Positions 1 through 64,000 of a stretch of 64,000 nucleotides of DNA are shown here, piece by piece. The number at the start of each line of letters is the position of its first letter. The stretch's first letter is position 1. The DNA comes from an uncultured Chthonomonas sp. GTDB taxonomy: Bacteria > Armatimonadota > Chthonomonadetes > Chthonomonadales > CAJBBX01. The notes beneath the pieces were generated by a model. The model did not search any database, had not been told where the DNA came from, and saw only the letters and a program-made list of their open reading frames with translations. The stretch covers positions 17,051 to 81,050 of the forward strand of contig CAJBBX010000063.1 in NCBI GenBank assembly GCA_903951425.1, written 5' to 3'. The position numbers and the translations under genes are program-made.

Positions 1-66
1 CGACATCGGACTTGAACAGAGGGTCAGGCACCATGGGCGGCTCCGTGGCTTCGCGCCTACAGCAGA

Positions 67-98
67 GCGCCGCGCCCCAGATCGGAGGGGCGCGGCGC
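67..98 (-). terminator. Candidate intrinsic terminator hairpin downstream of the corrinoid protein gene
   Basis: Perfect 12-bp inverted repeat gcgccgcgcccc / ggggcgcggcgc with an 8-nt loop, 78 nt past the minus-strand stop at 176. The tail on the minus strand (UCUGCUGU) is only weakly U-rich. Confidence 0.4.
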
Positions 99-175
99 AA
101 AGGCCGGAGTTGTCGAACGCGACGCAAAGGGCGCGATCGGCGAACGCGGCATGTATGGATGGGCCTGAGCCCGAC

Positions 176-808
176 CTAGACTAGGAGCTGCCGGGCGATC
201 CGGACGGCGCCGCTGGCGTTGTCGCTGAAGCCGTCGGCCCCGATCTCATCGGCGAAGCGCTGGGTGACAGGAGCGCCGCCGATCATGACCTTGACCTTGC
301 CCTTGAGACCGGCCTGGTCGATGGCGTCCACGGTGGTCTTCATGCCGGGCATGGTGGTCGTCAGGAGGGCGGACATGGCGATCACGTCGGCGCCCTTCTC
401 ACGGGCGGCTTCGACGAACTTCTCCGGAGAGACGTCCACGCCCAGGTCGATAATATCGAACCCACCACCCTCGAGCATGGCGGCGACGAGGTTCTTGCCG
501 ATGTCATGGAGGTCGCCACGGACGGTGCCGATGGCGACCTTACCGGCCGACTTGGCGCCGGCGGCAACGAGCTTGGGTCGGATCAGCTCCAGGGCGCCCT
601 TCATGGCGCGAGCTGCGATCAGGAGCTCGGGAACGAAGTACTCGTTGGCCTCGAAGAGGCGGCCCACTTCGTCCATTGCCGGGATCATGTACTTCGCGAG
701 GAGCTCCTGCGGGTCAGCGCCCCCATCAAGTGCGGTTTGCACAAGGGACTTGGCCGTCGGTGCGTCGCCTTCAAGTACGGCAGTGTACAGTTCTTGCAAG
801 TCTGTCAT
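176..808 (-). CDS. Cobalamin-binding corrinoid protein (B12-binding domain with helical cap)
   Basis: 210-aa ORF. It has the B12-binding signature DxHxxG (GDLHDIGKN), then MSALLTTT and MIGGAPV, with an N-terminal helical cap. Resembles methyltransferase corrinoid proteins and the MetH B12 module. Confidence 0.85.
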   Translation of the reverse strand: MTDLQELYTAVLEGDAPTAKSLVQTALDGGADPQELLAKYMIPAMDEVGRLFEANEYFVPELLIAARAMKGALELIRPKLVAAGAKSAGKVAIGTVRGDLHDIGKNLVAAMLEGGGFDIIDLGVDVSPEKFVEAAREKGADVIAMSALLTTTMPGMKTTVDAIDQAGLKGKVKVMIGGAPVTQRFADEIGADGFSDNASGAVRIARQLLV

Positions 809-850
809 CGCATTGCCATCCTTATGGATTGGTGATTTGGGCTCGCCGGC

Positions 851-1117
851 CTAGCCTCTCGGGAACCGATCCGGATGAAGATCGGCCGATCTCCCGATGA
901 GTACGTCCTCGTCCTGCTCTACGTCGGGATCCGTTTCCACGGCCCCAACCGGGCAAATCGCGGCGCACCGCGATGCGTCATTGAAACCGAAACACTCCGT
1001 GCACATGCTGGAGTCGATGACTACCGCGCCATCCACTTCGGTGATGCCGCCATTGGGGCACTCCGATATGCACACGCCGCATACGATGCAGCGTTCGTCA
1101 TTGATGCGCCTTGCCAT
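851..1117 (-). CDS. 2x[4Fe-4S] ferredoxin (YfhL-like)
   Basis: Track ORF 851..1159 trimmed to the ATG at 1117 (MARRINDERC...). Cys clusters are CIVCGVCISECP and CTEC..(9)..CAAICP. Confidence 0.8.
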   Translation of the reverse strand: MARRINDERCIVCGVCISECPNGGITEVDGAVVIDSSMCTECFGFNDASRCAAICPVGAVETDPDVEQDEDVLIGRSADLHPDRFPRG

Positions 1118-1252
1118 GCTTGCCGCAACTCCCGGGCCCTGCCCCTCGCCAGAGCGCACTACCGGCTGCTAAGAGTTCTACACGTAATCGGGATTCCCTC
1201 CATGGTCTGCGAGAATCTCCGGAATACGCCCTGATAGCTGCACCCTACCGCT

Positions 1253-3772
1253 TCACGGACGGTCTACCCGGTTACGCTCAAGTGTCCGTGACGCGGACTG
1301 GATGGTGCCTGCCGCCGGCGCCGCCTGCCGCCAAGGCAGAGTATACCCAATGCCCGGGATCACGTCGAAGGCATCATCCGCCGCCCAGGCCTCGCATTCC
1401 GGATGCAGGCAGACGCCCCAAGCAAAGGTATCCGACGTGACGACCAACCGGTCGCCAACGATGTCCGCCCTGATCTCGGAAGGAACGAACTCCAGGTCGC
1501 CGAAACGGGCGAGGAAGAGGCGATCGACCGCCGCGCTCCCGTCGCCCACATCGGCCCTTGCGAAGGCGCCGGACCGTGTGAGACCCTGGGCCTCCATGGC
1601 CGAGACGGGCAGCGCCGCCACGCAGGAGGCCGAGTTCGGGGCCACGGCGGCCCGGACCGTCTCGTCCAGCGGGAGGCCGCCTGCCAGGCCGAAGATGCCG
1701 AACCGCACGTCGCCGGTCCACGTCGCAGGCGTCTCGTTGACCAGGTAGACCTGCACCTCGTCGCCCTCGTGCGCCAGGACGACGATAACTGGCGCGAAGG
1801 CGCGGCGCACCGGGTGGTAGGCCAGCTTCGGCCGCAGGTAGTAGTCGACGATGGTCCAGCCGTGGGTCACGGGCCAGGAGTCGTTGTACATCCAGAAGAT
1901 GGCAGAGGCGCTGCTGAACATGCGGCGGCGGTAGTTGCGGATGTACTCCGACAGCCCCTCGGCCTGCAGCATTGCGCTCAGGAGCGCGTAGTCGGCCATG
2001 GGCATGGCATCATGGCTAAGGCCGGTCCAGAGCCGAAGCGTCTGATAGGCGCGGCCAAGCTCGCCGGGCTGCGATGCGCGGATGGCCAGCGGGTTGTCGT
2101 GGTGCACCCAGGAGGGCGACAGCACCTTGCGGTCGGCCTCGGGCAGGAACTGGCGGAGCGTGGCAAGGCCCGTGGCGCCCAGGACGCCGCCCTCGTTGGG
2201 GAAACGGTCCACGTAGTCGCGGTACTGCCAGAAGTCGGCCGGCCCCGGCTTCATGATGGAGACGCCCCACGGGTGCTGGTCGCCAACGACGGGGTCGTTG
2301 GGGTCGCGGTAGTCCGGCGAGTAGGGCGAGCTGATCCAGTAGACGCGGGTTGGGTCCTCGCGGGCCGCCAACCGGGGCAGGTAGAGGTGGAACATGGCGT
2401 AGTGCGGGTGGGCGGGGCGCATGCCGGCATAGCCCCAGCCGTGGTCGCCCCACTCGATCTCGTTGCTGCCGCACCAGACGACGAGGCTGGGATGGTGCAT
2501 CCGCGCCCGCATGGCCTCGGTGACCTCTGCCTCGACCTCGCGCACGAAGTCGGGATCGTCGCCGGGGTACTGGGCGCAGGCGAAGCCGAGGTCGTGCCAG
2601 ATCAGGATGCCCGCCTCGTCGCAGGCGTCGCAGACCACTTCGGGCGCGTAGATGCCGCCGCCCCAGACGCGGAGCGTGTTGAAGTTGGCCCCTACGGCCC
2701 GGTCGACCAACTCGCGGTAGGTGTCGTCGCTCACGGCATCGTGGTAGAGGTCGGCGGGGACCCAGTTGCCGCCCTTGCAGAAGATCGGCCGATCGTTGAC
2801 GCGGAGGATGCAGTAGCTACCCGTCACCGGGTGCGCCGACTGGTCGATCTCAACCTTGCGGACGCCGAAGCGCCGGACGCAGGCCTCCGCCGCGCCGCCG
2901 GAGGTCCATGTGACGCGCGCGTCGTAGAGCGCCTGCTCGCCGTGCCCGCGCGGCCACCAGAGGCGCGGTTTCTCCAGACGCAGCCCCACCTGCGCCAAGG
3001 AGTTGCCGGGTTGCACGGTGACGGCGACCTCAGCCTGCGCTCCGTCGATCTCCAGGCGCAGGAGCCCCTCGGCGAACTCAGAGCCGGTCCAGAGGAGCGA
3101 GACGCGGGCCGTCACCTCCGCCGAGGACAGGTCGGCCGAGGCGGCGGCGGTCACCCAGCATCGCTCGACCTTCGGCGCGGCGGCATACTCGAGCCTGACA
3201 CTGCCGGTGATGCCCACGTTCATGAGCCGCGGGTGCCAATCCCAGCCGCACTGGTGCTGCGCCTTGCGGATCAGCGGGCGGCGGGTCATGCGGGCGGGCC
3301 AATCGGCGCCGTAGCCGGAGACGGGCCTGTCGTTCAGGGCATGGAGACCCGTCTCGACCAGCACGACCACCTGGTTCTCGCCGGGTCGCAGGGCCTGGGT
3401 CACATCGAACCGCGCAGAACGGTGGGCCGTGACGTGGCTGCCCACCTGAGCGCCGTTAACGAAGACGGTCGCGGCCGCCTCGAGCGTCTCGAAGCAGAGC
3501 CACGCCGATTGCCCGACCGCCTCCTCGGGCAGGTCAAAGGTTCGGCGCAGCGACCAGAACTGCTCCTCAACCCACCGGGCCCTCAGGCTGTTAAGGCCGA
3601 TGCGCGGATCGTCGATGAGGCCCAGCCGCTCCAGCGAAGCATGGATCGTGCCGGGAACGCTCACCGATAGGGGGCACTGGCCCTCCAGGTTCGGGCCCGC
3701 CATATACTCCGGCGCGTCCTCGGTGAAGACGGCCTTCCACACCCCATCCAAACAGATCGATCCGCTCATCAT
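1253..3772 (-). CDS. Glycoside hydrolase family 2, beta-mannosidase-like
   Basis: Track ORF 1253..4165 trimmed to ATGATG at 3772, preceded by TGGGAGGGA (RBS). The discarded 131 aa are Arg-rich and run into the divergent promoter region. Motifs GGNWVPAD, LRVWGGGIY, CDEAGILIWHD and WCGSNEIEW (NE acid/base) fit the GH2 mannosidase subgroup. Confidence 0.85.
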   Translation of the reverse strand: MMSGSICLDGVWKAVFTEDAPEYMAGPNLEGQCPLSVSVPGTIHASLERLGLIDDPRIGLNSLRARWVEEQFWSLRRTFDLPEEAVGQSAWLCFETLEAAATVFVNGAQVGSHVTAHRSARFDVTQALRPGENQVVVLVETGLHALNDRPVSGYGADWPARMTRRPLIRKAQHQCGWDWHPRLMNVGITGSVRLEYAAAPKVERCWVTAAASADLSSAEVTARVSLLWTGSEFAEGLLRLEIDGAQAEVAVTVQPGNSLAQVGLRLEKPRLWWPRGHGEQALYDARVTWTSGGAAEACVRRFGVRKVEIDQSAHPVTGSYCILRVNDRPIFCKGGNWVPADLYHDAVSDDTYRELVDRAVGANFNTLRVWGGGIYAPEVVCDACDEAGILIWHDLGFACAQYPGDDPDFVREVEAEVTEAMRARMHHPSLVVWCGSNEIEWGDHGWGYAGMRPAHPHYAMFHLYLPRLAAREDPTRVYWISSPYSPDYRDPNDPVVGDQHPWGVSIMKPGPADFWQYRDYVDRFPNEGGVLGATGLATLRQFLPEADRKVLSPSWVHHDNPLAIRASQPGELGRAYQTLRLWTGLSHDAMPMADYALLSAMLQAEGLSEYIRNYRRRMFSSASAIFWMYNDSWPVTHGWTIVDYYLRPKLAYHPVRRAFAPVIVVLAHEGDEVQVYLVNETPATWTGDVRFGIFGLAGGLPLDETVRAAVAPNSASCVAALPVSAMEAQGLTRSGAFARADVGDGSAAVDRLFLARFGDLEFVPSEIRADIVGDRLVVTSDTFAWGVCLHPECEAWAADDAFDVIPGIGYTLPWRQAAPAAGTIQSASRTLERNRVDRP

Positions 3773-3929
3773 CCCTCCCAGTCGGCCTCTTGCCGGTACG
3801 CCGGGTGTTTGGCCGCGGCGGGACCGGATTCCTGCGCCGAAACAGGACAACGAGGCGAACTGGGCGAATATGGCCGCAACCAGCAATGCAGCGCGGCACG
3901 CAAGCCGCCCGCGCCTCAGGAGCGATCGA

Positions 3930-5594
3930 ATGAACTGCCTATCCGGGCCTCTGGGCGAGTTGGCCCTGCCGATGGCCGGCCGCAACCGCCGCATCTCCAG
4001 CAACGAGCAACCGAACTGGCAGGACGGCAACTTCGATATGACGCGCCTGGCGCCAGGCGAGACCTTCGAGATGCCCGTACTGAAGGGCCCGGGCGTCATC
4101 ACGCATATCTGGATGACCAGCCACGCGGGCGGCGTGAACGAGCTGAACGCCCTGAGCCTGCGCATCTACTGGGACGGCGACCAGACGCCCGCCGTGGAGG
4201 CGCCGCTGGGCGACTTCTTCGCGGTGGGCCACGGACGCCCGGCCACGGTGGAGAGCGTGCCCGTGCAGGTCTCCCCCACCGGTAGCCTCACCTGCTACTG
4301 GCGCATGCCCTTCCGCGGGTCGGCGCGGATCGTGATCCGCAACGACAACATGGAGCGCTCAACCGGGCTCTACTGGCAGGTTGACTGGGTGGAGGTGCCC
4401 GAACTGCCGGCCGAGACCATGCACTTCCACGCCCAGTACCGGCAAGAGCATCCCGCGGCGCCGGGCGACTACCTGGTCGCCGACCTGGAGGGTGAGGGCG
4501 CCTACGTGGGCACGGTCATGTCCGTGACCATGGCCCAGGACGGCTGGTTCGGCGAAGGCGACGACTTCTTCTACATCGACGGCGAGGCCGTCCCGAGCCT
4601 GCAGGGCACGGGGTCGGAGGACTACTTCAACGACGCATGGGGCTTCCGCCCGCGCTGCAGCGCGTGGTTTGGGCAGCCGCGCTGGGAGGGCTGGTCGGCC
4701 GGGGACGGCGGCGTCTGCTACCGGTGGCATGTGCTGGACCCGGTCCGATTCAGCGAGTCGCTCCGATTCACCATCGAGCACAAGGGCAACTGCGCGGAGT
4801 CGGAGGACGGGTTTTTCATCGAGCGGCCCGACTTCCTCTCCTCCGTGGCGTTCTGGTATCAGGCGGGCCCGGCGAAGCGGTTCGCCGAGCTACCAGGCTG
4901 GCCCGATCGGCGCGTACCGTGGCAGGAGATCCACCTCCTCACCTCGCTTCGATCGGCGCGAGCCACCGGGAGCGCCTCGCCGCAGGTTCGCACGCTGGGC
5001 TTCTTTGGCGGCACTCCTGTGCTCCACTGGCCCAACACGGAGCCGGCGGCACGACTGGTGACCCCCATATCTGTAGATCGCGCCGGGCGGCACGCCATCC
5101 GGCTGACCACCTGGAAGGCGCCCGGGTTCGGCGAGTACGCCATCGAGATCGACGGAGAGCGCCTGCCGGTTACGCTGGACCTGAACGCAGCCGAGCCCGA
5201 GGCGGTGGACCTCCTTCTGGGCGTCCACAAGATGGACGAGGGCATCCACCTGCTCACCTTCGAGGCCGTGGGCGCAACGGCGGGGCCCATCGCGCTGGAG
5301 TTGCTGCGGTTGCTCTGCCTGCCGCCGGAGGCCGGGCGCGCGGTGAAGAACGACAACGAGGCGCACTTCATCCGGCTGGGTATCGGACGCGCGCTCTATG
5401 CCTACCGACTGGCCTACGGCACGCTGCCGGCATCGCTGGAGGCCATGGTGGAGTTGGGCATCATGGAGACGCGTTACCTGGCCGATGAGAACGGCCATAC
5501 GCTGGCGCAGGGGCCTTCCGGTGACCGGTTCGAGGTGGTCAGCGAGCAGGGGGGCTGGACGCACAGCTGGCAGGGCCTGGACGCTCGCCGCTGA
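3930..5594 (+). CDS. DUF2961 / GH172-family glycoside hydrolase with extra C-terminal region
   Basis: Track ORF 3600..5594 trimmed to the ATG at 3930, with AGGAG 8 nt upstream. ATG 3870 is an alternative start. Hallmarks are GPGVITHIWMT, CYWRMPF, GEGDDFFYIDGE and GTGSEDYFNDAWGF. About 240 aa follow the conserved core. Confidence 0.8.
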   Translation: MNCLSGPLGELALPMAGRNRRISSNEQPNWQDGNFDMTRLAPGETFEMPVLKGPGVITHIWMTSHAGGVNELNALSLRIYWDGDQTPAVEAPLGDFFAVGHGRPATVESVPVQVSPTGSLTCYWRMPFRGSARIVIRNDNMERSTGLYWQVDWVEVPELPAETMHFHAQYRQEHPAAPGDYLVADLEGEGAYVGTVMSVTMAQDGWFGEGDDFFYIDGEAVPSLQGTGSEDYFNDAWGFRPRCSAWFGQPRWEGWSAGDGGVCYRWHVLDPVRFSESLRFTIEHKGNCAESEDGFFIERPDFLSSVAFWYQAGPAKRFAELPGWPDRRVPWQEIHLLTSLRSARATGSASPQVRTLGFFGGTPVLHWPNTEPAARLVTPISVDRAGRHAIRLTTWKAPGFGEYAIEIDGERLPVTLDLNAAEPEAVDLLLGVHKMDEGIHLLTFEAVGATAGPIALELLRLLCLPPEAGRAVKNDNEAHFIRLGIGRALYAYRLAYGTLPASLEAMVELGIMETRYLADENGHTLAQGPSGDRFEVVSEQGGWTHSWQGLDARR

Positions 5595-5627
5595 CCCGGC
5601 ACAGGCCATGCAGCCGCCCCTGACCCG

Positions 5628-6248
5628 CTACGCGGCGGGCTTCATGGGGCGGCCGTTGGCCGTCAACAGGTCGGCGATGCCCTGCATGACGCGGGCCATC
5701 ATCGTCTCGCGGCTGGTTTCCGGTCCGAAGACGAGCGGCTCGCCGAAGACGACCGTGATCTGTGTGGGCTTCAGGCGCTTGGCGCCTGGAGGCCACATGG
5801 CCTCGGGGCCTATGAGGGCGCAGGGCACCACTGGGGCGCCGGACTTCTGCACGATGAGCGCCAGGCCGCCTTCGGCCGGCTGCAGGTTGCCGTCTGGGCT
5901 GCGGGTGCCCTCGGGGAAGAGGACGAGGCCCCACGGCACCTTCAGCACCGCCAGCGCATGCCGGATGGCAGCGCGGTCAGCCGAGTCGCGATGGACGGGG
6001 AAGGCGTGGCTACGGTCCATGAACCAGCCCAGCACGGGCGACTTCCATAGGTCATGCCGGGCCATGTAGGCGCACTCGCGTTTGATACAGGAGCCCACCA
6101 GCGGCGGGTCGAGGTAGCTGACGTGATTCGACGCCACGATGAAGGGGCCGGTCGTCGGGATGTTTGAATGCCCGATGATCCGGGTGCGGCCGACGACCTT
6201 GTAGAAGACCTTGGATGCGGCCCAGCACATCCGGTAGCCGAAGGTCAC
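5628..6248 (-). CDS. plsC: 1-acyl-sn-glycerol-3-phosphate acyltransferase
   Basis: HX4D acyltransferase motif NHVSYLDP and FPEGTRS. The start ATG forms a 4-bp ATGA overlap with the cmk stop. Confidence 0.85.
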   Translation of the reverse strand: MTFGYRMCWAASKVFYKVVGRTRIIGHSNIPTTGPFIVASNHVSYLDPPLVGSCIKRECAYMARHDLWKSPVLGWFMDRSHAFPVHRDSADRAAIRHALAVLKVPWGLVLFPEGTRSPDGNLQPAEGGLALIVQKSGAPVVPCALIGPEAMWPPGAKRLKPTQITVVFGEPLVFGPETSRETMMARVMQGIADLLTANGRPMKPAA

Positions 6249-6931
6249 TGCGCACCCTCCCCTGCCTCGTTGGCCCAGGCCACGATGGCGTCGATCACCT
6301 GCTCCGGCGTCAGCCCGTCCGTCACCAACAGGCGGGCGTCATCGGCCTGCCGAAGGGGCGCCTCGGCGCGGGTGGTATCCCGCTCGTCGCGCTCGTTGAT
6401 CTCGCGCAGGATGGCAGTCACGTCAGCCACGACGTCCGCTGCGACCCTCTCCGCGGCTCGCCGGCGGGCGCGCTCCTCGGCCGATGCCGTCAGGAAGACT
6501 TTCACCTCGGCGTCGGGATAGACCACGGTGCCGATGTCGCGCCCCTCCATCACCACGCCACCTCGGGCGCCCATTTTGCGCTGTAGGCCGGTCATGGCCA
6601 GACGCACACCCGGGTGCTTGGAGACCGGCGACGAAAGCGCGCTGATCTCCGGGGTGCGGATCGCGTCGGTGATGTCCTCGCCGTCCGCGAGCACGCGCTG
6701 GACGCCTGCCGCGCCGGGAGCGAACTCCAGGCGCATGGCGGCGGCCGCCTCACCGCAGGCCTCGGCGTCCGCGGGGTCGATGCCGCCCCTGACACAGCGG
6801 AGGGCGGCCGCGCGGTACATGGCTCCGGTATCCACGTAGGTGAAGCCCAGGCGCGAAGCCACGCCGCGGGCCACGGTGCTCTTCCCGGCTCCGGCCGGGC
6901 CGTCGATGGCGACGATGGGCCTTCGGGTCAC
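6245..6931 (-). CDS. cmk: Cytidylate kinase
   Basis: P-loop IAIDGPAGAGKST followed by YVDTGAMYR. The start is placed at GTG 6931, which forms a GTGA overlap with the upstream stop. The track start at 6970 is also possible. Confidence 0.9.
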   Translation of the reverse strand: MTRRPIVAIDGPAGAGKSTVARGVASRLGFTYVDTGAMYRAAALRCVRGGIDPADAEACGEAAAAMRLEFAPGAAGVQRVLADGEDITDAIRTPEISALSSPVSKHPGVRLAMTGLQRKMGARGGVVMEGRDIGTVVYPDAEVKVFLTASAEERARRRAAERVAADVVADVTAILREINERDERDTTRAEAPLRQADDARLLVTDGLTPEQVIDAIVAWANEAGEGAQ

Positions 6932-7731
6932 TCTTGTTCCCCCTCGCCGTCCGGGCTCGGCGGCGCGCAAGCCACATACGAGATGCGGTCCGAAGTCGCC
7001 CGGACGGGCCTGAATGTGTAGGCGTGGTAAGCCTCGATACCCACATAGCCGGTGCGCTCGAGCATGGCGAGCACCTCCTCGTGACCATAGGCCCGCTGCG
7101 TGTGCGTCTCGATGAAGGGCCGCACGGTGCCGTCGCCGTCCACGTACTGGAAGCGCATGTTCACCGTGCAGTGGCGCGTTTCTGGGTCGTACTCGCTACG
7201 CCAGCGGTACTGCAATCGATCGGCGGTCGAGATATTATCCTGATCGAAGAAGCCGTTGCGTAGGGCATACTCCGAGTTCAGGTCGAACAGGAAGAGCCCG
7301 CCCGGCGAGAGGTGCGCCAGCACGCGCTGGAAGGCCTGCTGCAGCGCGACAGGATCAGTGATGTAATTAAGGCTGTCGAAGACGCAGACGCAGAGGTCCA
7401 CCGTGCGCCCGCCCAGGTCGAGGCGAGCCGCATCCTGCACGAGGTACTCGATGGGCAGGCGGGCGGTGCGGGCCTTGGCACGGGCGTGGGCGATCATCTC
7501 GGCCGAGAGGTCCACGCCGATAACGGGCCACCGCTTGCGGGCCATCAGCTCGGCCATGGCACCCGTGCCGCAGGCCAGGTCGAGTACCGCACCGGGGATC
7601 ATCAGGCGCCGCTGGAGCGATTGCTCGATGTACCGAAGCCACGAGCGGTAGGGCACGCCGCGCATGAGCTCGTCGTAGAACTCGGCGACGTCGGTGAACG
7701 AGGTGGGCCGGCCCGATGCGGCGGAGGTCAC
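6928..7731 (-). CDS. Class I SAM-dependent methyltransferase
   Basis: SAM motif I VLDLACGTG, followed by VIGVDLS and FDSLNY. The start GTG 7731 forms a GTGA overlap with the DUF92 stop. The rest of track ORF 6928..8229 overlaps the DUF92 gene in another frame. Confidence 0.8.
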   Translation of the reverse strand: MTSAASGRPTSFTDVAEFYDELMRGVPYRSWLRYIEQSLQRRLMIPGAVLDLACGTGAMAELMARKRWPVIGVDLSAEMIAHARAKARTARLPIEYLVQDAARLDLGGRTVDLCVCVFDSLNYITDPVALQQAFQRVLAHLSPGGLFLFDLNSEYALRNGFFDQDNISTADRLQYRWRSEYDPETRHCTVNMRFQYVDGDGTVRPFIETHTQRAYGHEEVLAMLERTGYVGIEAYHAYTFRPVRATSDRISYVACAPPSPDGEGEQE

Positions 7732-8579
7732 AGCCCGCCCCCGAACCAGCGCAGGAGGATCCACGCGAAGGCCACTCCCAGAGCCGAAGCCACGAGGTTC
7801 ACCGCGTTGTTGTCCATCGGGCCCCAGCCGGAGACGCGCTCGGCGGCGGCGGCGCAGTGGGTCCGCTCCTCCACCGTGGAGCCGCAGACGCGGCAACGGA
7901 AGCGCGCCTGAATGCCCGCGCCGAGGATGCTGTCGGCCAGCATGGCCAGGAAGCCCGCCCAGGTGACTGCGAAGACCTCGCCCAGATCGGGACGCCAAAT
8001 GAGCCCGGCTCCGCCCACCGGCCACCAGGCCGCCACCATGAGCGCCACGAAAAGAGATCCCGCCAGACCGGCAGCCACGCCCAGCAGCGTCACGCCGCCC
8101 GACTCGCCCGCAGCCACGTGCTTCCAAGTGCCGATCATCCTTGGGCGGGCACGGGAAAGACCGCCGATCTCGGTGGCCCATGTGTCCGCGTTCATCGAGG
8201 CCAGCGCGGCGGCGGAGAGGAGGAGCCACTCGCGACTGGAGGGAGTGCCGCCGGGGTTCGTGAAGGCGGACGCCAGCGCGATGAGCGCAGGAACGAGGCC
8301 GTTGGCCGCCACCTGCCAGGCGTCGCGCGCAGGCCCGGCGGCAACAGGCGCACCACGGCGACGGCGAACGCGCAGGCCCGCCGCCGAGAGCAGCGACGAG
8401 GAGGCGAAGAAGCTGACGAGCGCCACGGCGTGCGCGGCGCCGCCCAACCCGAACACCATGACGCCCACGCAGAAGGCGGCCACGCCGCCCGCAACGGTCA
8501 GGGCGCGAACGGCAACGCCTCCGCCCGCACCGGCGGCTACGGCCACGACCGCCGCGATCAGCCCGGCTGGATCACTCAT
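7728..8579 (-). CDS. DUF92/TMEM19-like integral membrane protein
   Basis: 283-aa Gly/Ala-rich ORF with about 7 hydrophobic segments. It contains a NADTWATEIGG-type motif and ESGGVTLLG. The family assignment is by recollection only. Confidence 0.7.
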   Translation of the reverse strand: MSDPAGLIAAVVAVAAGAGGGVAVRALTVAGGVAAFCVGVMVFGLGGAAHAVALVSFFASSSLLSAAGLRVRRRRGAPVAAGPARDAWQVAANGLVPALIALASAFTNPGGTPSSREWLLLSAAALASMNADTWATEIGGLSRARPRMIGTWKHVAAGESGGVTLLGVAAGLAGSLFVALMVAAWWPVGGAGLIWRPDLGEVFAVTWAGFLAMLADSILGAGIQARFRCRVCGSTVEERTHCAAAAERVSGWGPMDNNAVNLVASALGVAFAWILLRWFGGGL

Positions 8580-8591
8580 ACGAACCTCGGG

Positions 8592-9179
8592 TCACTTCCT
8601 CGAGACATAGCACGAACCGGCCACGCAGAAGCGCCAGTGCCGGTCCGCGGCCTTCGTCACGCCGATGCGTGGGCCAACCCGCACCTCCTGCAGCGCGGCC
8701 GGAGCCTCCAGCAGCGTCACGGGACCGGAGAACAGGTCGGAACCGTTGGCGGCGACATCGATGCCCAGCGCGGCGCAGAGCTTGCCCGGCCCTGAGCAGA
8801 GCATCCGATCCTCCTCGACACCACGACGGCTGTGCATCGCGTCCTGCCCCTGCACCGGCTCCAGCGCCCGGATCAGGACCGCCTCCCCTACCCCGGCCGG
8901 ACCGGTCACCACGTTGGCACAGCAGTGGACGCCATAGATACGATACACGTACAAGGTACCCGCCGCCATGAACATGGCGGCATTCCGCGCGGTCGGTCCC
9001 CGGAAGGCGTGGCACGCAGGGTCGTCGGAACCGTAGGCCTCGGTCTCCACGATGATGCCCGCCGTGACGGCGCCACCTAGTCGCGAGACCAGCGTGCAGC
9101 CCAGCAGGCGGCGGGCCACCTCCTCGGTGCGCCCCTCCAGCGCCGAGGCCGGCAACGGCTCCAAGGTGGACAGCGTCAC
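8592..9179 (-). CDS. mpg: DNA-3-methyladenine glycosylase (AAG/Mpg family)
   Basis: Motifs IIVETEAYG, DPACHAFRG, ARNAAMF and GTLYVYRIYGVHCCANVV. The start is placed at GTG 9179 (GTGA overlap with the upstream stop) rather than the track start at 9293. Confidence 0.8.
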   Translation of the reverse strand: MTLSTLEPLPASALEGRTEEVARRLLGCTLVSRLGGAVTAGIIVETEAYGSDDPACHAFRGPTARNAAMFMAAGTLYVYRIYGVHCCANVVTGPAGVGEAVLIRALEPVQGQDAMHSRRGVEEDRMLCSGPGKLCAALGIDVAANGSDLFSGPVTLLEAPAALQEVRVGPRIGVTKAADRHWRFCVAGSCYVSRK

Positions 9180-10090
9180 GGCTCGGCAACCGGGCACGGC
9201 AGTCCAGGCCAGACGGCCTGCCGGAGCAGGTCCTCGTACTGGCGGCCCGGCACGGCAGCGCTGACAGGGAACGGGATCGCCATATCGGCGCATAGCTCGC
9301 GGATGCGGGCCATGAGCAGCCCCTCGTCGTAGCGGCGGGAGATGTGGTAGAGGCCCAGGTGGCCCACGCCTGCCTCAGCGGCGCACCGCAGCACGTCGGG
9401 CAGTGTCGAGTGCGGGTGGACGCCCTCGCCGTGGCCATCGGTGTCGTGCAGGTCGAGGAACGTACACTCGTGCAGCAGCACACGCGACCCGGCGAAGGTG
9501 GCGGGCTCCAGCGGGACGGTGTCGCCGGTGATGCTGAGGAGGATATCCTCCAGGGTCTCTGTGATCTGCTCCTTGCCCAGCTCCATGCGGAGGGCGTCCA
9601 GCTCGCGCTGCGGCAGGCCGCGCAACTCGGGCTTCACCTTGTCGACGCTGCGCACGATCTGGTAGCCGACGCTCATGGTCCGCGTGGGGGCCGTGGGCGG
9701 GTAGTGCGCCGTGGCGAACGTGCGCAGGACATGGCGAGGCGGCTCGATGTCGAGGTCCTGGCCCGCGTCCATGGGGTTCCAGCGCACCTTCCCCGTGGAC
9801 CGGGAGTCGAAGGTGGTGAGGAAGCCCGCCAGCGCCCGCCCCGAGCCCGAACCCGCCGGGTAGACGGCGGTGAAGTCCCCCGCCCCGCCGCGCAAGTTCA
9901 GGAGCTGCATGAGGCCCGCGCAGTGGTCTCGATGCGTGTGCGTGATGGCGGCCAGCCGGATCTTGTGGATGCGGCTGTCAAGCATGGCCGTGACCCCGTC
10001 GCCGGCATCGAAGAGGACGCGGTGCGTCTCGTCGAAGACCCACGTGGAGACGAGGGGCGTGGAGAAGATGACGATCTTGGGCAGGTTCAC
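9176..10090 (-). CDS. MBL-fold metallo-hydrolase (RNase Z-like)
   Basis: HxHxDH motif (THTHRDHCAG). The start GTG 10090 forms a GTGA overlap with the recO stop. The N-terminal 180 aa of track ORF 9176..10636 overlap recO in another frame. Confidence 0.75.
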   Translation of the reverse strand: MNLPKIVIFSTPLVSTWVFDETHRVLFDAGDGVTAMLDSRIHKIRLAAITHTHRDHCAGLMQLLNLRGGAGDFTAVYPAGSGSGRALAGFLTTFDSRSTGKVRWNPMDAGQDLDIEPPRHVLRTFATAHYPPTAPTRTMSVGYQIVRSVDKVKPELRGLPQRELDALRMELGKEQITETLEDILLSITGDTVPLEPATFAGSRVLLHECTFLDLHDTDGHGEGVHPHSTLPDVLRCAAEAGVGHLGLYHISRRYDEGLLMARIRELCADMAIPFPVSAAVPGRQYEDLLRQAVWPGLPCPVAEP

Positions 10091-10851
10091 GCCGGGCCCG
10101 CTCCTTGTGGGCGCAGGGATTCGAGGAACTCCGCGCTCTTGATGTCGCGATCGATGCGGTACCTGATGGTCCACTTCATGCAGCGGCCCACCACCTGTAG
10201 GTCGGCGGCTACGCCCTGGAGCGCCACAATGCCGTCGGCGTCGGCGCCGGCCATACGGCGCATGAGGTTCAGCGCGGCGGCCGACAGCGGGATGGCGTCC
10301 ATGGGCCTTCGGCAGCGTCCGCAAAGGACGCCGCCCAGCGTCGGGCTGTAGCTGAGGCCCTGCGCGCCGGGCTCGCCGCCGCACGTGACGCACTGCCCGA
10401 GGCCCGGCGCATAGCCCCGCTCGGAGAGCAGCTGCAGCTCGAAGGCGTGTAGCACCATGTCGGGCTCGTCGGCCCTGCGGCGCAGCAGGTAGAGCGCCGA
10501 GACAAGGGAGTCGAACATGTCCGGGCTGGGTTCGTAGTCCTCGGTGAGGCGATCGGCCAGCTCGCACAGGTAGGTCGCACGGGCGAGCAGGCCCAGGTCG
10601 GCCCGCAACGCCGGAAAGCTCTCCTGGACCTCGCACTGGGAGACGATCTCGAGGGACTTCCCCGACGCGAGCATGAAGCGCGTCAGTGTGAAGAGCTCCG
10701 TGGCCCCGCCGGAGCGGGAACCGGGCTTCCGCGCGCCCTTGGCCACGGCGTGCAACTTCCCCTGCTCACGGGTGAGGACGGTGATGATGCGATCGGTCTC
10801 GCCCAGGCTGATGCGCCTGAGGACGATGCCCGTCGCGGCGTAGGCGGGCAC
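10087..10851 (-). CDS. recO: DNA repair protein RecO
   Basis: The N-terminus GIVLRRISLGETDRIITVLT is typical of the RecO OB fold. Zinc motif CVTCG..(17)..CGRC. The start GTG 10851 lies 5 nt after the trpA stop. Confidence 0.8.
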   Translation of the reverse strand: MPAYAATGIVLRRISLGETDRIITVLTREQGKLHAVAKGARKPGSRSGGATELFTLTRFMLASGKSLEIVSQCEVQESFPALRADLGLLARATYLCELADRLTEDYEPSPDMFDSLVSALYLLRRRADEPDMVLHAFELQLLSERGYAPGLGQCVTCGGEPGAQGLSYSPTLGGVLCGRCRRPMDAIPLSAAALNLMRRMAGADADGIVALQGVAADLQVVGRCMKWTIRYRIDRDIKSAEFLESLRPQGAGPA

Positions 10852-10856
10852 GAAGG

Positions 10857-11657
10857 TCAGGCCCGCCGCGTACCGGCCTTCAGGGACCGGACCAGTTCGG
10901 CGGCGGCCGAAGCCGCGTCGGGGCTGTCGCCGGCCTCGGCCACGACGTTGACCAGCGCGCTCCCCACGATGACGCCGTCGGCCAACTCGGCCACGGTCCG
11001 CACCTGCTCCGGCGTGGAGATGCCGAAGCCCACGCCCACGGGCCTGTCGGTCTCGGCTCGCACGCGGGCCAGCAGCTCGGGCAGGTCCGGCGGCAGGTCG
11101 ACGCGCGCGCCGGTGACACCCGTCCGCGCCACGCAGTAGACGAACCCCGTGCAGAGGCGTCCCACCAGCCGGATGCGCTCCGGGGTGCTCGTGGGCGCCA
11201 GCAGGAAGACGGTGCCCAACCCCGCCGCGGCGGCGGCCTCCTGCCACTCCTCGGCCTCGTCGGGGGTCAGGTCGACCAGGATAGCCCCGTCAGCCCCGGC
11301 GTCGGCCGCGTCGGCGGCGAAGCGCTGGAGCCCGTAGGAGAGGATGGGGTTCAGGTAGGTCATGAGCACGATGGGAGTGTCGGCCGTGCGGCGCACCTGT
11401 CGGACGATGTCGAGGCAGACCGGGACGGTGGTCCCGGCGTTGAGGGCGCGCTGGCCCGCGGCCTGGATGCTGGGGCCGTCGGCCAGCGGATCGCTGAAGG
11501 GAATGCCCAGCTCTATGACGTCGGCGCCGGCCTCGGCCACGGCGACTACGATCTCGGCGGCGCGGGCGGGCGTCGGATCGCCGGCCATGAGATAGCAGAT
11601 CAGAGCCCGATCGCCCTTGGAGCGCAGGACCTCAAGGGAGCGCATGAGCCTCGTCAT
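10857..11657 (-). CDS. trpA: Tryptophan synthase alpha chain
   Basis: 266 aa with [17 protein letters not shown] and GFGIS motifs. It has a 4-bp overlap with the trpB stop. Confidence 0.95.
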
Positions 11658-12871
11658 CTCTGGCCTCCGTTCAGGGCGTTGCCAAGGCCCAGCGCGCTGA
11701 CGGCCGTCTCCATATCCTTGTCACCGCGGCCGGAGAGGCAGAGCAGCACAGAACCTCCCGAGGGCACCGTGGGCGCCAGGGCGGCAAGGTTGGCGATGGC
11801 GTGGGAGCTCTCCAGCGCCGGGATGATGCCCTCGGTGCGGGAGAGCATCTGGAAGCCGACCAGCGCCTCATCGTCGGTCACGGAGACATACTCGGCGCGG
11901 CCCGTCTCCTTCATGTGCGAGTGCTCCGGCCCCACGCCAGGGTAGTCGAGCCCCGCCGAGATGGAGTGCGAGGGCAGCACCTGTCCGTCGCCGTCCTGCA
12001 GCAGGTAGCTCCGGCTCCCGTGCAACACGCCGGGGCGACCGACGCTCAGGGTGGCGCAGTGCTCGCCGGTCTCCACGCCGCGCCCGGCGGCCTCAACTCC
12101 CACGAGCCGCACGCCGGCATCGGGCACGAACGCATGGAACATGCCCATGGCGTTTGACCCGCCGCCCACACAGGCGGTCACCACGCTGGGGAGGCGGCCC
12201 ATGGCCTCGGAAAACTGGGCGCGGGCCTCGCGGCCGATGATCGACTGGAAGTCGCGGACGATCATGGGGAACGGGTGCGGACCGACCACGGAGCCGACAA
12301 TGTAGTGCGTATCGCGGACGTTAGCCACCCAGTCGCGCATGGCCTCGTTGGTGGCGTCCTTCAGGGTGCGCGTGCCGGAGGTGACGGGGAGGACCCGCGC
12401 CCCGAGCAGGTGCATCCGGTGAACGTTGAGGGCCTGGCGGCGGATGTCCTCCTCGCCCATGTAGACGTCGCAGCGGAGGTCCAGCAGGGCGCAGGCCGTA
12501 GCCGTGGCGACCCCGTGCTGGCCTGCGCCGGTCTCGGCGATGACGCGAGGCTTGCCCATGCGCTTGGCCACCAGGGCCTGACCCAGGGCGTTGTTGATCT
12601 TGTGCGCGCCGGTGTGGCAGAGGTCCTCGCGCTTCAGGTAGACGTCGCAGCCGACCTTGTCGCCCAGGCGGCGGGCGTGGTAGAGCGGCGTGGGGCGCCC
12701 CACGTAGTCGCGCTGGATATCGGCCAGCCGCGCCAGGAAGGCGGCATCCTCGCGGCAGGCCAGATAGGTGGCCAGCAGCTCGTCCAGCGCGGGCACCAGC
12801 GTCTCGGGCACATAGCGACCGCCGAACGCGCCGAAGTGGCCACGGGCGTCCGGCATCAAGGCATCGGGCAT
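11654..12871 (-). CDS. trpB: Tryptophan synthase beta chain
   Basis: Track ORF trimmed to the ATG at 12871 ([25 protein letters not shown]), with AGGAG 8 nt upstream. The PLP-lysine region is HTGAHKINN, and GGGSNA is present. Confidence 0.95.
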
Positions 12872-12896
12872 TGCGTCATCTCCTGAACGGGCGTAC

Positions 12897-13385
12897 TCAC
12901 TTAGCGGGCTGCGGCCCCGAAGGCGGGCGGGCAGCAGGCGCCTGCTGCTGCTGCATCCACGCCTTAATGCCGAGGATGAGGAACACATGGCCCACGATCA
13001 GCATGGTCACGCCGAGGAAGCGCAGTGCGGCCGACCGCGGCGACGCCATGCCCTCGGCGCCCTCGAAGCTGGCCGAGTCGGGCTTGTCCGGCAGGTAGAA
13101 GACCCGGAGCTTGGAGCCCGGCTGCAGCTTCTGCCAGACGGCAGCGTCGTACACGGTACGGGTTACGATCCGGTTCAAGCGGGAGCCGTCCTGAAACATG
13201 AAAGCAACCTGCATGATCGGTCTGCCGTCGGTCCCGGGCGGCGAATCCTTGTACTGAACGGAGCCCTCGGTCTGCGCGCCCAGCCGCTTCAGCTCGGACT
13301 GACCACCGGGCACGTAGAACCAGATGACGTAAGCCGCAGCGATCAACACGACCAGACCCGCGCCTATCCGCGCCATTGGAGCCAT
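12897..13385 (-). CDS. DUF3592-like small membrane protein (TM, beta-domain, TM)
   Basis: 162 aa. It has an N-terminal TM ([17 protein letters not shown]), a central soluble segment (TEGSVQYKD...[11 protein letters not shown]) and a C-terminal TM ([18 protein letters not shown]). It is wedged between trpF and trpB with 13-nt and 25-nt gaps. Confidence 0.6.
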
Positions 13386-13398
13386 CGTTTCCCTCCTG

Positions 13399-14034
13399 CT
13401 ACCCGGGCCCCGAGGCGCACAGGCCGTCGGCCCGGCGCACCGCCGCGATGAAGTCGCGGACGGCGGCGGCGCTCTTCACGCCCTTGCACTCCTCGACCCC
13501 GGACGAGACATCAACGCCGTAGGGACGGACGCGGCGGACGGCATCCTCGACATTCACCGGCGTCAGGCCGCCGGCCAGCAGCACCGGAGCGCCCGCGATC
13601 CGCACGGCCTCCGCGGCCAGTTCCCAGTCGAACGTGACGCCCGATCCGCCCAGTCCTGACTCGCTATACGCATCCAGCACGAAGGCGTCTCGCCTGCCGG
13701 GCTCGGAGAGACCCGCGGCGAGGCTCTCTCCGTCCTTGACGCGGATGGCGCGGAAGACCCGAGGCGGGGCCCAGACGCCCTCCGGCACGGCCTCGTAGAC
13801 CTGCACGGCGTCCAGTGCACCGCGCCACGCCGGGGGCACATCCTCGGCCCGCCGCGCCACTCCCACCCGAAGCGCACAGGGCAACGCGCCGCGGAGCAGC
13901 TCCTCCGGCCGCCGGTCGGCCACGCAACGCGGAGTTCCCGCCACGAAGATGAAGCCCAGCGCATCGGCGCCCGCATAGGACGCCATGGCGGCGTCCTCGG
14001 CGCGCGTTATGCCGCAGACCTTGATGCGCGTCAT
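13399..14034 (-). CDS. trpF: Phosphoribosylanthranilate isomerase
   Basis: N-terminus MTRIKVCGITR..DA.......GADALGFIF. The size (211 aa) and its position in the trp cluster fit. Confidence 0.9.
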   Translation of the reverse strand: MTRIKVCGITRAEDAAMASYAGADALGFIFVAGTPRCVADRRPEELLRGALPCALRVGVARRAEDVPPAWRGALDAVQVYEAVPEGVWAPPRVFRAIRVKDGESLAAGLSEPGRRDAFVLDAYSESGLGGSGVTFDWELAAEAVRIAGAPVLLAGGLTPVNVEDAVRRVRPYGVDVSSGVEECKGVKSAAAVRDFIAAVRRADGLCASGPG

Positions 14035-14052
14035 GGCGCCTCGGGCAACGGG

Positions 14053-14841
14053 CTAGCCCAGGCCTCGGCCCGCCAGTTCGCGGACCTTGGCGCCGATGTC
14101 GTCGGCCCGCATGAAGGCCTCGCCCACCAGCACGGCGGCCACGCCTGCGCGGGCCAGCTTGACCACGTCGGTGCGGGTGTTGATGCCGCTCTCGCTCACC
14201 ACCATCCGGTCGCTCGGCACCGCGGGCATCAGGTCCAGCGTGGTCTGCAGCGTCGTGCGGAAGAGGTGCAGGTCGCGGTTGTTGATGCCGATGAGGTTGG
14301 CGGGCGTCCTGACGGCGTCCTCCAGCTCGCCTCCGTCGTGGACCTCGACGATGGCGGCCATGCCCAGGGCGCGGCAACCGGCGATCATGTCGAGCAGGGC
14401 GGTGTGGCCCAGGGCGGCCATGATGAGCAGCACGGCGTCGGCGCCCGCCACGCGGGCCTCGATGAGCTGGTACTCGTCGATGATGAAGTCCTTGCGCAGG
14501 AGCGGGAGGCCCACCACGGCCCGGACGTCCGAGAGGTAGGTCAGGTTGCCGTGGAAGTGCCGCTCGTCGGTGAGCACGGAGAGGCATGTGGCGCCGTTGG
14601 CCTCATAGGTCTTCGCGATCTCGACGGGGTCGAAGTCGTACCGGATGATGCCCTTGGAGGGCGAAGCCTTCTTGATCTCGCAGATCAGCGCAGGCCTGGG
14701 CGCGTCGGCGATGGCCTTCACGAAGTCGCGCGGCCGGGCCACGTCGCGCACGCGGCGCTGAAGCTCGCCGATCGCGACGCGCCGCTTGGCCATCTCCACC
14801 TCGGTGCGCTTGTCCGCGAGTATTTCCGATAGAACGCTCAT
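14053..14841 (-). CDS. trpC: Indole-3-glycerol phosphate synthase
   Basis: Track ORF trimmed to the ATG at 14841 (MSVLSEILADKR...), which forms an ATGA overlap with the trpD stop. Motifs are ICEIKKASPSKG, LSVLTD, FLRKDFI and INNRDL. Confidence 0.9.
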   Translation of the reverse strand: MSVLSEILADKRTEVEMAKRRVAIGELQRRVRDVARPRDFVKAIADAPRPALICEIKKASPSKGIIRYDFDPVEIAKTYEANGATCLSVLTDERHFHGNLTYLSDVRAVVGLPLLRKDFIIDEYQLIEARVAGADAVLLIMAALGHTALLDMIAGCRALGMAAIVEVHDGGELEDAVRTPANLIGINNRDLHLFRTTLQTTLDLMPAVPSDRMVVSESGINTRTDVVKLARAGVAAVLVGEAFMRADDIGAKVRELAGRGLG

Positions 14842-15875
14842 GTCTTGCGTAACTCCCCGCAGAGGGTCGTCAGCCGGTTCAACGCGCCGATCGCCCTGCC
14901 GTCCTGTATCACGCGGCGAGCCGCCGTGACGCCCTGCATCCATCCGTCGGCCAGGCCGCACACCTGCAGCGCCGCCGAGGCGTTCGCCAGCACGATGTCC
15001 AGCCGCGGGCCGGGTTCGCCGGCCAGCACGGACCGCAACATCGCCGCGGACTCGGCGGCGTCGGCGCCTCCGGTCAAGTCACCGTGCGAGCAGGCGGCCA
15101 GCCCCAGCCGCTCCGGCGTCACCTCGTCCTCGGCCACCTCGGCGCCGCTGACGCGGACCACCAGGGTGGGCGACGTGAGCGACACCTCGTCCATGCCGTC
15201 GAGGCCGCTGACCACCATCGCCTCGCGCACGCCCAGGCGCTGCAGCGCGCCGGCGACCACGCGGCAGAGGGCGGGATCGAAGACGCCCATCACCTGCCGC
15301 TCCGCGAGGGCCGGGTTGGCCAGCGGCCCCAGTATATTGAAGACTGTGCGCACGCCAAGTTCCCGCCGAAGCGGGCCGACCGCCGCCATGGCCGGGTGGT
15401 GGCGCGGCGCGAACATGAAGCCGATGCCGGCCTCGTCGACGCACCGGGCGATCTGCTCCGGCTGCAGGTCGATGGCCACGCCCAGGGCCTCCAGCACGTC
15501 GGCGCTACCGCAGTGGCCCGAGATGGCCCGGTTGCCGTGCTTGGCTACCGGAACGCCGGCCCCTGCCAGGACGAAGCCCACGGCGGTGGAGACGTTCAGC
15601 GAGCGTGAACCGTCGCCGCCGGTGCCGCAAGTGTCCAGCAGGCACTGCGAGCCAGGCGCCACCCGGACGCACCGGTCGCGCAGCACAGAAGCCATGCCCG
15701 CGACCTCGTCGGCCGTCTCGCCGCGCATCCGCAACGCCGCCAGGAACGCCGCCAACCGCACCGACGCCAGGGAGCCGTCCAGGATGGCCGACATGGCGTC
15801 GGCGGCCCGGTCGTAGCTCAGCGGGACGCCGCTCCACGCCTCGCGCAGCAGCTCCAGGCTCACGTCGCCGCTCAT
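14838..15875 (-). CDS. trpD: Anthranilate phosphoribosyltransferase
   Basis: 345 aa with DTCGTGGDG, NVSTA and KHGNRA motifs. It has a 4-bp overlap with the upstream M24 peptidase stop. Confidence 0.95.
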   Translation of the reverse strand: MSGDVSLELLREAWSGVPLSYDRAADAMSAILDGSLASVRLAAFLAALRMRGETADEVAGMASVLRDRCVRVAPGSQCLLDTCGTGGDGSRSLNVSTAVGFVLAGAGVPVAKHGNRAISGHCGSADVLEALGVAIDLQPEQIARCVDEAGIGFMFAPRHHPAMAAVGPLRRELGVRTVFNILGPLANPALAERQVMGVFDPALCRVVAGALQRLGVREAMVVSGLDGMDEVSLTSPTLVVRVSGAEVAEDEVTPERLGLAACSHGDLTGGADAAESAAMLRSVLAGEPGPRLDIVLANASAALQVCGLADGWMQGVTAARRVIQDGRAIGALNRLTTLCGELRKT

Positions 15876-16963
15876 AGGATAGGCAGTGCCGGCGGCGCGT
15901 TGCGGTTCAGCGATCGACCGCCCTGCTCGGTGACGACCATGCAGTTCTCGATCCGAACACCGAAGCGGCCGTCAAGGTAGACGCCCGGCTCGTTGCTGAA
16001 GCAGTTGCCCGCGGCCAGCGGTTCGGAGTTGCCCTCGGTGATGTAGGGATGCTCATGCCCGGAGAGGCCGATGCCGTGGCCCAGCCGGTGGAAGAAGCGC
16101 GGCCCGTAGCCGGCCTCCTCGATGACGCGGCGGGCTGCGCGGTCAAGATCGCAAGCCGCCGCGCCGGGGCGGCAGGCGCCGTAGACAGCCTCGTGGGCCC
16201 GGCGTACGATGCGGTAGACCTCCACCGCCTCGGGGTCGGGCCGGCCGAAGGCCACCGTGCGGGTGATGTCCGACTGATAGCCCTGCAGGCCGCAGCCGAT
16301 ATCGACGATCACCACGTCGCCGCGCCGCAACCGGGTCTGGTCCGTGGCGTGGTGCGGCATGGCCGAGTTCGGCCCGAAGCCGACGATGCAGAACGTCATG
16401 CTCACGCTGCGCTCACGGTAGGCCGCGGCGATGACCTCCTGCAGCTCCAGCTCAGTCATGCCCTCGCGAAGGGAGCGGAGGGCCAGGTCGCAGACGTCGT
16501 CCGTGATCTCCGCCGATCGCTCGAGCAGGTCCAGCTCATCGGCGCCCTTCACCGTGCGCAGGGCCGACATGGCGCCCGACGCGCTGCGGAAGCGCGCCTG
16601 CGGAAAGAGCTCCTGCATGCGCAGCAGGTGCCCGGCGTGCAGCTCGTCGTCGATGCCCACGCACCCGTCGGCGCCGTCGCCCAGCGCCTGGGCCATGGCC
16701 GCGGCCCATCCGTCGGCGTCGGTCCATGGGATGACGGAGGACATGGAGCGGGCGTTGGAGGAGGCGTCGGCGGCATTCAGGGCGGGCGCGACGATACGGG
16801 CGGCATCGGCGGTCACGACCAGCGCCAGCAGCCGCTCATGCCCGGACTCGGCCCATCCCACGAGGTACCGCATGTGGTCTGTAGGGGCAAGCAGGGCGGC
16901 GTCCAGGCCGCGAGTGGCCATCTGCGCGCGCAGCGCGGCCAGACGTGAAAGGTACGGTTCCAT
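15872..16963 (-). CDS. M24-family Xaa-Pro peptidase (aminopeptidase P / prolidase-like)
   Basis: Pita-bread metal ligands are visible in context: VIVDIGC..GYQSDITRT, HRLGHGIGLSGHE, SNEPGVY and VRIEN. The start is taken at ATG 16963 (MEPYLSRLAALR...); GTG 16984 is also possible. Confidence 0.85.
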   Translation of the reverse strand: MEPYLSRLAALRAQMATRGLDAALLAPTDHMRYLVGWAESGHERLLALVVTADAARIVAPALNAADASSNARSMSSVIPWTDADGWAAAMAQALGDGADGCVGIDDELHAGHLLRMQELFPQARFRSASGAMSALRTVKGADELDLLERSAEITDDVCDLALRSLREGMTELELQEVIAAAYRERSVSMTFCIVGFGPNSAMPHHATDQTRLRRGDVVIVDIGCGLQGYQSDITRTVAFGRPDPEAVEVYRIVRRAHEAVYGACRPGAAACDLDRAARRVIEEAGYGPRFFHRLGHGIGLSGHEHPYITEGNSEPLAAGNCFSNEPGVYLDGRFGVRIENCMVVTEQGGRSLNRNAPPALPIL

Positions 16964-17216
16964 AGCCCGAACATGGTACCCCACCGGGTACGGCGGGGAG
17001 GAGACGAGGGGGTGAAGGGTGCAACGGCGAGGCGGGCAAGGGGATCACTTCTCTGCCGCAGGAAGGCGCTCCCCTTGAGTCCTTCGACGTTTGGGGTGAA
17101 GCCCTGAACTGACACACCGGCATCCGGCAACCGACGCGCCGGCGTTGCCCGGCACGGGCGAAGCACCCGTAGGTGGATCGGCGCCGTCAGCCCGGCCGGC
17201 GCCGTTCTGGCCCTCG

Positions 17217-17780
17217 CTACCCCGCGATGAAGTTGCGCAGCATCTTCTTGCCGGACTGGGTCATGACCGACTCGGGGTGGAACTGGACCCCCTCTACCCG
17301 GCGCTCGCGGTGGCGGACGCCCATGATCTCGCCCTCGTCGGTCTCGGCGGTCACCACGAGGCAGTCGGGAAGGGTCTCTCGCTTGATCACCAGCGAGTGG
17401 TAGCGCGTCACCTCCACGGGGTTGTCCACGCCTCGGAAGACGCCCTGGCCGTCGTGCTTCACCAGGCTGGTCTTGCCGTGGAGGACGCGCCAGTTGCGGA
17501 TGACCTGCCCGCCGAACGCCGCGCCGATGCTCTGGTGGCCCAGGCAGACGCCCAGGATGGGGATGACGCCGGCGAACCGCTGGATCAGCGGCACGGAGAT
17601 GCCCGCCTCAGCCGGGGTGCAGGGGCCGGGCGAGATCACGATGTGCGACGGCGCCAGCTCGGCCACGCCGTCGAGCGTGATGCGGTCGTTGCGATGGACG
17701 GCGATCTCCAGGCCCATCTCGCCGAGGTACTGCACGAGGTTGTAGGTGAAGCTGTCGTAGTTGTCGAGCACCAGGACCAT
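17217..17780 (-). CDS. trpG: Anthranilate synthase component II (glutamine amidotransferase)
   Basis: Trimmed to the ATG at 17780 ([19 protein letters not shown]), 5 nt after the trpE stop. The catalytic triad context is GVCLGHQ and HPES. Confidence 0.9.
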
Positions 17781-17785
17781 TGCGG

Positions 17786-19264
17786 TTACTCCAGGCCCAT
17801 CTCGGCCATTTCGACGGCCTTCATGAGCGCACGGGCCTTGTTGACGCACTCCTGATACTCGCGCGAGGGGTCGCTGTCGGCCACCACCCCGGCGCCTGCC
17901 TGGATGTAGGCCTTGCCCTCCTGCACCAGCATCGTGCGGATGGCGATGGCCAGGTCGGCGTCGCCCCGGTAGCTGAAGTAGCCCACGGCGCCGCCGTAGA
18001 GCCCCCGGCGCGTGGGCTCCAGTTCAGCGATGATCTCCATGGCCCTGATCTTGGGCGCGCCGGTGAGGGTGCCCGCCGGGAAGCAGGCCCGCACGGCGTC
18101 GTACATATCGCACCCGGCGGCCAGCCGCCCGGAGACGCCGCTGACGATGTGCATGACGTGCGAGTAGCGCTCCACGACCATCAGCTCATCCACGGCCACG
18201 GTGCCGTACTCGCAGACGCGGCCGATGTCGTTGCGGCCGAGGTCGACCAGCATGATGTGCTCGGCGCGCTCCTTGGCGTCCTGCAGCAACTCGGTCTCGG
18301 CGGCGGCGTCCTCGTCGGGCGTGGCGCCGCGCGGGCGGGTTCCGGCGATGGGCCGCACCGTGACGCGGCCGTCCTCCACGGTGACCAGGATCTCCGGCGA
18401 CGAACCCACCACCTGCCTCTCGCCGAAGTCCAGGAAATACATGTAGGGCGACGGATTGATGGAGCGCAGCGACCGATAGAGCTCGAACGGAGTGGCCGAG
18501 ACGGTGGCCGTGAAGCGCACCGAGGGCACGACCTGGAAGGCGTCGCCGGCGGCGATGTACTCCTTGGCGCGGTCCACTGCGGCCTCGTAGTCCCACTGCG
18601 TCATGCTGGATGCCACCTCGGGGCGCGCGCCGGAGCCGGAGGGCGCGGCATCCTCGTGAGAGGCGCGCAGCATGGCCACGATGCGGTCGACATGCCGCAC
18701 GGCCTCATCGTAGGCGGCGTCGGCGTCGGCGTCCACGCGGGTGTTGCAGACCACGCGGAGGCGGTGGCGCACATGGTCGAAGACGAGCACTGTATCGGCC
18801 AGCATGAGACAGGCATCGTCCACGCCCAGGTCGTCGCGCGGCGTGCCGGGCAACTCCTCGAAGTGGCGCACCATGTCGTAGGAGAGGTAGCCCACGGCGC
18901 CGCCGCAGAAGCGGGGCAGGCCCGGGTCGGCCACGTACCGGTGCGAGGCCAGCAGGTCGCGCAGCACGGTAAGGGGATCGGCGCCCGGCCCGAGCTCGGC
19001 CTCCTGCGCCTCGCCCTGCCGCCCAATGGTGACCCTGCCTCCGCGGCTCCGGAAGAGGGCCGACGGCGAGCAGCCGATGAAGGAGTAGCGAGCCATGCGC
19101 TCGCCGCCTTCGACGCTCTCCAGCAGGAAGGATGGCCCGGTGGAGGCGATGCGCTCGTAGGCCGAGACGGGCGTCAGGCGGTCGGCCAGTATCTCGCGCC
19201 AAACGGGCGACATGCATCCGGCGGGAGTGCGGCGGACGAACTCGGTTCTGGAGGGCGACACCAT
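17786..19264 (-). CDS. trpE: Anthranilate synthase component I
   Basis: Chorismate-binding motifs are [26 protein letters not shown] and [11 protein letters not shown]. The start is taken at ATG 19264, with AGGAG 9 nt upstream. The track start at 19321 is a TTG. Confidence 0.9.
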
Positions 19265-19328
19265 GCCGGGATGCTCCTGATGGCGCGGAACGGCTGGGCC
19301 GAGCCCGGCGCCGATCCACAATGCTGAG

Positions 19329-19401
19329 TGCCCTGGGAGGGATTCGAACCCACACTAGAGCGATTTTAAGTCGCTTGCCTCTGCCGTTGGGCTACCAGGG
19401 C
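19329..19401 (-). tRNA. 73-nt class-I tRNA with anticodon UAA (Leu UUA by codon table; identity uncertain)
   Basis: Hand-folded cloverleaf on the minus strand: GCCCTGG-TA-GCCC-AACGGCAG-AGGC-A-AGCGA-CTTAAAA-TCGCT-CTAGT-GTGGG-TTCGAAT-CCCTC-CCAGGGC-A. The 7-bp acceptor stem is perfect. GG lies in the D-loop, the T-loop is TTCGAAT, U33 is present and the discriminator is A73. The variable loop is 5 nt. There is one U-U mismatch in the T stem and a C-A at 13-22. No CCA is encoded. Confidence 0.75.
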
Positions 19402-19433
19402 GTGGGCGTCGGCGCTCGCCGCCAGGGTGCGGT

Positions 19434-19462
19434 AGTATAGCGGCAGGCACGAGTGCTGTCAA
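19434..19462 (-). promoter_or_regulatory. Sigma70-type promoter, TTGACA-17 nt-TATACT, driving the tRNA (and possibly trpE)
   Basis: On the minus strand, TTGACA lies at 19462-19457 and TATACT at 19439-19434, with an exactly 17-nt spacer. The -10 box ends 32 nt upstream of the tRNA 5' end. Confidence 0.55.
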
Positions 19463-19578
19463 TGCCGGTTCGTGCTATCGAGCACCCGGGCAGTTGCGTA
19501 TATAATGGTGCAACCGCCGGCCGTTGCGGGCCGCCTGAGGCTCGCACGGCCACACATCCCTACAGGAGTGTCAGCCCA

Positions 19579-20052
19579 ATGATGAAGACGCTTGCAGCGC
19601 TGATCGCCTTCGGCGCCATCTGCACTGCCGCTTACGCCGGCCCAACGACCAAGTCCAAGGCCGCCAAGGACGCTTGTGGCTCGTGCCCGTCGGCCGCAGC
19701 CGCCAAGAAGACCAACGCTCAGTGCCCATCAGCCAAGGCCGACTGCGCCACCTGCCCGTCAGCCAAGGCTACCGCCAAGTCCGACTGCGCCACGTGCCCG
19801 TCCGGTTCGGCCGGAGCCTGCCCCGTCAGCGGCGGCAAGCTCACTTCCGTGAAGTGCGGTGAAGGCTCCAAGAAGATCGACGTCGCCAAGCTCACTGCCG
19901 AGGGAAAGTACGCAGACTACAAGGGCAAGCGCTACTTCTGGGCTTGCGACCACTGCGCCAAGGACTTCAAGGCCAACCCGGCCGGGTACGCCAGCCGGCA
20001 CACCGGCTTCATGGTGAAGACCGCCAAGGTCAGCTCCAAGGCCGCCAACTAG
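19579..20052 (+). CDS. Secreted Cys-rich protein with CxxCPSAKA-type repeats and C-terminal YHS/TRASH-like domain
   Basis: Trimmed to ATGATG at 19579, with CAGGAG 10 nt upstream. The signal peptide is MMKTLAALIAFGAICTAAYA. Repeats are CGSCPSA, CPSAKAD, CATCPSAKA and CATCPSGSAGACPVSGG. The C-terminal motif YKGKRYFWACDHCAKDFKANPAGY resembles the YHS motif Y.G..YYFCS..C...F...P..Y. Confidence 0.7.
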   Translation: MMKTLAALIAFGAICTAAYAGPTTKSKAAKDACGSCPSAAAAKKTNAQCPSAKADCATCPSAKATAKSDCATCPSGSAGACPVSGGKLTSVKCGEGSKKIDVAKLTAEGKYADYKGKRYFWACDHCAKDFKANPAGYASRHTGFMVKTAKVSSKAAN

Positions 20053-20082
20053 GCCCTCAGCCGCTCCAGCCTGACCCCATCG

Positions 20083-20120
20083 CCCAGGACCGGCCCCGCG
20101 CCGGTTCTGGGCTTTCTGCT
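20083..20120 (+). terminator. Intrinsic terminator after the Cys-rich protein gene
   Basis: A 12-bp stem cccaggaccggc / gccggttctggg (one G-U pair) with a 5-nt loop, followed by CTTTCTGCT. It abuts the next gene's ATG at 20121. Confidence 0.5.
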
Positions 20121-22040
20121 ATGGAGGAGGCCTCGTTGCGTTCACAAGCCCGTTGGATCGCCGGGTGCGCCCTGGCGACAGCGCTCGCGGGGGGCCGCGC
20201 CTCCGCCATGAGGGAGACGCCTGTGCAGCAGAGCGACCACGCCGCCAAGCGCGACGTCGACACCCATCACCTCTTCACGCCGCCCGCCTCCCAAACCCAA
20301 TGGAAGGCCCGGCGCAAGGAGCTGCGCGAGCAGCTGATGCTACATACGGGGCTCTGGCCCGAGCCAAAGCGGACGCCCTTGAAGCCCGTCGTCACAGGCC
20401 ACATCGAGGGCGACGGATACACGGTGGAGAGCGTGGCCATCGAGACCTTCCCCGGCTTCCGACTCTGCGGCAGTCTCTATCGGCCTCGCGGACGCAAGGG
20501 CCCCTTCCCCGCCATCGCCAACCCGCACGGCCACTGGCCCAACGGACGCCTGCAGGTAGAGCCCGACGTGCCCAAGGCCCCGCCGGCGCCCGGCGCGCAG
20601 GGTCAGGGCAAGGCCAACCTGCCCGCCATCGGCGCGAACCTGGCCCGCCAGGGCTTCGTGGTCTTCGCCTACGACATGGTGGGCTACAACGATACGGACC
20701 AGGCATCGCACAACCTGCCCGGTTCCGCCGAAGCGTGGGGCCATGGCGTGAGCCTGCTGGGCCTGCAGACCTGGAACAGCCTCCGCGTGGTGGACTACCT
20801 CTGCAGCCTCCCAGACGTCGACAAGGCCCGTATCGGCGCCACCGGGGCCTCGGGCGGAGGCACGCAGACCTTCCTGCTGGCCGCGCTGGATGACCGCATC
20901 AAGGTCTCGGTGCCCGTCAATATGGTGAGCGCGCACATGCAGGGGGGCTGCCTCTGCGAGAACGGCCCCGCGCTGCGCATCGGCACCGACAACGTGGAGA
21001 TCGCCGCGCTCTTCGCGCCGAAGCCGCAGTTGCTCGTGGCATGCACCGGCGACTGGACCGCCAACGTGCCCACCGAGGAGTGGCCGGCCCTCCGCAGCGT
21101 CTACTCGCTCTACGGCGCGGCCGACCGCACGGCGTACGTGCAACTTAACTACGGTCACAACTACAATATCGAGAGCCGCGAGGCCATGTACGCCTGGTTC
21201 GGCAGGTGGCTACTCGGCGACGAGAACCGCGACCACTTCCGCGAGGCGCCCCTCAGCTTCGACACCGCAGCCATGCGCACATGGCGATCCGGCGTGGCCA
21301 AGCCCACGAGCGGGCCGCAGGGCAACGCCGCCGTGCTTCGGGCACTTATTGAGCGTTCGGAGGCCCAGGCCCCCGCCCCGCCCACGGATGCGGCCGCGCT
21401 GGCCGCCTACCGCAAGCGGATGGCTCCGGCCTTCCGGCGCCTGCTCTCGCTTCCTGAGCCGGCACCCACGTCGGCGGGCCGTACAGCCGGAGGAGCGGTG
21501 CTGCTGGTGACGGAGGCCGGATCGGCCGCCGAGGCCGCGGGCGTCGTGGCCGACATCAGGGCCAAGCGCGGAAACGCGGCAACGGAACTTCTGGAGTTGC
21601 CCGCCGTGGCCGCCACAGCAGCCGACCTCTGGGGCGCCTACTCGCTCTGCTACAACCGGACGCCCGCCGCCGAGGCCGCAATCCGCATCATCCGGGCCGC
21701 CTCGGACCTGCGCTCCCATACCGGCAAGCGCGTGCGAGTCGTGGCGTTGCGCGGCGCCGGTCCCGCCGCGCTGCTGGCCCGGGCCGCCTCGCCGGACATC
21801 GCCGAGTGCGCGGCGGACCTGCAGGGCGCCGACGGCAGCTACGCCTCCGCCCTGCGCGGCTCCTACGTGCCCTGCCTGCAGCAGATCGGCGGCCTACCGG
21901 CGGCTGTGGCGGCTTCCGGCGGCAAGCTGAGCCTGGGCGGCGCGGAGGGCCTCGACTGGCTGGACCGACTGGCGCCGCTCCTCTGCGGGTCGCTGAAGCG
22001 GACCGCCGCGCCCCTCACCGCCGCCGACGTGGCCCGGTAG
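20121..22040 (+). CDS. Secreted alpha/beta hydrolase, acetyl-xylan-esterase-like
   Basis: Trimmed to the ATG at 20121 (MEEASLRSQARWIAGCALATALAGG...). The nucleophile elbow is GASGGGTQT, with an upstream NPHGHW. An Ala-rich C-terminal extension of about 250 aa has unknown function. Confidence 0.75.
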   Translation: MEEASLRSQARWIAGCALATALAGGRASAMRETPVQQSDHAAKRDVDTHHLFTPPASQTQWKARRKELREQLMLHTGLWPEPKRTPLKPVVTGHIEGDGYTVESVAIETFPGFRLCGSLYRPRGRKGPFPAIANPHGHWPNGRLQVEPDVPKAPPAPGAQGQGKANLPAIGANLARQGFVVFAYDMVGYNDTDQASHNLPGSAEAWGHGVSLLGLQTWNSLRVVDYLCSLPDVDKARIGATGASGGGTQTFLLAALDDRIKVSVPVNMVSAHMQGGCLCENGPALRIGTDNVEIAALFAPKPQLLVACTGDWTANVPTEEWPALRSVYSLYGAADRTAYVQLNYGHNYNIESREAMYAWFGRWLLGDENRDHFREAPLSFDTAAMRTWRSGVAKPTSGPQGNAAVLRALIERSEAQAPAPPTDAAALAAYRKRMAPAFRRLLSLPEPAPTSAGRTAGGAVLLVTEAGSAAEAAGVVADIRAKRGNAATELLELPAVAATAADLWGAYSLCYNRTPAAEAAIRIIRAASDLRSHTGKRVRVVALRGAGPAALLARAASPDIAECAADLQGADGSYASALRGSYVPCLQQIGGLPAAVAASGGKLSLGGAEGLDWLDRLAPLLCGSLKRTAAPLTAADVAR

Positions 22041-22043
22041 GCC

Positions 22044-24284
22044 CTACTCCCGAACTAGCACGATCCGGTCGATCCAGATGCCCTTGATGCGGCCGGGGTT
22101 GTTGGCAGGCGACGCCCAGACATATGTGCCGGGCGTCGCCTGCACCACTCCCATGTCAACGAGCCGGTAGGCCGCGCCGCCGGCCTCGGCAAGGGTCAGG
22201 CTCCGGCTGGAGACGCCCTTGCCCTCGGACGATGAGTAGACGCCCACGGTCACCGCCGTCTCGGCATCGCCCTCGCCCTCGGTCCGCACGGCTATGTAGA
22301 TATGCACCGGGCCGGTGAGCTCGTCCGGGATGGACGCCTGCACCGCCCACTGGTTGTGGTCCGTGCGCATGCGTGCGGCGCGGCGGTTGGATGCAGCGGG
22401 GTCCTCCACCACATTGACCCACGAGCCCAGGTTGAACAGGCGCATGTCGCCTTCCTGCAGGTCGAACAGCCGGTCGGCGGACACGGAAGCCAGCGCGGGC
22501 GGCGCGGCGGGTGGGTCGGTCAGCATCTCCACCCAGGTGTCGAGCCACTGCATGGCGGGCTGCCCCTCGGCGCGGAAGGTGGTCTCGTACCGCTTCGCCG
22601 CGTCGCGCAGGGCGCGGACCGCCTCGACGCGGGAGGCCGGTGCGGGAGGCTCGATGCCCCGCTTGGCGCAGGCGGCCATCATGCCCCGATGCTCGGTGGC
22701 CCACAGGTAGTCCAGCGGGAAGCGCTCGCGCCGCACGCGGGCCGCCAGGACCGGCTCGGACGCCACGGCGCGCTCGCCCTCGGCGAAGAGGCGGTAGCCC
22801 TCCAGCACATGGTCGGGCGTCATGTACCGGTCGTTCTTCCGGACGGCGTAGGCGGCCTCGACCAGCCGCATGTAGGCCTGCATGTAGGGAGCCGCTTTGC
22901 CGTAGTAGCCGTGAAGGAACTCGCCCTCTAGCTGCGCCTGGTTGCGCGACGGGTCCCATAGCAGGCGAGCCGTCACCCAGGCCCGCAGCCGGGCGAAGCA
23001 GGAGGCCGCGTTGTACGAGTCGCCCTGCACGAAGACGCCCACGGCGTGGTTGGCGGCGAAGAGGCGGATGTTGGGCCCGTAGACCGGCAGGCAGGGGTTC
23101 GGGTACCAGTACTCGCCGAAGCGGGCCACATAGGTCCAGATGTAGAGCTCGGGCGAGATGGCCGACCAGGCCTTCAAGTCATCCAGGAAGCCCCGGTTCT
23201 TCTCATGCGTGAAGGGCAGGCCATAGTCGCACTCAATGCTGCAGAGGCGGATCACCACGTTCTTGCGCGGCCGGGTCACCCTGGGCGCCTTGCGGGTGTA
23301 CTGATACGCCAGCGTCTCCACGCGGAAGCCGGGGAACTCCTTCTCGATCCGCTCGGCCACGGCGTTCACGAAGCGCACCAGCGGCCCGCTGGGCGAGCCG
23401 TCCTCGGCCTCGATGGCCAGGCAGTTGGGGCACTCGCAGCGGCCCAGCCAGTCGTTCTGCGCGATGGAGATGAAGCCCGCATCGGGCTCTTTGCGGATCC
23501 AAGCCAGCGCGTTCTTGGCCATCTCCTCGACCAGCTCGGGGTTGGTCAGGCAGAGCTGGGCATAGTCCCACGTCCGCTTCCCCTCGCGGAGGCTGAACCA
23601 CTCGGGGTGCGCCTTGGCGTAGCGGTCCGGCGGGATCAGTTGGTAGAAGGTGTGGCACCAGCCGAGTATCTGCATGTGGCCGCCCAGTTGGGCCGGGACC
23701 GGGTTGAAGTGACCGTTGACCCGGTTGTGGGCATCCCAGCCGCCGTCGTGGTTGGGCAGGTAGAAGTGCGGCTCCCGGCAGACGATGGCGGGCGCATAGG
23801 TGACGTCCATCTTCGGGCAGGTGATCGTGGCTGCCGCGGGGATCAGCTCGCCGTCCTCGGCCCACCAACGGCAGCCCACGCCGCGCTCAAGCAACTCGCA
23901 GGCCGCGTAGTAGACCCCGCGCAGCGCGCCGCCGGTGACGATCAGATCGCGGCCCGCCGTGCGCAGCACGATGCCGTCGGCGCCCAGGGCCTTGGTGTCG
24001 ATGCGAGGCTTGAGGCCCGCGGCCTTGCGCGTGGCGCCCACATAGATCGCCGCACCGACCTTGCCGGACGCCCCTTCGGCCACGATGGCCGGACGGGCGC
24101 CGGAGCTCTTCTCGATGCACCGTTGCAGCTCAGCGGTCGCGCTCACCTCGACGGGCGTCGGCTTCGCAGGCGTCACCAGGACCATACGGGCCTTGCCGCC
24201 CTCGACAAGGGTATGCGCGGGCCGCCGGGCAGGCGCCCCGGTCAGCGTGGCCAGCGAAAGAGCGATCAGCGCGAATGGCGTCAT
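22044..24284 (-). CDS. DUF4838 domain protein (GH20/GH67-N-like glycosidase-related), secreted
   Basis: Trimmed to the ATG at 24284 (MTPFALIALSLATLTGA). It has the characteristic block ISIAQNDWLGRCECPNCLAIEAEDGSPSGPLVRFVNAVAE and a C-terminal beta-sandwich-like tail. Confidence 0.75.
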   Translation of the reverse strand: MTPFALIALSLATLTGAPARRPAHTLVEGGKARMVLVTPAKPTPVEVSATAELQRCIEKSSGARPAIVAEGASGKVGAAIYVGATRKAAGLKPRIDTKALGADGIVLRTAGRDLIVTGGALRGVYYAACELLERGVGCRWWAEDGELIPAAATITCPKMDVTYAPAIVCREPHFYLPNHDGGWDAHNRVNGHFNPVPAQLGGHMQILGWCHTFYQLIPPDRYAKAHPEWFSLREGKRTWDYAQLCLTNPELVEEMAKNALAWIRKEPDAGFISIAQNDWLGRCECPNCLAIEAEDGSPSGPLVRFVNAVAERIEKEFPGFRVETLAYQYTRKAPRVTRPRKNVVIRLCSIECDYGLPFTHEKNRGFLDDLKAWSAISPELYIWTYVARFGEYWYPNPCLPVYGPNIRLFAANHAVGVFVQGDSYNAASCFARLRAWVTARLLWDPSRNQAQLEGEFLHGYYGKAAPYMQAYMRLVEAAYAVRKNDRYMTPDHVLEGYRLFAEGERAVASEPVLAARVRRERFPLDYLWATEHRGMMAACAKRGIEPPAPASRVEAVRALRDAAKRYETTFRAEGQPAMQWLDTWVEMLTDPPAAPPALASVSADRLFDLQEGDMRLFNLGSWVNVVEDPAASNRRAARMRTDHNQWAVQASIPDELTGPVHIYIAVRTEGEGDAETAVTVGVYSSSEGKGVSSRSLTLAEAGGAAYRLVDMGVVQATPGTYVWASPANNPGRIKGIWIDRIVLVRE

Positions 24285-24390
24285 GGCGGCCTCCCGTAGT
24301 GCGCGGTCACGGCGCACGGTCTGTGAGAGTTCGACGTCGGAGGCGAGGGCTCCTGCATGTGTGATGATGAGGGGGGTGAAGGGGCCGGCG

Positions 24391-24430
24391 TCCGTGCCCG
24401 TCCGTGTCAGTCCGTGTTCGTCCGTGTCAG
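24391..24430. repeat. Four tandem 10-bp units TCCGTGnnnG (TCCGTGCCCG TCCGTGTCAG TCCGTGTTCG TCCGTGTCAG)
   Basis: Read directly from the sequence. The 10-nt phasing is exact. The array lies 107-146 nt upstream of the DUF4838 start codon on the minus strand. Confidence 0.8.
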
Positions 24431-24797
24431 GGCGTGGCGCGGTCCTCGGGCCCTGCGGCTGGTCGCACGAGGTGGCTGGTCTCCGCCGCTCCGAGTCCTG
24501 CAGGTGGCACGAGCAGGTCAGCGTCAGGGCCGTCGGCGGGGCGGACCAGCGTGCCGTGCTTGGTATCCTCGGCCACCCGCGCTTCGATGGCGGGCAAGGC
24601 GTCGCGTATCAGGGCACGCACGCGGCATGGGTGAAGTGGACGGCATCAGCGGGTGTGACCGTCGTGAGCCGAGCCGCCAGGCCCTCATAGGTTGCTGTCG
24701 GCAGTAGCCCGCCCGTAAGGACAAGCTCGCTCATCATCGCGGTCATGCGCCCGTCGGAGACCCGCTGAACTGTGGCGTTCTACCATACCTTGCCCAG

Positions 24798-25349
24798 TCA
24801 GCGTGCCCGTGAGTTATAATGACCATTCAATATCATAGATATAACTTGAACGCAATCTGCATAGCCTGTACCCAAGCCCCGAACCGCGCCGAACGAATGC
24901 CAGAACCAGAAGGCCGCCCAAACCAGCCACGTCACACAACCAAAGGCCAGGGTGACGGGGTTGCTGAGGCGCATCCGACGCTGCATCCGGCGACTGCCGT
25001 TGATGATCGCATCAAGCAACGCGGCGATCGCTGCCGGCGTTCCGATCTCCAACAGGACGCGCACGGCCGCTTCGACTTCGAGGATGCGCTTGGCTTGTAC
25101 GAAGGGCGCGACGGCGCCGACGGTCGGCTCCCCTACCTCAACCAGCGCCAGGACTGCGGCCTCACGGACGGCAAGGCGGCGATGGCCCAGGAGGCGACAG
25201 GCGGCGGCCACTCCCGCCGGACCGGTCCGGACGAGGTTAGCAGCAGCTGCGCCGATCTCCGTCTGTGGCGCCGTAGCCACGGCCTCGCTCAGCCTGAGGA
25301 CTGCCTCCGCCTCAGCCTGCATTTGCTCGACATCGAACCCCTGCCGCAT
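24798..25349 (-). CDS. HEAT-repeat (PBS-lyase HEAT-like) protein with C-terminal transmembrane helix
   Basis: 183 aa. HEAT-like repeats are LLGHRRLAVREAAVLALVEVGEP and ILEVEAAVRVLLEIGTPAAIAALLDAI. The TM segment is VTLAFGCVTWLVWAAFWFW. The last 20 or so codons lie in a 33% GC patch. Confidence 0.55.
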   Translation of the reverse strand: MRQGFDVEQMQAEAEAVLRLSEAVATAPQTEIGAAAANLVRTGPAGVAAACRLLGHRRLAVREAAVLALVEVGEPTVGAVAPFVQAKRILEVEAAVRVLLEIGTPAAIAALLDAIINGSRRMQRRMRLSNPVTLAFGCVTWLVWAAFWFWHSFGAVRGLGTGYADCVQVISMILNGHYNSRAR

Positions 25350-25450
25350 CTGCGCTCGATCCCCATAGGTGTGGTCGGCAGCGCCCTGCCGGCAAGACCA
25401 GTGCTCGGCGCAGGGCGCGGGCTCTCATGCGTGGAGGCGCGGCGACGGCA

Positions 25451-25527
25451 CACGGACCCACACGGACGGTGGCTCGGGCGCTCATGGTCTGTGTGGGTCC
25501 GTACAGGTCCGTGTTCGTCCGTGCCGC
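25451..25527. repeat. Second TCCGTG decamer array: 2 inverted units (CACGGAnnnn) plus 3 direct units, all 10-bp phased
   Basis: CACGGA occurs at 25451 and 25461. TCCGTA/TCCGTG occurs at 25498, 25508 and 25518. A 12-bp inverted repeat acggacccacac (25452-25463) / gtgtgggtccgt (25491-25502) is present. The 17-mer gtccgtgttcgtccgtg (25507-25523) is identical to 24410-24426. The array lies in the divergent region between the HEAT gene and the GT83 gene. Confidence 0.8.
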
Positions 25528-25587
25528 TCCCGCTTGCGCCATCCGGTATCCTACCGATAGCCGCGCCCACATACGAAAGGCCGCCGC

Positions 25588-27156
25588 GTGACCTTCCGCA
25601 ACCAGCCAGCCGAAGCCGACCCGCCTGCCGCTCCCGCACGGAGTGGAGGCTTCGACGTGCGGGCGACGCTGCTGATCCTTGCGCTGGCATGCGCGCACCT
25701 GGCGCTGGCGGTACACGTACCCTTGGCGCCCGACGAGTGCTACTACTGGGAGTGGAGCCGACGCCCCGCGCTGGGATACTACGATCAGGGCCCCATGATC
25801 GCCTGGCTGATCGCGCTGGGGCGCGCGCTGCTGGGCGACACGCCGTTGGGACTGCGGTTGCCCTCCGTCGTCGCCGCGGCGCTGTCCAACCTGCTCGTCT
25901 ACTCCATCGCCCGGCGCATGGCGGGGCCCGGCGCGGGCCGCCTGGCCGTGCTGATGCTCTCGGCCACGCCGCTGGCCATGGCGGGCGGCTTCATGGCGAC
26001 CTACGATGTGCCGCTGGCGCTCTGCTGGCTGGGCTGCATCTGGTTTTCCATGCGGGCCGTGGAAGGCGGGCAGCGCCGCCATTGGGCCGCGCTGGGTGTC
26101 TGCTTTGGGCTCGGGATGCTGAGCAAGCACACCATGGCCCTCTATCCGCTCTGCCTGCTTGGCGCGCTGGCGTCGTGGCGTCCCGGCCGCTCATGGCTGA
26201 CGCGGCCGGAGCCCTATCTGGCGCTGGCCCTAGGCCTGGCGGTCTACGCGCCGAACCTCGTGTGGCAGCAGGGCCACAACTGGGCGACGGTGCGGCATCT
26301 GGCGCACCTCTCCGGGGCCGTGTCCGACTCCACCGCCGTGCGGCGCATCGGCGATTTGTTGGGCTCCCAAGCGGGCGTCATCACGCCGCTGCTCTTCCTC
26401 GGCCTGCTCTGGGCATCCGTCCGCGCCGGCGGCAAGGGGCGCTCCGCCGGGGGCTTCGCGTGGCCGCTGGCGGCCGCCGCCTCGTGGCCCGTGCTGGCCT
26501 TCTTCGTCCTAATGGCCGCGCGCTCCAAGGTGCAGGCGAACTGGCCGCTCTGCGCATGGCTGTCGCTGGCCCCGGCCTACGCGGCGCTGGTGGCGCGGTC
26601 CGGCGGCAGGGCTCGGGGCTTCGCTGCCGCGGCCGTTGCCATGGCCGGCGCGTTGAGCCTGCTCATCGCCCTGCCCCGTCAGCGCGTGCAGGCGGGCATC
26701 CGCATCCCATGGAAGTGGGACCAGACCCGCAAAATGCAGGGCGGCCCGCAGATCGCCGCCGCCATCCAGGCAGTGCGCCGGGATATGGAGCGCGGTGGAC
26801 GCCATGTGGCGGTGGCCGGCACAACCTATGACGCCGCGGCGCGTCTCGCGTTCTACCTGCCCGACAAGCCGCGCACGGTCTGCCTCTTCCTCGGGACGCG
26901 CATCAACGCCTACGTCGACTGGAACGCCGAGGGCGGCCTGAAGCCCGGCGGCGATGCGGTCGTCCTCGACGGCCTCCCCTCCTGGGACCCGAACCACCCG
27001 AAGCTGCAGCGTATCTTCCGCCGCGTGGAAGCCGTGCGCGAGCCCATCCGGGTCCTATACAAGGGCGTCTACCCAGACCCGGTGGACACGCTCTACATCT
27101 ACCGATGCTATGGATACAGGCCCGACCCGCGATATGAGACACCCACGTCAGGCTGA
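25588..27156 (+). CDS. GT-C glycosyltransferase, ArnT/PMT-like (GT83/GT39-type)
   Basis: GTG start. There are about 11 hydrophobic helices. The first periplasmic-loop motif APDECYYWEWSR matches DE.YYW of ArnT/PMT-family enzymes. A soluble C-terminal domain of about 130 aa follows. Confidence 0.85.
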   Translation: MTFRNQPAEADPPAAPARSGGFDVRATLLILALACAHLALAVHVPLAPDECYYWEWSRRPALGYYDQGPMIAWLIALGRALLGDTPLGLRLPSVVAAALSNLLVYSIARRMAGPGAGRLAVLMLSATPLAMAGGFMATYDVPLALCWLGCIWFSMRAVEGGQRRHWAALGVCFGLGMLSKHTMALYPLCLLGALASWRPGRSWLTRPEPYLALALGLAVYAPNLVWQQGHNWATVRHLAHLSGAVSDSTAVRRIGDLLGSQAGVITPLLFLGLLWASVRAGGKGRSAGGFAWPLAAAASWPVLAFFVLMAARSKVQANWPLCAWLSLAPAYAALVARSGGRARGFAAAAVAMAGALSLLIALPRQRVQAGIRIPWKWDQTRKMQGGPQIAAAIQAVRRDMERGGRHVAVAGTTYDAAARLAFYLPDKPRTVCLFLGTRINAYVDWNAEGGLKPGGDAVVLDGLPSWDPNHPKLQRIFRRVEAVREPIRVLYKGVYPDPVDTLYIYRCYGYRPDPRYETPTSG

Positions 27157-27162
27157 GGCGCC

Positions 27163-29064
27163 ATGACGCGCCGGGTACTGGTCATCGCCTTCCTGCTGGC
27201 GCCGATCCACGCGCTGTGGATCGTGAAGTCGGAGGTCGTCTGGGCGTTCGTCCACGCCTCCGTGCTATCGGTCTTCTTCAATGTGGTGGCCACGCTCTTC
27301 CTCGTCACCCTGGGCAACCTCTGGCTACGCCGGCGCGCGCCCAAGCTGGCGTTGAGCACAGCCGAGCTGGCGGGGCTCTACATCCTCCTCAGCGCTGCCA
27401 CAGCCGTCTACGGGCACGACTTCCTGCAGGTGCTGGCCAATATGCTGATCTACCCCTACCGCCAGATGGAGGGCGGGGGGGCCTGGGTGGACGCAGTTCG
27501 GCAGCACCTGCCCCGATGGCTCGTGGTGACCGACCCCTCGGAGCTGAAAGCCGTCTGGCTCGGCAGCGCCAACCCCTACCGGTGGGCCGCACTCCGCGCC
27601 TGGGCGGCGCCGCTGGCCGTTTGGCTGGGCTTCATGATGCTGCTGCTCTGGACCATGACCTGCCTCACCACGCTTCTCCGCCGCCAGTGGACCGAGCATG
27701 AGCGCCTCTCGTTCCCGCTGGTGCGCATCCCCACCGAGATGCTGGTACACACCGACCGGCTCCTGGGCTCGCGGCTCTTCTGGACGGGCTTCGCGCTGGC
27801 GGCCGGGCTGGACCTCTGGAACGCCGCCTCCACCGTCTGGCCGGCGCTCCCCTCCATGCGGCTGCGGAACGAGCTGCAGCAGTTCATGACGCAGCGGCCC
27901 TGGAGCGACATGGGCTGGACACCGCTCTGCCTCTACCCCTTCGCCGTGGGCCTCACCTACTTCGTGCCGCTGGACCTGGCCTTCGCCTCATGGTTCTTCT
28001 ACTGGGTCTGGAAGGCGCAGATGATCGCCCGGTCGGCCGTGGGCATGGAGCCCCTGGGCGGCGCCTATATGGGCGACCAGTCCTCCGGCGCTTGGATCGG
28101 CATCGGCCTCGTGGCCCTCTGGGGAGCACGGAAGCACCTGTTGTGGGCCCTGCAGCACGCCTTCACCCCCCGCTCGCGGATCGACGACGACCACGAACCG
28201 CTCCCGTACCGCGCGGCGGTGATCGGCGGCATCGGCGGATTCCTGGGCCTCATGGCCTGCGCCCACACCATGGGATTGAGCCCCGCCGTGGCGGCTCTCT
28301 TCATGGCGCTCTTCTTCCTGCTGGTCACCGCTGCCACGCGCATGAGGGCGGAACTCGGCCCGGCCACGCACGACCTCTACTTCTCCGGTCCCGAGCGGAT
28401 CATGACCGCGGCCGCCGGGCCAGGCGCCTTCGCCACGCAGGACATGACCGTCATGTCGCAGTTCCACTGGTTCACGCGGGACTACCGGAGCAGCGCCATG
28501 CCGCACCAACTGGAGAGCTACAAGCTCGCCGGCGAGGCGGGGCTCTCGACCCGGAGCGTTATCTGGGCGGTGCTACTGATCAGCGCGTGGGCGTTCGTCT
28601 GCTGGTTCTGGGCCTACGCCCATGTTATGTACGACCGGGGCGCCATCGTCCGCGTGGCGCAGCCGGGCTCGGGCTGGACCATGCTGGCCAAGGAGTCCTA
28701 CACGCGGCTGGACCAGTGGCTCACCGCCACGAACCGCGGCCCGGACTTCGCCGTGTGGCAGCAGTTCGGCTCAGGGCTGGGCCTCACGCTGGGCCTGCTG
28801 GCCGTTCGGGCGAGGGTGGTGGGCTTCCCGTTCCACCCGGTGGGCTACGCGCTGGCCGGGTCGTGGACCATGTCGTGGCTCTGGGGCTCCGTCATGGCCG
28901 GATGGGCGATCAAGGGCGTGCTCATGCGCTACGGAGGGCAGAAGGCCTACCGCACGGCCGCGCCGCTCTTCATCGGCCTCGTGGTGGGCGAGTGCCTGGC
29001 CGGCGGCGCGCTCTCGCTCTACGCCGCGCTCACGGACCACGTCACCTACGGGTTCTTCCCATGA
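27163..29064 (+). CDS. Large polytopic membrane protein of unknown function (possibly DUF6784/DUF6785-type)
   Basis: 633 aa with 12 or more hydrophobic segments. It starts 6 nt after the GT83 stop, with GAGG upstream. I see no recognizable catalytic motif. The family name is from memory only. Confidence 0.75.
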   Translation: MTRRVLVIAFLLAPIHALWIVKSEVVWAFVHASVLSVFFNVVATLFLVTLGNLWLRRRAPKLALSTAELAGLYILLSAATAVYGHDFLQVLANMLIYPYRQMEGGGAWVDAVRQHLPRWLVVTDPSELKAVWLGSANPYRWAALRAWAAPLAVWLGFMMLLLWTMTCLTTLLRRQWTEHERLSFPLVRIPTEMLVHTDRLLGSRLFWTGFALAAGLDLWNAASTVWPALPSMRLRNELQQFMTQRPWSDMGWTPLCLYPFAVGLTYFVPLDLAFASWFFYWVWKAQMIARSAVGMEPLGGAYMGDQSSGAWIGIGLVALWGARKHLLWALQHAFTPRSRIDDDHEPLPYRAAVIGGIGGFLGLMACAHTMGLSPAVAALFMALFFLLVTAATRMRAELGPATHDLYFSGPERIMTAAAGPGAFATQDMTVMSQFHWFTRDYRSSAMPHQLESYKLAGEAGLSTRSVIWAVLLISAWAFVCWFWAYAHVMYDRGAIVRVAQPGSGWTMLAKESYTRLDQWLTATNRGPDFAVWQQFGSGLGLTLGLLAVRARVVGFPFHPVGYALAGSWTMSWLWGSVMAGWAIKGVLMRYGGQKAYRTAAPLFIGLVVGECLAGGALSLYAALTDHVTYGFFP

Positions 29065-30014
29065 GCCAGGGCGCGCCGCCCGGCTGCAGCGTCTTCTCGT
29101 GCCGCGCCATGGCCACCCAGTTCGATATCGTTCTGTGGGGCGACGCCTTCGGGAGGTTGCAGGCCGCCGCAACCGAGGCCATGGGTGAGATCGAGGCCGC
29201 CGAGCGGCTGCTGAGCGCGTTCGACCCGGCAAGCGAGATCGCCCAGCTCAACGCCCGCGAGACGCAGGGGCCGCTGCGGATCGACCTGCGCGTGCTGCGG
29301 CTGCTCGAGCGGTGCGTCCACTACACCGAGCAGACCGGCGGCGCATTCGACGTGAGCGTGGGTCCGCTCATGCGGGTCTGGGGCTTCCGAGGCGAACCCG
29401 AGGGCGACTGGCCCTCGGCGCGGGCAGCCACGGGCATGGACAAGCTGGACCTGGACCTCGACGCCGGTACCGTCGCCTTCGCCTCCGACGCCGTGCGGCT
29501 GGACCTGGGGGCCGTGGGCAAGGGTTACGCGGTGGACGCAGCCATGGACGTGCTGCGCGAGTGCGGCCTGAAGGGCGCCATGGTCCACGGCGGCAGAAGC
29601 ACAGCCGCCGCTATGGGCGCCACGCCCGACGGAGGGCCGTGGCAGGCGCTGGTCCGCGACCCGAGCCCCGGAGCCAAAGTGCCCATGGCCCGGGTGGAGC
29701 TGGCCGAGGGCGCCATGTCCGTCTCCGCGCCGCACGGCCGCACCGCCGGCGGTCTGGGCCACGTCATGAACCCCCGCACGGGCAAGCCCGCCGCCGCAAG
29801 CCTCATCGCGGCTGTGGCGCACCCCTCCGCCGAGGCCACCGACGCCTACTCGACCGCCCTGCTCGTGCTGGGCCGCGAAGGCCTCCGGCGCCTGGGCGGC
29901 GTGGAGGGCCTCTCCGCGCTCTGGGCGCCCAGGCTGGCGGCAGGGGGCAGGGCCGCTCGCACCCTCGGACCCGCGTTCCGGCTGTCGCCCGATCCCGAGT
30001 CGCCCGTCAGCTGA
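29061..30014 (+). CDS. apbE: ApbE-family FAD:protein FMN transferase, no signal peptide or lipobox
   Basis: The ATG at 29061 forms an ATGA overlap with the upstream stop. Motifs are RAMATQFDIVLWG, GGAFDVSVGPLMRVWGF, LDLGAVGKGYAVD, HVMNPRTGKP and ATDAYSTALLVLG. Only 16 aa precede the conserved core. Confidence 0.85.
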   Translation: MSQGAPPGCSVFSCRAMATQFDIVLWGDAFGRLQAAATEAMGEIEAAERLLSAFDPASEIAQLNARETQGPLRIDLRVLRLLERCVHYTEQTGGAFDVSVGPLMRVWGFRGEPEGDWPSARAATGMDKLDLDLDAGTVAFASDAVRLDLGAVGKGYAVDAAMDVLRECGLKGAMVHGGRSTAAAMGATPDGGPWQALVRDPSPGAKVPMARVELAEGAMSVSAPHGRTAGGLGHVMNPRTGKPAAASLIAAVAHPSAEATDAYSTALLVLGREGLRRLGGVEGLSALWAPRLAAGGRAARTLGPAFRLSPDPESPVS

Positions 30015-30057
30015 CGGGTATGATATCTTCAGACACTTCTGGGGGCCGCCCGCCGAC

Positions 30058-30942
30058 ATGCCAATGCACCGAACCGACCTGAGCATCGCCGGGCTCCGCC
30101 TGGCCCTTGAGACCGAGGCGCCGCCCGCCGACCTGGGCGTCGACGAGCGGTACGGCGCCTTCCATGCCGATGGCGACGGCGAGCCCGATATCCGCGTGGT
30201 CTGCCGCTTCGGCGAGCCCGTTGCGCCCGAGGGCAAGCCGGACTACACGGCCGAAGACATCTGGAGCATGTACGCCGGAGCCGACGGCTCTTGGACAGCG
30301 GTCATCACCTATCCCTCGCCGGACGGGGCTCCGCGCCCTCCGGCCCTGCTCTCCATCGACGCCAAGTGGCGCAACGCGGCGCTGACGGAGAAGCGCGCGC
30401 CGGGGCTCTGGAGATCGGTCATCACCGCCGGCGCGGCCGAACTGCTGATCCGCACCCGTCTGGTCCTGCATGACGGCCTGGTGATGCATGGGGCCGCTTT
30501 ACAGGTGGGAGATGCCGCGGTGATCCTGACGGGCCACAGCGGAGCGGGCAAAAGCACACAGGCCATGCTCTGGCAGCAGGCCGTGGGCGCGCGTCCGCTC
30601 TGCGATGACCGAGCCGCCATCCGTCCTGACGCCGGCCGCTGGCTCGTCTACGGTACGCCGTGGGCGGGCACGGCGGGCATCGCCGTCAACGCCTGCGCCC
30701 CGCTGGCTGCCATCATCGTGCTTGAGCAGCACACTGAGAACGAAATGAAGCCACTCACGGCCGCCGAGGCCCTGCCTATGCTGCTTGCGCGCTCATTCCT
30801 GCCCTACTGGGACGCCGCGCTGGTGGGCACGGCCATGGGTTCGGCGCTGAACATCCTGCAGGGCGTGCCCATCTACCGCCTGCGCTGCCGGCCCGAGGCC
30901 GCCGCCGCCGAGATGGTCTGCGCCAGGCTCGGGCTCCGATGA
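30058..30942 (+). CDS. HPr-kinase C-terminal-domain-like P-loop protein (HprK-related)
   Basis: 294 aa. The Walker A is embedded as VILTGHSGAGKST after HGAAL, as in the HprK C-terminal fold. The N-terminal half is not recognized. Confidence 0.6.
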   Translation: MPMHRTDLSIAGLRLALETEAPPADLGVDERYGAFHADGDGEPDIRVVCRFGEPVAPEGKPDYTAEDIWSMYAGADGSWTAVITYPSPDGAPRPPALLSIDAKWRNAALTEKRAPGLWRSVITAGAAELLIRTRLVLHDGLVMHGAALQVGDAAVILTGHSGAGKSTQAMLWQQAVGARPLCDDRAAIRPDAGRWLVYGTPWAGTAGIAVNACAPLAAIIVLEQHTENEMKPLTAAEALPMLLARSFLPYWDAALVGTAMGSALNILQGVPIYRLRCRPEAAAAEMVCARLGLR

Positions 30943-31721
30943 GCCGGCTGGAGCAAGAGCAGCCGACGGCGACGCAAGCCGCAACCGGACAGGTCGCCGA
31001 GGGTCCACGCAGGTCGCCGCTATTCGACGTCTGCGTGCATGAGGTGAACCTGAACGGCGCCGTGGACGCGGTGAACGGCCTCATCGCCCGGGGTATGCCG
31101 TCGCATGTGGTCACGCTGGACGCCTCCATGTGCGTCGCAGCGCGCCGCGACCTAGAGTTGCGGCGGATCGTCCTGCACGCCGAGTTGGTGACACCCGACA
31201 GCGTCGGCGTCCTCTGGGCCGCCAAGCGCAAGGGCATCGCGCTGACCGACCGGGCCTCCGGCGTGGAGATCTCCGAGCGCCTTTGCGCCGCGTCGGCAGC
31301 CCGCGGGACGCGCATCTTCTTCCTGGGATCCGCTCCCGGCGTGGCCGAGGACGCCGCGATCCGCATGCGCGACCGCTACCCCGGCTGCAACATCGTCGGG
31401 ACCATGCACGGGTACTACGACGCCGTGGAGGAGCGCAACGTACTCCATGCCATCCGTCAGGCAGCGCCCGACGTGCTGCTGGTGGCCTTCGGCATCCCGA
31501 AGCAGGAGAAATGGATCGCACTGCACCGCGAGGCGCTTGGCGTGCCCGTGATGATCGGCGTGGGGGGCAGCCTGGACGTGATGTCGGGCCGCGTGGAGCG
31601 CGCCCCCCAGTGGGCCCGCCGGTTCAACATGGAGTGGCTCTACCGGCTGGCCCAGAACCCCAAGAAGATCGGCAAGGCGCTGGCCTTGCCGCGCTTCGTA
31701 TGGATGGCCCTCACCCGGTGA
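30939..31721 (+). CDS. WecB/TagA/CpsF-family glycosyltransferase (GT26)
   Basis: ATGA overlap with the upstream stop. Motifs are LVTPDSVGVLWAA, RIFFLGS, PDVLLVAFGIPKQEKW, IGVGGSLD and NMEWLYRLAQNPKK. Confidence 0.9.
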   Translation: MSRLEQEQPTATQAATGQVAEGPRRSPLFDVCVHEVNLNGAVDAVNGLIARGMPSHVVTLDASMCVAARRDLELRRIVLHAELVTPDSVGVLWAAKRKGIALTDRASGVEISERLCAASAARGTRIFFLGSAPGVAEDAAIRMRDRYPGCNIVGTMHGYYDAVEERNVLHAIRQAAPDVLLVAFGIPKQEKWIALHREALGVPVMIGVGGSLDVMSGRVERAPQWARRFNMEWLYRLAQNPKKIGKALALPRFVWMALTR

Positions 31722-31725
31722 GGCG

Positions 31726-32226
31726 CTATGGGCGCGGCGGACCGGGCGGCGCGTCGCCGGGTGTGCGGGCTCGACGGCGCTTCTGCGCCTCCTCGTGCAT
31801 CAGCGCGCGCATCCGCTCGAACTGCTCACGCGTGAGAATCTTGCGCACGCGCTTCTCCGTGGCGGCCTGCACCTGGAGCATCTTCTTCCGAAGTTCCAGC
31901 ACGCCCTTGCGGGCGACTTCCGCCTGGCCCTCGTCGATATCGTAGGCGTCGTAGACCTCCGACAGCTTCCGGTGGCGCTCGCGCAAGCCGTCGAAAACGG
32001 CGCGCATCTGCTTGCCGCTATCATCGAAGACCGCCTCAAGCTGGGATTGCTGGTCGCGCGTCATGCCGATGCTCAGGCGTGCGCGCTCCTTCTCTTCATC
32101 CGTCGGGCCGCGGCGCGTGGAACCCGGACCCCGGACGCGACCGGGGTCATCGACCTGCGCCAAAGCGTGCAGGGGCGCCAACGTTGCCAGGGCCAACGCC
32201 GCCCCGGCCGCGGCTCGGGCGATCAC
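31726..32226 (-). CDS. Periplasmic LTXXQ-motif (CpxP/Spy/ZraP-like) protein
   Basis: The signal peptide ends at ALA-QV. It is helical and Glu/Arg-rich, with MTRDQ and LTREQ (LTXXQ) motifs. The GTG start forms a GTGA overlap with the anti-sigma stop. Confidence 0.7.
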   Translation of the reverse strand: MIARAAAGAALALATLAPLHALAQVDDPGRVRGPGSTRRGPTDEEKERARLSIGMTRDQQSQLEAVFDDSGKQMRAVFDGLRERHRKLSEVYDAYDIDEGQAEVARKGVLELRKKMLQVQAATEKRVRKILTREQFERMRALMHEEAQKRRRARTPGDAPPGPPRP

Positions 32227-32705
32227 TCGCTGTCCCCCGCGTACCCGATGAGGATGGCCTGCCTGGCGCTCCGCGTGGCGCGCATGCCCTCGTACCCGGC
32301 GTCATCAGCCGGATCCGGAGCGGGCAGCACGTCGGCGGCCATGCGGACGATCCGCACCTCATCCTCGGGCGCCAGGGTCAGGTTCTGCGCGGGCTGCTGC
32401 GGCCTAAGCGCAACCAGCGCCAGGGCAGCGGCGGCAGCGGCGGTGAGGGCAAAGGCATACCATGGCCGTCCGGTCGCACGTTGCGGCGCGGTCGTGCGAA
32501 TGCGCTCGTAGAGGCCCGGCCAGAGGTCCGGCGAGGTCGGCTCCGCACGGAGCGGCGCCAGGCTCTCCAGAAGGGCCATCTCTTCGCGCAGCAGGAGGGC
32601 GCACCGGGCACATTTGGCAGTGTGCGCGGCGATGGGCTCTGCCAGTTCAGGTCGGCGACCCTGCAGCCAGGCCGCCGAGCTCTTCTCCAAATCCCTGCAG
32701 TTCAT
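32223..32705 (-). CDS. zf-HC2 anti-sigma factor, single-pass membrane
   Basis: H-x3-C-x2-C motif (AHTAKCARCA), then the TM WYAFALTAAAAAALALVAL. It has a 4-bp overlap with the sigma factor stop. Confidence 0.75.
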   Translation of the reverse strand: MNCRDLEKSSAAWLQGRRPELAEPIAAHTAKCARCALLLREEMALLESLAPLRAEPTSPDLWPGLYERIRTTAPQRATGRPWYAFALTAAAAAALALVALRPQQPAQNLTLAPEDEVRIVRMAADVLPAPDPADDAGYEGMRATRSARQAILIGYAGDSE

Positions 32706-33313
32706 GGGACCGTCCTTTTGTAACCGTCTTCCAGCTTCGCCTTGAGCCGCTGCCTGGCGCGGGCCAGGCGTGTCTTGAGCACGGTGTAGGAGACGCCGGT
32801 GATGGCCTGCATCTCCTCGTAGTCGCGCTCCTCCAAGTAGTAGAGCACGATGAGCATACGATCGCTCTCATTGAGCTGACCGATCGCTTCACGTATCTGG
32901 CGCGCCTGATCTTCCCTTTCCAGGGTGTTCAGGGCGTCAGTCTCCGCGCTGCCCAGGGACCCGCGCTCCAACTGCCGCTCGTCCGGCCATGCCTCTTGCG
33001 GCCGGGCCATCTTGCGGCTGTGTGCGTCGCGCGCCAGGTTGGCGGCGATGCGGTACAGCCACGTCGAGACCTTGGCCCGGTACTGGAACCGACCGGCGTG
33101 CTGCCAGGCCTTGGTGAACACATCCATCGCGGCCTCTTCAGCATCCTCCCGGGACCCGCTCATGCGGTAGAGGAAGCGGAATATGGGCGCCTGGTACCTG
33201 CGCGTCAGCTCGCGGAGGGCTTGCTGGTCGCCGGAGGCGCAGCAACGCAGCACATCCTCATCGGGGAGGATCTGAAGGTCGCCGACCGACTTCTCGGTAC
33301 GCCCCAAGCGCAT
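32702..33313 (-). CDS. ECF-type RNA polymerase sigma-70 family factor
   Basis: Region 2 is IFRFLYRMSGSREDAEEAAMDVFTKAW. Region 4 is LNESDRMLIVLYYLEERDYEEMQAITGVSYTVLKTRLARARQRL. The start is taken at ATG 33313; 33382 and 33466 are alternatives. Confidence 0.85.
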   Translation of the reverse strand: MRLGRTEKSVGDLQILPDEDVLRCCASGDQQALRELTRRYQAPIFRFLYRMSGSREDAEEAAMDVFTKAWQHAGRFQYRAKVSTWLYRIAANLARDAHSRKMARPQEAWPDERQLERGSLGSAETDALNTLEREDQARQIREAIGQLNESDRMLIVLYYLEERDYEEMQAITGVSYTVLKTRLARARQRLKAKLEDGYKRTVP

Positions 33314-33576
33314 TAAGTCATCCGACGCGTGCGCCGTAGTTCCATATCGCCACGCCAATGGTTGGTCTGTCCAAGGTGCCATCACGCTCACCGTCGCGCC
33401 CCGCCTCGCGGAGCCCAGTCTACTGGTGTAGACGGACCCTCGCTTCTGCGGAAACACGACACCCAACGGCGCCCAGAACGGTCTACTATTGTACTGCCTC
33501 GAAACCCGACGCGCTCGAATACCGTAGTGCGCCCGAGTCCCAATCCATGCGGCAGGTGCCGCGCCCCGGGGGTGAG

Positions 33577-35268
33577 ATGAAGCGACTGAAGATCGTCCTT
33601 GGCTGTTTGGTGCCGCTGCTGCTCGTCGTTGGGGGAAGCTGGTGGGGCATTCGGCGGATGCTGACGAAGGTCCCCAAGCCGTCGGCGACGGCCACCGTGA
33701 GCCGCGGAACCGTTGAGATCAAGGTCACTGAGACCGGAACCATCGAGCCGCTCACGAAGGTAGACGTTAAGTCCAAGGTAGCCGGCCGGATAGCCTCCAT
33801 GCTGGTGGACGAGGGCGATCTGGTGGCCGCGGGCCAGCTCCTTGCCGAGATCGACCCCACCGAGATCAACAGCCAGGTCGACCAGATGCGCGCCCAGCTC
33901 GACGGCTCCCGCGCCCGCCTGTCGTCTGCGTCCACCGGCGTGCGCTACCAGCGCGAGCAGACCTCAACCGGCGTCCAGGTGGCACAGCAGGCCGTGGCAT
34001 CGGCGCAATCGCAGGTGGAGGTGGCAGAGGAGGAGAGCCGAAGCCAGCCCAGCCTGACCGAGGCCGACATCCGCCAGGCAGAGGCCTCGCTTCGCAGCGC
34101 CAAGGCCGCTCTGGACCTCCTCCGCACCGCCACCCAACCCCAAGCGCTCGTGTCCGCCCAGACGGGCCTCACCGAGGCGCAGACGGCATCGGCCAACGCC
34201 CAGCGTCAGTTGGCTCGCCAAAACCAGCTCCTGGCCAAGGGCTTCGTCGCCCAGCAGCAGGTCGACGCCGCAGGCACCGAGGCCGTCGCAGCCCGGGCGC
34301 GTCTGGACCAGGCACAGAAGCGCATCGACGTGATCAAGGAGCAGCAGCGGCTGGAGGTGGCCGACGCCGATGAGCGCGTGGCGCAGGCCGAGGCCTCGCT
34401 GGCCCGGGCGCGTGCCGCACGGACCATCATCAAAGTGAAGGAGCAGCAGCTCGTGGCGGCCCGCGCTGCCCTGCAGCAGGCCAAGGCGCAGCTGATCCAG
34501 GCCCGGGCCTCACGCCTGCAGGACAGCATGCGCGGTGACGACGTGGCCCAGGCGCGGTCCGGCGTGGACCAGATCGTTAACCAGCTCACGGAAATCGAGG
34601 TCCGCCAGCGCGACACGCGGCTCGTTGCCCCCATGGCCGGCGTCATCACCCACCGCTACCTCGAGAAGGGCGAACTAGTCACCTCCGGCGTCAGCACGTT
34701 CTCCAGCGGCACCCCCGTCTTTCAGGTGGCCGACCTCTCAACCATGCTGGTGAAGGCGACTGTAAACGAGGTCGACGTCCACAAGGTGCGCCTCGGCCTG
34801 CCCGTGGAGATCCACATCGACGGCGCCCGCGGCGTCATCTTCCAGGGCCGCGTCACCAAGGTCGCCCCGGCCGCGTTCGGCGGCACAGACGCCGCCGCCC
34901 AGGCGCAAGGGGCCGGCGGCGTGGTCCGCTTCTCCGTGCAGGTGACCGTGACCCGACCCGACCCGCGCCTGCGTCCCGGAATGAGCGCCCGCTGCACCAT
35001 CATCATGTCACGCCGGAGCGGCGTGCTCCGCCTGCCGGCCGATGCCGTGGAGGGCTCGGGCGACAAAGCCTTGGTGCAGATCGCCGGGAAACCAGACCCG
35101 AAGAAGCCCGGGCAACTCACCTACACGAAGCGCACGATCCGCGCCGGCCTCCGCGGCGACACGTTTGTTGAAGTCCTCTCCGGGCTGAAGGAGGGCGAGA
35201 AGGTGAAGCCGGGCATCTTCACAGGCCCGAAGCGCAAGGGCGTTGACTTCGGACCCAAGCCCGACTAG
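33577..35268 (+). CDS. HlyD/MacA-type periplasmic adaptor with very long coiled-coil
   Basis: Trimmed to the ATG at 33577 (MKRLKIVLGCLVPLLLVVGG). A lipoyl-like motif is KSKVAGRIASMLVDEGDLVAAGQLLAEID. An Ala/Gln-rich coiled coil of about 250 aa follows, then a C-terminal beta-barrel (VTHRYLEKGELV). Confidence 0.85.
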   Translation: MKRLKIVLGCLVPLLLVVGGSWWGIRRMLTKVPKPSATATVSRGTVEIKVTETGTIEPLTKVDVKSKVAGRIASMLVDEGDLVAAGQLLAEIDPTEINSQVDQMRAQLDGSRARLSSASTGVRYQREQTSTGVQVAQQAVASAQSQVEVAEEESRSQPSLTEADIRQAEASLRSAKAALDLLRTATQPQALVSAQTGLTEAQTASANAQRQLARQNQLLAKGFVAQQQVDAAGTEAVAARARLDQAQKRIDVIKEQQRLEVADADERVAQAEASLARARAARTIIKVKEQQLVAARAALQQAKAQLIQARASRLQDSMRGDDVAQARSGVDQIVNQLTEIEVRQRDTRLVAPMAGVITHRYLEKGELVTSGVSTFSSGTPVFQVADLSTMLVKATVNEVDVHKVRLGLPVEIHIDGARGVIFQGRVTKVAPAAFGGTDAAAQAQGAGGVVRFSVQVTVTRPDPRLRPGMSARCTIIMSRRSGVLRLPADAVEGSGDKALVQIAGKPDPKKPGQLTYTKRTIRAGLRGDTFVEVLSGLKEGEKVKPGIFTGPKRKGVDFGPKPD

Positions 35269-35297
35269 CGGCGGCAAGATCCAGGAGCCCCCATACC

Positions 35298-36536
<1,239 letters not shown>

Positions 36537-36552
36537 CCCCGCTCACCCGGGG

Positions 36553-38205
36553 CTACTGGGTCTCCTCGATGCCGAATCGCCACTGCTCGGGCGCGTCCTC
36601 AATAGGCAGTCCGAGCAGGAGCCTTCGGGCCATGGCTACGGGCATGGAGTTGCCGCGCAGGAACGCATCGTGGAACGCACGGTCGACCCATCCCGCCGCC
36701 AGCGCCTCGCGTCGGAGCGCCTGCACCTGCCACGCTCCCACCAGATAGGCGCACTGGTAGAGCGGCGGGTAGTCTCCCCGGAACGAGCGCCGCACCTCGG
36801 CCTCGGCCGTGCTCGGTTCGTGGCCCACCTCGTCGACCAGCATGGCAATGCACTCGTCGGCGCCCATCAGGCCCATGTGGAAGCGGAGCGAGAAGGCCAC
36901 CCGCGCACAGCGGTGCGACCGCCAGAAGAGCATTCCCACACGCTCCGCGGGCGTGGTCGCGAAGCCCCGATCCCAGAGCAGCATCTCCCAGTGGAGCGCC
37001 CAGCCCTCGGTCCAGAAGGGGTTGTAGAAGAGCCGTCGGTAGGGGCGCGTGCGGCGGGCGTAGTAGGCCTGCATGTGGTGTCCGGGCACCAACTCATGAT
37101 GGACCGTGGCCCGGGCGAAGGGTTGGTTGTTGGCCCGCAGGCTCATCAGCTTCGCACCGTGATCCATGCCGCTTGTAGGGTACGAGACACGGATCGTATC
37201 GCCGCCCAAGAAGAAGGGGTTGGCCTTCTGCTCCTCGGCGGTCATCATCTCCATGAGCCAGGCGTCGCGGGCCACAGGCGGCACGGCCAGCAGATCGCTC
37301 TCTTCCACGGTCTCGATGGCCTCAAATGCCAGATCACGGATTAGGCCAGGCTGGCTGCCGGGAGGACCATGGAGACCCTTCACGCGCTCCAGCGCGGCGC
37401 GCCGGTCATCGCCGAGGCCCATCTCCGAAGCGGCGCGGGCCATCTCCGCCAGGCACCACTCCATCTCGCGGTCGGCGGCGGCGATGAGCGCCTCGGGGCT
37501 CAGTGGGATCATGGCGTAGCCCAGCTGGCGCACCAGTTCGTCGCGCCCCACGGGGTCGCCCACGATGCCGTGGCCCGACGCGGGCTCAGCGGCGCGGCGC
37601 AGCGCCTCGGCGTGAGCGGTCAGCGCGGCCTGGAGCTGCTCGTGCGGCTTGGCAGCCCACCAGGCCGTCTCGGGGTCGTAGCCCGCGCGGAAGTCGTACC
37701 AGCTCCGCAGGGCCTCGGACACGGACTCCGCCGCACCCGCAGCCCGATGCAACACGTGGGGCGCCGGACGCGAGCCGTCGCCTCCCAGCGTGGCCCGAGC
37801 GGTTGCCAGGGCGGCCACGGCGTCGGAGAGCAGGCGGGCGTCTCCTGCGGGATCGGCGGGCTCGTGGCGCCGGCGGGAGTCCTGCAGGCCGATGATGGGA
37901 GCAAGGCCGGGAAGCAGGGGCGCCATCTCGGTCCACTGCTGGGCCTCCAGCGCCAGGCCACGCAGGCGAGCCGCGACCGTGCCGGAGAGCAGCACCAGGT
38001 CGGCACGATCGTCCGGCGCATCGGCCTCGGCGAGCAGGCCAGGCAACCAATCCTGCCAGCGATCGAGCAGCTCGGCGAGCCGCACCCGACCCCAGGCCGA
38101 CCAGCGCCCGCCGCCCTGCCGATCCAGGTCCTGCCAGTCCTGATCGAACCAGCCCACGGCCTCGCCCACCGACGCGAAGCCCAGCCGCTGCAGTTCCGTT
38201 GCCAT
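36553..38205 (-). CDS. DUF885-family protein (metallopeptidase-like)
   Basis: Trimmed to the ATG at 38205 (MATELQRLGF...), downstream of GGGGAGGG. It has the hallmark HELVPGHHMQ and FWTEGWALHWE. Confidence 0.8.
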   Translation of the reverse strand: MATELQRLGFASVGEAVGWFDQDWQDLDRQGGGRWSAWGRVRLAELLDRWQDWLPGLLAEADAPDDRADLVLLSGTVAARLRGLALEAQQWTEMAPLLPGLAPIIGLQDSRRRHEPADPAGDARLLSDAVAALATARATLGGDGSRPAPHVLHRAAGAAESVSEALRSWYDFRAGYDPETAWWAAKPHEQLQAALTAHAEALRRAAEPASGHGIVGDPVGRDELVRQLGYAMIPLSPEALIAAADREMEWCLAEMARAASEMGLGDDRRAALERVKGLHGPPGSQPGLIRDLAFEAIETVEESDLLAVPPVARDAWLMEMMTAEEQKANPFFLGGDTIRVSYPTSGMDHGAKLMSLRANNQPFARATVHHELVPGHHMQAYYARRTRPYRRLFYNPFWTEGWALHWEMLLWDRGFATTPAERVGMLFWRSHRCARVAFSLRFHMGLMGADECIAMLVDEVGHEPSTAEAEVRRSFRGDYPPLYQCAYLVGAWQVQALRREALAAGWVDRAFHDAFLRGNSMPVAMARRLLLGLPIEDAPEQWRFGIEETQ

Positions 38206-38228
38206 GCCGCCCTCCCCTGCCCTGGCCG

Positions 38229-40691
38229 CTACTGGTAGGCGAACTCGCCGCCGGCCACCGACCAGTCGTTGCCGAAGAAGCCCGCCGCACGCACGCCCGA
38301 CGCGCCCTTCAGGAGGCTCTCCGCGGACCAGAGCAGGAGGTCCGGCAGGCCCGCGCCGGAGACGAAGATGGGCGCCCTGCCGGTGAGCCGCATGCCTGCT
38401 AGTCCGGTGCCTCCCACCACGGCCACGGACGCCACCGCCGAGCCTGGCCGTGGCCGCATGAAGAGGCAACCCAGGTCCTCGCCGCTCCACGTGCGCCCGT
38501 CCAGCGCGGCCGATCCGCGGCGCACCTGCATGGGCGAAGCGGAGAGCAGCGCGGGCCAGGCGGCGTTGGTGTCGGCGTTGCCGTACAGGACCACGCCCCG
38601 GTCGCGGTCACGGTCGGCGCGGAACTCGCTGTCCGGCAGCATGTCCACGGCGCCGTTGCCTCGGTACCACCAGGTTTCGGCGTCGAAGCGGGCGCGGGCG
38701 AAGGCCCATGCGTTCTCATCAGGAGTGCCCTTGGTTCCGTAGACCAGCACGAACCGGTGGTTCCAGGCGTGGCGGTAGGGCCCACAGCGAGCCGGTCCCT
38801 TGGCGTCGGCGGAGAGCGGCCCGGCCTGGAACCAGCCGGCGGGGCCCTTCTCCAGCGCCAAGGCAACCGCCCCGGCCGCGACCACGACCTCCTGCTTGCC
38901 GCCGTCGAGGTCCAGCGTCACCTTCTCGCCGGGGGCCAAGCCACCGAGGTCGAAGTCCATGCGCCGGACGTTCTCGGTCGTCCCCACAAAGCGGCGCACG
39001 GCAGGGTCGCGCCTAATCCGGGCGCGAGCGGGGAGCATCTGGCGCTGAGCCTGCTCAATGGTGAGCCAGCGCATGCGGCTGGAGGTCTCGGGGTTCATGG
39101 TCGTGAAGTCGACCGACCGCACGCTCTCGGCGGCCGGGATGGTCCGGCGGGCGAACAGGTCGAAGATCGCCGGCCAGTCGACGCAGCCAGCTCCGGGATC
39201 GCTAGCGGCGCCCCACCAGTGGCCCGCGCCGGGCTGCTCGTAGAGGGTGTAGTCCTTGTGGAAGCCCGACAGCTCCTGGGCCATGCGCCGGGCCTCGGTG
39301 ACGGGCACGTTGTCGTCAGCATCGCCATGCAGGATGTAGACGCCCAGGTCGCGCAGGTTCGGCGCCAGCGTCAGGGTGTCGCCCTCTGCCGAGGCGCGGC
39401 GGAGCGTCTCCTCCACGGGCGTGGGATTGTCAAAGCGGCTCCCGCCGCCGTAGGAGACGAAGCTAACCCACCCGGCGCTGGGAGCGATGGCCGCGAACCG
39501 GTCGGGGTAGGTGACACCGTTGATCCAGGTGCCGTGGCCGCCCATGCTGTGGCCGGTCAGGTAAATGCGCGACGGGTCAGGCTTCACCTCGTTGGTCGCC
39601 AGGCGCAACACCTCCATGGCGTCCAGACGTCCCCACTCCTCCCAGTCGAAGCCGTAGGGGCGGCGGTTGGTGGGCGCGGCGAGGTTCAGCCAGGTCTTGG
39701 CGGCGTAGGAGTCGGCCTGGCCGATGCCCTCCACGGAGGCGCCGTGGAGCGAAAGCGCCAGTCCGGGCCGACGCGCGCCCACATCAGCGCCCGGTGTGGC
39801 CGGGTTGAGGGCGTAGTACTGCACGCTCCCGTCGATTTCGCTGATGAAGGTGACCTTGCGCGTCTGTGCAGGCGTTCGGACCCGAAGCCCAAACTCGCAC
39901 GGCGCGGAGGGCTTGGGGCCGCCCTCCAGCTTGACCAGAACCTTAACTGAGCCCGTGCCTGAACCGTTCCATGCGATGTCGAACGGGACCTTACGCGCCG
40001 AGAAGGGCGGCACCGGCGGCACGGTCCGCTGGGTGGATGAGAGGCCGCTCCCTGTGGCACGAACCACGGCGCCGCGGAGCCAATGGCCGGCGGCGTTGAT
40101 CACAAGCGCCGCACCCAGATGCTTACCGCGCTTTCCAGCCACCAGATCGGGAAGGGTCGGGTCGGCGCCGTCGACGTAGGCGGGCGCGGCCGGCTGACGC
40201 AGAGCTACGCGAACCTGCCCTCGGGCGCCCTGAAACAGCAGGTGGTTGTCGCCCTGCTTCAGCTGCACAGGCACGCGAAGCCAGCCGAAGCCATAGGGGT
40301 CGCCGCCACGGGGCTCGCCGTTGACGATGGCCATGGAGTGCCCCGAGGCCTCCAGGATGGCCACCCGCTCGGCCGGCGACTTGAGGCATAGGTAGAGGTA
40401 GCCACCTGCCATCTCGTCGCCGCCCACGCTACCATTGGCGGGCAGCGTTATCTGCTTCCAGGCGCGCTCGCCGCCCGACGCGCGGGGGACCGTGTCACCT
40501 GCGGCCGGAGGGCGCCATGCGCCGGTGACGATCTGGTGCATCAGCGCGTCCTGCACGATGGCGTTGCGGCCCGCACGGCCGATGGGGCCGATGACCCACG
40601 CCTTTTCGGGCAATGGGAGCGCATCCTGCGCCGCCGCCCCGCACGTCGATAGCGCTCCCGCCGAAACCGCCAGAAGCCGAAGTCCCCTCAT
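38229..40691 (-). CDS. Secreted alpha/beta hydrolase of the prolyl-oligopeptidase (S9)/esterase type with large flanking domains
   Basis: Trimmed to the ATG at 40691 (MRGLRLLAVSAGALSTCGAAAQD). The nucleophile elbow is LTGHSMGGHG, with HGDADDNVP and AGHWW downstream. Confidence 0.8.
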   Translation of the reverse strand: MRGLRLLAVSAGALSTCGAAAQDALPLPEKAWVIGPIGRAGRNAIVQDALMHQIVTGAWRPPAAGDTVPRASGGERAWKQITLPANGSVGGDEMAGGYLYLCLKSPAERVAILEASGHSMAIVNGEPRGGDPYGFGWLRVPVQLKQGDNHLLFQGARGQVRVALRQPAAPAYVDGADPTLPDLVAGKRGKHLGAALVINAAGHWLRGAVVRATGSGLSSTQRTVPPVPPFSARKVPFDIAWNGSGTGSVKVLVKLEGGPKPSAPCEFGLRVRTPAQTRKVTFISEIDGSVQYYALNPATPGADVGARRPGLALSLHGASVEGIGQADSYAAKTWLNLAAPTNRRPYGFDWEEWGRLDAMEVLRLATNEVKPDPSRIYLTGHSMGGHGTWINGVTYPDRFAAIAPSAGWVSFVSYGGGSRFDNPTPVEETLRRASAEGDTLTLAPNLRDLGVYILHGDADDNVPVTEARRMAQELSGFHKDYTLYEQPGAGHWWGAASDPGAGCVDWPAIFDLFARRTIPAAESVRSVDFTTMNPETSSRMRWLTIEQAQRQMLPARARIRRDPAVRRFVGTTENVRRMDFDLGGLAPGEKVTLDLDGGKQEVVVAAGAVALALEKGPAGWFQAGPLSADAKGPARCGPYRHAWNHRFVLVYGTKGTPDENAWAFARARFDAETWWYRGNGAVDMLPDSEFRADRDRDRGVVLYGNADTNAAWPALLSASPMQVRRGSAALDGRTWSGEDLGCLFMRPRPGSAVASVAVVGGTGLAGMRLTGRAPIFVSGAGLPDLLLWSAESLLKGASGVRAAGFFGNDWSVAGGEFAYQ

Positions 40692-40813
40692 GTGCCACCT
40701 CCGCTGTAGTTGCTGTCGCCGCGTCCTATCGCCGCAATGCACGTACCGCCGACCGGACGGCGTTGGAGCGCCGGCCACTTCGGCGGTACCCTAACGCACC
40801 GGCCAATGGCCGC

Positions 40814-42907
40814 ATGGAGGATACCGTGCAGACGCCCGTCTCTCGCACCCTGGGAGGAGTTGCCATGCTTGCCGCGCTGCAGATGCCCGCGCCCGGGCAG
40901 GCGCCCTACGTCCGGGCCTACCCCGACCTGCGCCCTCTGGCCGATAAGACGCTGGTGGCGTGGGTCACTCCCGCCAACGTGACCCAACGGGGCGGCAGCG
41001 TACTCACGCTCGAATGCAGCGAGAGCTTCGACGGCATCGTCTTCGGCGAGATCAAGCCCGGCGCGTGGATGACCGGCAGCGAGCTATTCCGCCGCACGCA
41101 GTCCGACCAAGGCGCTTACCCGGCGGAGGCGGCGACGGGCAAGGGCCCCATCCGCGTGGCCGCGGTCTATCGGGGCGAGCAGGTGACGCTCTACCGCAAC
41201 GAGCAGGTGTTGGCTTCGTACCGCATGGCCAACCCGCCGCTGAAGCCCGGCTCCGGCTCGCACGTCCTCATCGGGCTACGGCACCGCGCACGGCAGGGGC
41301 AGCCGAACAGCTACTTCGCGGGCACGGTGGACGAGGCCCGCGTCTACGCCTCCGCGCTTTCGCCCGAGGACCTGGCACAGGTGGCGCTCGGGAAGCCGGG
41401 CGGCCCAAAGCCGCTGGCCCGCTGGACCTTCGAGGATGCGAGTTGCCGAGATGCCGAGGGCGCCTTCCCGGCCGGCACACTGCACGGCGGGGCAAGGGTG
41501 AGCGGCGGCAGGCTGATCCTAAACGGGAAGGACGCGTACATGTCCACACCTGCCGGCCGCGTCTGGCAGACCGCCTTCCACTTCAGGCCCAAGGCCGGCA
41601 ACTTCGCCGACCCGATCCCCTTCTTCTGGAAGGGCGAGTACCACGTCTTCTACCTGCAGGGCGATGCGGGGCTGGTGCCGTGGCAGCACATCGTCAGCCG
41701 CGATCTGGTCCACTGGAAGGAGCTGGCCACGGCGCTGGTGAGCGACGGCGCGCCCGACAGCCCCGACGGCGGCCACATGTTCACCGGCTCCGTCATGGAG
41801 CACGCCGGCACGTTCCACATCTTCTACACGGGCCACAACCCCGGCAACCCCGCCGCGCTGGAGGTGGTGTGCCATGCCACCAGCAAAGACCTGATCCATT
41901 GGAAGAAGCAGCCCGGCTTCACCGTGGGACCGGACGGCGTCCGGTACGCCGAGAAGCGGTTCCGCAACTGGCGCGACCCATTCGTCTGCTGGAACCCCGT
42001 GGCCCGCAAGTGGTGGATGATCGTCATCGCCACCGATCCCAAGGAGCCCGGCGGCGAGAACGAGTTCGGCCGGGCCGTGCAGGGCCTGCTCAGCTCTAAT
42101 GACCTGGTCACATGGAAGGCCGAGCCGCCCCTGCCCGGCGGCCTCGGCGAGGAGTGCCCTGACCTCTTCGAGATTGACGGAGTCTGGTACCTCCTGGGCG
42201 GCGGCCGCTACGTCTCCGGCGCGGCGCCGGGCGGCCCGTACACAACGCCGCCGCACGCAGTCATCGACTTCCCGGGCGTCTACGCCGGGAAGCGCATGTT
42301 CGACGGCAAGCGGCACATCTGGGTCGGCTGGGCATGGGACGGCCCCAACCAGACCGACGAGGCCGTCGCCGGACAGGGTGTGCTGAGCTGGGGCGGCTTC
42401 ATGTGCCTGCCGCGGGAGCTCTACCCCGGCGGCAAGGGCGAGATCTTCTGCAGGCCCGCCGCCGAGATCGCGGCGCTCCACTCGCGACCGGTGGCCCAGG
42501 CCGGACCGGCCACGCCCACAGAGGTGGCCCTAACGTCCGACGGCATGGTCGAGTGCGTGGCCCGCATCGAGGCCGGCGCCGACCTGACGCTGACGCTCCG
42601 CGACCAGTGCGACGGCAGAGCCTATCGGCTCACGGTGCAGCCGAACAAGGGCCGCATCACCCTGGCGACGCCGAAGTCGGAGTGGCATCGCGACGGGTGC
42701 AGGATCGACGCCACAAAGCCCGTCACCTTGCGCGTCTTCCTCGACGGCTCCATGCTGGAGTGCTTTGTGAACGACGCCTATGCCATCAGCCGCCGGGTCT
42801 ACGACCTGGAGGGCGGCAAGGCTCGGGTGCAGTCATCGGGCAAGCTGACGGTCGAGACGCTGCGCCTCATGGGCATTGCCGGCGCACCGCCCATGGCGGC
42901 GCCATAG
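40814..42907 (+). CDS. LamG (concanavalin-like) domain fused to GH32 beta-fructofuranosidase-like catalytic domain
   Basis: Start at ATG 40814. The LamG tail motif is YFAGTVDEARVYASALSPEDL. GH32 motifs are FHFRPKAGNFADPIPFFWKGEYHVFY (the WMNDPNG position), WRDPFV (RDP) and GEECPDLF (EC). Confidence 0.8.
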   Translation: MEDTVQTPVSRTLGGVAMLAALQMPAPGQAPYVRAYPDLRPLADKTLVAWVTPANVTQRGGSVLTLECSESFDGIVFGEIKPGAWMTGSELFRRTQSDQGAYPAEAATGKGPIRVAAVYRGEQVTLYRNEQVLASYRMANPPLKPGSGSHVLIGLRHRARQGQPNSYFAGTVDEARVYASALSPEDLAQVALGKPGGPKPLARWTFEDASCRDAEGAFPAGTLHGGARVSGGRLILNGKDAYMSTPAGRVWQTAFHFRPKAGNFADPIPFFWKGEYHVFYLQGDAGLVPWQHIVSRDLVHWKELATALVSDGAPDSPDGGHMFTGSVMEHAGTFHIFYTGHNPGNPAALEVVCHATSKDLIHWKKQPGFTVGPDGVRYAEKRFRNWRDPFVCWNPVARKWWMIVIATDPKEPGGENEFGRAVQGLLSSNDLVTWKAEPPLPGGLGEECPDLFEIDGVWYLLGGGRYVSGAAPGGPYTTPPHAVIDFPGVYAGKRMFDGKRHIWVGWAWDGPNQTDEAVAGQGVLSWGGFMCLPRELYPGGKGEIFCRPAAEIAALHSRPVAQAGPATPTEVALTSDGMVECVARIEAGADLTLTLRDQCDGRAYRLTVQPNKGRITLATPKSEWHRDGCRIDATKPVTLRVFLDGSMLECFVNDAYAISRRVYDLEGGKARVQSSGKLTVETLRLMGIAGAPPMAAP

Positions 42908-42928
42908 CTCACGCGAAGGAGACGATCC

Positions 42929-45223
42929 ATGAGACAGGCTCTCGCAGCCCTTGCCGCCCTCGGCGCAGCCCTGCAGGCCGGCGCCGAAGTGAAGCCCGCC
43001 GCGCCACTCCAGGCGCTGCCGTTCCCGCCGGGCCAGGTGAAGCTGCTGCCCGGCCCGTTCCGGCACGCCCGCGAGCTGGACCGGAAGTATCTGCGTAGCC
43101 TAGCGCCAGACCAGCTCCTGCACACGTTCTGGCTGAACGCGGGCATCGCGTCGACCGCGAAGCCGCTGGGAGGTTGGGAGGCGCCGGAGTGCGAGCTGCG
43201 CGGCCACTTCGTGGGCCACTACCTATCGGCCTGCGCACTCCTCGTCGCGGCCGATGGCGACGCAGTCCTTGGGCGTAACGCCGCCGCAGTGGTCGCCGGC
43301 ATGGCCGACTGCCAGGCGCGGATCGGCACCGGCTACCTGAGCGCGTTCCCGGATAGCTTCATCGACCGCGTGGACAACCGGCAGCCGGTCTGGGCGCCGT
43401 GGTACACGCTGCACAAGGTGCTCGCAGGCCTGGTCGACATGCACCGACTGGCCGGCAACCGACAGGCGCTGGCCGTGGCGACCGGGTTCGCGGACTGGAT
43501 CGACCGCCGGTACGCCGCTATGCCCGACGACCGCATGCAGGCCATGCTCGGCAATGAGCACGGCGGCATCTCCGAGGCGCTGATCGAGCTCTACGCGGCG
43601 ACCGGCGAGCCCAGGTACGGGGCCCTGGCCAGGCGGTTCGAGCACCACGCCCTCCTCGACCCGGCCGCGGCAGGCCGCGACACGCTCACGGGCCTCCACG
43701 CCAACACCCAGATACCCAAGTTTGTCGGCGCGGCCCGGGAGTACGAGCTGACGGGCGATCCGAAGCTCCGCAAGGCCGCCACCTTCTTCTGGAGCAGCGT
43801 CGCCAAAGAGCGGTCCTACGTCATCGGCGGCCACTCCGACGGCGAGATGTTCACGGCCAAGGAGCGGCTGTCGCAGGCGCTTGGCCCCAACACCACCGAA
43901 ACCTGCAACACCTACAACATGCTGAAGCTCACCGGCCGGCTCTTCGGCTGGGAGCCCTCGGTCGTCCTGGGCGACTTCTACGAGCGGGCGCTCTACAACC
44001 ACATCCTCGCCTCGCAGAACCCCGAGACCGGCATGATGTGCTACTACGTGCCGCTACGTAGCGGCGCCCGCAAGGCCTTCAACGGCCCGCTGGACAGCTT
44101 CTGGTGCTGCACAGGCACGGGCGTGGAGAACCAGGTCCGCAACCATGAGGGCATCTACTACCGGCGCACGACCGACGATGCGCTCTATGTGAACCTCTTC
44201 ATCGCCTCGCAACTCACATGGAGCGGGCGCGGCGTGAGCGTCACACAGGCCACGCGCTTCCCCGACGGGGCGGCCTCCACGCTGACGCTCCGATGCGCGA
44301 AGCCGACGGCCTTCACCCTCCGCATCAGGCGACCCGCCTGGTGCCGGGGCTTCGCCTTGCGGCTGAACGGCAAGCCTGGCGGCGCGGTGGTCGGCCCCGA
44401 CGGCTACGCGGCCATCCGCAGGACGTGGAAGTCGGGCGACACCGTGCAGATCTCGCTACCCATGTCGCTCAGGACCGAGGCCTTCCGCGACAACCCGAAC
44501 CGGCTGGCCTTCCTCTACGGTCCCATCGTCCTCTGCGGCACAGCGCGCGCTGAGGGCATCTTCCCGGCTGTCGTCACGCCGCCCGCCGGGACCGCGCGAG
44601 GCTGGACGCCCGTGCCCGGCAAGGCTATGACGTTCCGCTCCGCCCCCGGCGCCTTCCGCGTGCCGGGCGCCGAGGCGCCGGTCACGGTGACGCTGGCGCC
44701 GTTCTTCCGGGAGTACAAGGAGCGGACCATCGTCTACTGGGACCGCTTCACAGAGGATCAGTGGCGGGCGCGCGCAGCCGCCTACCGGACCCAGCAGGAG
44801 CAGCTACGAGCTCTGGAGGCGCGAACGGTGGACGTGGTGCGCCCCGGCGAGGAGCAGAATGAGCGTGACCACAAGCTGGCGGGTCTGAACCACGGCTCCG
44901 GCGACTTCGGCGACCGCAAGTGGCGGCACGCGCCGGATGGCTGGTTCTCCTACGAGGTTAAGGTGCTGCCCGGCCTGGCGCAGGGCCTCTCCTGCACCTA
45001 CTGGGGCAGCGACGTGGGCCCGCGCACCTTCGACATATTGATTGACGGCAAGCTGCTCACCACTCAGACGCTCAACCGGAACCGGCCCGAGGTCTTCTAT
45101 GACGAGACCTACCCGCTTGCGCCGGAGATGCTCGCCGGCAAGGAGCGCATCACCGTGCGGTTCCAGGCCGGGCCGGGCCGCACCGCGGGCGGGCTCTTCG
45201 GCCTACGCATCCTGAAGCGCTGA
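42929..45223 (+). CDS. GH127 (DUF1680) beta-L-arabinofuranosidase-like
   Basis: AAGGAG lies 7 nt upstream, and a signal peptide is present. Motifs are LRGHFVGHYLSA, WAPWYTLHKVLAGL, NEHGGISEAL, HANTQIPK, GGHSDGE, ETCNTYNMLKL and FWCCTGTG. Confidence 0.85.
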   Translation: MRQALAALAALGAALQAGAEVKPAAPLQALPFPPGQVKLLPGPFRHARELDRKYLRSLAPDQLLHTFWLNAGIASTAKPLGGWEAPECELRGHFVGHYLSACALLVAADGDAVLGRNAAAVVAGMADCQARIGTGYLSAFPDSFIDRVDNRQPVWAPWYTLHKVLAGLVDMHRLAGNRQALAVATGFADWIDRRYAAMPDDRMQAMLGNEHGGISEALIELYAATGEPRYGALARRFEHHALLDPAAAGRDTLTGLHANTQIPKFVGAAREYELTGDPKLRKAATFFWSSVAKERSYVIGGHSDGEMFTAKERLSQALGPNTTETCNTYNMLKLTGRLFGWEPSVVLGDFYERALYNHILASQNPETGMMCYYVPLRSGARKAFNGPLDSFWCCTGTGVENQVRNHEGIYYRRTTDDALYVNLFIASQLTWSGRGVSVTQATRFPDGAASTLTLRCAKPTAFTLRIRRPAWCRGFALRLNGKPGGAVVGPDGYAAIRRTWKSGDTVQISLPMSLRTEAFRDNPNRLAFLYGPIVLCGTARAEGIFPAVVTPPAGTARGWTPVPGKAMTFRSAPGAFRVPGAEAPVTVTLAPFFREYKERTIVYWDRFTEDQWRARAAAYRTQQEQLRALEARTVDVVRPGEEQNERDHKLAGLNHGSGDFGDRKWRHAPDGWFSYEVKVLPGLAQGLSCTYWGSDVGPRTFDILIDGKLLTTQTLNRNRPEVFYDETYPLAPEMLAGKERITVRFQAGPGRTAGGLFGLRILKR

Positions 45224-45235
45224 CGAGGGTCGGAC

Positions 45236-48200
45236 ATGATCCATGTTCTCGTGTATGTGATGGCGCTCATCTCCGCTGCCGGTCTGGCGCAGGGGCCGAC
45301 CGCCGGGCGACGCGACGGCATGGTGCGCGTACCGGGCGGGACCTTCACCATGGGCGCGGAGGTGGCCGATTGCCCGGACGCTTACCCGCGACATCAGGTA
45401 ACGCTGCGCCCGTACTGGATCGACAAGTGCGAGGTGACGCAGGCCGAGTACGCGGGGTTCTGCCGGGCGACGGGCCACACGGCGCCCATCACATGGCGCG
45501 GAGGGGCGCCCCAGCCGGGACGGGAGCGGTGGCCGGTGACCAACGTTACCTGGCACGATGCAGATGCTTACGCCGCATGGGCCGGCAAGCGGCTACCCAC
45601 CGAGGCCGAGTGGGAGTACGCCGCGCGATCGGCGGACGGCCGCACCTACCCGTGGGGCGAACCCGCGCCCAAGGGCATGGCCGCGCTGGAGGACGAGCCG
45701 GCGCTGGGCTCCGTGGGGCGGTTCGTGGCTGGGGCCTCGCCGTTCGGATGCCTCGACATGACCGGCAACGTCTGGGAGTGGGCCCAGGACTGGTACGGCC
45801 CCTATCCGGAGACGGGACCGCGCACCGACCGGGCCACCCAGGCCATGGGCCCGACGGTCTTCTCGCCGCTCTCAGTCCACTACGGCCGCAAGTACAAGGC
45901 GCTGCGGGGCGGCGGGGCCATCGGCTACTACGGCGCACCCAACCTGGGCAGGACCTTTGACCGAGGCAGGGCCGTTCCCTACGGGTGCTACGACGGAACG
46001 GGCTTCCGCTGCGCGGCAGACGACGAGTCCCGAGCTCCGCGGACGGCCGACGGGGCCCAACCCACGCGCGTCCGGCACGCTCCACGGGTCGTCGCCATGC
46101 CGCCGGCGAAGGCCTCAGTGCCGCTCACGATCACCGAGGAGGCCGGTGTGCGGCGCGACGGTGAGATTGTCCGTAGCGGATTACCCTTCCCGCAGGGCTA
46201 CCTGAAGGACGTCGGACGACTGGCGCTGGTCGGGACGAACCGACAGCCCGTGCCGCTACGCGCATCCATCACCGACCGATGGCGCGACGGTAGCGTGCGT
46301 TGGGCCCTGCTGGAGTTCCCCACAAGCGTGGGCGCGAGCGCGACCGCCACCGTGCGGCTGGAGACGAACGCCCCCGCACGACGGCGCGCGCCGATGCCGC
46401 AACCGACCGCTGCACTCCGGGCGGCCCTCGGCGCGGTCCGATGGCGGGTCGCGGCGGATGGCCGGACCCAGACCGTGCAGCCTCGCCCCGGCGACGCCGC
46501 CATCGGTCCCATCACGTTCGGGACAGGTGATCCCCTGTTCCAGTTGGCATCGCAACAGCGCCTCTGCTCAGCCGACGGCGCGGCCGTCGACATCACAGCC
46601 ACGCTGACGCGACGCGGCGCCGCCGCCATGGCTTCGCTGACGGGCTGGCAGATGGAGATTGAGCTACCGGCCACGCCCGTGGCGGCCATGCTCGGCAACT
46701 CGAACGGCGGCATCCGGCTTGCGGGCAGGGCTGCGTCCTCATTGCTGCTTGAGCAGATCGACTCTGAGACCTGCCGCGTGCGTGTTACCGGACGTCCCGA
46801 CGTCGCATGGACCCGAGCGCCGGGCTGGATCGCGCTTCGCTGCGGCGACCGGTGGATCGGCATCGCCATGGAGGAGTTCTGGCAGCAGGCCCCCGCCACG
46901 ATCAGGGTCGAAGGCCGGCGGCTCAACATCGGTTTCGACGGGAGCCGCGAGGCCTTCGAGGCCGACCGAGGCATCGCCAAGACGCTCCGTTTCCGCATTG
47001 CTGCCCATGCCGGTCTGGAGGCTTGCGTCGAGCGGCTGAAGGCCCTGCAGGCGCCGCTCATGGCAGTGGCAAGCCCCGAGTGGAACTGCGGCTCCAGAGC
47101 GCTGGGAGACCTGGCCCCCTATGACCTGGACCGCTTCCCCACCTACGAAACGCGGGTGGCCGCCGAGTTCGACCGGTGGATTCGCAAGCGGCCCTACGGG
47201 TTCCGGAACTGGGGCGACGCCTACATGGGCGGGCCATATAAAGGCAAGAACGCCTACGCCAACCTCGAATACGACATTCCGTATGACTTCGCCATGCAGT
47301 TTGCACGGACCGGCAACCTCCGCGTCCTGCGGGCCGCCATCGCCACGGCGAGGCACCAGGCCGATATTGACACGAACCATGAGACAGGCCTGCCGTGGAA
47401 ACACAGCCCGCGGCACACCGAGACCGAGGCCGAACTGGGCCATGTCTTCGTGCGCGGCCTCATCGCCTGGTGGCATCTGACCGGCGACCGGCGCGGCCTC
47501 GACGTGGCCCACCAGATCGGACTGCGCATCGCCGACGACCTGGTACACAACCGCGGCGTAGGCAACGAGCGCCAGATCGGCTGGAGTCTCTACGCGCTGA
47601 CGGCCGTCTACGCGGCCCACGGCGACGAGCGCTGCATTGCGGGCATCCGGACACTGGTGGACCGCCTCTGGGCGGGTCAGGAGCCCACAGGCAGGTTCGC
47701 CATCCGCTACGACAACCGCATCGCCTTCTTCAACGGCCTGGCCATGGCCGGCCTGCGCGAGGCCTACGACGCCACCGGCGACGAGCGCGCCGCCACCATG
47801 GCCCTGCGTCTCGCCGAACGCACGCTGGGCTTCCGCCCGGAGTACGCCGGCCGCACACTGGATAGCCTGGCGTGGGCCTACGACCGCACGGGTGACGCCC
47901 GGTTCCTCGACAACGCGGAGCGCACCTGGGAGACGACGCAGGAGTACCTGGGCACGCGCCAGTGGGGACCCGACAGCACGCTCTTCGCCACCCGCTACCT
48001 GCCATTCCTGAAGCGCCTCGGCATGGCGCCGATGGGCAAATCCCCACTGTGCCTCACGCCGGCGCAGTGCGACACCGCCAATGGGCTCTACCTGACGCAT
48101 CTGGCGCGGCCATCCGCCGGCGTGGCAATCCTGGACAGGACCGGCAGGCCATTCCGCATCGCCATCATACGCCACGGCAGTCTGGACCCGGCGACCTGCC

Positions 48201-48766
48201 TTCTCACGGCCACAGGACGCACGGTGGCCCTCATCCGGTTCGGCGCCTCGCCGGAGGCAGGCGTGCGCCGGACCGTGCGCGTGCCGGCAGGCCCGTCGGG
48301 GCGCGTGCTGCGGCTGGCCCTGACCTCGAAGCAGTCGCAGGGATGGGATATCGTCACCGACAGGGCGATGCCGCGGGTCGTGGAGGTCGCGGACCTGGGG
48401 ATTCTCGACCGCCTCGTGCCCCGCGTCTTCTGCGCCGCCACGGGAAAGCGCATCCGCCTGACACTCAGGGCCAAGGGCGAGGGCTTCCACGGAGCGGTAA
48501 TCAGCCGGCCCGACGGATCGATCGCGGCGCTGGGCAGGCGCTTCGTTGACTTCGGCGACAACGCCGCCTACACCTTCACGGTGGAGGCGCCCGTCCCCGC
48601 CGGTGTGCGCGGTAGGCTGTGGCAGGTGGACCTGCAGGACGCCGAGGTCATCGCCGCCGAGGGCCTCGCCGCCCACGCCGCCTGCAGCCGGGCCGCGTGG
48701 TTCGCGGTCCCGGCTGCGCGGGGCTCGCGCTACTCCCGGCAGATCACCCGGAAGCCCACGTTGTAG
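45236..48766 (+). CDS. Secreted fusion: N-terminal FGE-sulfatase (SUMF1-like) domain plus large PcRGLX/YetA-like domain
   Basis: The signal peptide is MIHVLVYVMALISAAGLA. The FGE-type block is MVRVPGGTFTMG, VTNVTWHDADAYAAWAGKRLPTEAEWEYAAR, TGNVWEWAQDW and GFRCA. Downstream, RWRDGSVRWALLEFP and NWGDAY..NLEYD..HQADIDTNH resemble the PcRGLX-like RIFT-barrel and (alpha/alpha)6 region. That second assignment is tentative. Confidence 0.8.
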   Translation: MIHVLVYVMALISAAGLAQGPTAGRRDGMVRVPGGTFTMGAEVADCPDAYPRHQVTLRPYWIDKCEVTQAEYAGFCRATGHTAPITWRGGAPQPGRERWPVTNVTWHDADAYAAWAGKRLPTEAEWEYAARSADGRTYPWGEPAPKGMAALEDEPALGSVGRFVAGASPFGCLDMTGNVWEWAQDWYGPYPETGPRTDRATQAMGPTVFSPLSVHYGRKYKALRGGGAIGYYGAPNLGRTFDRGRAVPYGCYDGTGFRCAADDESRAPRTADGAQPTRVRHAPRVVAMPPAKASVPLTITEEAGVRRDGEIVRSGLPFPQGYLKDVGRLALVGTNRQPVPLRASITDRWRDGSVRWALLEFPTSVGASATATVRLETNAPARRRAPMPQPTAALRAALGAVRWRVAADGRTQTVQPRPGDAAIGPITFGTGDPLFQLASQQRLCSADGAAVDITATLTRRGAAAMASLTGWQMEIELPATPVAAMLGNSNGGIRLAGRAASSLLLEQIDSETCRVRVTGRPDVAWTRAPGWIALRCGDRWIGIAMEEFWQQAPATIRVEGRRLNIGFDGSREAFEADRGIAKTLRFRIAAHAGLEACVERLKALQAPLMAVASPEWNCGSRALGDLAPYDLDRFPTYETRVAAEFDRWIRKRPYGFRNWGDAYMGGPYKGKNAYANLEYDIPYDFAMQFARTGNLRVLRAAIATARHQADIDTNHETGLPWKHSPRHTETEAELGHVFVRGLIAWWHLTGDRRGLDVAHQIGLRIADDLVHNRGVGNERQIGWSLYALTAVYAAHGDERCIAGIRTLVDRLWAGQEPTGRFAIRYDNRIAFFNGLAMAGLREAYDATGDERAATMALRLAERTLGFRPEYAGRTLDSLAWAYDRTGDARFLDNAERTWETTQEYLGTRQWGPDSTLFATRYLPFLKRLGMAPMGKSPLCLTPAQCDTANGLYLTHLARPSAGVAILDRTGRPFRIAIIRHGSLDPATCLLTATGRTVALIRFGASPEAGVRRTVRVPAGPSGRVLRLALTSKQSQGWDIVTDRAMPRVVEVADLGILDRLVPRVFCAATGKRIRLTLRAKGEGFHGAVISRPDGSIAALGRRFVDFGDNAAYTFTVEAPVPAGVRGRLWQVDLQDAEVIAAEGLAAHAACSRAAWFAVPAARGSRYSRQITRKPTL

Positions 48767-51700
48767 ACGGTCTGCCACGGGGCGTAGGACAGGCGGTACG
48801 AGGCCGTGCAGCGGGCCGGACGGTCGTACCAACTGCCGCCGCGCACGACTCGCTCGGCGGCCGGGTCCGTGGCCGCATCGCCGCCGCCGGGCCGCCGCGT
48901 GTAGACCGAGCGGGTCCATTCCGCCACGTTCCCGTGCATGTCGTGCAGCCCCCAGGGGTTGGGCGCGAAGGAGCCGGCATCGGTCGGCAGCAGGGCGCCG
49001 TCGCTGAAGCGCGTCTCCTTGGGCGACCAGTCGAGCAGCGGGTCGGGGTTGGCCACGGGCTTCGGATCGATGCCCGCCACGGCCAGCGCGGTGAGGCTCT
49101 GGTCGGCCATGTTGGCCGCCCGGCCGAAGTCTGTGTCTAGTCCGCCGAACCAGAAAGGCCCCGCGCTGCCCGCCCGGCAGGCGTACTCCCACTGCGTCTC
49201 TGTGGGCAGGTCGAACTTGAGGCCCGTCTTCCGGCTGAGCCAACGGGCGAAGCGGTCCGCCTCGGCCCAGGTGACCCGGACAGCAGGCTGGTTCGGGCGA
49301 TCCATTGGGTAACCGCGCGAGGTGTGGTCCTTGTTACGCATACCGATGACGCCGTTGTCGTGCCGCGGATCGAAGCGGGCATACTGGGCGTTGGTCGTCT
49401 CCGTGACGGCCATCCAGAAGCCCTTGTCCACGCGCCGCGCGGCCATGGGACGCTCGTCCAGCGCGCCGTTGTTCGACCCCATGACGAAGGCGCCCGGCGG
49501 CACGTAGGTGAGCCGCAGCTTCACGCCGTTCCCAAGGTCAACCACGCGCGAAGCCCTGTGGGACGCCCGCTTGCGCGCGGCGACGTCGGGTCCGAAGGGC
49601 CATCCGGCGGGATTGGCCTGGGCAGGTTGCGCAGGCGCCTCGGGCATGGGTGAGACCTCAGCCGACGGCGGAAGATCGGGCGGCATGGCCTCGTGGTCGA
49701 TATCCGAGCCGCCGTACTTCTGTGCCAGCTCCATCATGCGGCGGTTGCGCTCAGGCGCGGCGCCGTTCTGCGCGGTCCAGGTACCGTGGCACGGCACGTT
49801 CAGGTCGATCCAGGTGTAGAGGCGGTCCCAAGCCTCGGGCGCCAGCTTCACGCCGTGGTGGCCCTTCTTCAGCATCTGAACCAGCTCGCTGGTGCCGGCG
49901 TCCCACTCGCGCGGGCGCTGCAGGTGGTAGTCGCTCTCGTTGCCGGGGCGGCGGACGAAGCGGTGCAGGGCCTCGTAGGCGGGCGTGAAGGCGCCTCGGT
50001 AGTTGGCCACGGCGGCGCGGGCACGGAGGTCCGGCCGCCCTGGGGTCCCGCTGTGGCAGCTGACGCAGTAGCGTTGCAGCACCGGAGCCTGTACCTCGCG
50101 CTCGAAGCCGAAGCCACGCGCTGGACCGAACCAGGGCGCGATCTTGGCCGGGACCATCCCCTCGGGCCGGGGCCGCCGCAGGCCGGGGGCGCTGCTCTGG
50201 GGCTCGTGGCAGCCCTGGCAGGTGGCGAACTCGCCGGGCATGGCCGTATACCAGGAGCGCATGACCTGAAGCGCCTTGCCCTCGGCGTCCAGCGGCTGCA
50301 CAACCAGCGGCAGGTTCGCCGGCGCGGTGAAGAGGGCCGAACCACGGGAGTTCACCGGCACGGTGCCGAGAATGCGCTTAACGTCCCAGGGGCCGTCGAT
50401 ACCTACATTCACATGACCGCCCATGCCGCGGTAGCCGTAGTGGTTGGCGTAGACGCGCAGCGACTTCACGGTTCCGCGCGGCACGCCCTTGAGGCCCGGT
50501 CCGCGGTAGACGTCAGCCAGGAAGATGGTGGCGCTCTTCTGGGCGACCTTGGCGCGGTCGGGCGTGGCCGGCGGCATGGGTCGCGCCATCACAGGCACAG
50601 GCTCCAGCAGCGCGTATCCAGGCTCCTCGGCCAGGCAGACGAGGTTGTCGAACACGTCGGCCAAATAGATGCCCCAGGGCCGCCCGGCGGGCTGGCACGA
50701 GACGAGGAAGTACTTCTCGCTGAGCGGGAAGGGGTGCAGGAAGCGAGGCGAGGTCGTCTCAACCAGTTGGTCGCGGATGATCGGATCCACTCGCTTGCCG
50801 AAGCCGGGCACGCGCTGCACCACGCCGGACGCCTCGTGGCGGCCGCGGGCAGGGTCGAGTACCATCAGTTCGCCCATGCGCGGCACGCCGTGGTGGCCCG
50901 AGACGATGGCTGTGAGCTTGCTGGGATGGCCGGGCACGGGCCGCGCATAGAAGAGCGAGTTGGGCCAGAAGCTGTTGGACCCATACTCCTCCATCTGGTT
51001 GGAGCCGTCCGGGTTCATCTTGAAGAGCAGGCGCGAGAAGTAGTGCGGCGTGTCGCTGTACTCCCACCGGGTGTAGAGCACCTGGCCGTTGTTGAGCACG
51101 CGCGGGTACCAGCTGTGGTCCTGGTCGTAGGTCAGTTGCCTTGCCGAACCCGACTTCGGGTCGAGGAGGTAGAGCGAACCGACCGAGTCGCCGCCGCCCA
51201 CGCAGGGCACGCCGATGTAGCAGGCCGTGGAGCAGTAGACGATGCGGCCGTCGGGCAGGTAGGCGCCGCTGTAGTTGTCCACATCCGGCTCTTCGCCCGG
51301 TGTCACCTGTCGCGGCTCGCCGCCCTCCGTCGGCATCTCGAAGAGCTGGAAGCGGTCGTGCGTGCCAGGCATGGATAGGAGGAGGCGCCGGGCGTCCCAG
51401 TGCGGCTCCAGATCGCCCACGAAGGCCCCGCCCTGCGGCTGGTAGACCACCGACCGGGCGCCAGTGGCGATAGAGAGCCGCTCGATGCGGTTATCGTAGC
51501 CCCGTGCGGGGATGGAGGAGTTCCCCTGCCAGTTCTGCGGCAGGCCCATCAGCTTCTCGGACCGGCGCACGAGGAGCAGTTTGTCGAACCGGAGTAGCGG
51601 GTTCGCCAGCAGGGCCTCGCGGCGCAGGGCGGCCAATTCGGCTACGGCGGCATCGCGGCCTCCTTCGGGCCCCTTGGTGATCGCCGCGCAGAGGCTGTCG

Positions 51701-52362
51701 ATCCTGGCCAGGTAGGTGGCGCCCTTCGGGTAGCCCGCGCCATGCTGGGCCATCAGGTCGCGGACCGCGCGGCGCAGGGCCGGCACCGGGAAGCCCGCCA
51801 CGGCGGAGACGGGATCGATGACATCGCCCGCCGAGGCATCGCCGTCGAGCCGGAAGAAGAACCCCGAGCCGCCCGAGATGTTGTAGACCTTGGCCAGCAG
51901 CCGGTTCTCGCCCGTCCGGAGCGGCAAGGCCAGGCTGTCCTGGTCAGGCGCGGTCACTCGCGGCACATCGTTGGCCAGGAGGCGCACGCCGTTGAGCCAG
52001 ACCGCCAGTCCGTCATCGCTGCCGAACCGCGCCATGACCGTGCGCGCCGCAGGCGAGGTGATGGTCCGCATCAGGTAGGCGGAGCCGTTGTCCGGCAGGC
52101 CCAGATCGTGCGATTGGCCGTCCGGCATGTCGCGCTTCACCCAGCTGACGCCGGCCACGGGCTCGGCGCACGAGACCGAGCGCTCCGGCCCGAACTCCAC
52201 GGCGAAGCCCCGCCCCTCGGTAGGCGTGAACGGCCCGGCCACGTACCAGGAGCCCATGGTGAGCGTTGGCTTTGGGGCCGCCGGGCGCTTCGCGGGCTTC
52301 GGCGCCGCCAGCATGGAAAAGAGGGCGACAGTCGCCGCGATGCAGGCCGAACGAACTAGCAT
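48730..52362 (-). CDS. Secreted 1210-aa multidomain protein: PA14-like, HzsA-like beta-propeller/middle region, two CxxCH motifs, C-terminal FGE-sulfatase-type domain
   Basis: ATG at 52362 with GGAG upstream, and a signal peptide. The PA14-like block is FGSDDGLAVWLNGVRLL...NRLLAKVYN. CQGCH lies at 50206-50220 and CVSCH at 50053-50067. The C-terminal block is YVPPGAFVMGS, VRVTWAEADRFARWLS, LPTETQWEYACRAG, HGNVAEWT, RGGSW and GFRV. Confidence 0.85.
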   Translation of the reverse strand: MLVRSACIAATVALFSMLAAPKPAKRPAAPKPTLTMGSWYVAGPFTPTEGRGFAVEFGPERSVSCAEPVAGVSWVKRDMPDGQSHDLGLPDNGSAYLMRTITSPAARTVMARFGSDDGLAVWLNGVRLLANDVPRVTAPDQDSLALPLRTGENRLLAKVYNISGGSGFFFRLDGDASAGDVIDPVSAVAGFPVPALRRAVRDLMAQHGAGYPKGATYLARIDSLCAAITKGPEGGRDAAVAELAALRREALLANPLLRFDKLLLVRRSEKLMGLPQNWQGNSSIPARGYDNRIERLSIATGARSVVYQPQGGAFVGDLEPHWDARRLLLSMPGTHDRFQLFEMPTEGGEPRQVTPGEEPDVDNYSGAYLPDGRIVYCSTACYIGVPCVGGGDSVGSLYLLDPKSGSARQLTYDQDHSWYPRVLNNGQVLYTRWEYSDTPHYFSRLLFKMNPDGSNQMEEYGSNSFWPNSLFYARPVPGHPSKLTAIVSGHHGVPRMGELMVLDPARGRHEASGVVQRVPGFGKRVDPIIRDQLVETTSPRFLHPFPLSEKYFLVSCQPAGRPWGIYLADVFDNLVCLAEEPGYALLEPVPVMARPMPPATPDRAKVAQKSATIFLADVYRGPGLKGVPRGTVKSLRVYANHYGYRGMGGHVNVGIDGPWDVKRILGTVPVNSRGSALFTAPANLPLVVQPLDAEGKALQVMRSWYTAMPGEFATCQGCHEPQSSAPGLRRPRPEGMVPAKIAPWFGPARGFGFEREVQAPVLQRYCVSCHSGTPGRPDLRARAAVANYRGAFTPAYEALHRFVRRPGNESDYHLQRPREWDAGTSELVQMLKKGHHGVKLAPEAWDRLYTWIDLNVPCHGTWTAQNGAAPERNRRMMELAQKYGGSDIDHEAMPPDLPPSAEVSPMPEAPAQPAQANPAGWPFGPDVAARKRASHRASRVVDLGNGVKLRLTYVPPGAFVMGSNNGALDERPMAARRVDKGFWMAVTETTNAQYARFDPRHDNGVIGMRNKDHTSRGYPMDRPNQPAVRVTWAEADRFARWLSRKTGLKFDLPTETQWEYACRAGSAGPFWFGGLDTDFGRAANMADQSLTALAVAGIDPKPVANPDPLLDWSPKETRFSDGALLPTDAGSFAPNPWGLHDMHGNVAEWTRSVYTRRPGGGDAATDPAAERVVRGGSWYDRPARCTASYRLSYAPWQTVYNVGFRVICRE

Positions 52363-52465
52363 TGGGGGATACTCCAGCGGTCAATGGGTCTGCCGCCTAG
52401 TTCGCCGCGGGCGGCTTCGGTTCCTGCCCGATGCGCTGCAAACGCGCCAGAGGTAGAATGCCGGT

Positions 52466-53092
52466 ATGGACCGCGATAAGAACCCTCGGCCCTCTTCCAT
52501 GGCCCGCTACACCCGCCGGCGCGAATCGATGCCCGGCGTGCTGGCGGAGCTCATCCGGAAGATGGACACGGGAGGGAGGATACGCGAAGCCATGGCCATG
52601 GCTCACTGGGCCGAGGCCGTGGGGCCACGCGCCGCCCAGTCGTCGCGAGCCGAGCGGGTCCAGAACGGCGTGCTGCACGTCTGCACCAAGAGCGCCGCCT
52701 GGTCGCAGGAGCTGGCACTGCACAAAGTGCGCATCCTCCGGGCCATGAACGAGCGCGTGGGCAAGGGCGTCCTGACGGACATCCGGTTCCGCGCCTCGGG
52801 CTTCAAGGCCCCTCCGCCGGCGCCCGAGCCCGAGCTGATCCCCACCGAGCAGGAGCTGGCCGCCCATCCCCCGACCCCGGAGGAGACCGCCGGCATCGCC
52901 GCAGCCGTAGCCGCCATCGAAGACCCCGCCCGCCGGGCCCGTGTGGCCGACGCCCTGGCGCACCAGATCAGCCTCCGCCGCTGGCGCATCGGCCATGGTT
53001 GGCGGGTCTGCCCCATCTGTAACAGCCTTTATCTCACCGAAGGCCCCCGCTGCCAGCTCTGCACCATCACGAGGCGCAAGGCGGGCAGGTAG
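52466..53092 (+). CDS. DUF721 (DciA-like) protein with C-terminal zinc-ribbon
   Basis: The DUF721 core is AMAHWAEAVGPRAAQSSRAERVQNGVLHVCTKSAAWSQELALHKVRILRAMNERVG. The C-terminus carries CPICN..(9)..CQLC. ATG 52499 and ATG 52529 are alternative starts. Confidence 0.7.
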   Translation: MDRDKNPRPSSMARYTRRRESMPGVLAELIRKMDTGGRIREAMAMAHWAEAVGPRAAQSSRAERVQNGVLHVCTKSAAWSQELALHKVRILRAMNERVGKGVLTDIRFRASGFKAPPPAPEPELIPTEQELAAHPPTPEETAGIAAAVAAIEDPARRARVADALAHQISLRRWRIGHGWRVCPICNSLYLTEGPRCQLCTITRRKAGR

Positions 53093-53276
53093 GGGCTTCC
53101 TGCGGTACAGCGGACCGCCACAATCTGGCTCCACGATAGACGCAGGCGAGCTGTGTGCGCCGCACGGTATGGCGAGACATATCCATCTCCTCAGCGATGC
53201 CGCGCTTCGGCTGTCCCATCCACAGCCGATACGCGATGTCCACAATGAGCTCCACCTCCAGTCGCTCCATCGGCAC
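53067..53276 (-). CDS. Small putative helix-turn-helix protein (possible remnant)
   Basis: 69-aa ORF. The HTH-like segment is KRGIAEEMDMSRHTVRR. It overlaps the DUF721 gene's 3' end antisense by 26 nt. I see no RBS. Confidence 0.3.
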   Translation of the reverse strand: MPMERLEVELIVDIAYRLWMGQPKRGIAEEMDMSRHTVRRTQLACVYRGARLWRSAVPQEAPTCPPCAS

Positions 53277-53398
53277 GTTTCTCCACTGCGAGGCTAGCCG
53301 GTCGGCGGGACCCGTGGCAACAGACCGAGCGGCATGCTATGATCCCCCATCGAACGTTCGGCGGCCATTGCAGGCTGCCCGGCGAGGAGGTGGGACGG

Positions 53399-55879
53399 AT
53401 GGGGTTCCAGACGACGCGGCGGCGGATCGTTGGGCTGATTGCCCTTGCCCTGGCCACAACCACCGCGCAGGCGGGGCCGCTACCGGGTGACGCTCAGGTG
53501 ACGGCGAAGGGGCTGGCCATCGTCGGACGCCAGAAGGGGGTCTGGACGGCGCCTCCGCTCGTCATGCCCACGCGCAAGGTGCCGGACGGGCCGCTGCTGG
53601 GTAATGGCGATGTGGGGGTGGCCGTCGGCGGCGTGGTGGAGCGGCGGCGGTACTTCGGTCTGGGCGAGGCCGGCGGCGCCAACGTCAACGTGAAGCCGGT
53701 TGATGCGAACGCCTCGCCCGAGCGACACCGGTTCTGGATCGCCAAGAACGACTTCTGGAAGTCCAAGTCGGTCTACCCGAACGCACACCCCTGCCCCATC
53801 GGCGGCATCGACGTCAGCATCCCGGCGCTGGTCAACGGCACGTACCACGCCGAGCAACTCCTGGCGACCGGTGAGGCGGTCCACACGCTGCGGGCCACCC
53901 AGCGCATGGAGGATCCCCCGCCCTTCACCCGCCCCGGCACGACCGTCAGGATGCGCTCGTGGGTATCCGCGACCGAGAACCTGCTCATCATCGAGCTATC
54001 GGTGGACGGCGACCCCGGCGACCTGGACCCCTTCTCGCCCACGAACCTGGTCGGAGTGGATGTCTCGCTCTGGCCCGCGACGGGCAACGAGGCTGAGACG
54101 GCCACCGGCAACCTGCCGGACGGGACGTGGGCGGTGCGTCGCTTCGTCTCCACTACCTCCTCCATCGCGCTGGAACAGAAGCCGTCGCGCTGGACCAGCG
54201 AGGCCGCGGTGGCCATGCGCCTGCTGAACCACCGCAAGCCGGGGTTGCCCTGGAGCCGGGGCGACGGCTGGCCCGCCGACCGCTTCGTCCTCTCGCCGGC
54301 GCAACCCATCACCATCGCCGCATCCATCGTGACCAGCGAGGAGGCGAAGAACCCGCTGGCTGAGGCCAAGCGCCGGGTGGCGGCGCTCGACCCGGTCCGC
54401 ATCGCCTCCCTGCGGCAGGCACACGAGCGCTGGTGGCAGGAGTTCTGGTCGAAGTCCTACGTCGAGGTTGGCGACCCGCTGGTCGAGCGCTTCTACTACG
54501 GCTCGCTCTACCTCATGGCCTCGTGCAGCCGGAACAACCGGTTCCCTCCCTCGCTCTTCGGCAACTGGACCACGGCCGACGGGCCATCGTGGCAGGCCGA
54601 CTACCACCTGAACTACAACCACCAGGCGCCCTGGTGGGGCGTCTTCTCGGCCAACCATGCGGAGCTGGCCGACCCCTACGATACGCCCATCCTGGAGTAC
54701 CTGCCCACAGCCCGCGCCAACGCCCGCAAGTACCTGAAAGCGCCGGGGGTCTACTACGACGTGGGCATCGGGCCGAAGGGGCTCGAGACAGCCTTCATGC
54801 CGGACGGGCACTCCATCCCCGGCGAGGGCAACCGCATGTTCCTGGGCCAGAAGAGCAACGCGGCCTTCGCGGCGGCCAACATGCTGATGCGCTTCTACCA
54901 CACGTACGACGCGGCCTACGCCCGGCGGGTCTACCCGTTCCTCAGCGAGACGGCCGCGTTCTGGGAGGCCTACCTGAAGCTGGAGGACGGACGCTACGTC
55001 ATCACCAACGACGCGTCCGGCGAGGTGGGCGACGGCGGCAGCGACAAGAACAACTGCCTCTCGCTGGGCCTGGTTCGGATGCTCCTGCGCGGCATGCTGG
55101 ACGTGAGCGCGGAACTGGGAGTGGACGAGGCGCGGAGGCCACGGTGGCGCCGACTCCTGGCCGGCCTAAGCGACTTCCCCACTGCGGTCGTCGACGGCGT
55201 CCGGCGCATCCGAGGGGCCGACGGCGGGCCCTCGGCGTCGCGCGTCGGGCCGGGCCGCAACAACACGCGCATCGAGTTCATGGGGATGGTCTGGCCCTCG
55301 TGCGTCATCGGCCTGGGCTCGGACCCCGAGATGCTCAAGGTGATGCGCGACGACGTGAAGGGATGGGCAGAGCCCGAGTGGATCGGTCACTTCAACGGCT
55401 TCAGCATGACCTATCCCGGCGCGGTCCGAGTGGGCCACGACCCCGAGGACGTCCTGGCAAAGCTGCGCCGGAACCTCACCGAGTGGAGCTTCCCCAACCT
55501 GATGATCTTCAGCGGCGGTGGCGGCATCGAGAACTGCGCCGGCGTACCCTCCACGATCAACGAGATGCTCCTGCAGAGCCACGAAGGGGTCATGCGCCTC
55601 TTCCCGGTCTGGCCCAGGAACCGCGACGCCTCCTTCGGCCGCCTGCGAACCGTGGGCGCCGTCCTGGTGAGCGCCGAACTGCGCCAGGGAGAGGTGACCT
55701 CACTGGTGATCGAGAGCGAGAAGGGCCGCGAGTGCGTCCTGCAGAACCCCTGGCCGGGCAGGGCGGTCAGGTTGAGCCGCAATGGCCGCCCATCCGAGAC
55801 TCTCACCGGCAACCCCCTGCGCATCCGGACGGCTGCAGGGGAGCGCTTAGCCATCACCCCTGAGGATGGAGCGAGGTGA
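53399..55879 (+). CDS. GH95-like (alpha/alpha)6 glycoside hydrolase, Tat-type signal
   Basis: Trimmed to the ATG at 53399, with GAGGAGG 8 nt upstream. The twin-arginine signal is MGFQTTRRRIVGLIALALATTTAQA. PLLGNGDVGVAVGG matches the GH95 N-terminal motif. LFGNWTTADGPSWQADYHLNYNHQAPWW matches LQGIWN..PPW.S.Y..NIN.QMNYW. Confidence 0.75.
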   Translation: MGFQTTRRRIVGLIALALATTTAQAGPLPGDAQVTAKGLAIVGRQKGVWTAPPLVMPTRKVPDGPLLGNGDVGVAVGGVVERRRYFGLGEAGGANVNVKPVDANASPERHRFWIAKNDFWKSKSVYPNAHPCPIGGIDVSIPALVNGTYHAEQLLATGEAVHTLRATQRMEDPPPFTRPGTTVRMRSWVSATENLLIIELSVDGDPGDLDPFSPTNLVGVDVSLWPATGNEAETATGNLPDGTWAVRRFVSTTSSIALEQKPSRWTSEAAVAMRLLNHRKPGLPWSRGDGWPADRFVLSPAQPITIAASIVTSEEAKNPLAEAKRRVAALDPVRIASLRQAHERWWQEFWSKSYVEVGDPLVERFYYGSLYLMASCSRNNRFPPSLFGNWTTADGPSWQADYHLNYNHQAPWWGVFSANHAELADPYDTPILEYLPTARANARKYLKAPGVYYDVGIGPKGLETAFMPDGHSIPGEGNRMFLGQKSNAAFAAANMLMRFYHTYDAAYARRVYPFLSETAAFWEAYLKLEDGRYVITNDASGEVGDGGSDKNNCLSLGLVRMLLRGMLDVSAELGVDEARRPRWRRLLAGLSDFPTAVVDGVRRIRGADGGPSASRVGPGRNNTRIEFMGMVWPSCVIGLGSDPEMLKVMRDDVKGWAEPEWIGHFNGFSMTYPGAVRVGHDPEDVLAKLRRNLTEWSFPNLMIFSGGGGIENCAGVPSTINEMLLQSHEGVMRLFPVWPRNRDASFGRLRTVGAVLVSAELRQGEVTSLVIESEKGRECVLQNPWPGRAVRLSRNGRPSETLTGNPLRIRTAAGERLAITPEDGAR

Positions 55880-55964
55880 GGTAGCCGACGCCATGGCCTA
55901 AGCAGGACTCGCGCCGACAACACCGAACCTCTTGACATCTCGCGCCTTCCTGAGGGACCCGCAT

Positions 55965-58900
55965 ATGACCGTCGCGCTTGCACTCCTCGTGAGCTCCGCC
56001 CTGCTGCTTGCGGCCGGAACCGGGGCCTCCGCCGCACCGGACGCGCCCTTGAGCCCGCACCAGCTACCCGCCATGCCGGCCGGCCTGCACCTGCAGAGCT
56101 ACGATGACTGCGGCGTGCCGGGCCGGCAACCGCACATCCGGGAGGCCGGCATCCACACCTATGCCCCGGGCTCGTGCAATGGCGGCGAGCGCGCCCTGAG
56201 CATCTCCTGGGCGTGGGACGTCATCCATGCCGACTACACAGGACTCAGCGCCGACCGGCCGTATGCGGTCGCCGTGACGTACGCCAACGAGACCTTCAAC
56301 GGGCGGGTCCAGAGCCTCTGGGCGGGCGGCGTCTGCCTTCACCCGGCGCATCCCCTGCCCAGGGGCGGCGCCGAGCGGCTCATGTTCGCGGTTCCGCAAG
56401 GAGCGATCCGGGACGGCAAGCTGACGCTGGAGTTCAGGCTGGAGGGCCCGGTCAACGTCGTGGTCTCGGCGGTTGAGCTATGGTCGGACGAGCCCTCGCC
56501 GGACGGCTTCCGGCTGGTGGACCTCTCGGCGCTGGCGGGCCCGCTCACCGGTCGTCTGCTGGACCTCGCCTGGTCGGGTGTTCCACAGGTGCGCATCGGC
56601 ATAGCGACCGAGGCCGGCGAACTGGCCCACGTCACGACCGACGCCAACGGGACCTTCCGGGTGGCCCGCAACAGGTTCGAGGCGGCAGCACGCACGAACG
56701 GGCTCGACGTGGCTGCCGAAGCCGCGCCAGGCCTCCGCGTGACGGCGCATGTGGCGCCCAGCGAGATCTACTACGAGCCGATCCGGTACCGCCCGCTACC
56801 CGCGTCGGTGCTTGGCGACGTCGCGCCGTGGCGCAGCCTGAACGGGTCCTGGCTCGTCTCGACGGAGGTCGCGGACGCCCGCGCCAGGGCAACCAACGAT
56901 CCCGGCTGGAAGCCCTTCCGCGTGCCGGGCCAGTGGGTGCAGCAGGGCATCGACGTGGCTGCCGACAAGCATGTGGCGATGGCCCGGGAGTTCGAGGTCC
57001 CTGCGGCATGGCGGGGCCGAAGGGTGATCCTGCGCTTCGATGCCATCCACGCCGGCGTTCGGTACTGGATGAACGGCAAGGAGCTCGGGTACTCAGAGTG
57101 CCTCTATACACCTGTGGAGTGGGACGTGACCGACACGGTGCGGTTCGGAGCCGCCAACAGGCTGGACCTGGACATGGTGCAGGAGACGGAGTCCGAGGCG
57201 CTCTCCTTCTCCAGCGGCTACGCCTTCCACAGCCTGGCCGGCATCGACCGGTCCGTCCGCATCTTCTCGCTGCCTCAGACGCACGTCCGCACGCTCTGGA
57301 TCGATGCGGAGCTCGACAGCTCGTACCGCGACGGCGAACTCGGCATCAAGCTGAATGTGGTCGGCGTTGCCCTCCTTCCGAACGCGAGGCTGCGGGTCTC
57401 CCTGGCTGAGGCATCCGGCGCCCGGCCGAGGACCATGGTCGATCGGCCGCTGCGGGAGTGCGTTGCCGCCGATGGTTCCGGCAAGCTTAGCATCGGGATC
57501 GCCTCACCCAGGCGGTGGACGGCCGAGACGCCCGACCTCTACCGTCTGGACATCGACATCACGGATGGGCGCGCGATAGTGGAGCGCGTCCGGCGTTCGA
57601 TCGGATTCAGGCGGGTCGAGGTGAAGGGGAGCAAGCTGCTCATCAATGGCGTTCCCGTGAAGCTGGCCGGCGCGTGCCACCACGAGACACACCCGCTGAC
57701 CGGACGCGCGGATACCGCCCGGTTCGCCGGGACCGACGTGGCGCTCCTCCGCGACGCCGGGCTTAACTACCTGCGCACCTCGCACTACCCGCCCAACACC
57801 GAACTGCTGGAGCAGACCGACAGGCAGGGCGTCTACGTGGAGGTGGAGGCCCCGTTCTGCTGGGTAGGCGAGGAGGGCGGCTTCGGCAAGCTCCGCAAGT
57901 ACCTGGACCCCACGTCGGCCATGGTGGACTACCACGGGCACCATCCAAGCGTCATCGTCTGGTCGGTGGCCAACGAGAGCGCCTTCAACGCATGCTTCGA
58001 GCAATCGGCCAAGCTGATCAAAGAACTCGACCGCAGCCGCGCCACCACGTTCAACAACCCGGACCCGAAGCGCATCTGCGACATCGCCAACGTCCACTAC
58101 CCGCTCATGCCCTTCGACGATGTGACCAAGGACGATCCGAGGCCGCTCTTCCTGGGAGAGTGGTACTTCCCGGTCTGCCACGAGCAGACCGATGTGCGGC
58201 TGAACCCCGGCCTGCGGGAGCTATGGGGCGCCGGCCAATCCGACCCCGAGAGCCCACATGGCAGGGCCTGCGCCGCCGAGTACGGTAAGCCCTTCATGCA
58301 GCCCGGAGAGCCGCCGGGGGCATGGACCAGCATCGTCCGCTCCGAGCGCGTCCTGGGCGGGGCCATCTGGGCGCAGTTGGACGAGCCCTACTTCCTGCCC
58401 GGCGGAAAGCAGGCGGGCTACGCGTGGGTCCACGGTTTCTGGGGCATCACCGATGCGTGGCGCCGGCCCAAACCCGAGCAGTGGCTCTCCAAGCTCATCT
58501 TCAGCCCAGTCTGGTTCCCCAAGCGGAGGCTGGAGTGGTCGCCGGCTATGCGCACCGTCGAACTGCCGGTGGAGAACCGGTACTCGTTCACCAACCTGCG
58601 CGGCCTGACGTTTGAGTGGGCCCTGGGCTCGGCGCAAGGCGTGGCGAGGACCACGGCCGGGCCCGGACAGACCGGCATGTTGGCCATCCCGGTGCCGGGA
58701 GCCATCGCGCAGGGCAGCCGCCTGGAGGTTCGGGCCAAGGACGCACGAGGCAGCCTGGTCAGCGCCTGCGTCGCCACGGTCGGAAGCCGCCGGCCGCCCG
58801 CGCTGCCCTCCCTGAGCGGCGCACCGCCCCGTGTGTGCCGTGCCGGCGGCGTCTGGACGATCGCCGGGCGCGGCTACGCGCTGAACATCGAGGGCGAGAC

Positions 58901-59627
58901 CGGGGCGGTGACGGGGTCCGGATCGGCGTCCGCCATCCGGTCGCTGCCGATGCCTCATCTGACGCGGTTCGACTTCGGCGACCTCCGAGGTCCCAACTCG
59001 CCGCCCTACGCCGTCTTCCCCACGGCGGGATCACGGGTGATCGAGTCGCTGACGGTCGAGGTGAATGGCTCCGGCGCCGAAGTCCGCGTACAGGACCGCT
59101 GGGACCGGATGCGCGGTGTCACGACATGGCGCCTGAGCTCCGCCGGCCTCGGCGAGGTGGCCTGGGACTACGAGGTCACCGGCGACGCCATCGATGCGCG
59201 CGAGGAGGGCATGCGGGTCCTTCTGGCGCCCGAGTGCCGCAAGCTGAGCTGGCGGCGCGAGAGCGAATGGGGCGTCTACCCCAAGGAGAGCATCAGCCGA
59301 GAGGCGGGTTCCGCCGTCGCCGCCCGCGGCCCCAAGGCGGGTACGCCTCTGCGCGAGCAGCCCACATGGACCTGGGCCAGAGACGAGACGGAGCAGGGCT
59401 CCGCCGACTTCCGGTCGGTGAAGCTCAACGTGACCCGCGCCGCCGTCAGCGGCCCCGCAGGCGGGCTTCGTGTAGTCGCTGCGGCCGACCGGCACGTGCG
59501 GACGGCCCTGGCGCCCGAGGGCACGTGGCTCCATGTGCTGACCAGGTGCGCCATAGGGCCGAGGACGCTGACGAGCGGAGACCGGCTGCACGGCACGGCT
59601 CTGCTGGAGTTGGCCGGGCGCCGGTGA
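55965..59627 (+). CDS. GH2 glycoside hydrolase (beta-galactosidase-like) with about 300-aa N-terminal and about 400-aa C-terminal extensions
   Basis: Trimmed to the ATG at 55965 (MTVALALLVSSALLLAAGTGASA). The sugar-binding domain has ILRFDAIHAGVRYWMNGKELGY. The TIM barrel has LNYLRTSHYPP, VIVWSVANES (acid/base) and FLGEWY (nucleophile region). Confidence 0.85.
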   Translation: MTVALALLVSSALLLAAGTGASAAPDAPLSPHQLPAMPAGLHLQSYDDCGVPGRQPHIREAGIHTYAPGSCNGGERALSISWAWDVIHADYTGLSADRPYAVAVTYANETFNGRVQSLWAGGVCLHPAHPLPRGGAERLMFAVPQGAIRDGKLTLEFRLEGPVNVVVSAVELWSDEPSPDGFRLVDLSALAGPLTGRLLDLAWSGVPQVRIGIATEAGELAHVTTDANGTFRVARNRFEAAARTNGLDVAAEAAPGLRVTAHVAPSEIYYEPIRYRPLPASVLGDVAPWRSLNGSWLVSTEVADARARATNDPGWKPFRVPGQWVQQGIDVAADKHVAMAREFEVPAAWRGRRVILRFDAIHAGVRYWMNGKELGYSECLYTPVEWDVTDTVRFGAANRLDLDMVQETESEALSFSSGYAFHSLAGIDRSVRIFSLPQTHVRTLWIDAELDSSYRDGELGIKLNVVGVALLPNARLRVSLAEASGARPRTMVDRPLRECVAADGSGKLSIGIASPRRWTAETPDLYRLDIDITDGRAIVERVRRSIGFRRVEVKGSKLLINGVPVKLAGACHHETHPLTGRADTARFAGTDVALLRDAGLNYLRTSHYPPNTELLEQTDRQGVYVEVEAPFCWVGEEGGFGKLRKYLDPTSAMVDYHGHHPSVIVWSVANESAFNACFEQSAKLIKELDRSRATTFNNPDPKRICDIANVHYPLMPFDDVTKDDPRPLFLGEWYFPVCHEQTDVRLNPGLRELWGAGQSDPESPHGRACAAEYGKPFMQPGEPPGAWTSIVRSERVLGGAIWAQLDEPYFLPGGKQAGYAWVHGFWGITDAWRRPKPEQWLSKLIFSPVWFPKRRLEWSPAMRTVELPVENRYSFTNLRGLTFEWALGSAQGVARTTAGPGQTGMLAIPVPGAIAQGSRLEVRAKDARGSLVSACVATVGSRRPPALPSLSGAPPRVCRAGGVWTIAGRGYALNIEGETGAVTGSGSASAIRSLPMPHLTRFDFGDLRGPNSPPYAVFPTAGSRVIESLTVEVNGSGAEVRVQDRWDRMRGVTTWRLSSAGLGEVAWDYEVTGDAIDAREEGMRVLLAPECRKLSWRRESEWGVYPKESISREAGSAVAARGPKAGTPLREQPTWTWARDETEQGSADFRSVKLNVTRAAVSGPAGGLRVVAAADRHVRTALAPEGTWLHVLTRCAIGPRTLTSGDRLHGTALLELAGRR

Positions 59628-59676
59628 GCCCTAGCCGGTTTCTACGTACCGCCGCCAGACCGCCACGGAGGATGAA

Positions 59677-62601
59677 ATGCCACGTTACCCGATCACCTGG
59701 ATAGTGCGAGCCGGCCTGTGCTCGCTCCTGGCCGTATCGTGCCGCGCGCCGGCTCAGATGGTCACTGGAAGCGGCATGGACGGCTTCGCGTCCGCATTCG
59801 GCCTGTCGGGCAAGGACGTGGTGGTTCAGGAGACATCGTTCCAGGTGGCAGGTAAGCCTGCGGCGAACGTCCTGTGGCCGGGAGAAACTGCAACCGTTAC
59901 GTTCCATGTGAAGGCAGCCGGCGGCTACAAGGGGCGGGCACGGTTCGACGTCATCCAGTACGGCACTCGCGCCATTGCCGGCGATATGTGGAAGCCGCAG
60001 GTGTTCAAGATCGCCGATACGAGCTCGACCACGGTCGACGTCAACCTGCCTGCGCAGGGCGGCTTTGTGACGGTCCGGCCGAAGATCGGCGCTCGTTTCG
60101 GCGGCTATGCCGTCGTGCTGGATCTGCCCGGCAAGGGCCGGTTCTTCTGCGCTACCTGCTGCCGGACCGTGGCGGCCGAGCCGGGCCGGGTCTTCATGCC
60201 CACCTTCGCCATGGACCTCGGCTGGCCGGGGGAGATGTCGCCCCAGGTCTTCAACGCGTTCAAGAAGATGGGCATCAAGGGCGCCCGCGTCGAGGTCGGC
60301 TACAACACCATCGCCGACGCCCACACGGACTGGGCGCTCGCGAACGACATTACGCTGATGTTCACCGTGGGAGCCGGTGGAACGCCGGCGGAGTGGATGC
60401 CCATGGGCCGCGGGCGGCCGTGGCTGAACGCCGACGGCAGCATGCGAAACGGGGAGAAGGAGGACCTGGCCTGGACGCCCGAGCATGACCCGCAGTTCAA
60501 GGCGTACCTGAAGGACGCGCTGATCAAGCACGGTTGGCCCAGGGGACCGGTCAACGCCGTCGAGCTGTGGAACGAGCCGTGGGAGGGCGTCTCCATCTCC
60601 GGCTGGGGCGCCGACTGCCTGCGTTTCCGTGAGATATACCGGGTCATGGCTGAGGCGGTCCTCGAGGCGCGCCGCGAGGCCGGGGTCAAGGTGATGGTCG
60701 GCGGGGCATGCTCGTCCACCAACACGCGGGACAAGCTCTTCTGCGACGGCACCGACGAGTTCCTGCCGCTACTGGACTTCGTCAGCATCCACTATCAGCC
60801 GCTCGCCGCCGACCCGGCTCTGGTCCGCAAGTGGATGGACAGGAAGGGCGCGTACGGCCGTGTCCGCGTCTGGGATACCGAAAGCTGGGTGGGCAACAGC
60901 GACGACCGAGTGGCCGCCGTGATCGCATCGATGCGCGCCATGGGGCAGGACCGGACTGCGGGCATCTACTACGGCAACGTGGACACGTCCGAGAAGCCGC
61001 GCATCGACGGCAAGGAGTACGCCGTCTGCCAGGTCTGGGCGCCGGGCGCGGCGATCGCGGCGGCCAATCGCATGATCGGCCAGCGCGCGTTCAAGGAGGT
61101 CCTGTTCAAAAACGGGCTTCCGTGGGTCTTCTCGTTCGCGGGGCTTCCGCGCAAGGTCGGCGGCGCGCGCACGGGGCCCATCGACCCAGACGACGGAACG
61201 CTGGTGGTCGTCGGCGACCTGCGGCAGACCTACGAGCGGAACCGCTGCCTCTTCCGGTCTGTGGCCGTCCGGGCCGATGCGAACATGGTGATCGCCGACG
61301 GCGGCGGGTTGTTCGTACTCCATGACTTCTACGGCAACCCGGTCCCCTCGTCGGGCGGCAGGATCACGGTGCCGCTGAACGGGCGGGGCACCTTCCTTCG
61401 GTCAGACGGAAGCCCCGGCTCCTTCGCCAAGCTGGTCTCGGCAGTGCGATCCGCCGTCATCAAGGGCATCGATCCCGTCGAGATCGTCGCATGGGATATG
61501 ACAGCGCCCGTTGGCGCTCGCCCCTCGGTTCGGGTGAAGCTGACCAACGTCCTGAACCGCCCCATCACCGGCAGGCTGTCCGGCCGAATGGAGGGCCTGA
61601 ACCTGGCAGGAGCGCAGCAGGCCGTACGCTTGGCGGCGAACGAGAGCCGGGAGTTCGCCTTCACGATCACGGGCGGAGCCGCACGCGACGACAACACCTA
61701 CCCGCTGGTCGCCACGTTTGAGGGGCCCGCGGGCCGGGTCGAGCATGCCGAGAAGATGCACGTGAACTACATATCGCGGCGCACCATCGCCGTGGACGGC
61801 CGGCTGGACGACTGGAAGGGCGCCATACCGCAGACGTGCGCGCAGGCCGTGGGCGCCAGTGTCAGCGAGCAGGCCTACCTGCCGTTCCGCGACTGGAGCA
61901 AGCAGGTCAGCGCCGCCCCGATCGAAGCCTATGTCGGCTTCGACGACCGGTATCTCTACTTCGCCGCCAGGGCGCCCGCCGTCGCCGAGACCATCCGCTA
62001 CGCGACGCGTGACGACGACAGCTTTTTCTACCCGGAGAAGGCCACCGATGCCGGCAAGGAGCGGACCTGGCCTTCGGGCGTCCGCCGGTTCTCATACCGC
62101 AAGGACCCGGATATCCCCTCCGGGCACAACCTGCAGATTGCGCTCAATGTCATCCCGGAGGATCGGAAGCCCGACATGCTTCCCTACCCGGCAGGCACCA
62201 TGCCCCGCTTCTGCGCATACCAGGACACGGACTACGAGTTCGCGCTGAACAAGTGCAAGGACGGCGGCACGGAGGTCTTCTGCCTTGCCCGCGTCGGCGC
62301 GCCGCGAAAACACTTCTACCCGCGCCAACCCAGGGCGCCGGTCGACGGCGGGCCCGTTGCGGGCGCCAGGTTGGTGTTCGACGGAACGACGCTGGAGTGC
62401 GCCATTCCGCTGGACACCATGCCCGAGGTCGCCGCCAGGCTCAGGTCAGGGCGCACGATTAAGTTCACGTTTCGGAGCAACGAAGGGGGCGCGATGGAGC
62501 TTGCGGCGGGCAGGAGCGTCTCGAAGGACAACCCTCTCACCTTCCACGCCGACTGGACGACCCACTGGGCCAACGAGTTGGAGTTCGGCGTAGATAAGTG
62601 A
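59677..62601 (+). CDS. Secreted clan GH-A-like TIM-barrel protein of unassigned family with C-terminal CBM9/DOMON-like domain
   Basis: GGAGG lies 6 nt upstream, and a signal peptide is present. The candidate acid/base is VELWNEPWEG and the candidate nucleophile is VRVWDTESWVG, about 105 aa apart. The C-terminal block is IAVDGRLDDWKGA...FDDRYLYFAA. Confidence 0.8.
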   Translation: MPRYPITWIVRAGLCSLLAVSCRAPAQMVTGSGMDGFASAFGLSGKDVVVQETSFQVAGKPAANVLWPGETATVTFHVKAAGGYKGRARFDVIQYGTRAIAGDMWKPQVFKIADTSSTTVDVNLPAQGGFVTVRPKIGARFGGYAVVLDLPGKGRFFCATCCRTVAAEPGRVFMPTFAMDLGWPGEMSPQVFNAFKKMGIKGARVEVGYNTIADAHTDWALANDITLMFTVGAGGTPAEWMPMGRGRPWLNADGSMRNGEKEDLAWTPEHDPQFKAYLKDALIKHGWPRGPVNAVELWNEPWEGVSISGWGADCLRFREIYRVMAEAVLEARREAGVKVMVGGACSSTNTRDKLFCDGTDEFLPLLDFVSIHYQPLAADPALVRKWMDRKGAYGRVRVWDTESWVGNSDDRVAAVIASMRAMGQDRTAGIYYGNVDTSEKPRIDGKEYAVCQVWAPGAAIAAANRMIGQRAFKEVLFKNGLPWVFSFAGLPRKVGGARTGPIDPDDGTLVVVGDLRQTYERNRCLFRSVAVRADANMVIADGGGLFVLHDFYGNPVPSSGGRITVPLNGRGTFLRSDGSPGSFAKLVSAVRSAVIKGIDPVEIVAWDMTAPVGARPSVRVKLTNVLNRPITGRLSGRMEGLNLAGAQQAVRLAANESREFAFTITGGAARDDNTYPLVATFEGPAGRVEHAEKMHVNYISRRTIAVDGRLDDWKGAIPQTCAQAVGASVSEQAYLPFRDWSKQVSAAPIEAYVGFDDRYLYFAARAPAVAETIRYATRDDDSFFYPEKATDAGKERTWPSGVRRFSYRKDPDIPSGHNLQIALNVIPEDRKPDMLPYPAGTMPRFCAYQDTDYEFALNKCKDGGTEVFCLARVGAPRKHFYPRQPRAPVDGGPVAGARLVFDGTTLECAIPLDTMPEVAARLRSGRTIKFTFRSNEGGAMELAAGRSVSKDNPLTFHADWTTHWANELEFGVDK

Positions 62602-62665
62602 CGGCAACGGCCGGCGGCGAGATCAGCCGTCGGACTTGCCGCACGTCGATCGAGGAGTCATCCGC

Positions 62666-64000
62666 ATGAGTGAGGGATTAACGCGCCGGTGCGCGCTGGC
62701 GGGCGCCGCCTGCGTAGCGGCTGCACTGGTTCTGGAGCCGGAACGAGCCGCGGCGGTCACCCGTGATCCGCTGCCCTTAAGTGGGATCGTCCTGCCCGAC
62801 GCCGGCATCGCCGAGGCATACGAGAAGGCCGCCGCGCAGAACGTGCTCGCCGCTGTGGATGACAGCGTGTTCCCCGGCTACTTCTCCGTCTGTGCCGACC
62901 GGAATGGGTTCGGACGTGGGTATAGCTATCCCTCGCTCGACGGGCACCAGCTCACCGATGCTCTGCTCATGCTTGGCCGGGCAGAGACCGCAAGGCGGAA
63001 CTTCGCCTACGTACGCACGTTCCAGAAGCCCGACGGCCGCCTTCCGCTGGCCATCCTGCCCGGCGTGAAGGAGGTGTCGGGACAGGCCGTCGACCCGAAC
63101 GGAGGGCTCTACACACACTGGGTGCCCGGCAACCCTCTGAGAGCGCTGGCCGGGCCCACCTACATCCAGAACGCCGATGTGATCTACCGGGCGACGCTGG
63201 ACCGCGTCTGGCTGAAGGCGCAGATCGCCTCCGTGAACCTGGCCGCCGACTACCTGGCATCGCTCGTGACGCCGGAAGGGCTTGTCGCCGGCGGCGGCTA
63301 CTACGTGGAGTTCCCGACCAGGATCGAGTACGACGGCGTCGCCCAGTGCCACGCGGCAGACGCGTTTCGGCGGGTGTCCGCCCTGAACCGGCTACTCGGC
63401 GACAGTGGCTCGACCAAACGGTACGCGACGCTCGCGGCCCGGGTCACAGCTACCTTCCGCCAGCGATACTGGGTCGGCGACCACTTCGGCGAGTACATCC
63501 ACCCGCAGAAGGGACTGATCGACAAGCACGGCCTGACCGACACCAACTGGGCGGCCATCGCATGCGGCCTCGCCGACGCCCGACAGGCTGCGGCCCTCTG
63601 GCCGAAGCTGCGCGACGAAGCCGGGTTCGCCTATGGCGGCATGCCCACAGGCATAGCTGCCAAGCCCGACACCTACGAGGAGTGGGAGTTCGCCCTTCCC
63701 GGCCATCGGCACGACCTGGCCGCCATGGGCCGCGTCTGGTACCTGGAGTGCTGGGCGCGGGCACGGATGGGCGACGCCGACGGCATCATCCGAACGCTGC
63801 AACAGGTGTGTCGCGCCGGCAAGGCGAACGGCTACTACTGGCGCGAGCGCTACCATCCGCCGGAAGGCGCGGGCGCCGGCCCGAACACCTACTGCGAGTA
63901 CCCCGCGAACCTGATCCGCATCGTCAACCGGTTCCTGCTGGGCATCGACCTCGGCCTCGACGGCTCCGTCACCATAGCGCCCACCGTTCCCAAGGCGTAC
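62666..64000 (+). CDS. Secreted (Tat-like signal) probable six-hairpin glycosidase-like protein, 3'-truncated by window end
   Basis: This ORF is not in the track because it runs off the window. I translated it by hand from the ATG at 62666, with GAGGAG 8 nt upstream: MSEGLTRRCALAGAACVAAALV...GYSYPSLDGHQLTDALLML...YWRERYHP.... The frame stays open for 445 codons with GC-rich third positions. The fold assignment is tentative. Confidence 0.7.
   Translation, partial: MSEGLTRRCALAGAACVAAALVLEPERAAAVTRDPLPLSGIVLPDAGIAEAYEKAAAQNVLAAVDDSVFPGYFSVCADRNGFGRGYSYPSLDGHQLTDALLMLGRAETARRNFAYVRTFQKPDGRLPLAILPGVKEVSGQAVDPNGGLYTHWVPGNPLRALAGPTYIQNADVIYRATLDRVWLKAQIASVNLAADYLASLVTPEGLVAGGGYYVEFPTRIEYDGVAQCHAADAFRRVSALNRLLGDSGSTKRYATLAARVTATFRQRYWVGDHFGEYIHPQKGLIDKHGLTDTNWAAIACGLADARQAAALWPKLRDEAGFAYGGMPTGIAAKPDTYEEWEFALPGHRHDLAAMGRVWYLECWARARMGDADGIIRTLQQVCRAGKANGYYWRERYHPPEGAGAGPNTYCEYPANLIRIVNRFLLGIDLGLDGSVTIAPTVPKAY

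Follow-up and report, generated by a model that had tools for sequence, protein, structure and literature searches.

We analyzed a 64,000-nucleotide stretch of DNA, referred to here as the window, in which the GC content is about 0.70 throughout. A tRNA gene of 73 nt lies on its minus strand (19401..19329), with the anticodon UAA and a variable loop of 5 nt. When ARAGORN was run on the 64-kb window, the gene was called as tRNA-Leu(taa) at 19328..19401 (-) and no second tRNA was detected in the window. The full Rfam model RF00005 was matched with 58.4 bits (gathering score 29, E = 4.8e-10), and no Rfam family other than tRNA reached its gathering score in the window. Read from the minus strand, the RNA is GCCCUGG UA GCCC AACGGCAG AGGC A AGCGA CUUAAAA UCGCU CUAGU GUGGG UUCGAAU CCCUC CCAGGGC A. 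The acceptor stem is GCCCUGG/CCAGGGC, the anticodon loop C-U-UAA-A-A has 7 nt with UAA at positions 34-36, the variable loop is CUAGU, the discriminator is A73 and CCA is not encoded by the gene. The original prediction had drawn this cloverleaf by hand, and its coordinates, acceptor stem, anticodon loop, 5-nt variable loop and A73 were all borne out by ARAGORN and Rfam, ARAGORN placing the anticodon exactly as in the hand fold. Two pairs of the tRNA are not Watson-Crick: U50·U64, which is the U-U mismatch already described in the T stem, and C13·A22, which had not been mentioned. Folding of the tRNA gave an MFE of -26.9 kcal/mol (z = -1.97) for a structure that differs from the perfect cloverleaf. 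Because thermodynamic folding alone is weak evidence, we based the case for a tRNA on covariance models and covariation. The features of the locus are presented in Table 1.

Table 1. Features at and around the tRNA gene, in positions of the window.
Feature	Position	Strand	Basis or remark
Predicted type I (short variable loop) tRNA-Leu(UAA)	19329..19401	-	ARAGORN, Rfam, covariance model R1, family alignment A1
Promoter-like element TTGACA-17 nt-TATACT, 11/12 matches	19434..19462	-	ends 32 nt upstream of tRNA position 1
Spacer from tRNA 3' end to trpE start codon, 64 nt	19265..19328	-	Shine-Dalgarno-like AGGAG before ATG
trpE, anthranilate synthase component I, 492 aa	17786..19264	-	ORF list; ATG at 19264
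Cluster trpE-trpG-(M24 peptidase-like)-trpD-trpC-trpF-small ORF-trpB-trpA		same strand	ORFs and Pfam

The tRNA gene is followed by a cluster of trp genes, whose Pfam families were taken from the genes called on an identical contig of an ENA metagenome assembly (L001). Upstream of the tRNA, a scan for the promoter consensus found one site, with 0.0 expected in shuffles. An element of the form TTGACN-17/18-TATACT also precedes the tRNA in three Chthonomonadales relatives (L032, L099 and L115), and the window and these three are the only ones among 124 loci of the tRNA family described below to carry it (4/124, for a background of 0.0009 per 120 nt). The element at 19434..19462 presumably functions as a promoter. 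The order of the genes is conserved as well: a tRNA followed by trp genes is found in L032 and L099 (tblastn; TrpG 58-62 % identical), trpE comes directly after the tRNA in L115, and L103 holds a TrpE fragment of 74 % identity (tblastn). In the Chthonomonadales relatives, the class-I tRNA(UAA) always precedes trpE, and these matches assign the window to a Chthonomonadales-like Armatimonadota bacterium. No intrinsic terminator-like site was found in 18900..19900, and the tRNA and the trp operon may be transcribed together. The tRNA-trpE spacer folded no better than its shuffles (z = 0.04), and neither a conserved sequence nor an Rfam family was found in it. Elsewhere in the window, the genes are for glycoside hydrolases and enzymes of a similar kind. 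The 64 kb contained no gene for LeuRS, no integrase gene and no phage gene, and a reading of the locus as a mobile element or attachment site was rejected, as integrase and phage genes are absent nearby and the synteny is conserved.

One-genome-per-species contigs were scanned with a pattern combining the anticodon loop CUUAAAA, a variable loop of 4-6 nt and the T-loop GGUUCGAAUCC. Among the 120 matches listed, at least 111 loci carried a class-I tRNA(UAA) with the same body as the window tRNA, as called by ARAGORN. The body that they have in common is GCCCCCGUAGCCCAAY(Y)GGCAGAGGCA, followed by the anticodon arm, NCAGU, the T arm and A73. According to the taxa given in the database records, these loci span at least 10 phyla among the matches listed, the majority of them belonging to Actinomycetota (Nonomuraea, Nocardia, Microbacterium, Leucobacter, Kocuria, Corynebacterium, Gordonia, Lentzea, Bifidobacteriaceae and others). 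Further carriers were found in Chthonomonadales, Planctomycetota, Rokubacteria/Methylomirabilia, Acidobacteriota, picocyanobacteria, Obscuribacteraceae, Christensenellaceae, Coriobacteriia, Chloroflexota, Myxococcota and Verrucomicrobia. In phage genomes, 176 near-full-length BLAST matches to the family consensus were obtained, and the annotated ones are called tRNA-Leu.

We then considered conservation in an alignment of 93 distinct family sequences (alignment A1). Pairing was observed in 99.2 % of the 1,860 helix cells, and compensatory changes on both sides were present in 18 of the 20 helix pairs, the remaining 2 being fixed by the search pattern. In the controls, none of 500 shuffles reached the observed values of pairing and covariation, and slid partners gave 35-53 %. 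These values indicate that the cloverleaf of the class-I tRNA(UAA) family is under purifying selection. Positions U8, C13, A14, G18, G19 and A22 are invariant in A1, A15, A46, G47 and U48 are kept at 90 % or more, and the discriminator A73 is found in 101 of 102 distinct family sequences; the invariance of the anticodon loop and of the T loop is uninformative, since both are fixed by the search pattern. The tertiary pair 15-48 covaries, with G15 accompanied by C48 in L038 and L066. All of the invariant or nearly invariant positions are kept in the window tRNA, which aligned without anomaly in A1. The U50·U64 mismatch is also present in L012, L032, L099, L102 and L115, among them relatives with protein identities of only about 50-60 %, and is therefore a lineage trait and not decay. 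Similarly, the absence of an encoded CCA is the norm, since only 25 of 111 family genes encode it among the matches listed.

Metagenome contigs without taxonomy were scanned with the CAA version of the pattern, and a class-I tRNA(CAA) was found in at least 101 loci among the 120 matches listed. Outside the anticodon arm, the consensus of these tRNAs is the same molecule as that of the UAA family. A covariance model, R1, was made from 54 class-I tRNA(CAA) sequences only. The window tRNA scored 86.2 bits with this model (E = 8e-23), the training members themselves about 86-97 bits and the other UAA family members mostly 76-90 bits (72.8 for L113, 66.9 for L062 and 61.5 for L011). Class-I Leu tRNAs with other anticodons scored 52-70 bits, identified non-Leu tRNAs at most 52.6 bits (the highest being a tRNA-Cys), unidentified matches in tRNA arrays up to 56.2 bits, and the class-II leuZ of E. 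coli 47.3 bits. Another match of R1 in the window, at 31594..31661, was noise (10.9 bits, E = 0.9). The original prediction had allowed for covariance-model scoring to call the gene a pseudogene, a call that neither Rfam (58.4 bits) nor R1 returned. Overall, the window tRNA is a member of one large conserved family that carries the anticodon UAA or CAA and, in some lineages, CAG, GAG or UAG.

We also examined the amino acid identity of this family. The identity set of E. coli LeuRS comprises A73, A14, A15-U48, G18G19 and U54-A58 (Fan, Huang, Ji & Wang, Nucleic Acids Res 2019, PMC6614811). This set is complete in the window tRNA, which also has U8:A14 and the T loop UUCGAAU. The non-helical core of its D arm, positions 13-22, is CAACGGCAGA. 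The median edit distance of this core was 1-3 to the class-I tRNAs with UAA, CAA, CAG, GAG and UAG, 3 to tRNA-Val and class-II tRNA-Leu, and at least 4 to all other isotypes, with 4 for Gln and 6 for Phe and Ser, the two groups tied as the most distant of the panel. PheRS finds its identity nucleotides in the anticodon GAA and GlnRS in a central U, as in UUG/CUG. The window tRNA, with its anticodon UAA, has neither the Phe nor the Gln anticodon nucleotides, and the earlier description of its body as Phe- or Gln-type does not agree with these distances. The five anticodons UAA, CAA, CAG, GAG and UAG have only leucine in common, and the body therefore would correspond to leucine identity. When D-arm positions 8-26 were compared with those of 62 other tRNAs by plain global-alignment identity, Leu did not stand out, as the stem letters dominate such a comparison. 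A first regex signature for the isotype was non-specific and was superseded by the D-core comparison and the covariance model.

The order of tRNA genes was also analyzed. In L062 (Obscuribacteraceae), class-I tRNAs with UAA, CAG, CAA and GAG stand in tandem, and four further loci are alike. A class-I CAA gene adjoins a class-II UAA gene in three loci, as in S. coelicolor, and sets made of class-I genes throughout are found in others. In L012, L035 and L050 (Rokubacteria, Acidobacteriota), the order is Gly(GCC)-Cys(GCA)-class-I tRNA(UAA), identical to that of glyW-cysT-leuZ, an annotated operon of E. coli, with the class-I tRNA(UAA) in the slot of leuZ.

Taken together, these results make it very likely that the gene in the window encodes a type I tRNA-Leu that is functional and decodes UUA, and probably UUG as well. 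We infer its expression, its leucylation in this organism and the codons that it actually reads as follows. The tRNA would be transcribed from its own strong sigma-70-type promoter, would be matured by RNase P, 3' processing and CCA addition, and would be charged with leucine by the LeuRS of the organism; the charged tRNA would then read UUA and, via U34 wobble, probably UUG. The original prediction had taken tRNA-Leu in bacteria to be class II throughout, a premise that is out of date, as the type I tRNA-Leu(CAA) of S. coelicolor is leucylated (PMC6614811). Among the four options that it offered, an unusual LeuRS substrate is the one supported by the present evidence. Through the work of Fan et al., class-I tRNA-Leu was already known from bacteria, in a form with the CAA anticodon. 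What is new here is the UAA anticodon and a new phylum for a kind of tRNA already shown to be a LeuRS substrate.

The codon usage of the window bears on a further possibility, namely that this tRNA is a bldA-like regulatory rare-codon tRNA-Leu, whose abundance gates a few TTA genes. TTA represents 6 of about 1,720 Leu codons (0.35 %) and 6 of 19,207 codons in the 37 GC3-filtered ORFs of the window, a rarity that had been anticipated for a GC-rich genome and that is comparable to the one known in Streptomyces. In the ORF that begins at 62666, codons 5 and 38 are indeed TTA, as previously pointed out, and one TTA is located within or just before a sigma-factor-like ORF (32702..33466), as would suit a regulatory role. 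However, TTA also occurs in the housekeeping gene trpD, and U34 would also read TTG, which is much commoner (6 % of the Leu codons in the window). In addition, the near-consensus promoter kept in relatives suggests a strong constitutive transcription, and the regulatory tRNA in Streptomyces is of type II (PMC6614811). The tRNA family also occurs in genomes with a GC content of 45-55 %, in which TTA is a common codon, and the family as such would therefore be a general decoder. A regulatory role, which would add to the function of a leucine decoder and not exclude it, is thus considered unlikely for the window gene.

The position of the gene raises the question of whether it serves chiefly as a processing or leader element of the trp operon, the trp mRNA having its 5' end or its level set by excision of the tRNA. 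The tRNA and trpE share a strand and are 64 nt apart, the tRNA coming first and no terminator intervening, and four Chthonomonadales-type contigs have kept both this arrangement and the promoter. By contrast, the tRNA-trpE spacer shows no conserved sequence and no unusual structure. Since the same tRNA is found in many unrelated contexts, including tRNA operons, the link with trp would be secondary to the function as a tRNA, and we regard a primary leader role as quite improbable.

As another alternative, the class-I body could be charged by another synthetase (e.g., PheRS), the rare UUA then being read as another residue. The class-I shape is compatible with such a recoding, and A35, A36 and A73 are common to tRNA-Phe. 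We therefore compared the ORFs of all carrier loci and of the window with the ORFs of all fetched loci. At 92 TTA sites in carriers, most of which come from carriers of 45-58 % GC, the aligned residue was Leu in a fraction of 0.55 (majority at 59/92 sites) and Phe in 0.05. For the other Leu codons, the fraction of aligned Leu was 0.54 (TTG), 0.47 (CTG), 0.49 (CTC), 0.56 (CTT) and 0.61 (CTA), from which TTA is indistinguishable. Subjects using the same codon were left out for every codon, and only the comparison among Leu codons was used because this exclusion distorts very common control codons (e.g., TTC). These values indicate that TTA is used as a standard Leu codon in the carrier genomes. 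When the GC-rich carriers were taken alone, 15 TTA sites (about 10 independent) gave Leu at 0.31 and Phe at 0.16, a weak result because TTA sites are few and at variable positions there. In this GC-rich subset, Phe was in the majority at 2 of about 12 independent TTA sites, but Leu was the second commonest residue at both. The 6-8 TTA of the window itself fall at C-termini, in what may be over-extended N-termini, or at variable sites, where the identity of the aligned residue is not informative; for one of them, near a P-loop, the aligned residue in HPr kinases is Val, with a weak E-value of 0.05.

The other observations also argue against recoding. The D-core of the window tRNA is farthest from that of tRNA-Phe (tied with Ser), U34 stands in place of the G34 of GAA, and the same body occurs with CAA, CAG, GAG and UAG, with only leucine in common. 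Moreover, the CAA form of the same kind is leucylated in vitro (PMC6614811). A code screen of >250,000 genomes found bacterial sense reassignments only at Arg codons and no reassignment of UUA. The mischarging or recoding tRNA proposed in the original prediction thus finds no support, TTA aligning to Leu in the carrier genomes, and we give it very little probability. An equally slight chance is retained for a partial form, in which the tRNA of the GC-rich lineage would be partly charged by another synthetase and UUA read ambiguously, for example as Leu and Phe, because the contrary evidence comes mainly from lower-GC carriers. Finally, the least probable explanation is the decaying paralogue that had also been proposed, in which a canonical tRNA-Leu, having lost its variable arm, would have become a pseudogene out of use: its C13·A22 and U50·U64 mismatches and its missing CCA are in its favor, but it is contradicted by the family-invariant positions that are kept (C13 and A22 among them), by the U50·U64 common to relatives about 50-60 % identical, by the R1 score, by the conserved promoter and synteny, and by the usual absence of CCA in the family.

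Returning to the reading of the gene as a type I tRNA-Leu, the window gene itself would be an ordinary decoder, which annotation pipelines already label as tRNA-Leu, and nothing points to recoding. The wider interest lies in its family. More than 200 type I tRNA-Leu genes were recovered with UAA and CAA taken together. That type I tRNA-Leu is widespread, occurring in at least 10 phyla and many phages and sometimes serving as every Leu isoacceptor, appears much likelier than an ambiguous reading of UUA. The type I form was described as rare, and its recognition by LeuRS as unique to Streptomyces, by Fan et al. in 2019 (PMC6614811), whereas it is apparently common in bacteria and phages, a difference of interest to tRNA specialists. 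A 2023 review of tRNA identity treats bacterial tRNA-Leu as class II, and textbooks do likewise; on a broad distribution of type I tRNA-Leu, only the study of Fan et al. turned up in the searchable literature. Our results suggest that tolerance of LeuRS for substrates with a short variable loop is common, and that the variable arm was repeatedly lost or that the short form spread. They bear on the recognition of tRNA by LeuRS and on the design of orthogonal Leu pairs.

The closest described system is that of S. coelicolor, which possesses four type II tRNA-Leu and one of type I, tRNA-Leu(CAA), whose variable loop is A44-C45-A46-G47-C48 (PMC6614811). A single LeuRS charges both types in this species, with a kcat/Km of 6.25 s-1 uM-1 for type I vs 14.2 s-1 uM-1 for type II; E. 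coli LeuRS fails to charge the Streptomyces tRNA-Leu of type I, and charging of this type needs features of the leucine-specific domain of the Streptomyces LeuRS (PMC6614811). Five nucleotides was the shortest variable loop for good leucylation, and U8:A14 matters, as A14U drops leucylation to 14 % (PMC6614811). The window tRNA resembles this tRNA in its 5-nt variable loop (ACAGC in S. coelicolor, CUAGU here and NCAGU in the family), in U8:A14 and G18G19 and in A73, a likeness that runs through the published features of the S. coelicolor tRNA and the CAA family from metagenomes. In contrast, the UAA isoacceptor is of type I here and of type II in S. coelicolor, and the host is a Chthonomonadales-like Armatimonadota bacterium and not an actinomycete.

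With the leuZ of E. coli, the window tRNA has in common UAA, A73, A14, A15-U48 and G18G19, as well as a D stem of 3 bp in which N13·A22 is mismatched, and, through the class-I tRNA of L012, L035 and L050, the place after tRNA-Gly(GCC) and tRNA-Cys(GCA). Unlike the window tRNA, leuZ has a variable arm of 16 nt and a total of 87 nt; a canonical class II tRNA is defined by a variable arm >10 nt, and that of the window tRNA has 5 nt. The Streptomyces bldA is similar in that UAA is the only cognate type of decoder for a very rare TTA in a GC-rich genome, but it is a type II tRNA with a variable loop of 17 nt and is developmentally regulated. Human mitochondrial tRNA-Leu(UUR) has the anticodon UAA. 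Like the window tRNA, it is of type I with A73, and it is charged by a bacterial-type LeuRS (PMC6614811). It is organellar and has a relaxed structure, and the LeuRS of S. coelicolor does not charge it (PMC6614811), whereas the family described here keeps all the canonical tertiary nucleotides of the D loop and the T loop.

In the four Chthonomonadales-type contigs (the window and its relatives L032, L099 and L115), among the matches listed, trpE lies directly downstream of the tRNA-Leu(UAA) gene in every case. All four tRNA genes are preceded by an E. coli-type promoter, and no terminator was found in the tRNA-trpE interval of these contigs. A single transcript may carry both the tRNA and the trp operon. 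Inside the window's trp operon, trpG and trpD are separated by a creatinase/M24 peptidase-like gene, and a gene of the same type (43-49% identity) is inserted likewise in L032 and L099. The coordinates of these and the other features are collected in the table.

Features of the window and of the compared loci
Feature	Locus	Positions	Strand	Remarks
tRNA-trp region	window	14053-19462	-	
tRNA-trp region	L032	2226-6666		
tRNA-trp region	L099	4045-8000		
tRNA-trpE region	L115	205-1929		
Creatinase/M24 peptidase-like gene	window	15872-16984	-	Pfam Creatinase_N and Peptidase_M24
Near-palindrome TTGCGTATATAATGGTGCAA	window	19494-19513		upstream of YHS-domain gene
Small YHS-domain protein gene	window	19580-20052	+	divergent from tRNA-Leu(UAA)
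1,176-aa ORF	window	45236-48766		neighbour of 1,210-aa protein gene
1,210-aa protein	window	48730-52362	-	hydrazine-synthase-alpha middle domain (PF18582), C-terminal FGE-sulfatase domain
Tandem class-I tRNA-Leu genes (UAA, CAG, CAA, GAG)	L062	1905-2220		Candidatus Obscuribacteraceae
Class-I tRNA(UAA), two copies	L067	3095-3167, 4992-5064		Timonella sp. A28, complete genome
Orthologous ORF	L082	6083-7424	-	
Orthologous ORF	L116	4576-5902	-	
Orthologous ORF	L121	4161-5643	+	
tRNA-Ile(UAU), 92 nt	L102	3344-3435		ARAGORN
tRNA-Thr(CGU), 83 nt	L102	4865-4947		ARAGORN
tRNA-Lys(UUU), 89 nt	L102	5547-5635		ARAGORN

On the other side of the tRNA, the YHS-domain protein is secreted-looking and has repeated Cys motifs (CPSAKADCATCPSAKATAKSDCATCP). 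The near-palindrome is AT-rich, contains TATAAT and is conspicuous against surroundings of 70% GC. Elsewhere in the window, the start of the 1,176-aa ORF, judged by eye, also appears FGE-sulfatase-like.

Among the other carriers of class-I tRNA-Leu, the four tandem genes of L062 stand out by a different variable loop, of the GUUUC/GGUUC type, while their D and T arms are nearly identical. They may represent an independent lineage with the short form in every Leu isoacceptor. The two copies of Timonella sp. A28, 1.9 kb apart, differ only at position 1. Since C1 opposite C72 breaks the first pair in one of them, this copy may be a damaged duplicate.

Three GC-rich actinobacterial genomes (L082, L116 and L121) share TTA at two identical positions, five codons apart, in orthologous ORFs. 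More distant homologues have mostly Thr or Ile at one position and Phe or Leu at the other. The rare codons are conserved at sites that are variable.

Dense tRNA arrays were observed at many of the metagenome loci from the CAA scan (516 tRNAs across the 120 loci, among the matches listed) and at the genome loci L023 and L026, the latter with more than 20 tRNAs. Their class-I Leu tRNAs bear several anticodons. These arrays resemble phage or mobile ones and could offer a route for the spread of the short-form tRNA-Leu.

Adjoining the class-I tRNA-Leu of bacterium AMR_MDS_1220 (L102), ARAGORN called three tRNAs with long insertions within the variable region, for which introns, allo-tRNA-like genes or artefacts are candidate causes. 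Ile, Thr and Lys tRNAs are normally class-I isotypes, and those called here present the reverse oddity to the short-form tRNA-Leu.

Follow-up and report, generated by a model that had tools for sequence, protein, structure and literature searches.

A cysteine-less formylglycine-generating enzyme fold appears re-used as a constant partner of PcRGLX/YetA-like, putatively glycan-cleaving proteins in three bacterial phyla

What does a domain of the formylglycine-generating enzyme (FGE) fold do in an exported protein whose long C-terminal part resembles a polysaccharide lyase? The question is raised by a gene of an uncultured Chthonomonas sp. (Armatimonadota), located in the 64,000-nucleotide stretch of contig CAJBBX010000063.1 that we analyzed as a whole (hereafter the window). 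An uninterrupted open reading frame at 45236..48766 on the + strand encodes 1176 amino acids from an ATG start, which lies 12 nt past the stop of the preceding gene and has GAGGG a few bases on its 5′ side; an identical protein (P0001) exists in a public collection. The AF2 model of the full-length protein has a pLDDT of 88.2 and a pTM of 0.91. Its N-terminus, MIHVLVYVMALISAAGLAQG (aa 1–20; 45236..45295, +), is a hydrophobic helix with an AxA-like end, modeled with pLDDT <50 and resembling the N-termini of homologues, and judged from its sequence it is a probable Sec signal peptide. Our preferred reading, to which we assign a probability of roughly 0.55, is that the gene encodes an exported carbohydrate-active enzyme in two parts, in which a PL26-like body would act on an acidic glycan and an FGE fold without redox function would be its constant partner.

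Behind the signal peptide, aa 27–260 (45314..46015, +) match Pfam FGE-sulfatase (PF03781) with an E-value of 1.6e-49, in line with an earlier sequence-only reading of this DNA that placed a SUMF1-like domain after a signal peptide. By sequence, the closest PDB relatives of this C-type-lectin-like module are true FGEs (E 9e-27). Genuine formylglycine-generating enzymes bind copper through two cysteines in a GGS[FWY]xCxxxxC motif. The query carries ALRGGG at aa 222–227, and its segment "RGGSYLCHDSYCNRYR" aligns with "RGGGAIGYYGAPNLGR" of the Streptomyces FGE, with both Cu-binding cysteines replaced, by Gly and Pro. The missing CxxxxC pair, already noticed in the single protein, proved to be a family trait, as none of the 73 aligned members has such a pair after RGG. 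Placed between the two former cysteine positions is Y232, invariant in all 73 members, and N236, at the former FGE active site, is kept in 67; the Ca-site motif GNVWEW is retained at aa 177–182. The window ORFs scanned yielded no sulfatase gene (PF00884), and PF00884 was likewise absent, at the level of the top 25 families, among 84 neighbors of homologues. Given the loss of the cysteine pair throughout the family and the lack of a sulfatase among the scanned window ORFs, the fold cannot be a copper-dependent maturase, as the sequence-only reading had also held. It is therefore scarcely credible that the N-terminal domain is a working sulfatase maturase fused by chance to a glycan-degrading enzyme, even though genuine FGEs are its best PDB relatives, automatic JGI and NCBI names read FGE or SUMF1, and one FGE-less homologue is followed downstream by a sulfatase gene; the module is, moreover, exported together with its body, and this PL26-like partner, read from its sequence, has no CxPxR motif.

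The module has the same fold as FGE/SUMF1 (PDB 6MUJ, 2Q17, 1Y1E) and its paralogue pFGE/SUMF2 (1Y4J), and it keeps the WAGKRLPTEAEWEYAARG, GNVWEW, RGG, and GFRC blocks. In the replacement of both copper-binding cysteines it resembles the inactive pFGE. Whereas FGE acts on sulfatases, the query module is instead tied to a glycan enzyme, by fusion or coupling. Its PDB matches also include, at lower similarity than the true FGEs, the repurposed FGE folds of TvpA (2Y3C, a DGR variable protein), PorK/GldK (9MZU, T9SS), PvdO (5HHA), and the C-domains of EgtB/OvoA, all cases of non-maturase binding or structural use and none tied to a polysaccharide lyase or hydrolase. DGR variable proteins use C-lectin folds of the FGE type as scaffolds for ligand binding (PMC5758913), and further cases in which the fold serves for binding or as a structural element outside sulfatase maturation have been reported (PMC5758913, PMC12421860).

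A poorly conserved linker (aa 261–299; 46016..46132, +; pLDDT 48–70, mean pairwise identity 33%) leads into the C-terminal ∼890 aa, which constitute a divergent member of the PcRGLX/YetA (PL26-like) superfamily. An AF2 model of this body alone reached a pLDDT of 90.6 and a pTM of 0.93, and its top ten Foldseek matches were all structures of PcRGLX, the exo-rhamnogalacturonan lyase of Penicillium chrysogenum (CAZy PL26; PDB 5XQ3/5XQG/5XQJ/5XQO), with 5XQ3_A aligned at E 1.5e-21 over 873 columns (TM 0.53, identity 13–14%). The first non-PcRGLX match was 13 orders of magnitude weaker, and further matches were to cellobiose 2-epimerases and GH127. Profile comparisons agreed: the family profile searched against the PDB found PcRGLX (E 5.4e-30, chain residues 20–623), and hhalign joined the family to YetA-like proteins with a probability of 100% (E 2e-81, 651 columns). 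The branch to which the body belongs comprises 2575 representative clusters at E ≤ 1e-3, and PcRGLX is the only superfamily member with a solved structure among those found in our searches.

The domain order of the body is that of PcRGLX. First comes a RIFT barrel (aa ∼300–376; 46133..46363, +), which aligns to PcRGLX residues 20–80, contains RWRDGSVRWALLEF (aa 348–361; 46277–46318, +), and is matched by Pfam PcRGLX_1st (PF19501) at aa 315–373 (E 2.7e-6; 27.5 bits against a curated cut-off of 22.1) as well as in 31 of 31 family members. A central beta-sandwich follows (aa ∼377–592; 46364..47011, +), all-beta in the AF2 models and recognized by PcRGLX_2nd (PF21345) in 25 of the 31. The presumed catalytic domain is an alpha/alpha toroid (aa ∼593–930; 47012..48025, +), supported by helical hairpins in the AF2 model and by Foldseek and hhalign, in which invariant alignment columns form the blocks GD (aa 660–661), GGPYKGKNAY (47228–47257, +), NLEYD (aa 676–680; 47261–47275, +), HQADIDTNH (aa 707–715; 47354–47380, +), WKHSPRHT (47396–47419, +), and GNERQIGW (47561–47584, +). 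The chain ends in a second beta-sandwich (aa ∼950–1150; 48083..48685, +), with AF2 strands at 953–1149 modeled at pLDDT >90; it lies within the 873-column alignment to 5XQ3 and carries a GEGFH motif (48476–48490, +). The PcRGLX-like architecture proposed earlier for the last ∼900 aa is thus recovered by AF2, Foldseek, and profiles as a fold of lyase or hydrolase type, with the C-terminal sandwich in addition, and the RWRDGSVRWALLEF, NLEYD, and HQADIDTNH motifs then quoted are signatures of the superfamily.

The blocks GD, N.[EQ]YD, RTG, and H..[DE].D..H are common to the family and the YetA-like proteins, and W.DGS.(K/R)W, G.A(K/R)T.E, GD, N.E, RTG, and RH..[DE].D..H to the body and PcRGLX. 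Individual blocks of the body align to "YWADGSLKWTA," "NSELS," and "RHTGEVDVYH" of PcRGLX and to "WPDGSVRWALLDF," "NNQYD," and "HVEDIDIYH" of YetA-like proteins. The latter are uncharacterized bacterial proteins with about 22% identity that have the toroid signature H..D.D..H in common with the body, and neither an FGE module nor an FGE-like neighbor was noted in the YetA-like outgroups examined. YetA of Bacillus subtilis is encoded beside the rhamnogalacturonan gene cluster. PcRGLX differs from the query protein in being fungal and in having no FGE module.

It differs also in a loop that bears on chemistry. The chain of the substrate complex, 5XQO, departs from wild-type PcRGLX only in reading "ITFEDW" instead of "ITYEDW," a Tyr-to-Phe change at chain position 437, and Tyr437 is presumed to be catalytic. 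The loop around it, of ∼25–40 aa, has no equivalent in the profiles of the FGE-fusion family or of the YetA-like proteins, and the corresponding query segment, IGFDGSREAFEADRGIAKT in the central beta-sandwich (46928–46984, +), contains no Tyr, in a loop alignment that is uncertain at 14% identity. Because the loop is missing and its counterpart has no Tyr, the catalytic arrangement of PcRGLX may not apply to the FGE-fusion family. Of the Pfam domains named in the earlier reading, FGE-sulfatase, PcRGLX_1st, and PcRGLX_2nd were found as described, but PcRGLX_3rd (PF21346) matched none of the 31 members or the FGE-less members tested, weak matches being confined to more distant superfamily members. 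On these two counts the body would be PL26-like in the sense of superfamily membership rather than PL26 proper, and with PcRGLX_3rd unmatched and the Tyr-bearing loop missing, lyase chemistry and substrate are things that we only infer.

For the same body, a glycoside hydrolase is an alternative that we consider somewhat unlikely: a six-hairpin (alpha/alpha)6 enzyme with conserved Asp/Glu and a mechanism akin to that of GH88, GH105, or GH127-type enzymes. Candidate acids would be D661, E678, D680, D710, D712, E778, and D826, with the FGE-like partner in the same role as in our preferred reading. The only Pfam catalytic-domain matches in the toroid, both weak, are indeed to GH127_cat (E 5e-6, just above the cut-off) and GH88, one FGE-less homologue is named "glycoside hydrolase family 127 protein" at NCBI, the toroid blocks are lined with many invariant acidic residues, the Tyr437 loop is missing, and every operon partner is a glycoside hydrolase. 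The similarity to GH127 beta-L-arabinofuranosidases (HypBA1, BT3674; Foldseek E ∼1e-4) is, however, limited to generic hairpins of the common six-hairpin toroid (HMM positions 59–204), and the N-terminal domains differ. No Cys of the body is invariant or nearly so in the family alignment; the Cys3-Glu zinc site of GH127, with its catalytic Cys nucleophile, is accordingly absent. A lyase is by far the best structural and profile relative, and the toroid pocket, densely conserved and rich in His, Asp, Arg, and Lys, has the Arg/Lys/His-rich character expected for uronate-binding lyases. Finally, genes for GH105 enzymes, which consume lyase products, neighbor the body in three loci; they would be the one indirect indication that the body, in the manner of PL26 proper, splits rhamnogalacturonan by beta-elimination from the reducing end.

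Directly upstream of the fusion gene lies a genuine GH127 gene. It encodes a beta-L-arabinofuranosidase-like protein with a DUF6805 domain (42929..45223, +; Pfam E 4.8e-122; 12-nt gap to the target) and is preceded, across a 21-nt gap in the same apparent operon, by a gene with Pfam Laminin_G_3 and GH32 N and C domains (40613..42907, +). GH95-like and GH2 genes also lie near the fusion gene in the window. Across the loci, neighbors include YteR-like GH105 genes in three (E 1.4e-39 to YteR), DUF2961/GH172 genes in five, and GH127 genes in three to four, L006 and L018 among them. The GH105, GH127, GH172, and GH32 neighbors suggest a complex acidic glycan as substrate; apart from the FGE–body pair, the neighborhoods vary widely among loci, so the substrate is not defined by context. 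Under our preferred reading, the body would cleave the end of a complex, uronate-containing glycan, most likely by beta-elimination as in PcRGLX, and its products would feed the GH105-type unsaturated-uronyl hydrolases and the GH127, GH172, and GH32 furanosidases encoded nearby.

The pairing itself is recurrent. Fused proteins form about 70 clusters in Armatimonadota, Planctomycetota, and Verrucomicrobiota. A relative is encoded at 39 genome loci, at 38 of which gene calling recovered the target ORF (32 fused, four full-length without the FGE domain, two truncated). We also observed a split form in one clade of Verrucomicrobia nested within the fused radiation, where a gene for a secreted FGE-like protein of 250 aa, 46–48% identical, lies directly upstream of a separate body gene. 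At six of seven assessable loci the TGA of the FGE-like gene overlaps the ATG of the body gene (ATGA at L008, L011, and L013; a 4-nt overlap for P0124, P0146, and P0147), which from the sequences is translational coupling; no adjacent FGE-like gene was present at the split-clade locus of P0130. Since the two parts are truly separate, overlapping genes in this clade, a single-base error there could mimic a fusion. The probability that the fusion in the window is an assembly or frameshift artefact is nevertheless close to nil: a continuous ORF with a linker of 35–50 aa recurs in those clusters from independent assemblies, the internal signal peptide of the split body genes is missing from the fused forms, and the AF2 model is continuous. 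The possibility of an artefact, raised with the earlier reading, is refuted by this recurrence. That reading had also known of no description of such a fusion, and we found no paper describing one.

Conservation of the module matches that of the enzyme. Pairs of members are on average 59.5% identical in the FGE module, 55.0% in the toroid, and about 36% in the sandwiches, so that the module is conserved as much as the presumed catalytic domain, an observation that is new here together with the split, overlapping-gene form. Distance matrices of the two domains correlate (r = 0.85), and module and body have been co-inherited across three phyla. Toroid-level conservation, co-inheritance, and a translationally coupled upstream gene where the parts are split point to a partner that is always present and may be integral, more than to a binding module loosely attached; the lectin-like or accessory role first proposed is to that extent not established. 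Arguments for a lectin role would be limited to the C-type-lectin-like fold class and the preserved GNVWEW motif. That three phyla retain the pairing, in fused form or as two overlapping genes, makes it appear that the FGE fold has been put to a second use, as the steady companion of an enzyme that cleaves sugar chains. Within our preferred reading, the module would dock on the body, as the pTM alone suggests, and would either recognize substrate by C-type-lectin-like binding or help to shape the active-site cleft.

How far such a partner might take part in catalysis can be asked in two ways. It is quite unlikely, in our estimate, that the degenerate FGE fold, instead of being a passive binding module, forms one of two integral components of a glycan-cleaving enzyme, docking over the toroid pocket and supplying part of the active site; one candidate for the supplied residue is Tyr232, invariant and located where copper was once bound, which would replace the catalytic-loop tyrosine of PcRGLX. 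If true, the FGE fold would have a new role in catalysis, and a new CAZy family of two obligate parts, fused or split, would be defined. We regard as decidedly unlikely a two-component enzyme in which the module is itself catalytic or gives a residue such as Tyr232 to a composite site. In EgtB/OvoA, an active site is in fact built jointly by an FGE-like domain and a second domain, and these proteins are among the PDB matches of the module. Its toroid-level conservation, Y232 and N236 at the former FGE active site, the catalytic-loop Tyr missing from the body, the coupling of the split genes, and the full-length pTM would be in keeping with such an arrangement. The interface, however, is seen through the pTM of a predicted model only, the invariant residues of the module are mostly general fold residues common to true FGEs, one split-clade member has no adjacent partner, and the wide occurrence of FGE-like domains fused as extracytoplasmic modules to kinases, caspase-like proteins, and TIR proteins agrees better with a role in binding.

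FGE-sulfatase domains without the cysteines are very common in bacteria, where they are found on kinases, on caspase-like and TIR proteins, and in T9SS rings. For most of them no role is known, and the fusion, with its coupled split form, ties one of them to a defined enzyme class, making the FGE/PL26-like pair a tractable system for asking what the cysteine-less fold does. Knowing the substrate and mechanism of this branch of bodies would probably lead to a new CAZy family or enlarge an existing one, and it would allow better annotation of how glycans are degraded in Planctomycetota, Verrucomicrobiota, and Armatimonadota. The fusion proteins are currently mislabeled as "formylglycine-generating enzyme" or "nonheme iron enzyme," and the sole sulfatase gene noted near homologues lies downstream of the FGE-less P0130.

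The target is encoded by a single ORF of 1176 aa with an ATG start at 45236–48766 on the forward strand, in a window whose G+C content is ~70% throughout; a GAGGG motif lies just 5′ of the start, and the stop of the preceding gene falls 12 nt before it. Pfam assigned an FGE-sulfatase domain to aa 27–260 (E 1.6e-49) and PcRGLX_1st to aa 315–373 (E 2.7e-6, which exceeds the curated cut-off), together with weak matches to the GH127 catalytic domain (aa 780–898) and to GH88. The motifs quoted in the sequence-only reading were found exactly where it had placed them, and its observation of an FGE domain without a CxxxxC pair was confirmed by Pfam, by the motif positions, and by alignment with Streptomyces FGE, in which “RGGSYLCHDSYCNRYR” stands opposite “RGGGAIGYYGAPNLGR”, so that both copper-binding cysteines are missing from the target. 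The CxxxxC pair was found in none of 73 aligned fused members of the family, in all of which Tyr232, flanked by both former cysteine positions, is invariant. A 16-aa insertion in the FGE domain (the ETGPRTDRATQAMGPTVFSPLS region, aa ~191–212, window ~45806–45871) is limited to the closest clade of the query (P0002, P0003, and P0004), and its pLDDT is low (54–61).

Automatic database names for these proteins (“formylglycine-generating enzyme,” “SUMF1/EgtB/PvdO family nonheme iron enzyme,” and “GH127”) are misleading, and NCBIfam gave only sub-threshold matches to EgtB, SenA, GldK, and PvdO, which reflect the generic fold. That the module is a true maturase, as the first of these names would imply, is very improbable given the missing cysteines; no sulfatase gene was found among the window ORFs scanned.

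A whole-protein search returned one identical protein, one relative at 84% identity, and ~35 full-length relatives of 1150–1270 aa with the Pfam content of the target, from sources named as Phycisphaerae, Planctomycetota, Armatimonadota, and others, while a search with the body only returned ~90 clusters, with the FGE domain present in ~70. Scanning one genome per species identified 39 loci encoding a relative, all of them in MAGs, from Armatimonadota/Chthonomonas (92 and 86% identity), Planctomycetota, and Verrucomicrobiota. Gene calling recovered the target ORF at 38 of the 39 loci, 32 of these as one ORF that includes the FGE domain, four full-length without it, and two truncated; the locus missed by simple ORF calling (L005) is the one 92% identical to the query. 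That an assembly error or a frameshift joined two genes, a possibility raised by the sequence-only reading, is excluded by the recurrence of the fused ORF in ~70 clusters and 32 of 38 recovered loci, and we accord it practically no probability.

Searched against the PDB as a single sequence, the body gave no useful match. Family profiles, in contrast, matched PcRGLX, the PL26 exo-rhamnogalacturonan lyase of Penicillium chrysogenum, at E-values of 3e-15 to 5e-30 with chain residues 20–623 aligned. An AlphaFold model of the body (aa 285–1176, built on 70 sequences; pLDDT 90.6, pTM 0.93) begins at its N-terminus with a beta region, continues as a toroid of helical hairpins, and ends in a beta-sandwich, and the first ten Foldseek matches to it in the PDB were PcRGLX chains (E 1.5e-21, 873 columns, TM 0.53, 14% identity). 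The next match, the PL27 lyase BACCELL_00875, was 13 orders of magnitude weaker, and cellobiose 2-epimerases and GH127 enzymes matched the toroid only. The predicted fold of the body is lyase- or hydrolase-like, in line with the architecture proposed from sequence. Profile–profile comparison with bacterial YetA-like proteins (probability 100%, E 2e-81, 651 columns) revealed the blocks GD, N.[EQ]YD, RTG, and H..[DE].D..H in common with the target family, and the body blocks that the earlier reading had taken as PcRGLX-like therefore proved to be true superfamily signatures. By exhaustive search the tight family is small, with ~14 clusters at 50% identity, within a large, uncharacterized superfamily that numbers 911 representatives at E ≤ 1e-10, rising to 2575 at E ≤ 1e-3, sampled members of which have the PcRGLX_1st/2nd architecture of the target. 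Proteins of this superfamily (P0204–P0338) are 700–1600 aa long, some are fused to LamG domains, and the toroids of sampled members give no more than weak matches to GH127 or PcRGLX_3rd models.

Pfam PcRGLX_3rd matched none of the family members tested. Comparing wild-type PcRGLX with the chain of its substrate complex (PDB 5XQO), we found a single differing residue at chain position 437 (“ITYEDW” vs. “ITFEDW” in the HMMER output); a Tyr-to-Phe change of the kind that serves to trap substrate points to Tyr437 as the presumed catalytic tyrosine. The loop carrying it, between “LWLYSPAAEPLDL” and “GIARTSE,” is an insertion relative to both the target family and the YetA-like proteins, and the matching query segment (IGFDGSREAFEADRGIAKT) contains no Tyr. 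The target is thus built on the PcRGLX architecture, with catalytic residues that may differ from those of PcRGLX and chemistry that could be that of a lyase or of a hydrolase. A body acting as a hydrolase is the less likely option, though a serious one, with the weak GH127 and GH88 matches and the lack of a Tyr437 equivalent on its side and the PcRGLX-like fold on the other. Membership of GH127, suggested by the Pfam match and the NCBI naming, was rejected because the body lacks a conserved catalytic Cys. Residues invariant in the toroid (D661, E678, Y679, D680, H707, D710, D712, K722, H723, H727, H736, N777, E778, R779, R824, D826, N827, R828, Y870, and R873) form a basic, His-rich pocket, which would be suited to an anionic sugar. 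The loop GGPYKGKNAY (aa 665–674, window 47228–47257) is near-invariant in the family with a pLDDT of only 50–66 in both AlphaFold models, and may be a mobile active-site loop.

Relatives lacking the FGE domain (950–1006 aa) carry a separate signal peptide, immediately after which comes the RIFT barrel, and a neighbor-joining tree of the body places them in a single clade nested inside the fused forms. At all three assessable genome loci of this split clade (L008, L011, and L013, all Verrucomicrobia), a secreted FGE-like gene of the 250-aa class, whose product is 46–48% identical to the FGE domain of the query, lies immediately upstream on the same strand; the TGA of this gene and the ATG of the body gene share bases (AAATGA), and a GGAGG-like motif precedes the overlap. 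At L013 the pair comprises a 250-aa FGE-like protein and a 955-aa body. At the metagenomic loci P0124, P0146, and P0147, an FGE-sulfatase gene likewise lies upstream and overlaps the body gene by 4 nt, and no such gene precedes the body gene of P0130, giving a coupled FGE-like gene in six of seven assessable split-clade loci. At P0130 (L045, 5921–7720), the only exception, a type I sulfatase gene (PF00884) follows the body gene after 44 nt. At P0147 (JGI 3300048101), the most basal member of the clade, the FGE-like gene was called as two pieces of 118 and 99 aa, which may represent a frameshift or partner decay.

Among the 73 fused members, mean pairwise identity was 59.5% for the FGE module, 55.0% for the toroid, and 35–37% for the beta-sandwiches. 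FGE and toroid distance matrices were correlated at r = 0.85, comparable to correlations within the body, which indicates one old fusion followed by co-inheritance. The full-length AlphaFold model (pTM 0.91) suggests, on its pTM and pLDDT, that the module is docked on the body in a defined way. Given the split-gene coupling, module conservation, distance correlation, and pTM, the FGE-like module behaves like a subunit, which is more than the lectin-like or other accessory module proposed earlier.

Our preferred reading, at a probability of about 55%, is that the target is exported and cleaves glycans as a PL26-like enzyme, probably as an exo-lyase of a complex acidic glycan, with the cysteine-less FGE fold as its obligate binding or cleft-forming partner. 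That the FGE module is itself catalytic or part of a composite site is improbable, with the invariant Tyr232 at the former copper site in its favor; a contribution of the FGE fold to catalysis, if true, would be the finding of greater interest. The component folds are already known, and what appears new is their pairing. The FGE fold is known in roles other than sulfatase maturation, among them those in DGR variable proteins, PorK/GldK, PvdO, and EgtB (PMC5758913, PMC12421860, and PDB matches), none of which, unlike the target, is tied to a polysaccharide-cleaving enzyme, and no description of a fusion between the two was found in the literature searched.

The target closes a tightly spaced run of three genes, following LamG+GH32 and GH127+DUF6805 genes on the same strand (40613–45223; gaps of 21 and 12 nt), an arrangement suggestive of a single operon. 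Nearby are a GH95-like gene, a GH2 gene, and other hydrolase or esterase genes, and elsewhere in the window are a second GH2-like gene (1253–4165, reverse), a glucuronyl-esterase-like/AXE1-like hydrolase (19944–22040), a DUF4838 gene (22044–24317, reverse), and a DUF6785/DUF6784 membrane protein (27163–29064). At homologous loci, where 223 neighbors were clustered and 84 of them run through Pfam, the neighborhood varies and enrichment is loose, with recurrent DUF2961/GH172 (five loci), GH127 (three to four loci), GH105, LamG, PA14, and GFO/IDH/MocA proteins; an RG-II-like or AGP-like substrate theme is possible. A YteR-like GH105 unsaturated rhamnogalacturonyl hydrolase (E 1.4e-39 to YteR) is among the neighbors at three loci and, because GH105 enzymes consume unsaturated lyase products, lends modest support to beta-elimination on a uronate-containing glycan. 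Two ORFs had no Pfam match at E ≤ 0.01, one of 974 aa downstream of a GH2 gene (59677–62601, forward) and one of 282 aa (52397–53245, reverse), and may encode further unclassified glycan-related proteins.

Convergent with the target and overlapping its 3′ end by 37 nt is a gene for a 1210-aa protein (48730–52362, reverse), which has an HZS_alpha middle domain (aa 630–720), a weak cytochrome-c match, and a C-terminal FGE-sulfatase domain (aa 953–1207) likewise without CxxxxC (“RGGSWYDRPARCTASYR”). Its counterpart is also present as a neighbor at the Chthonomonas MAG locus L006.
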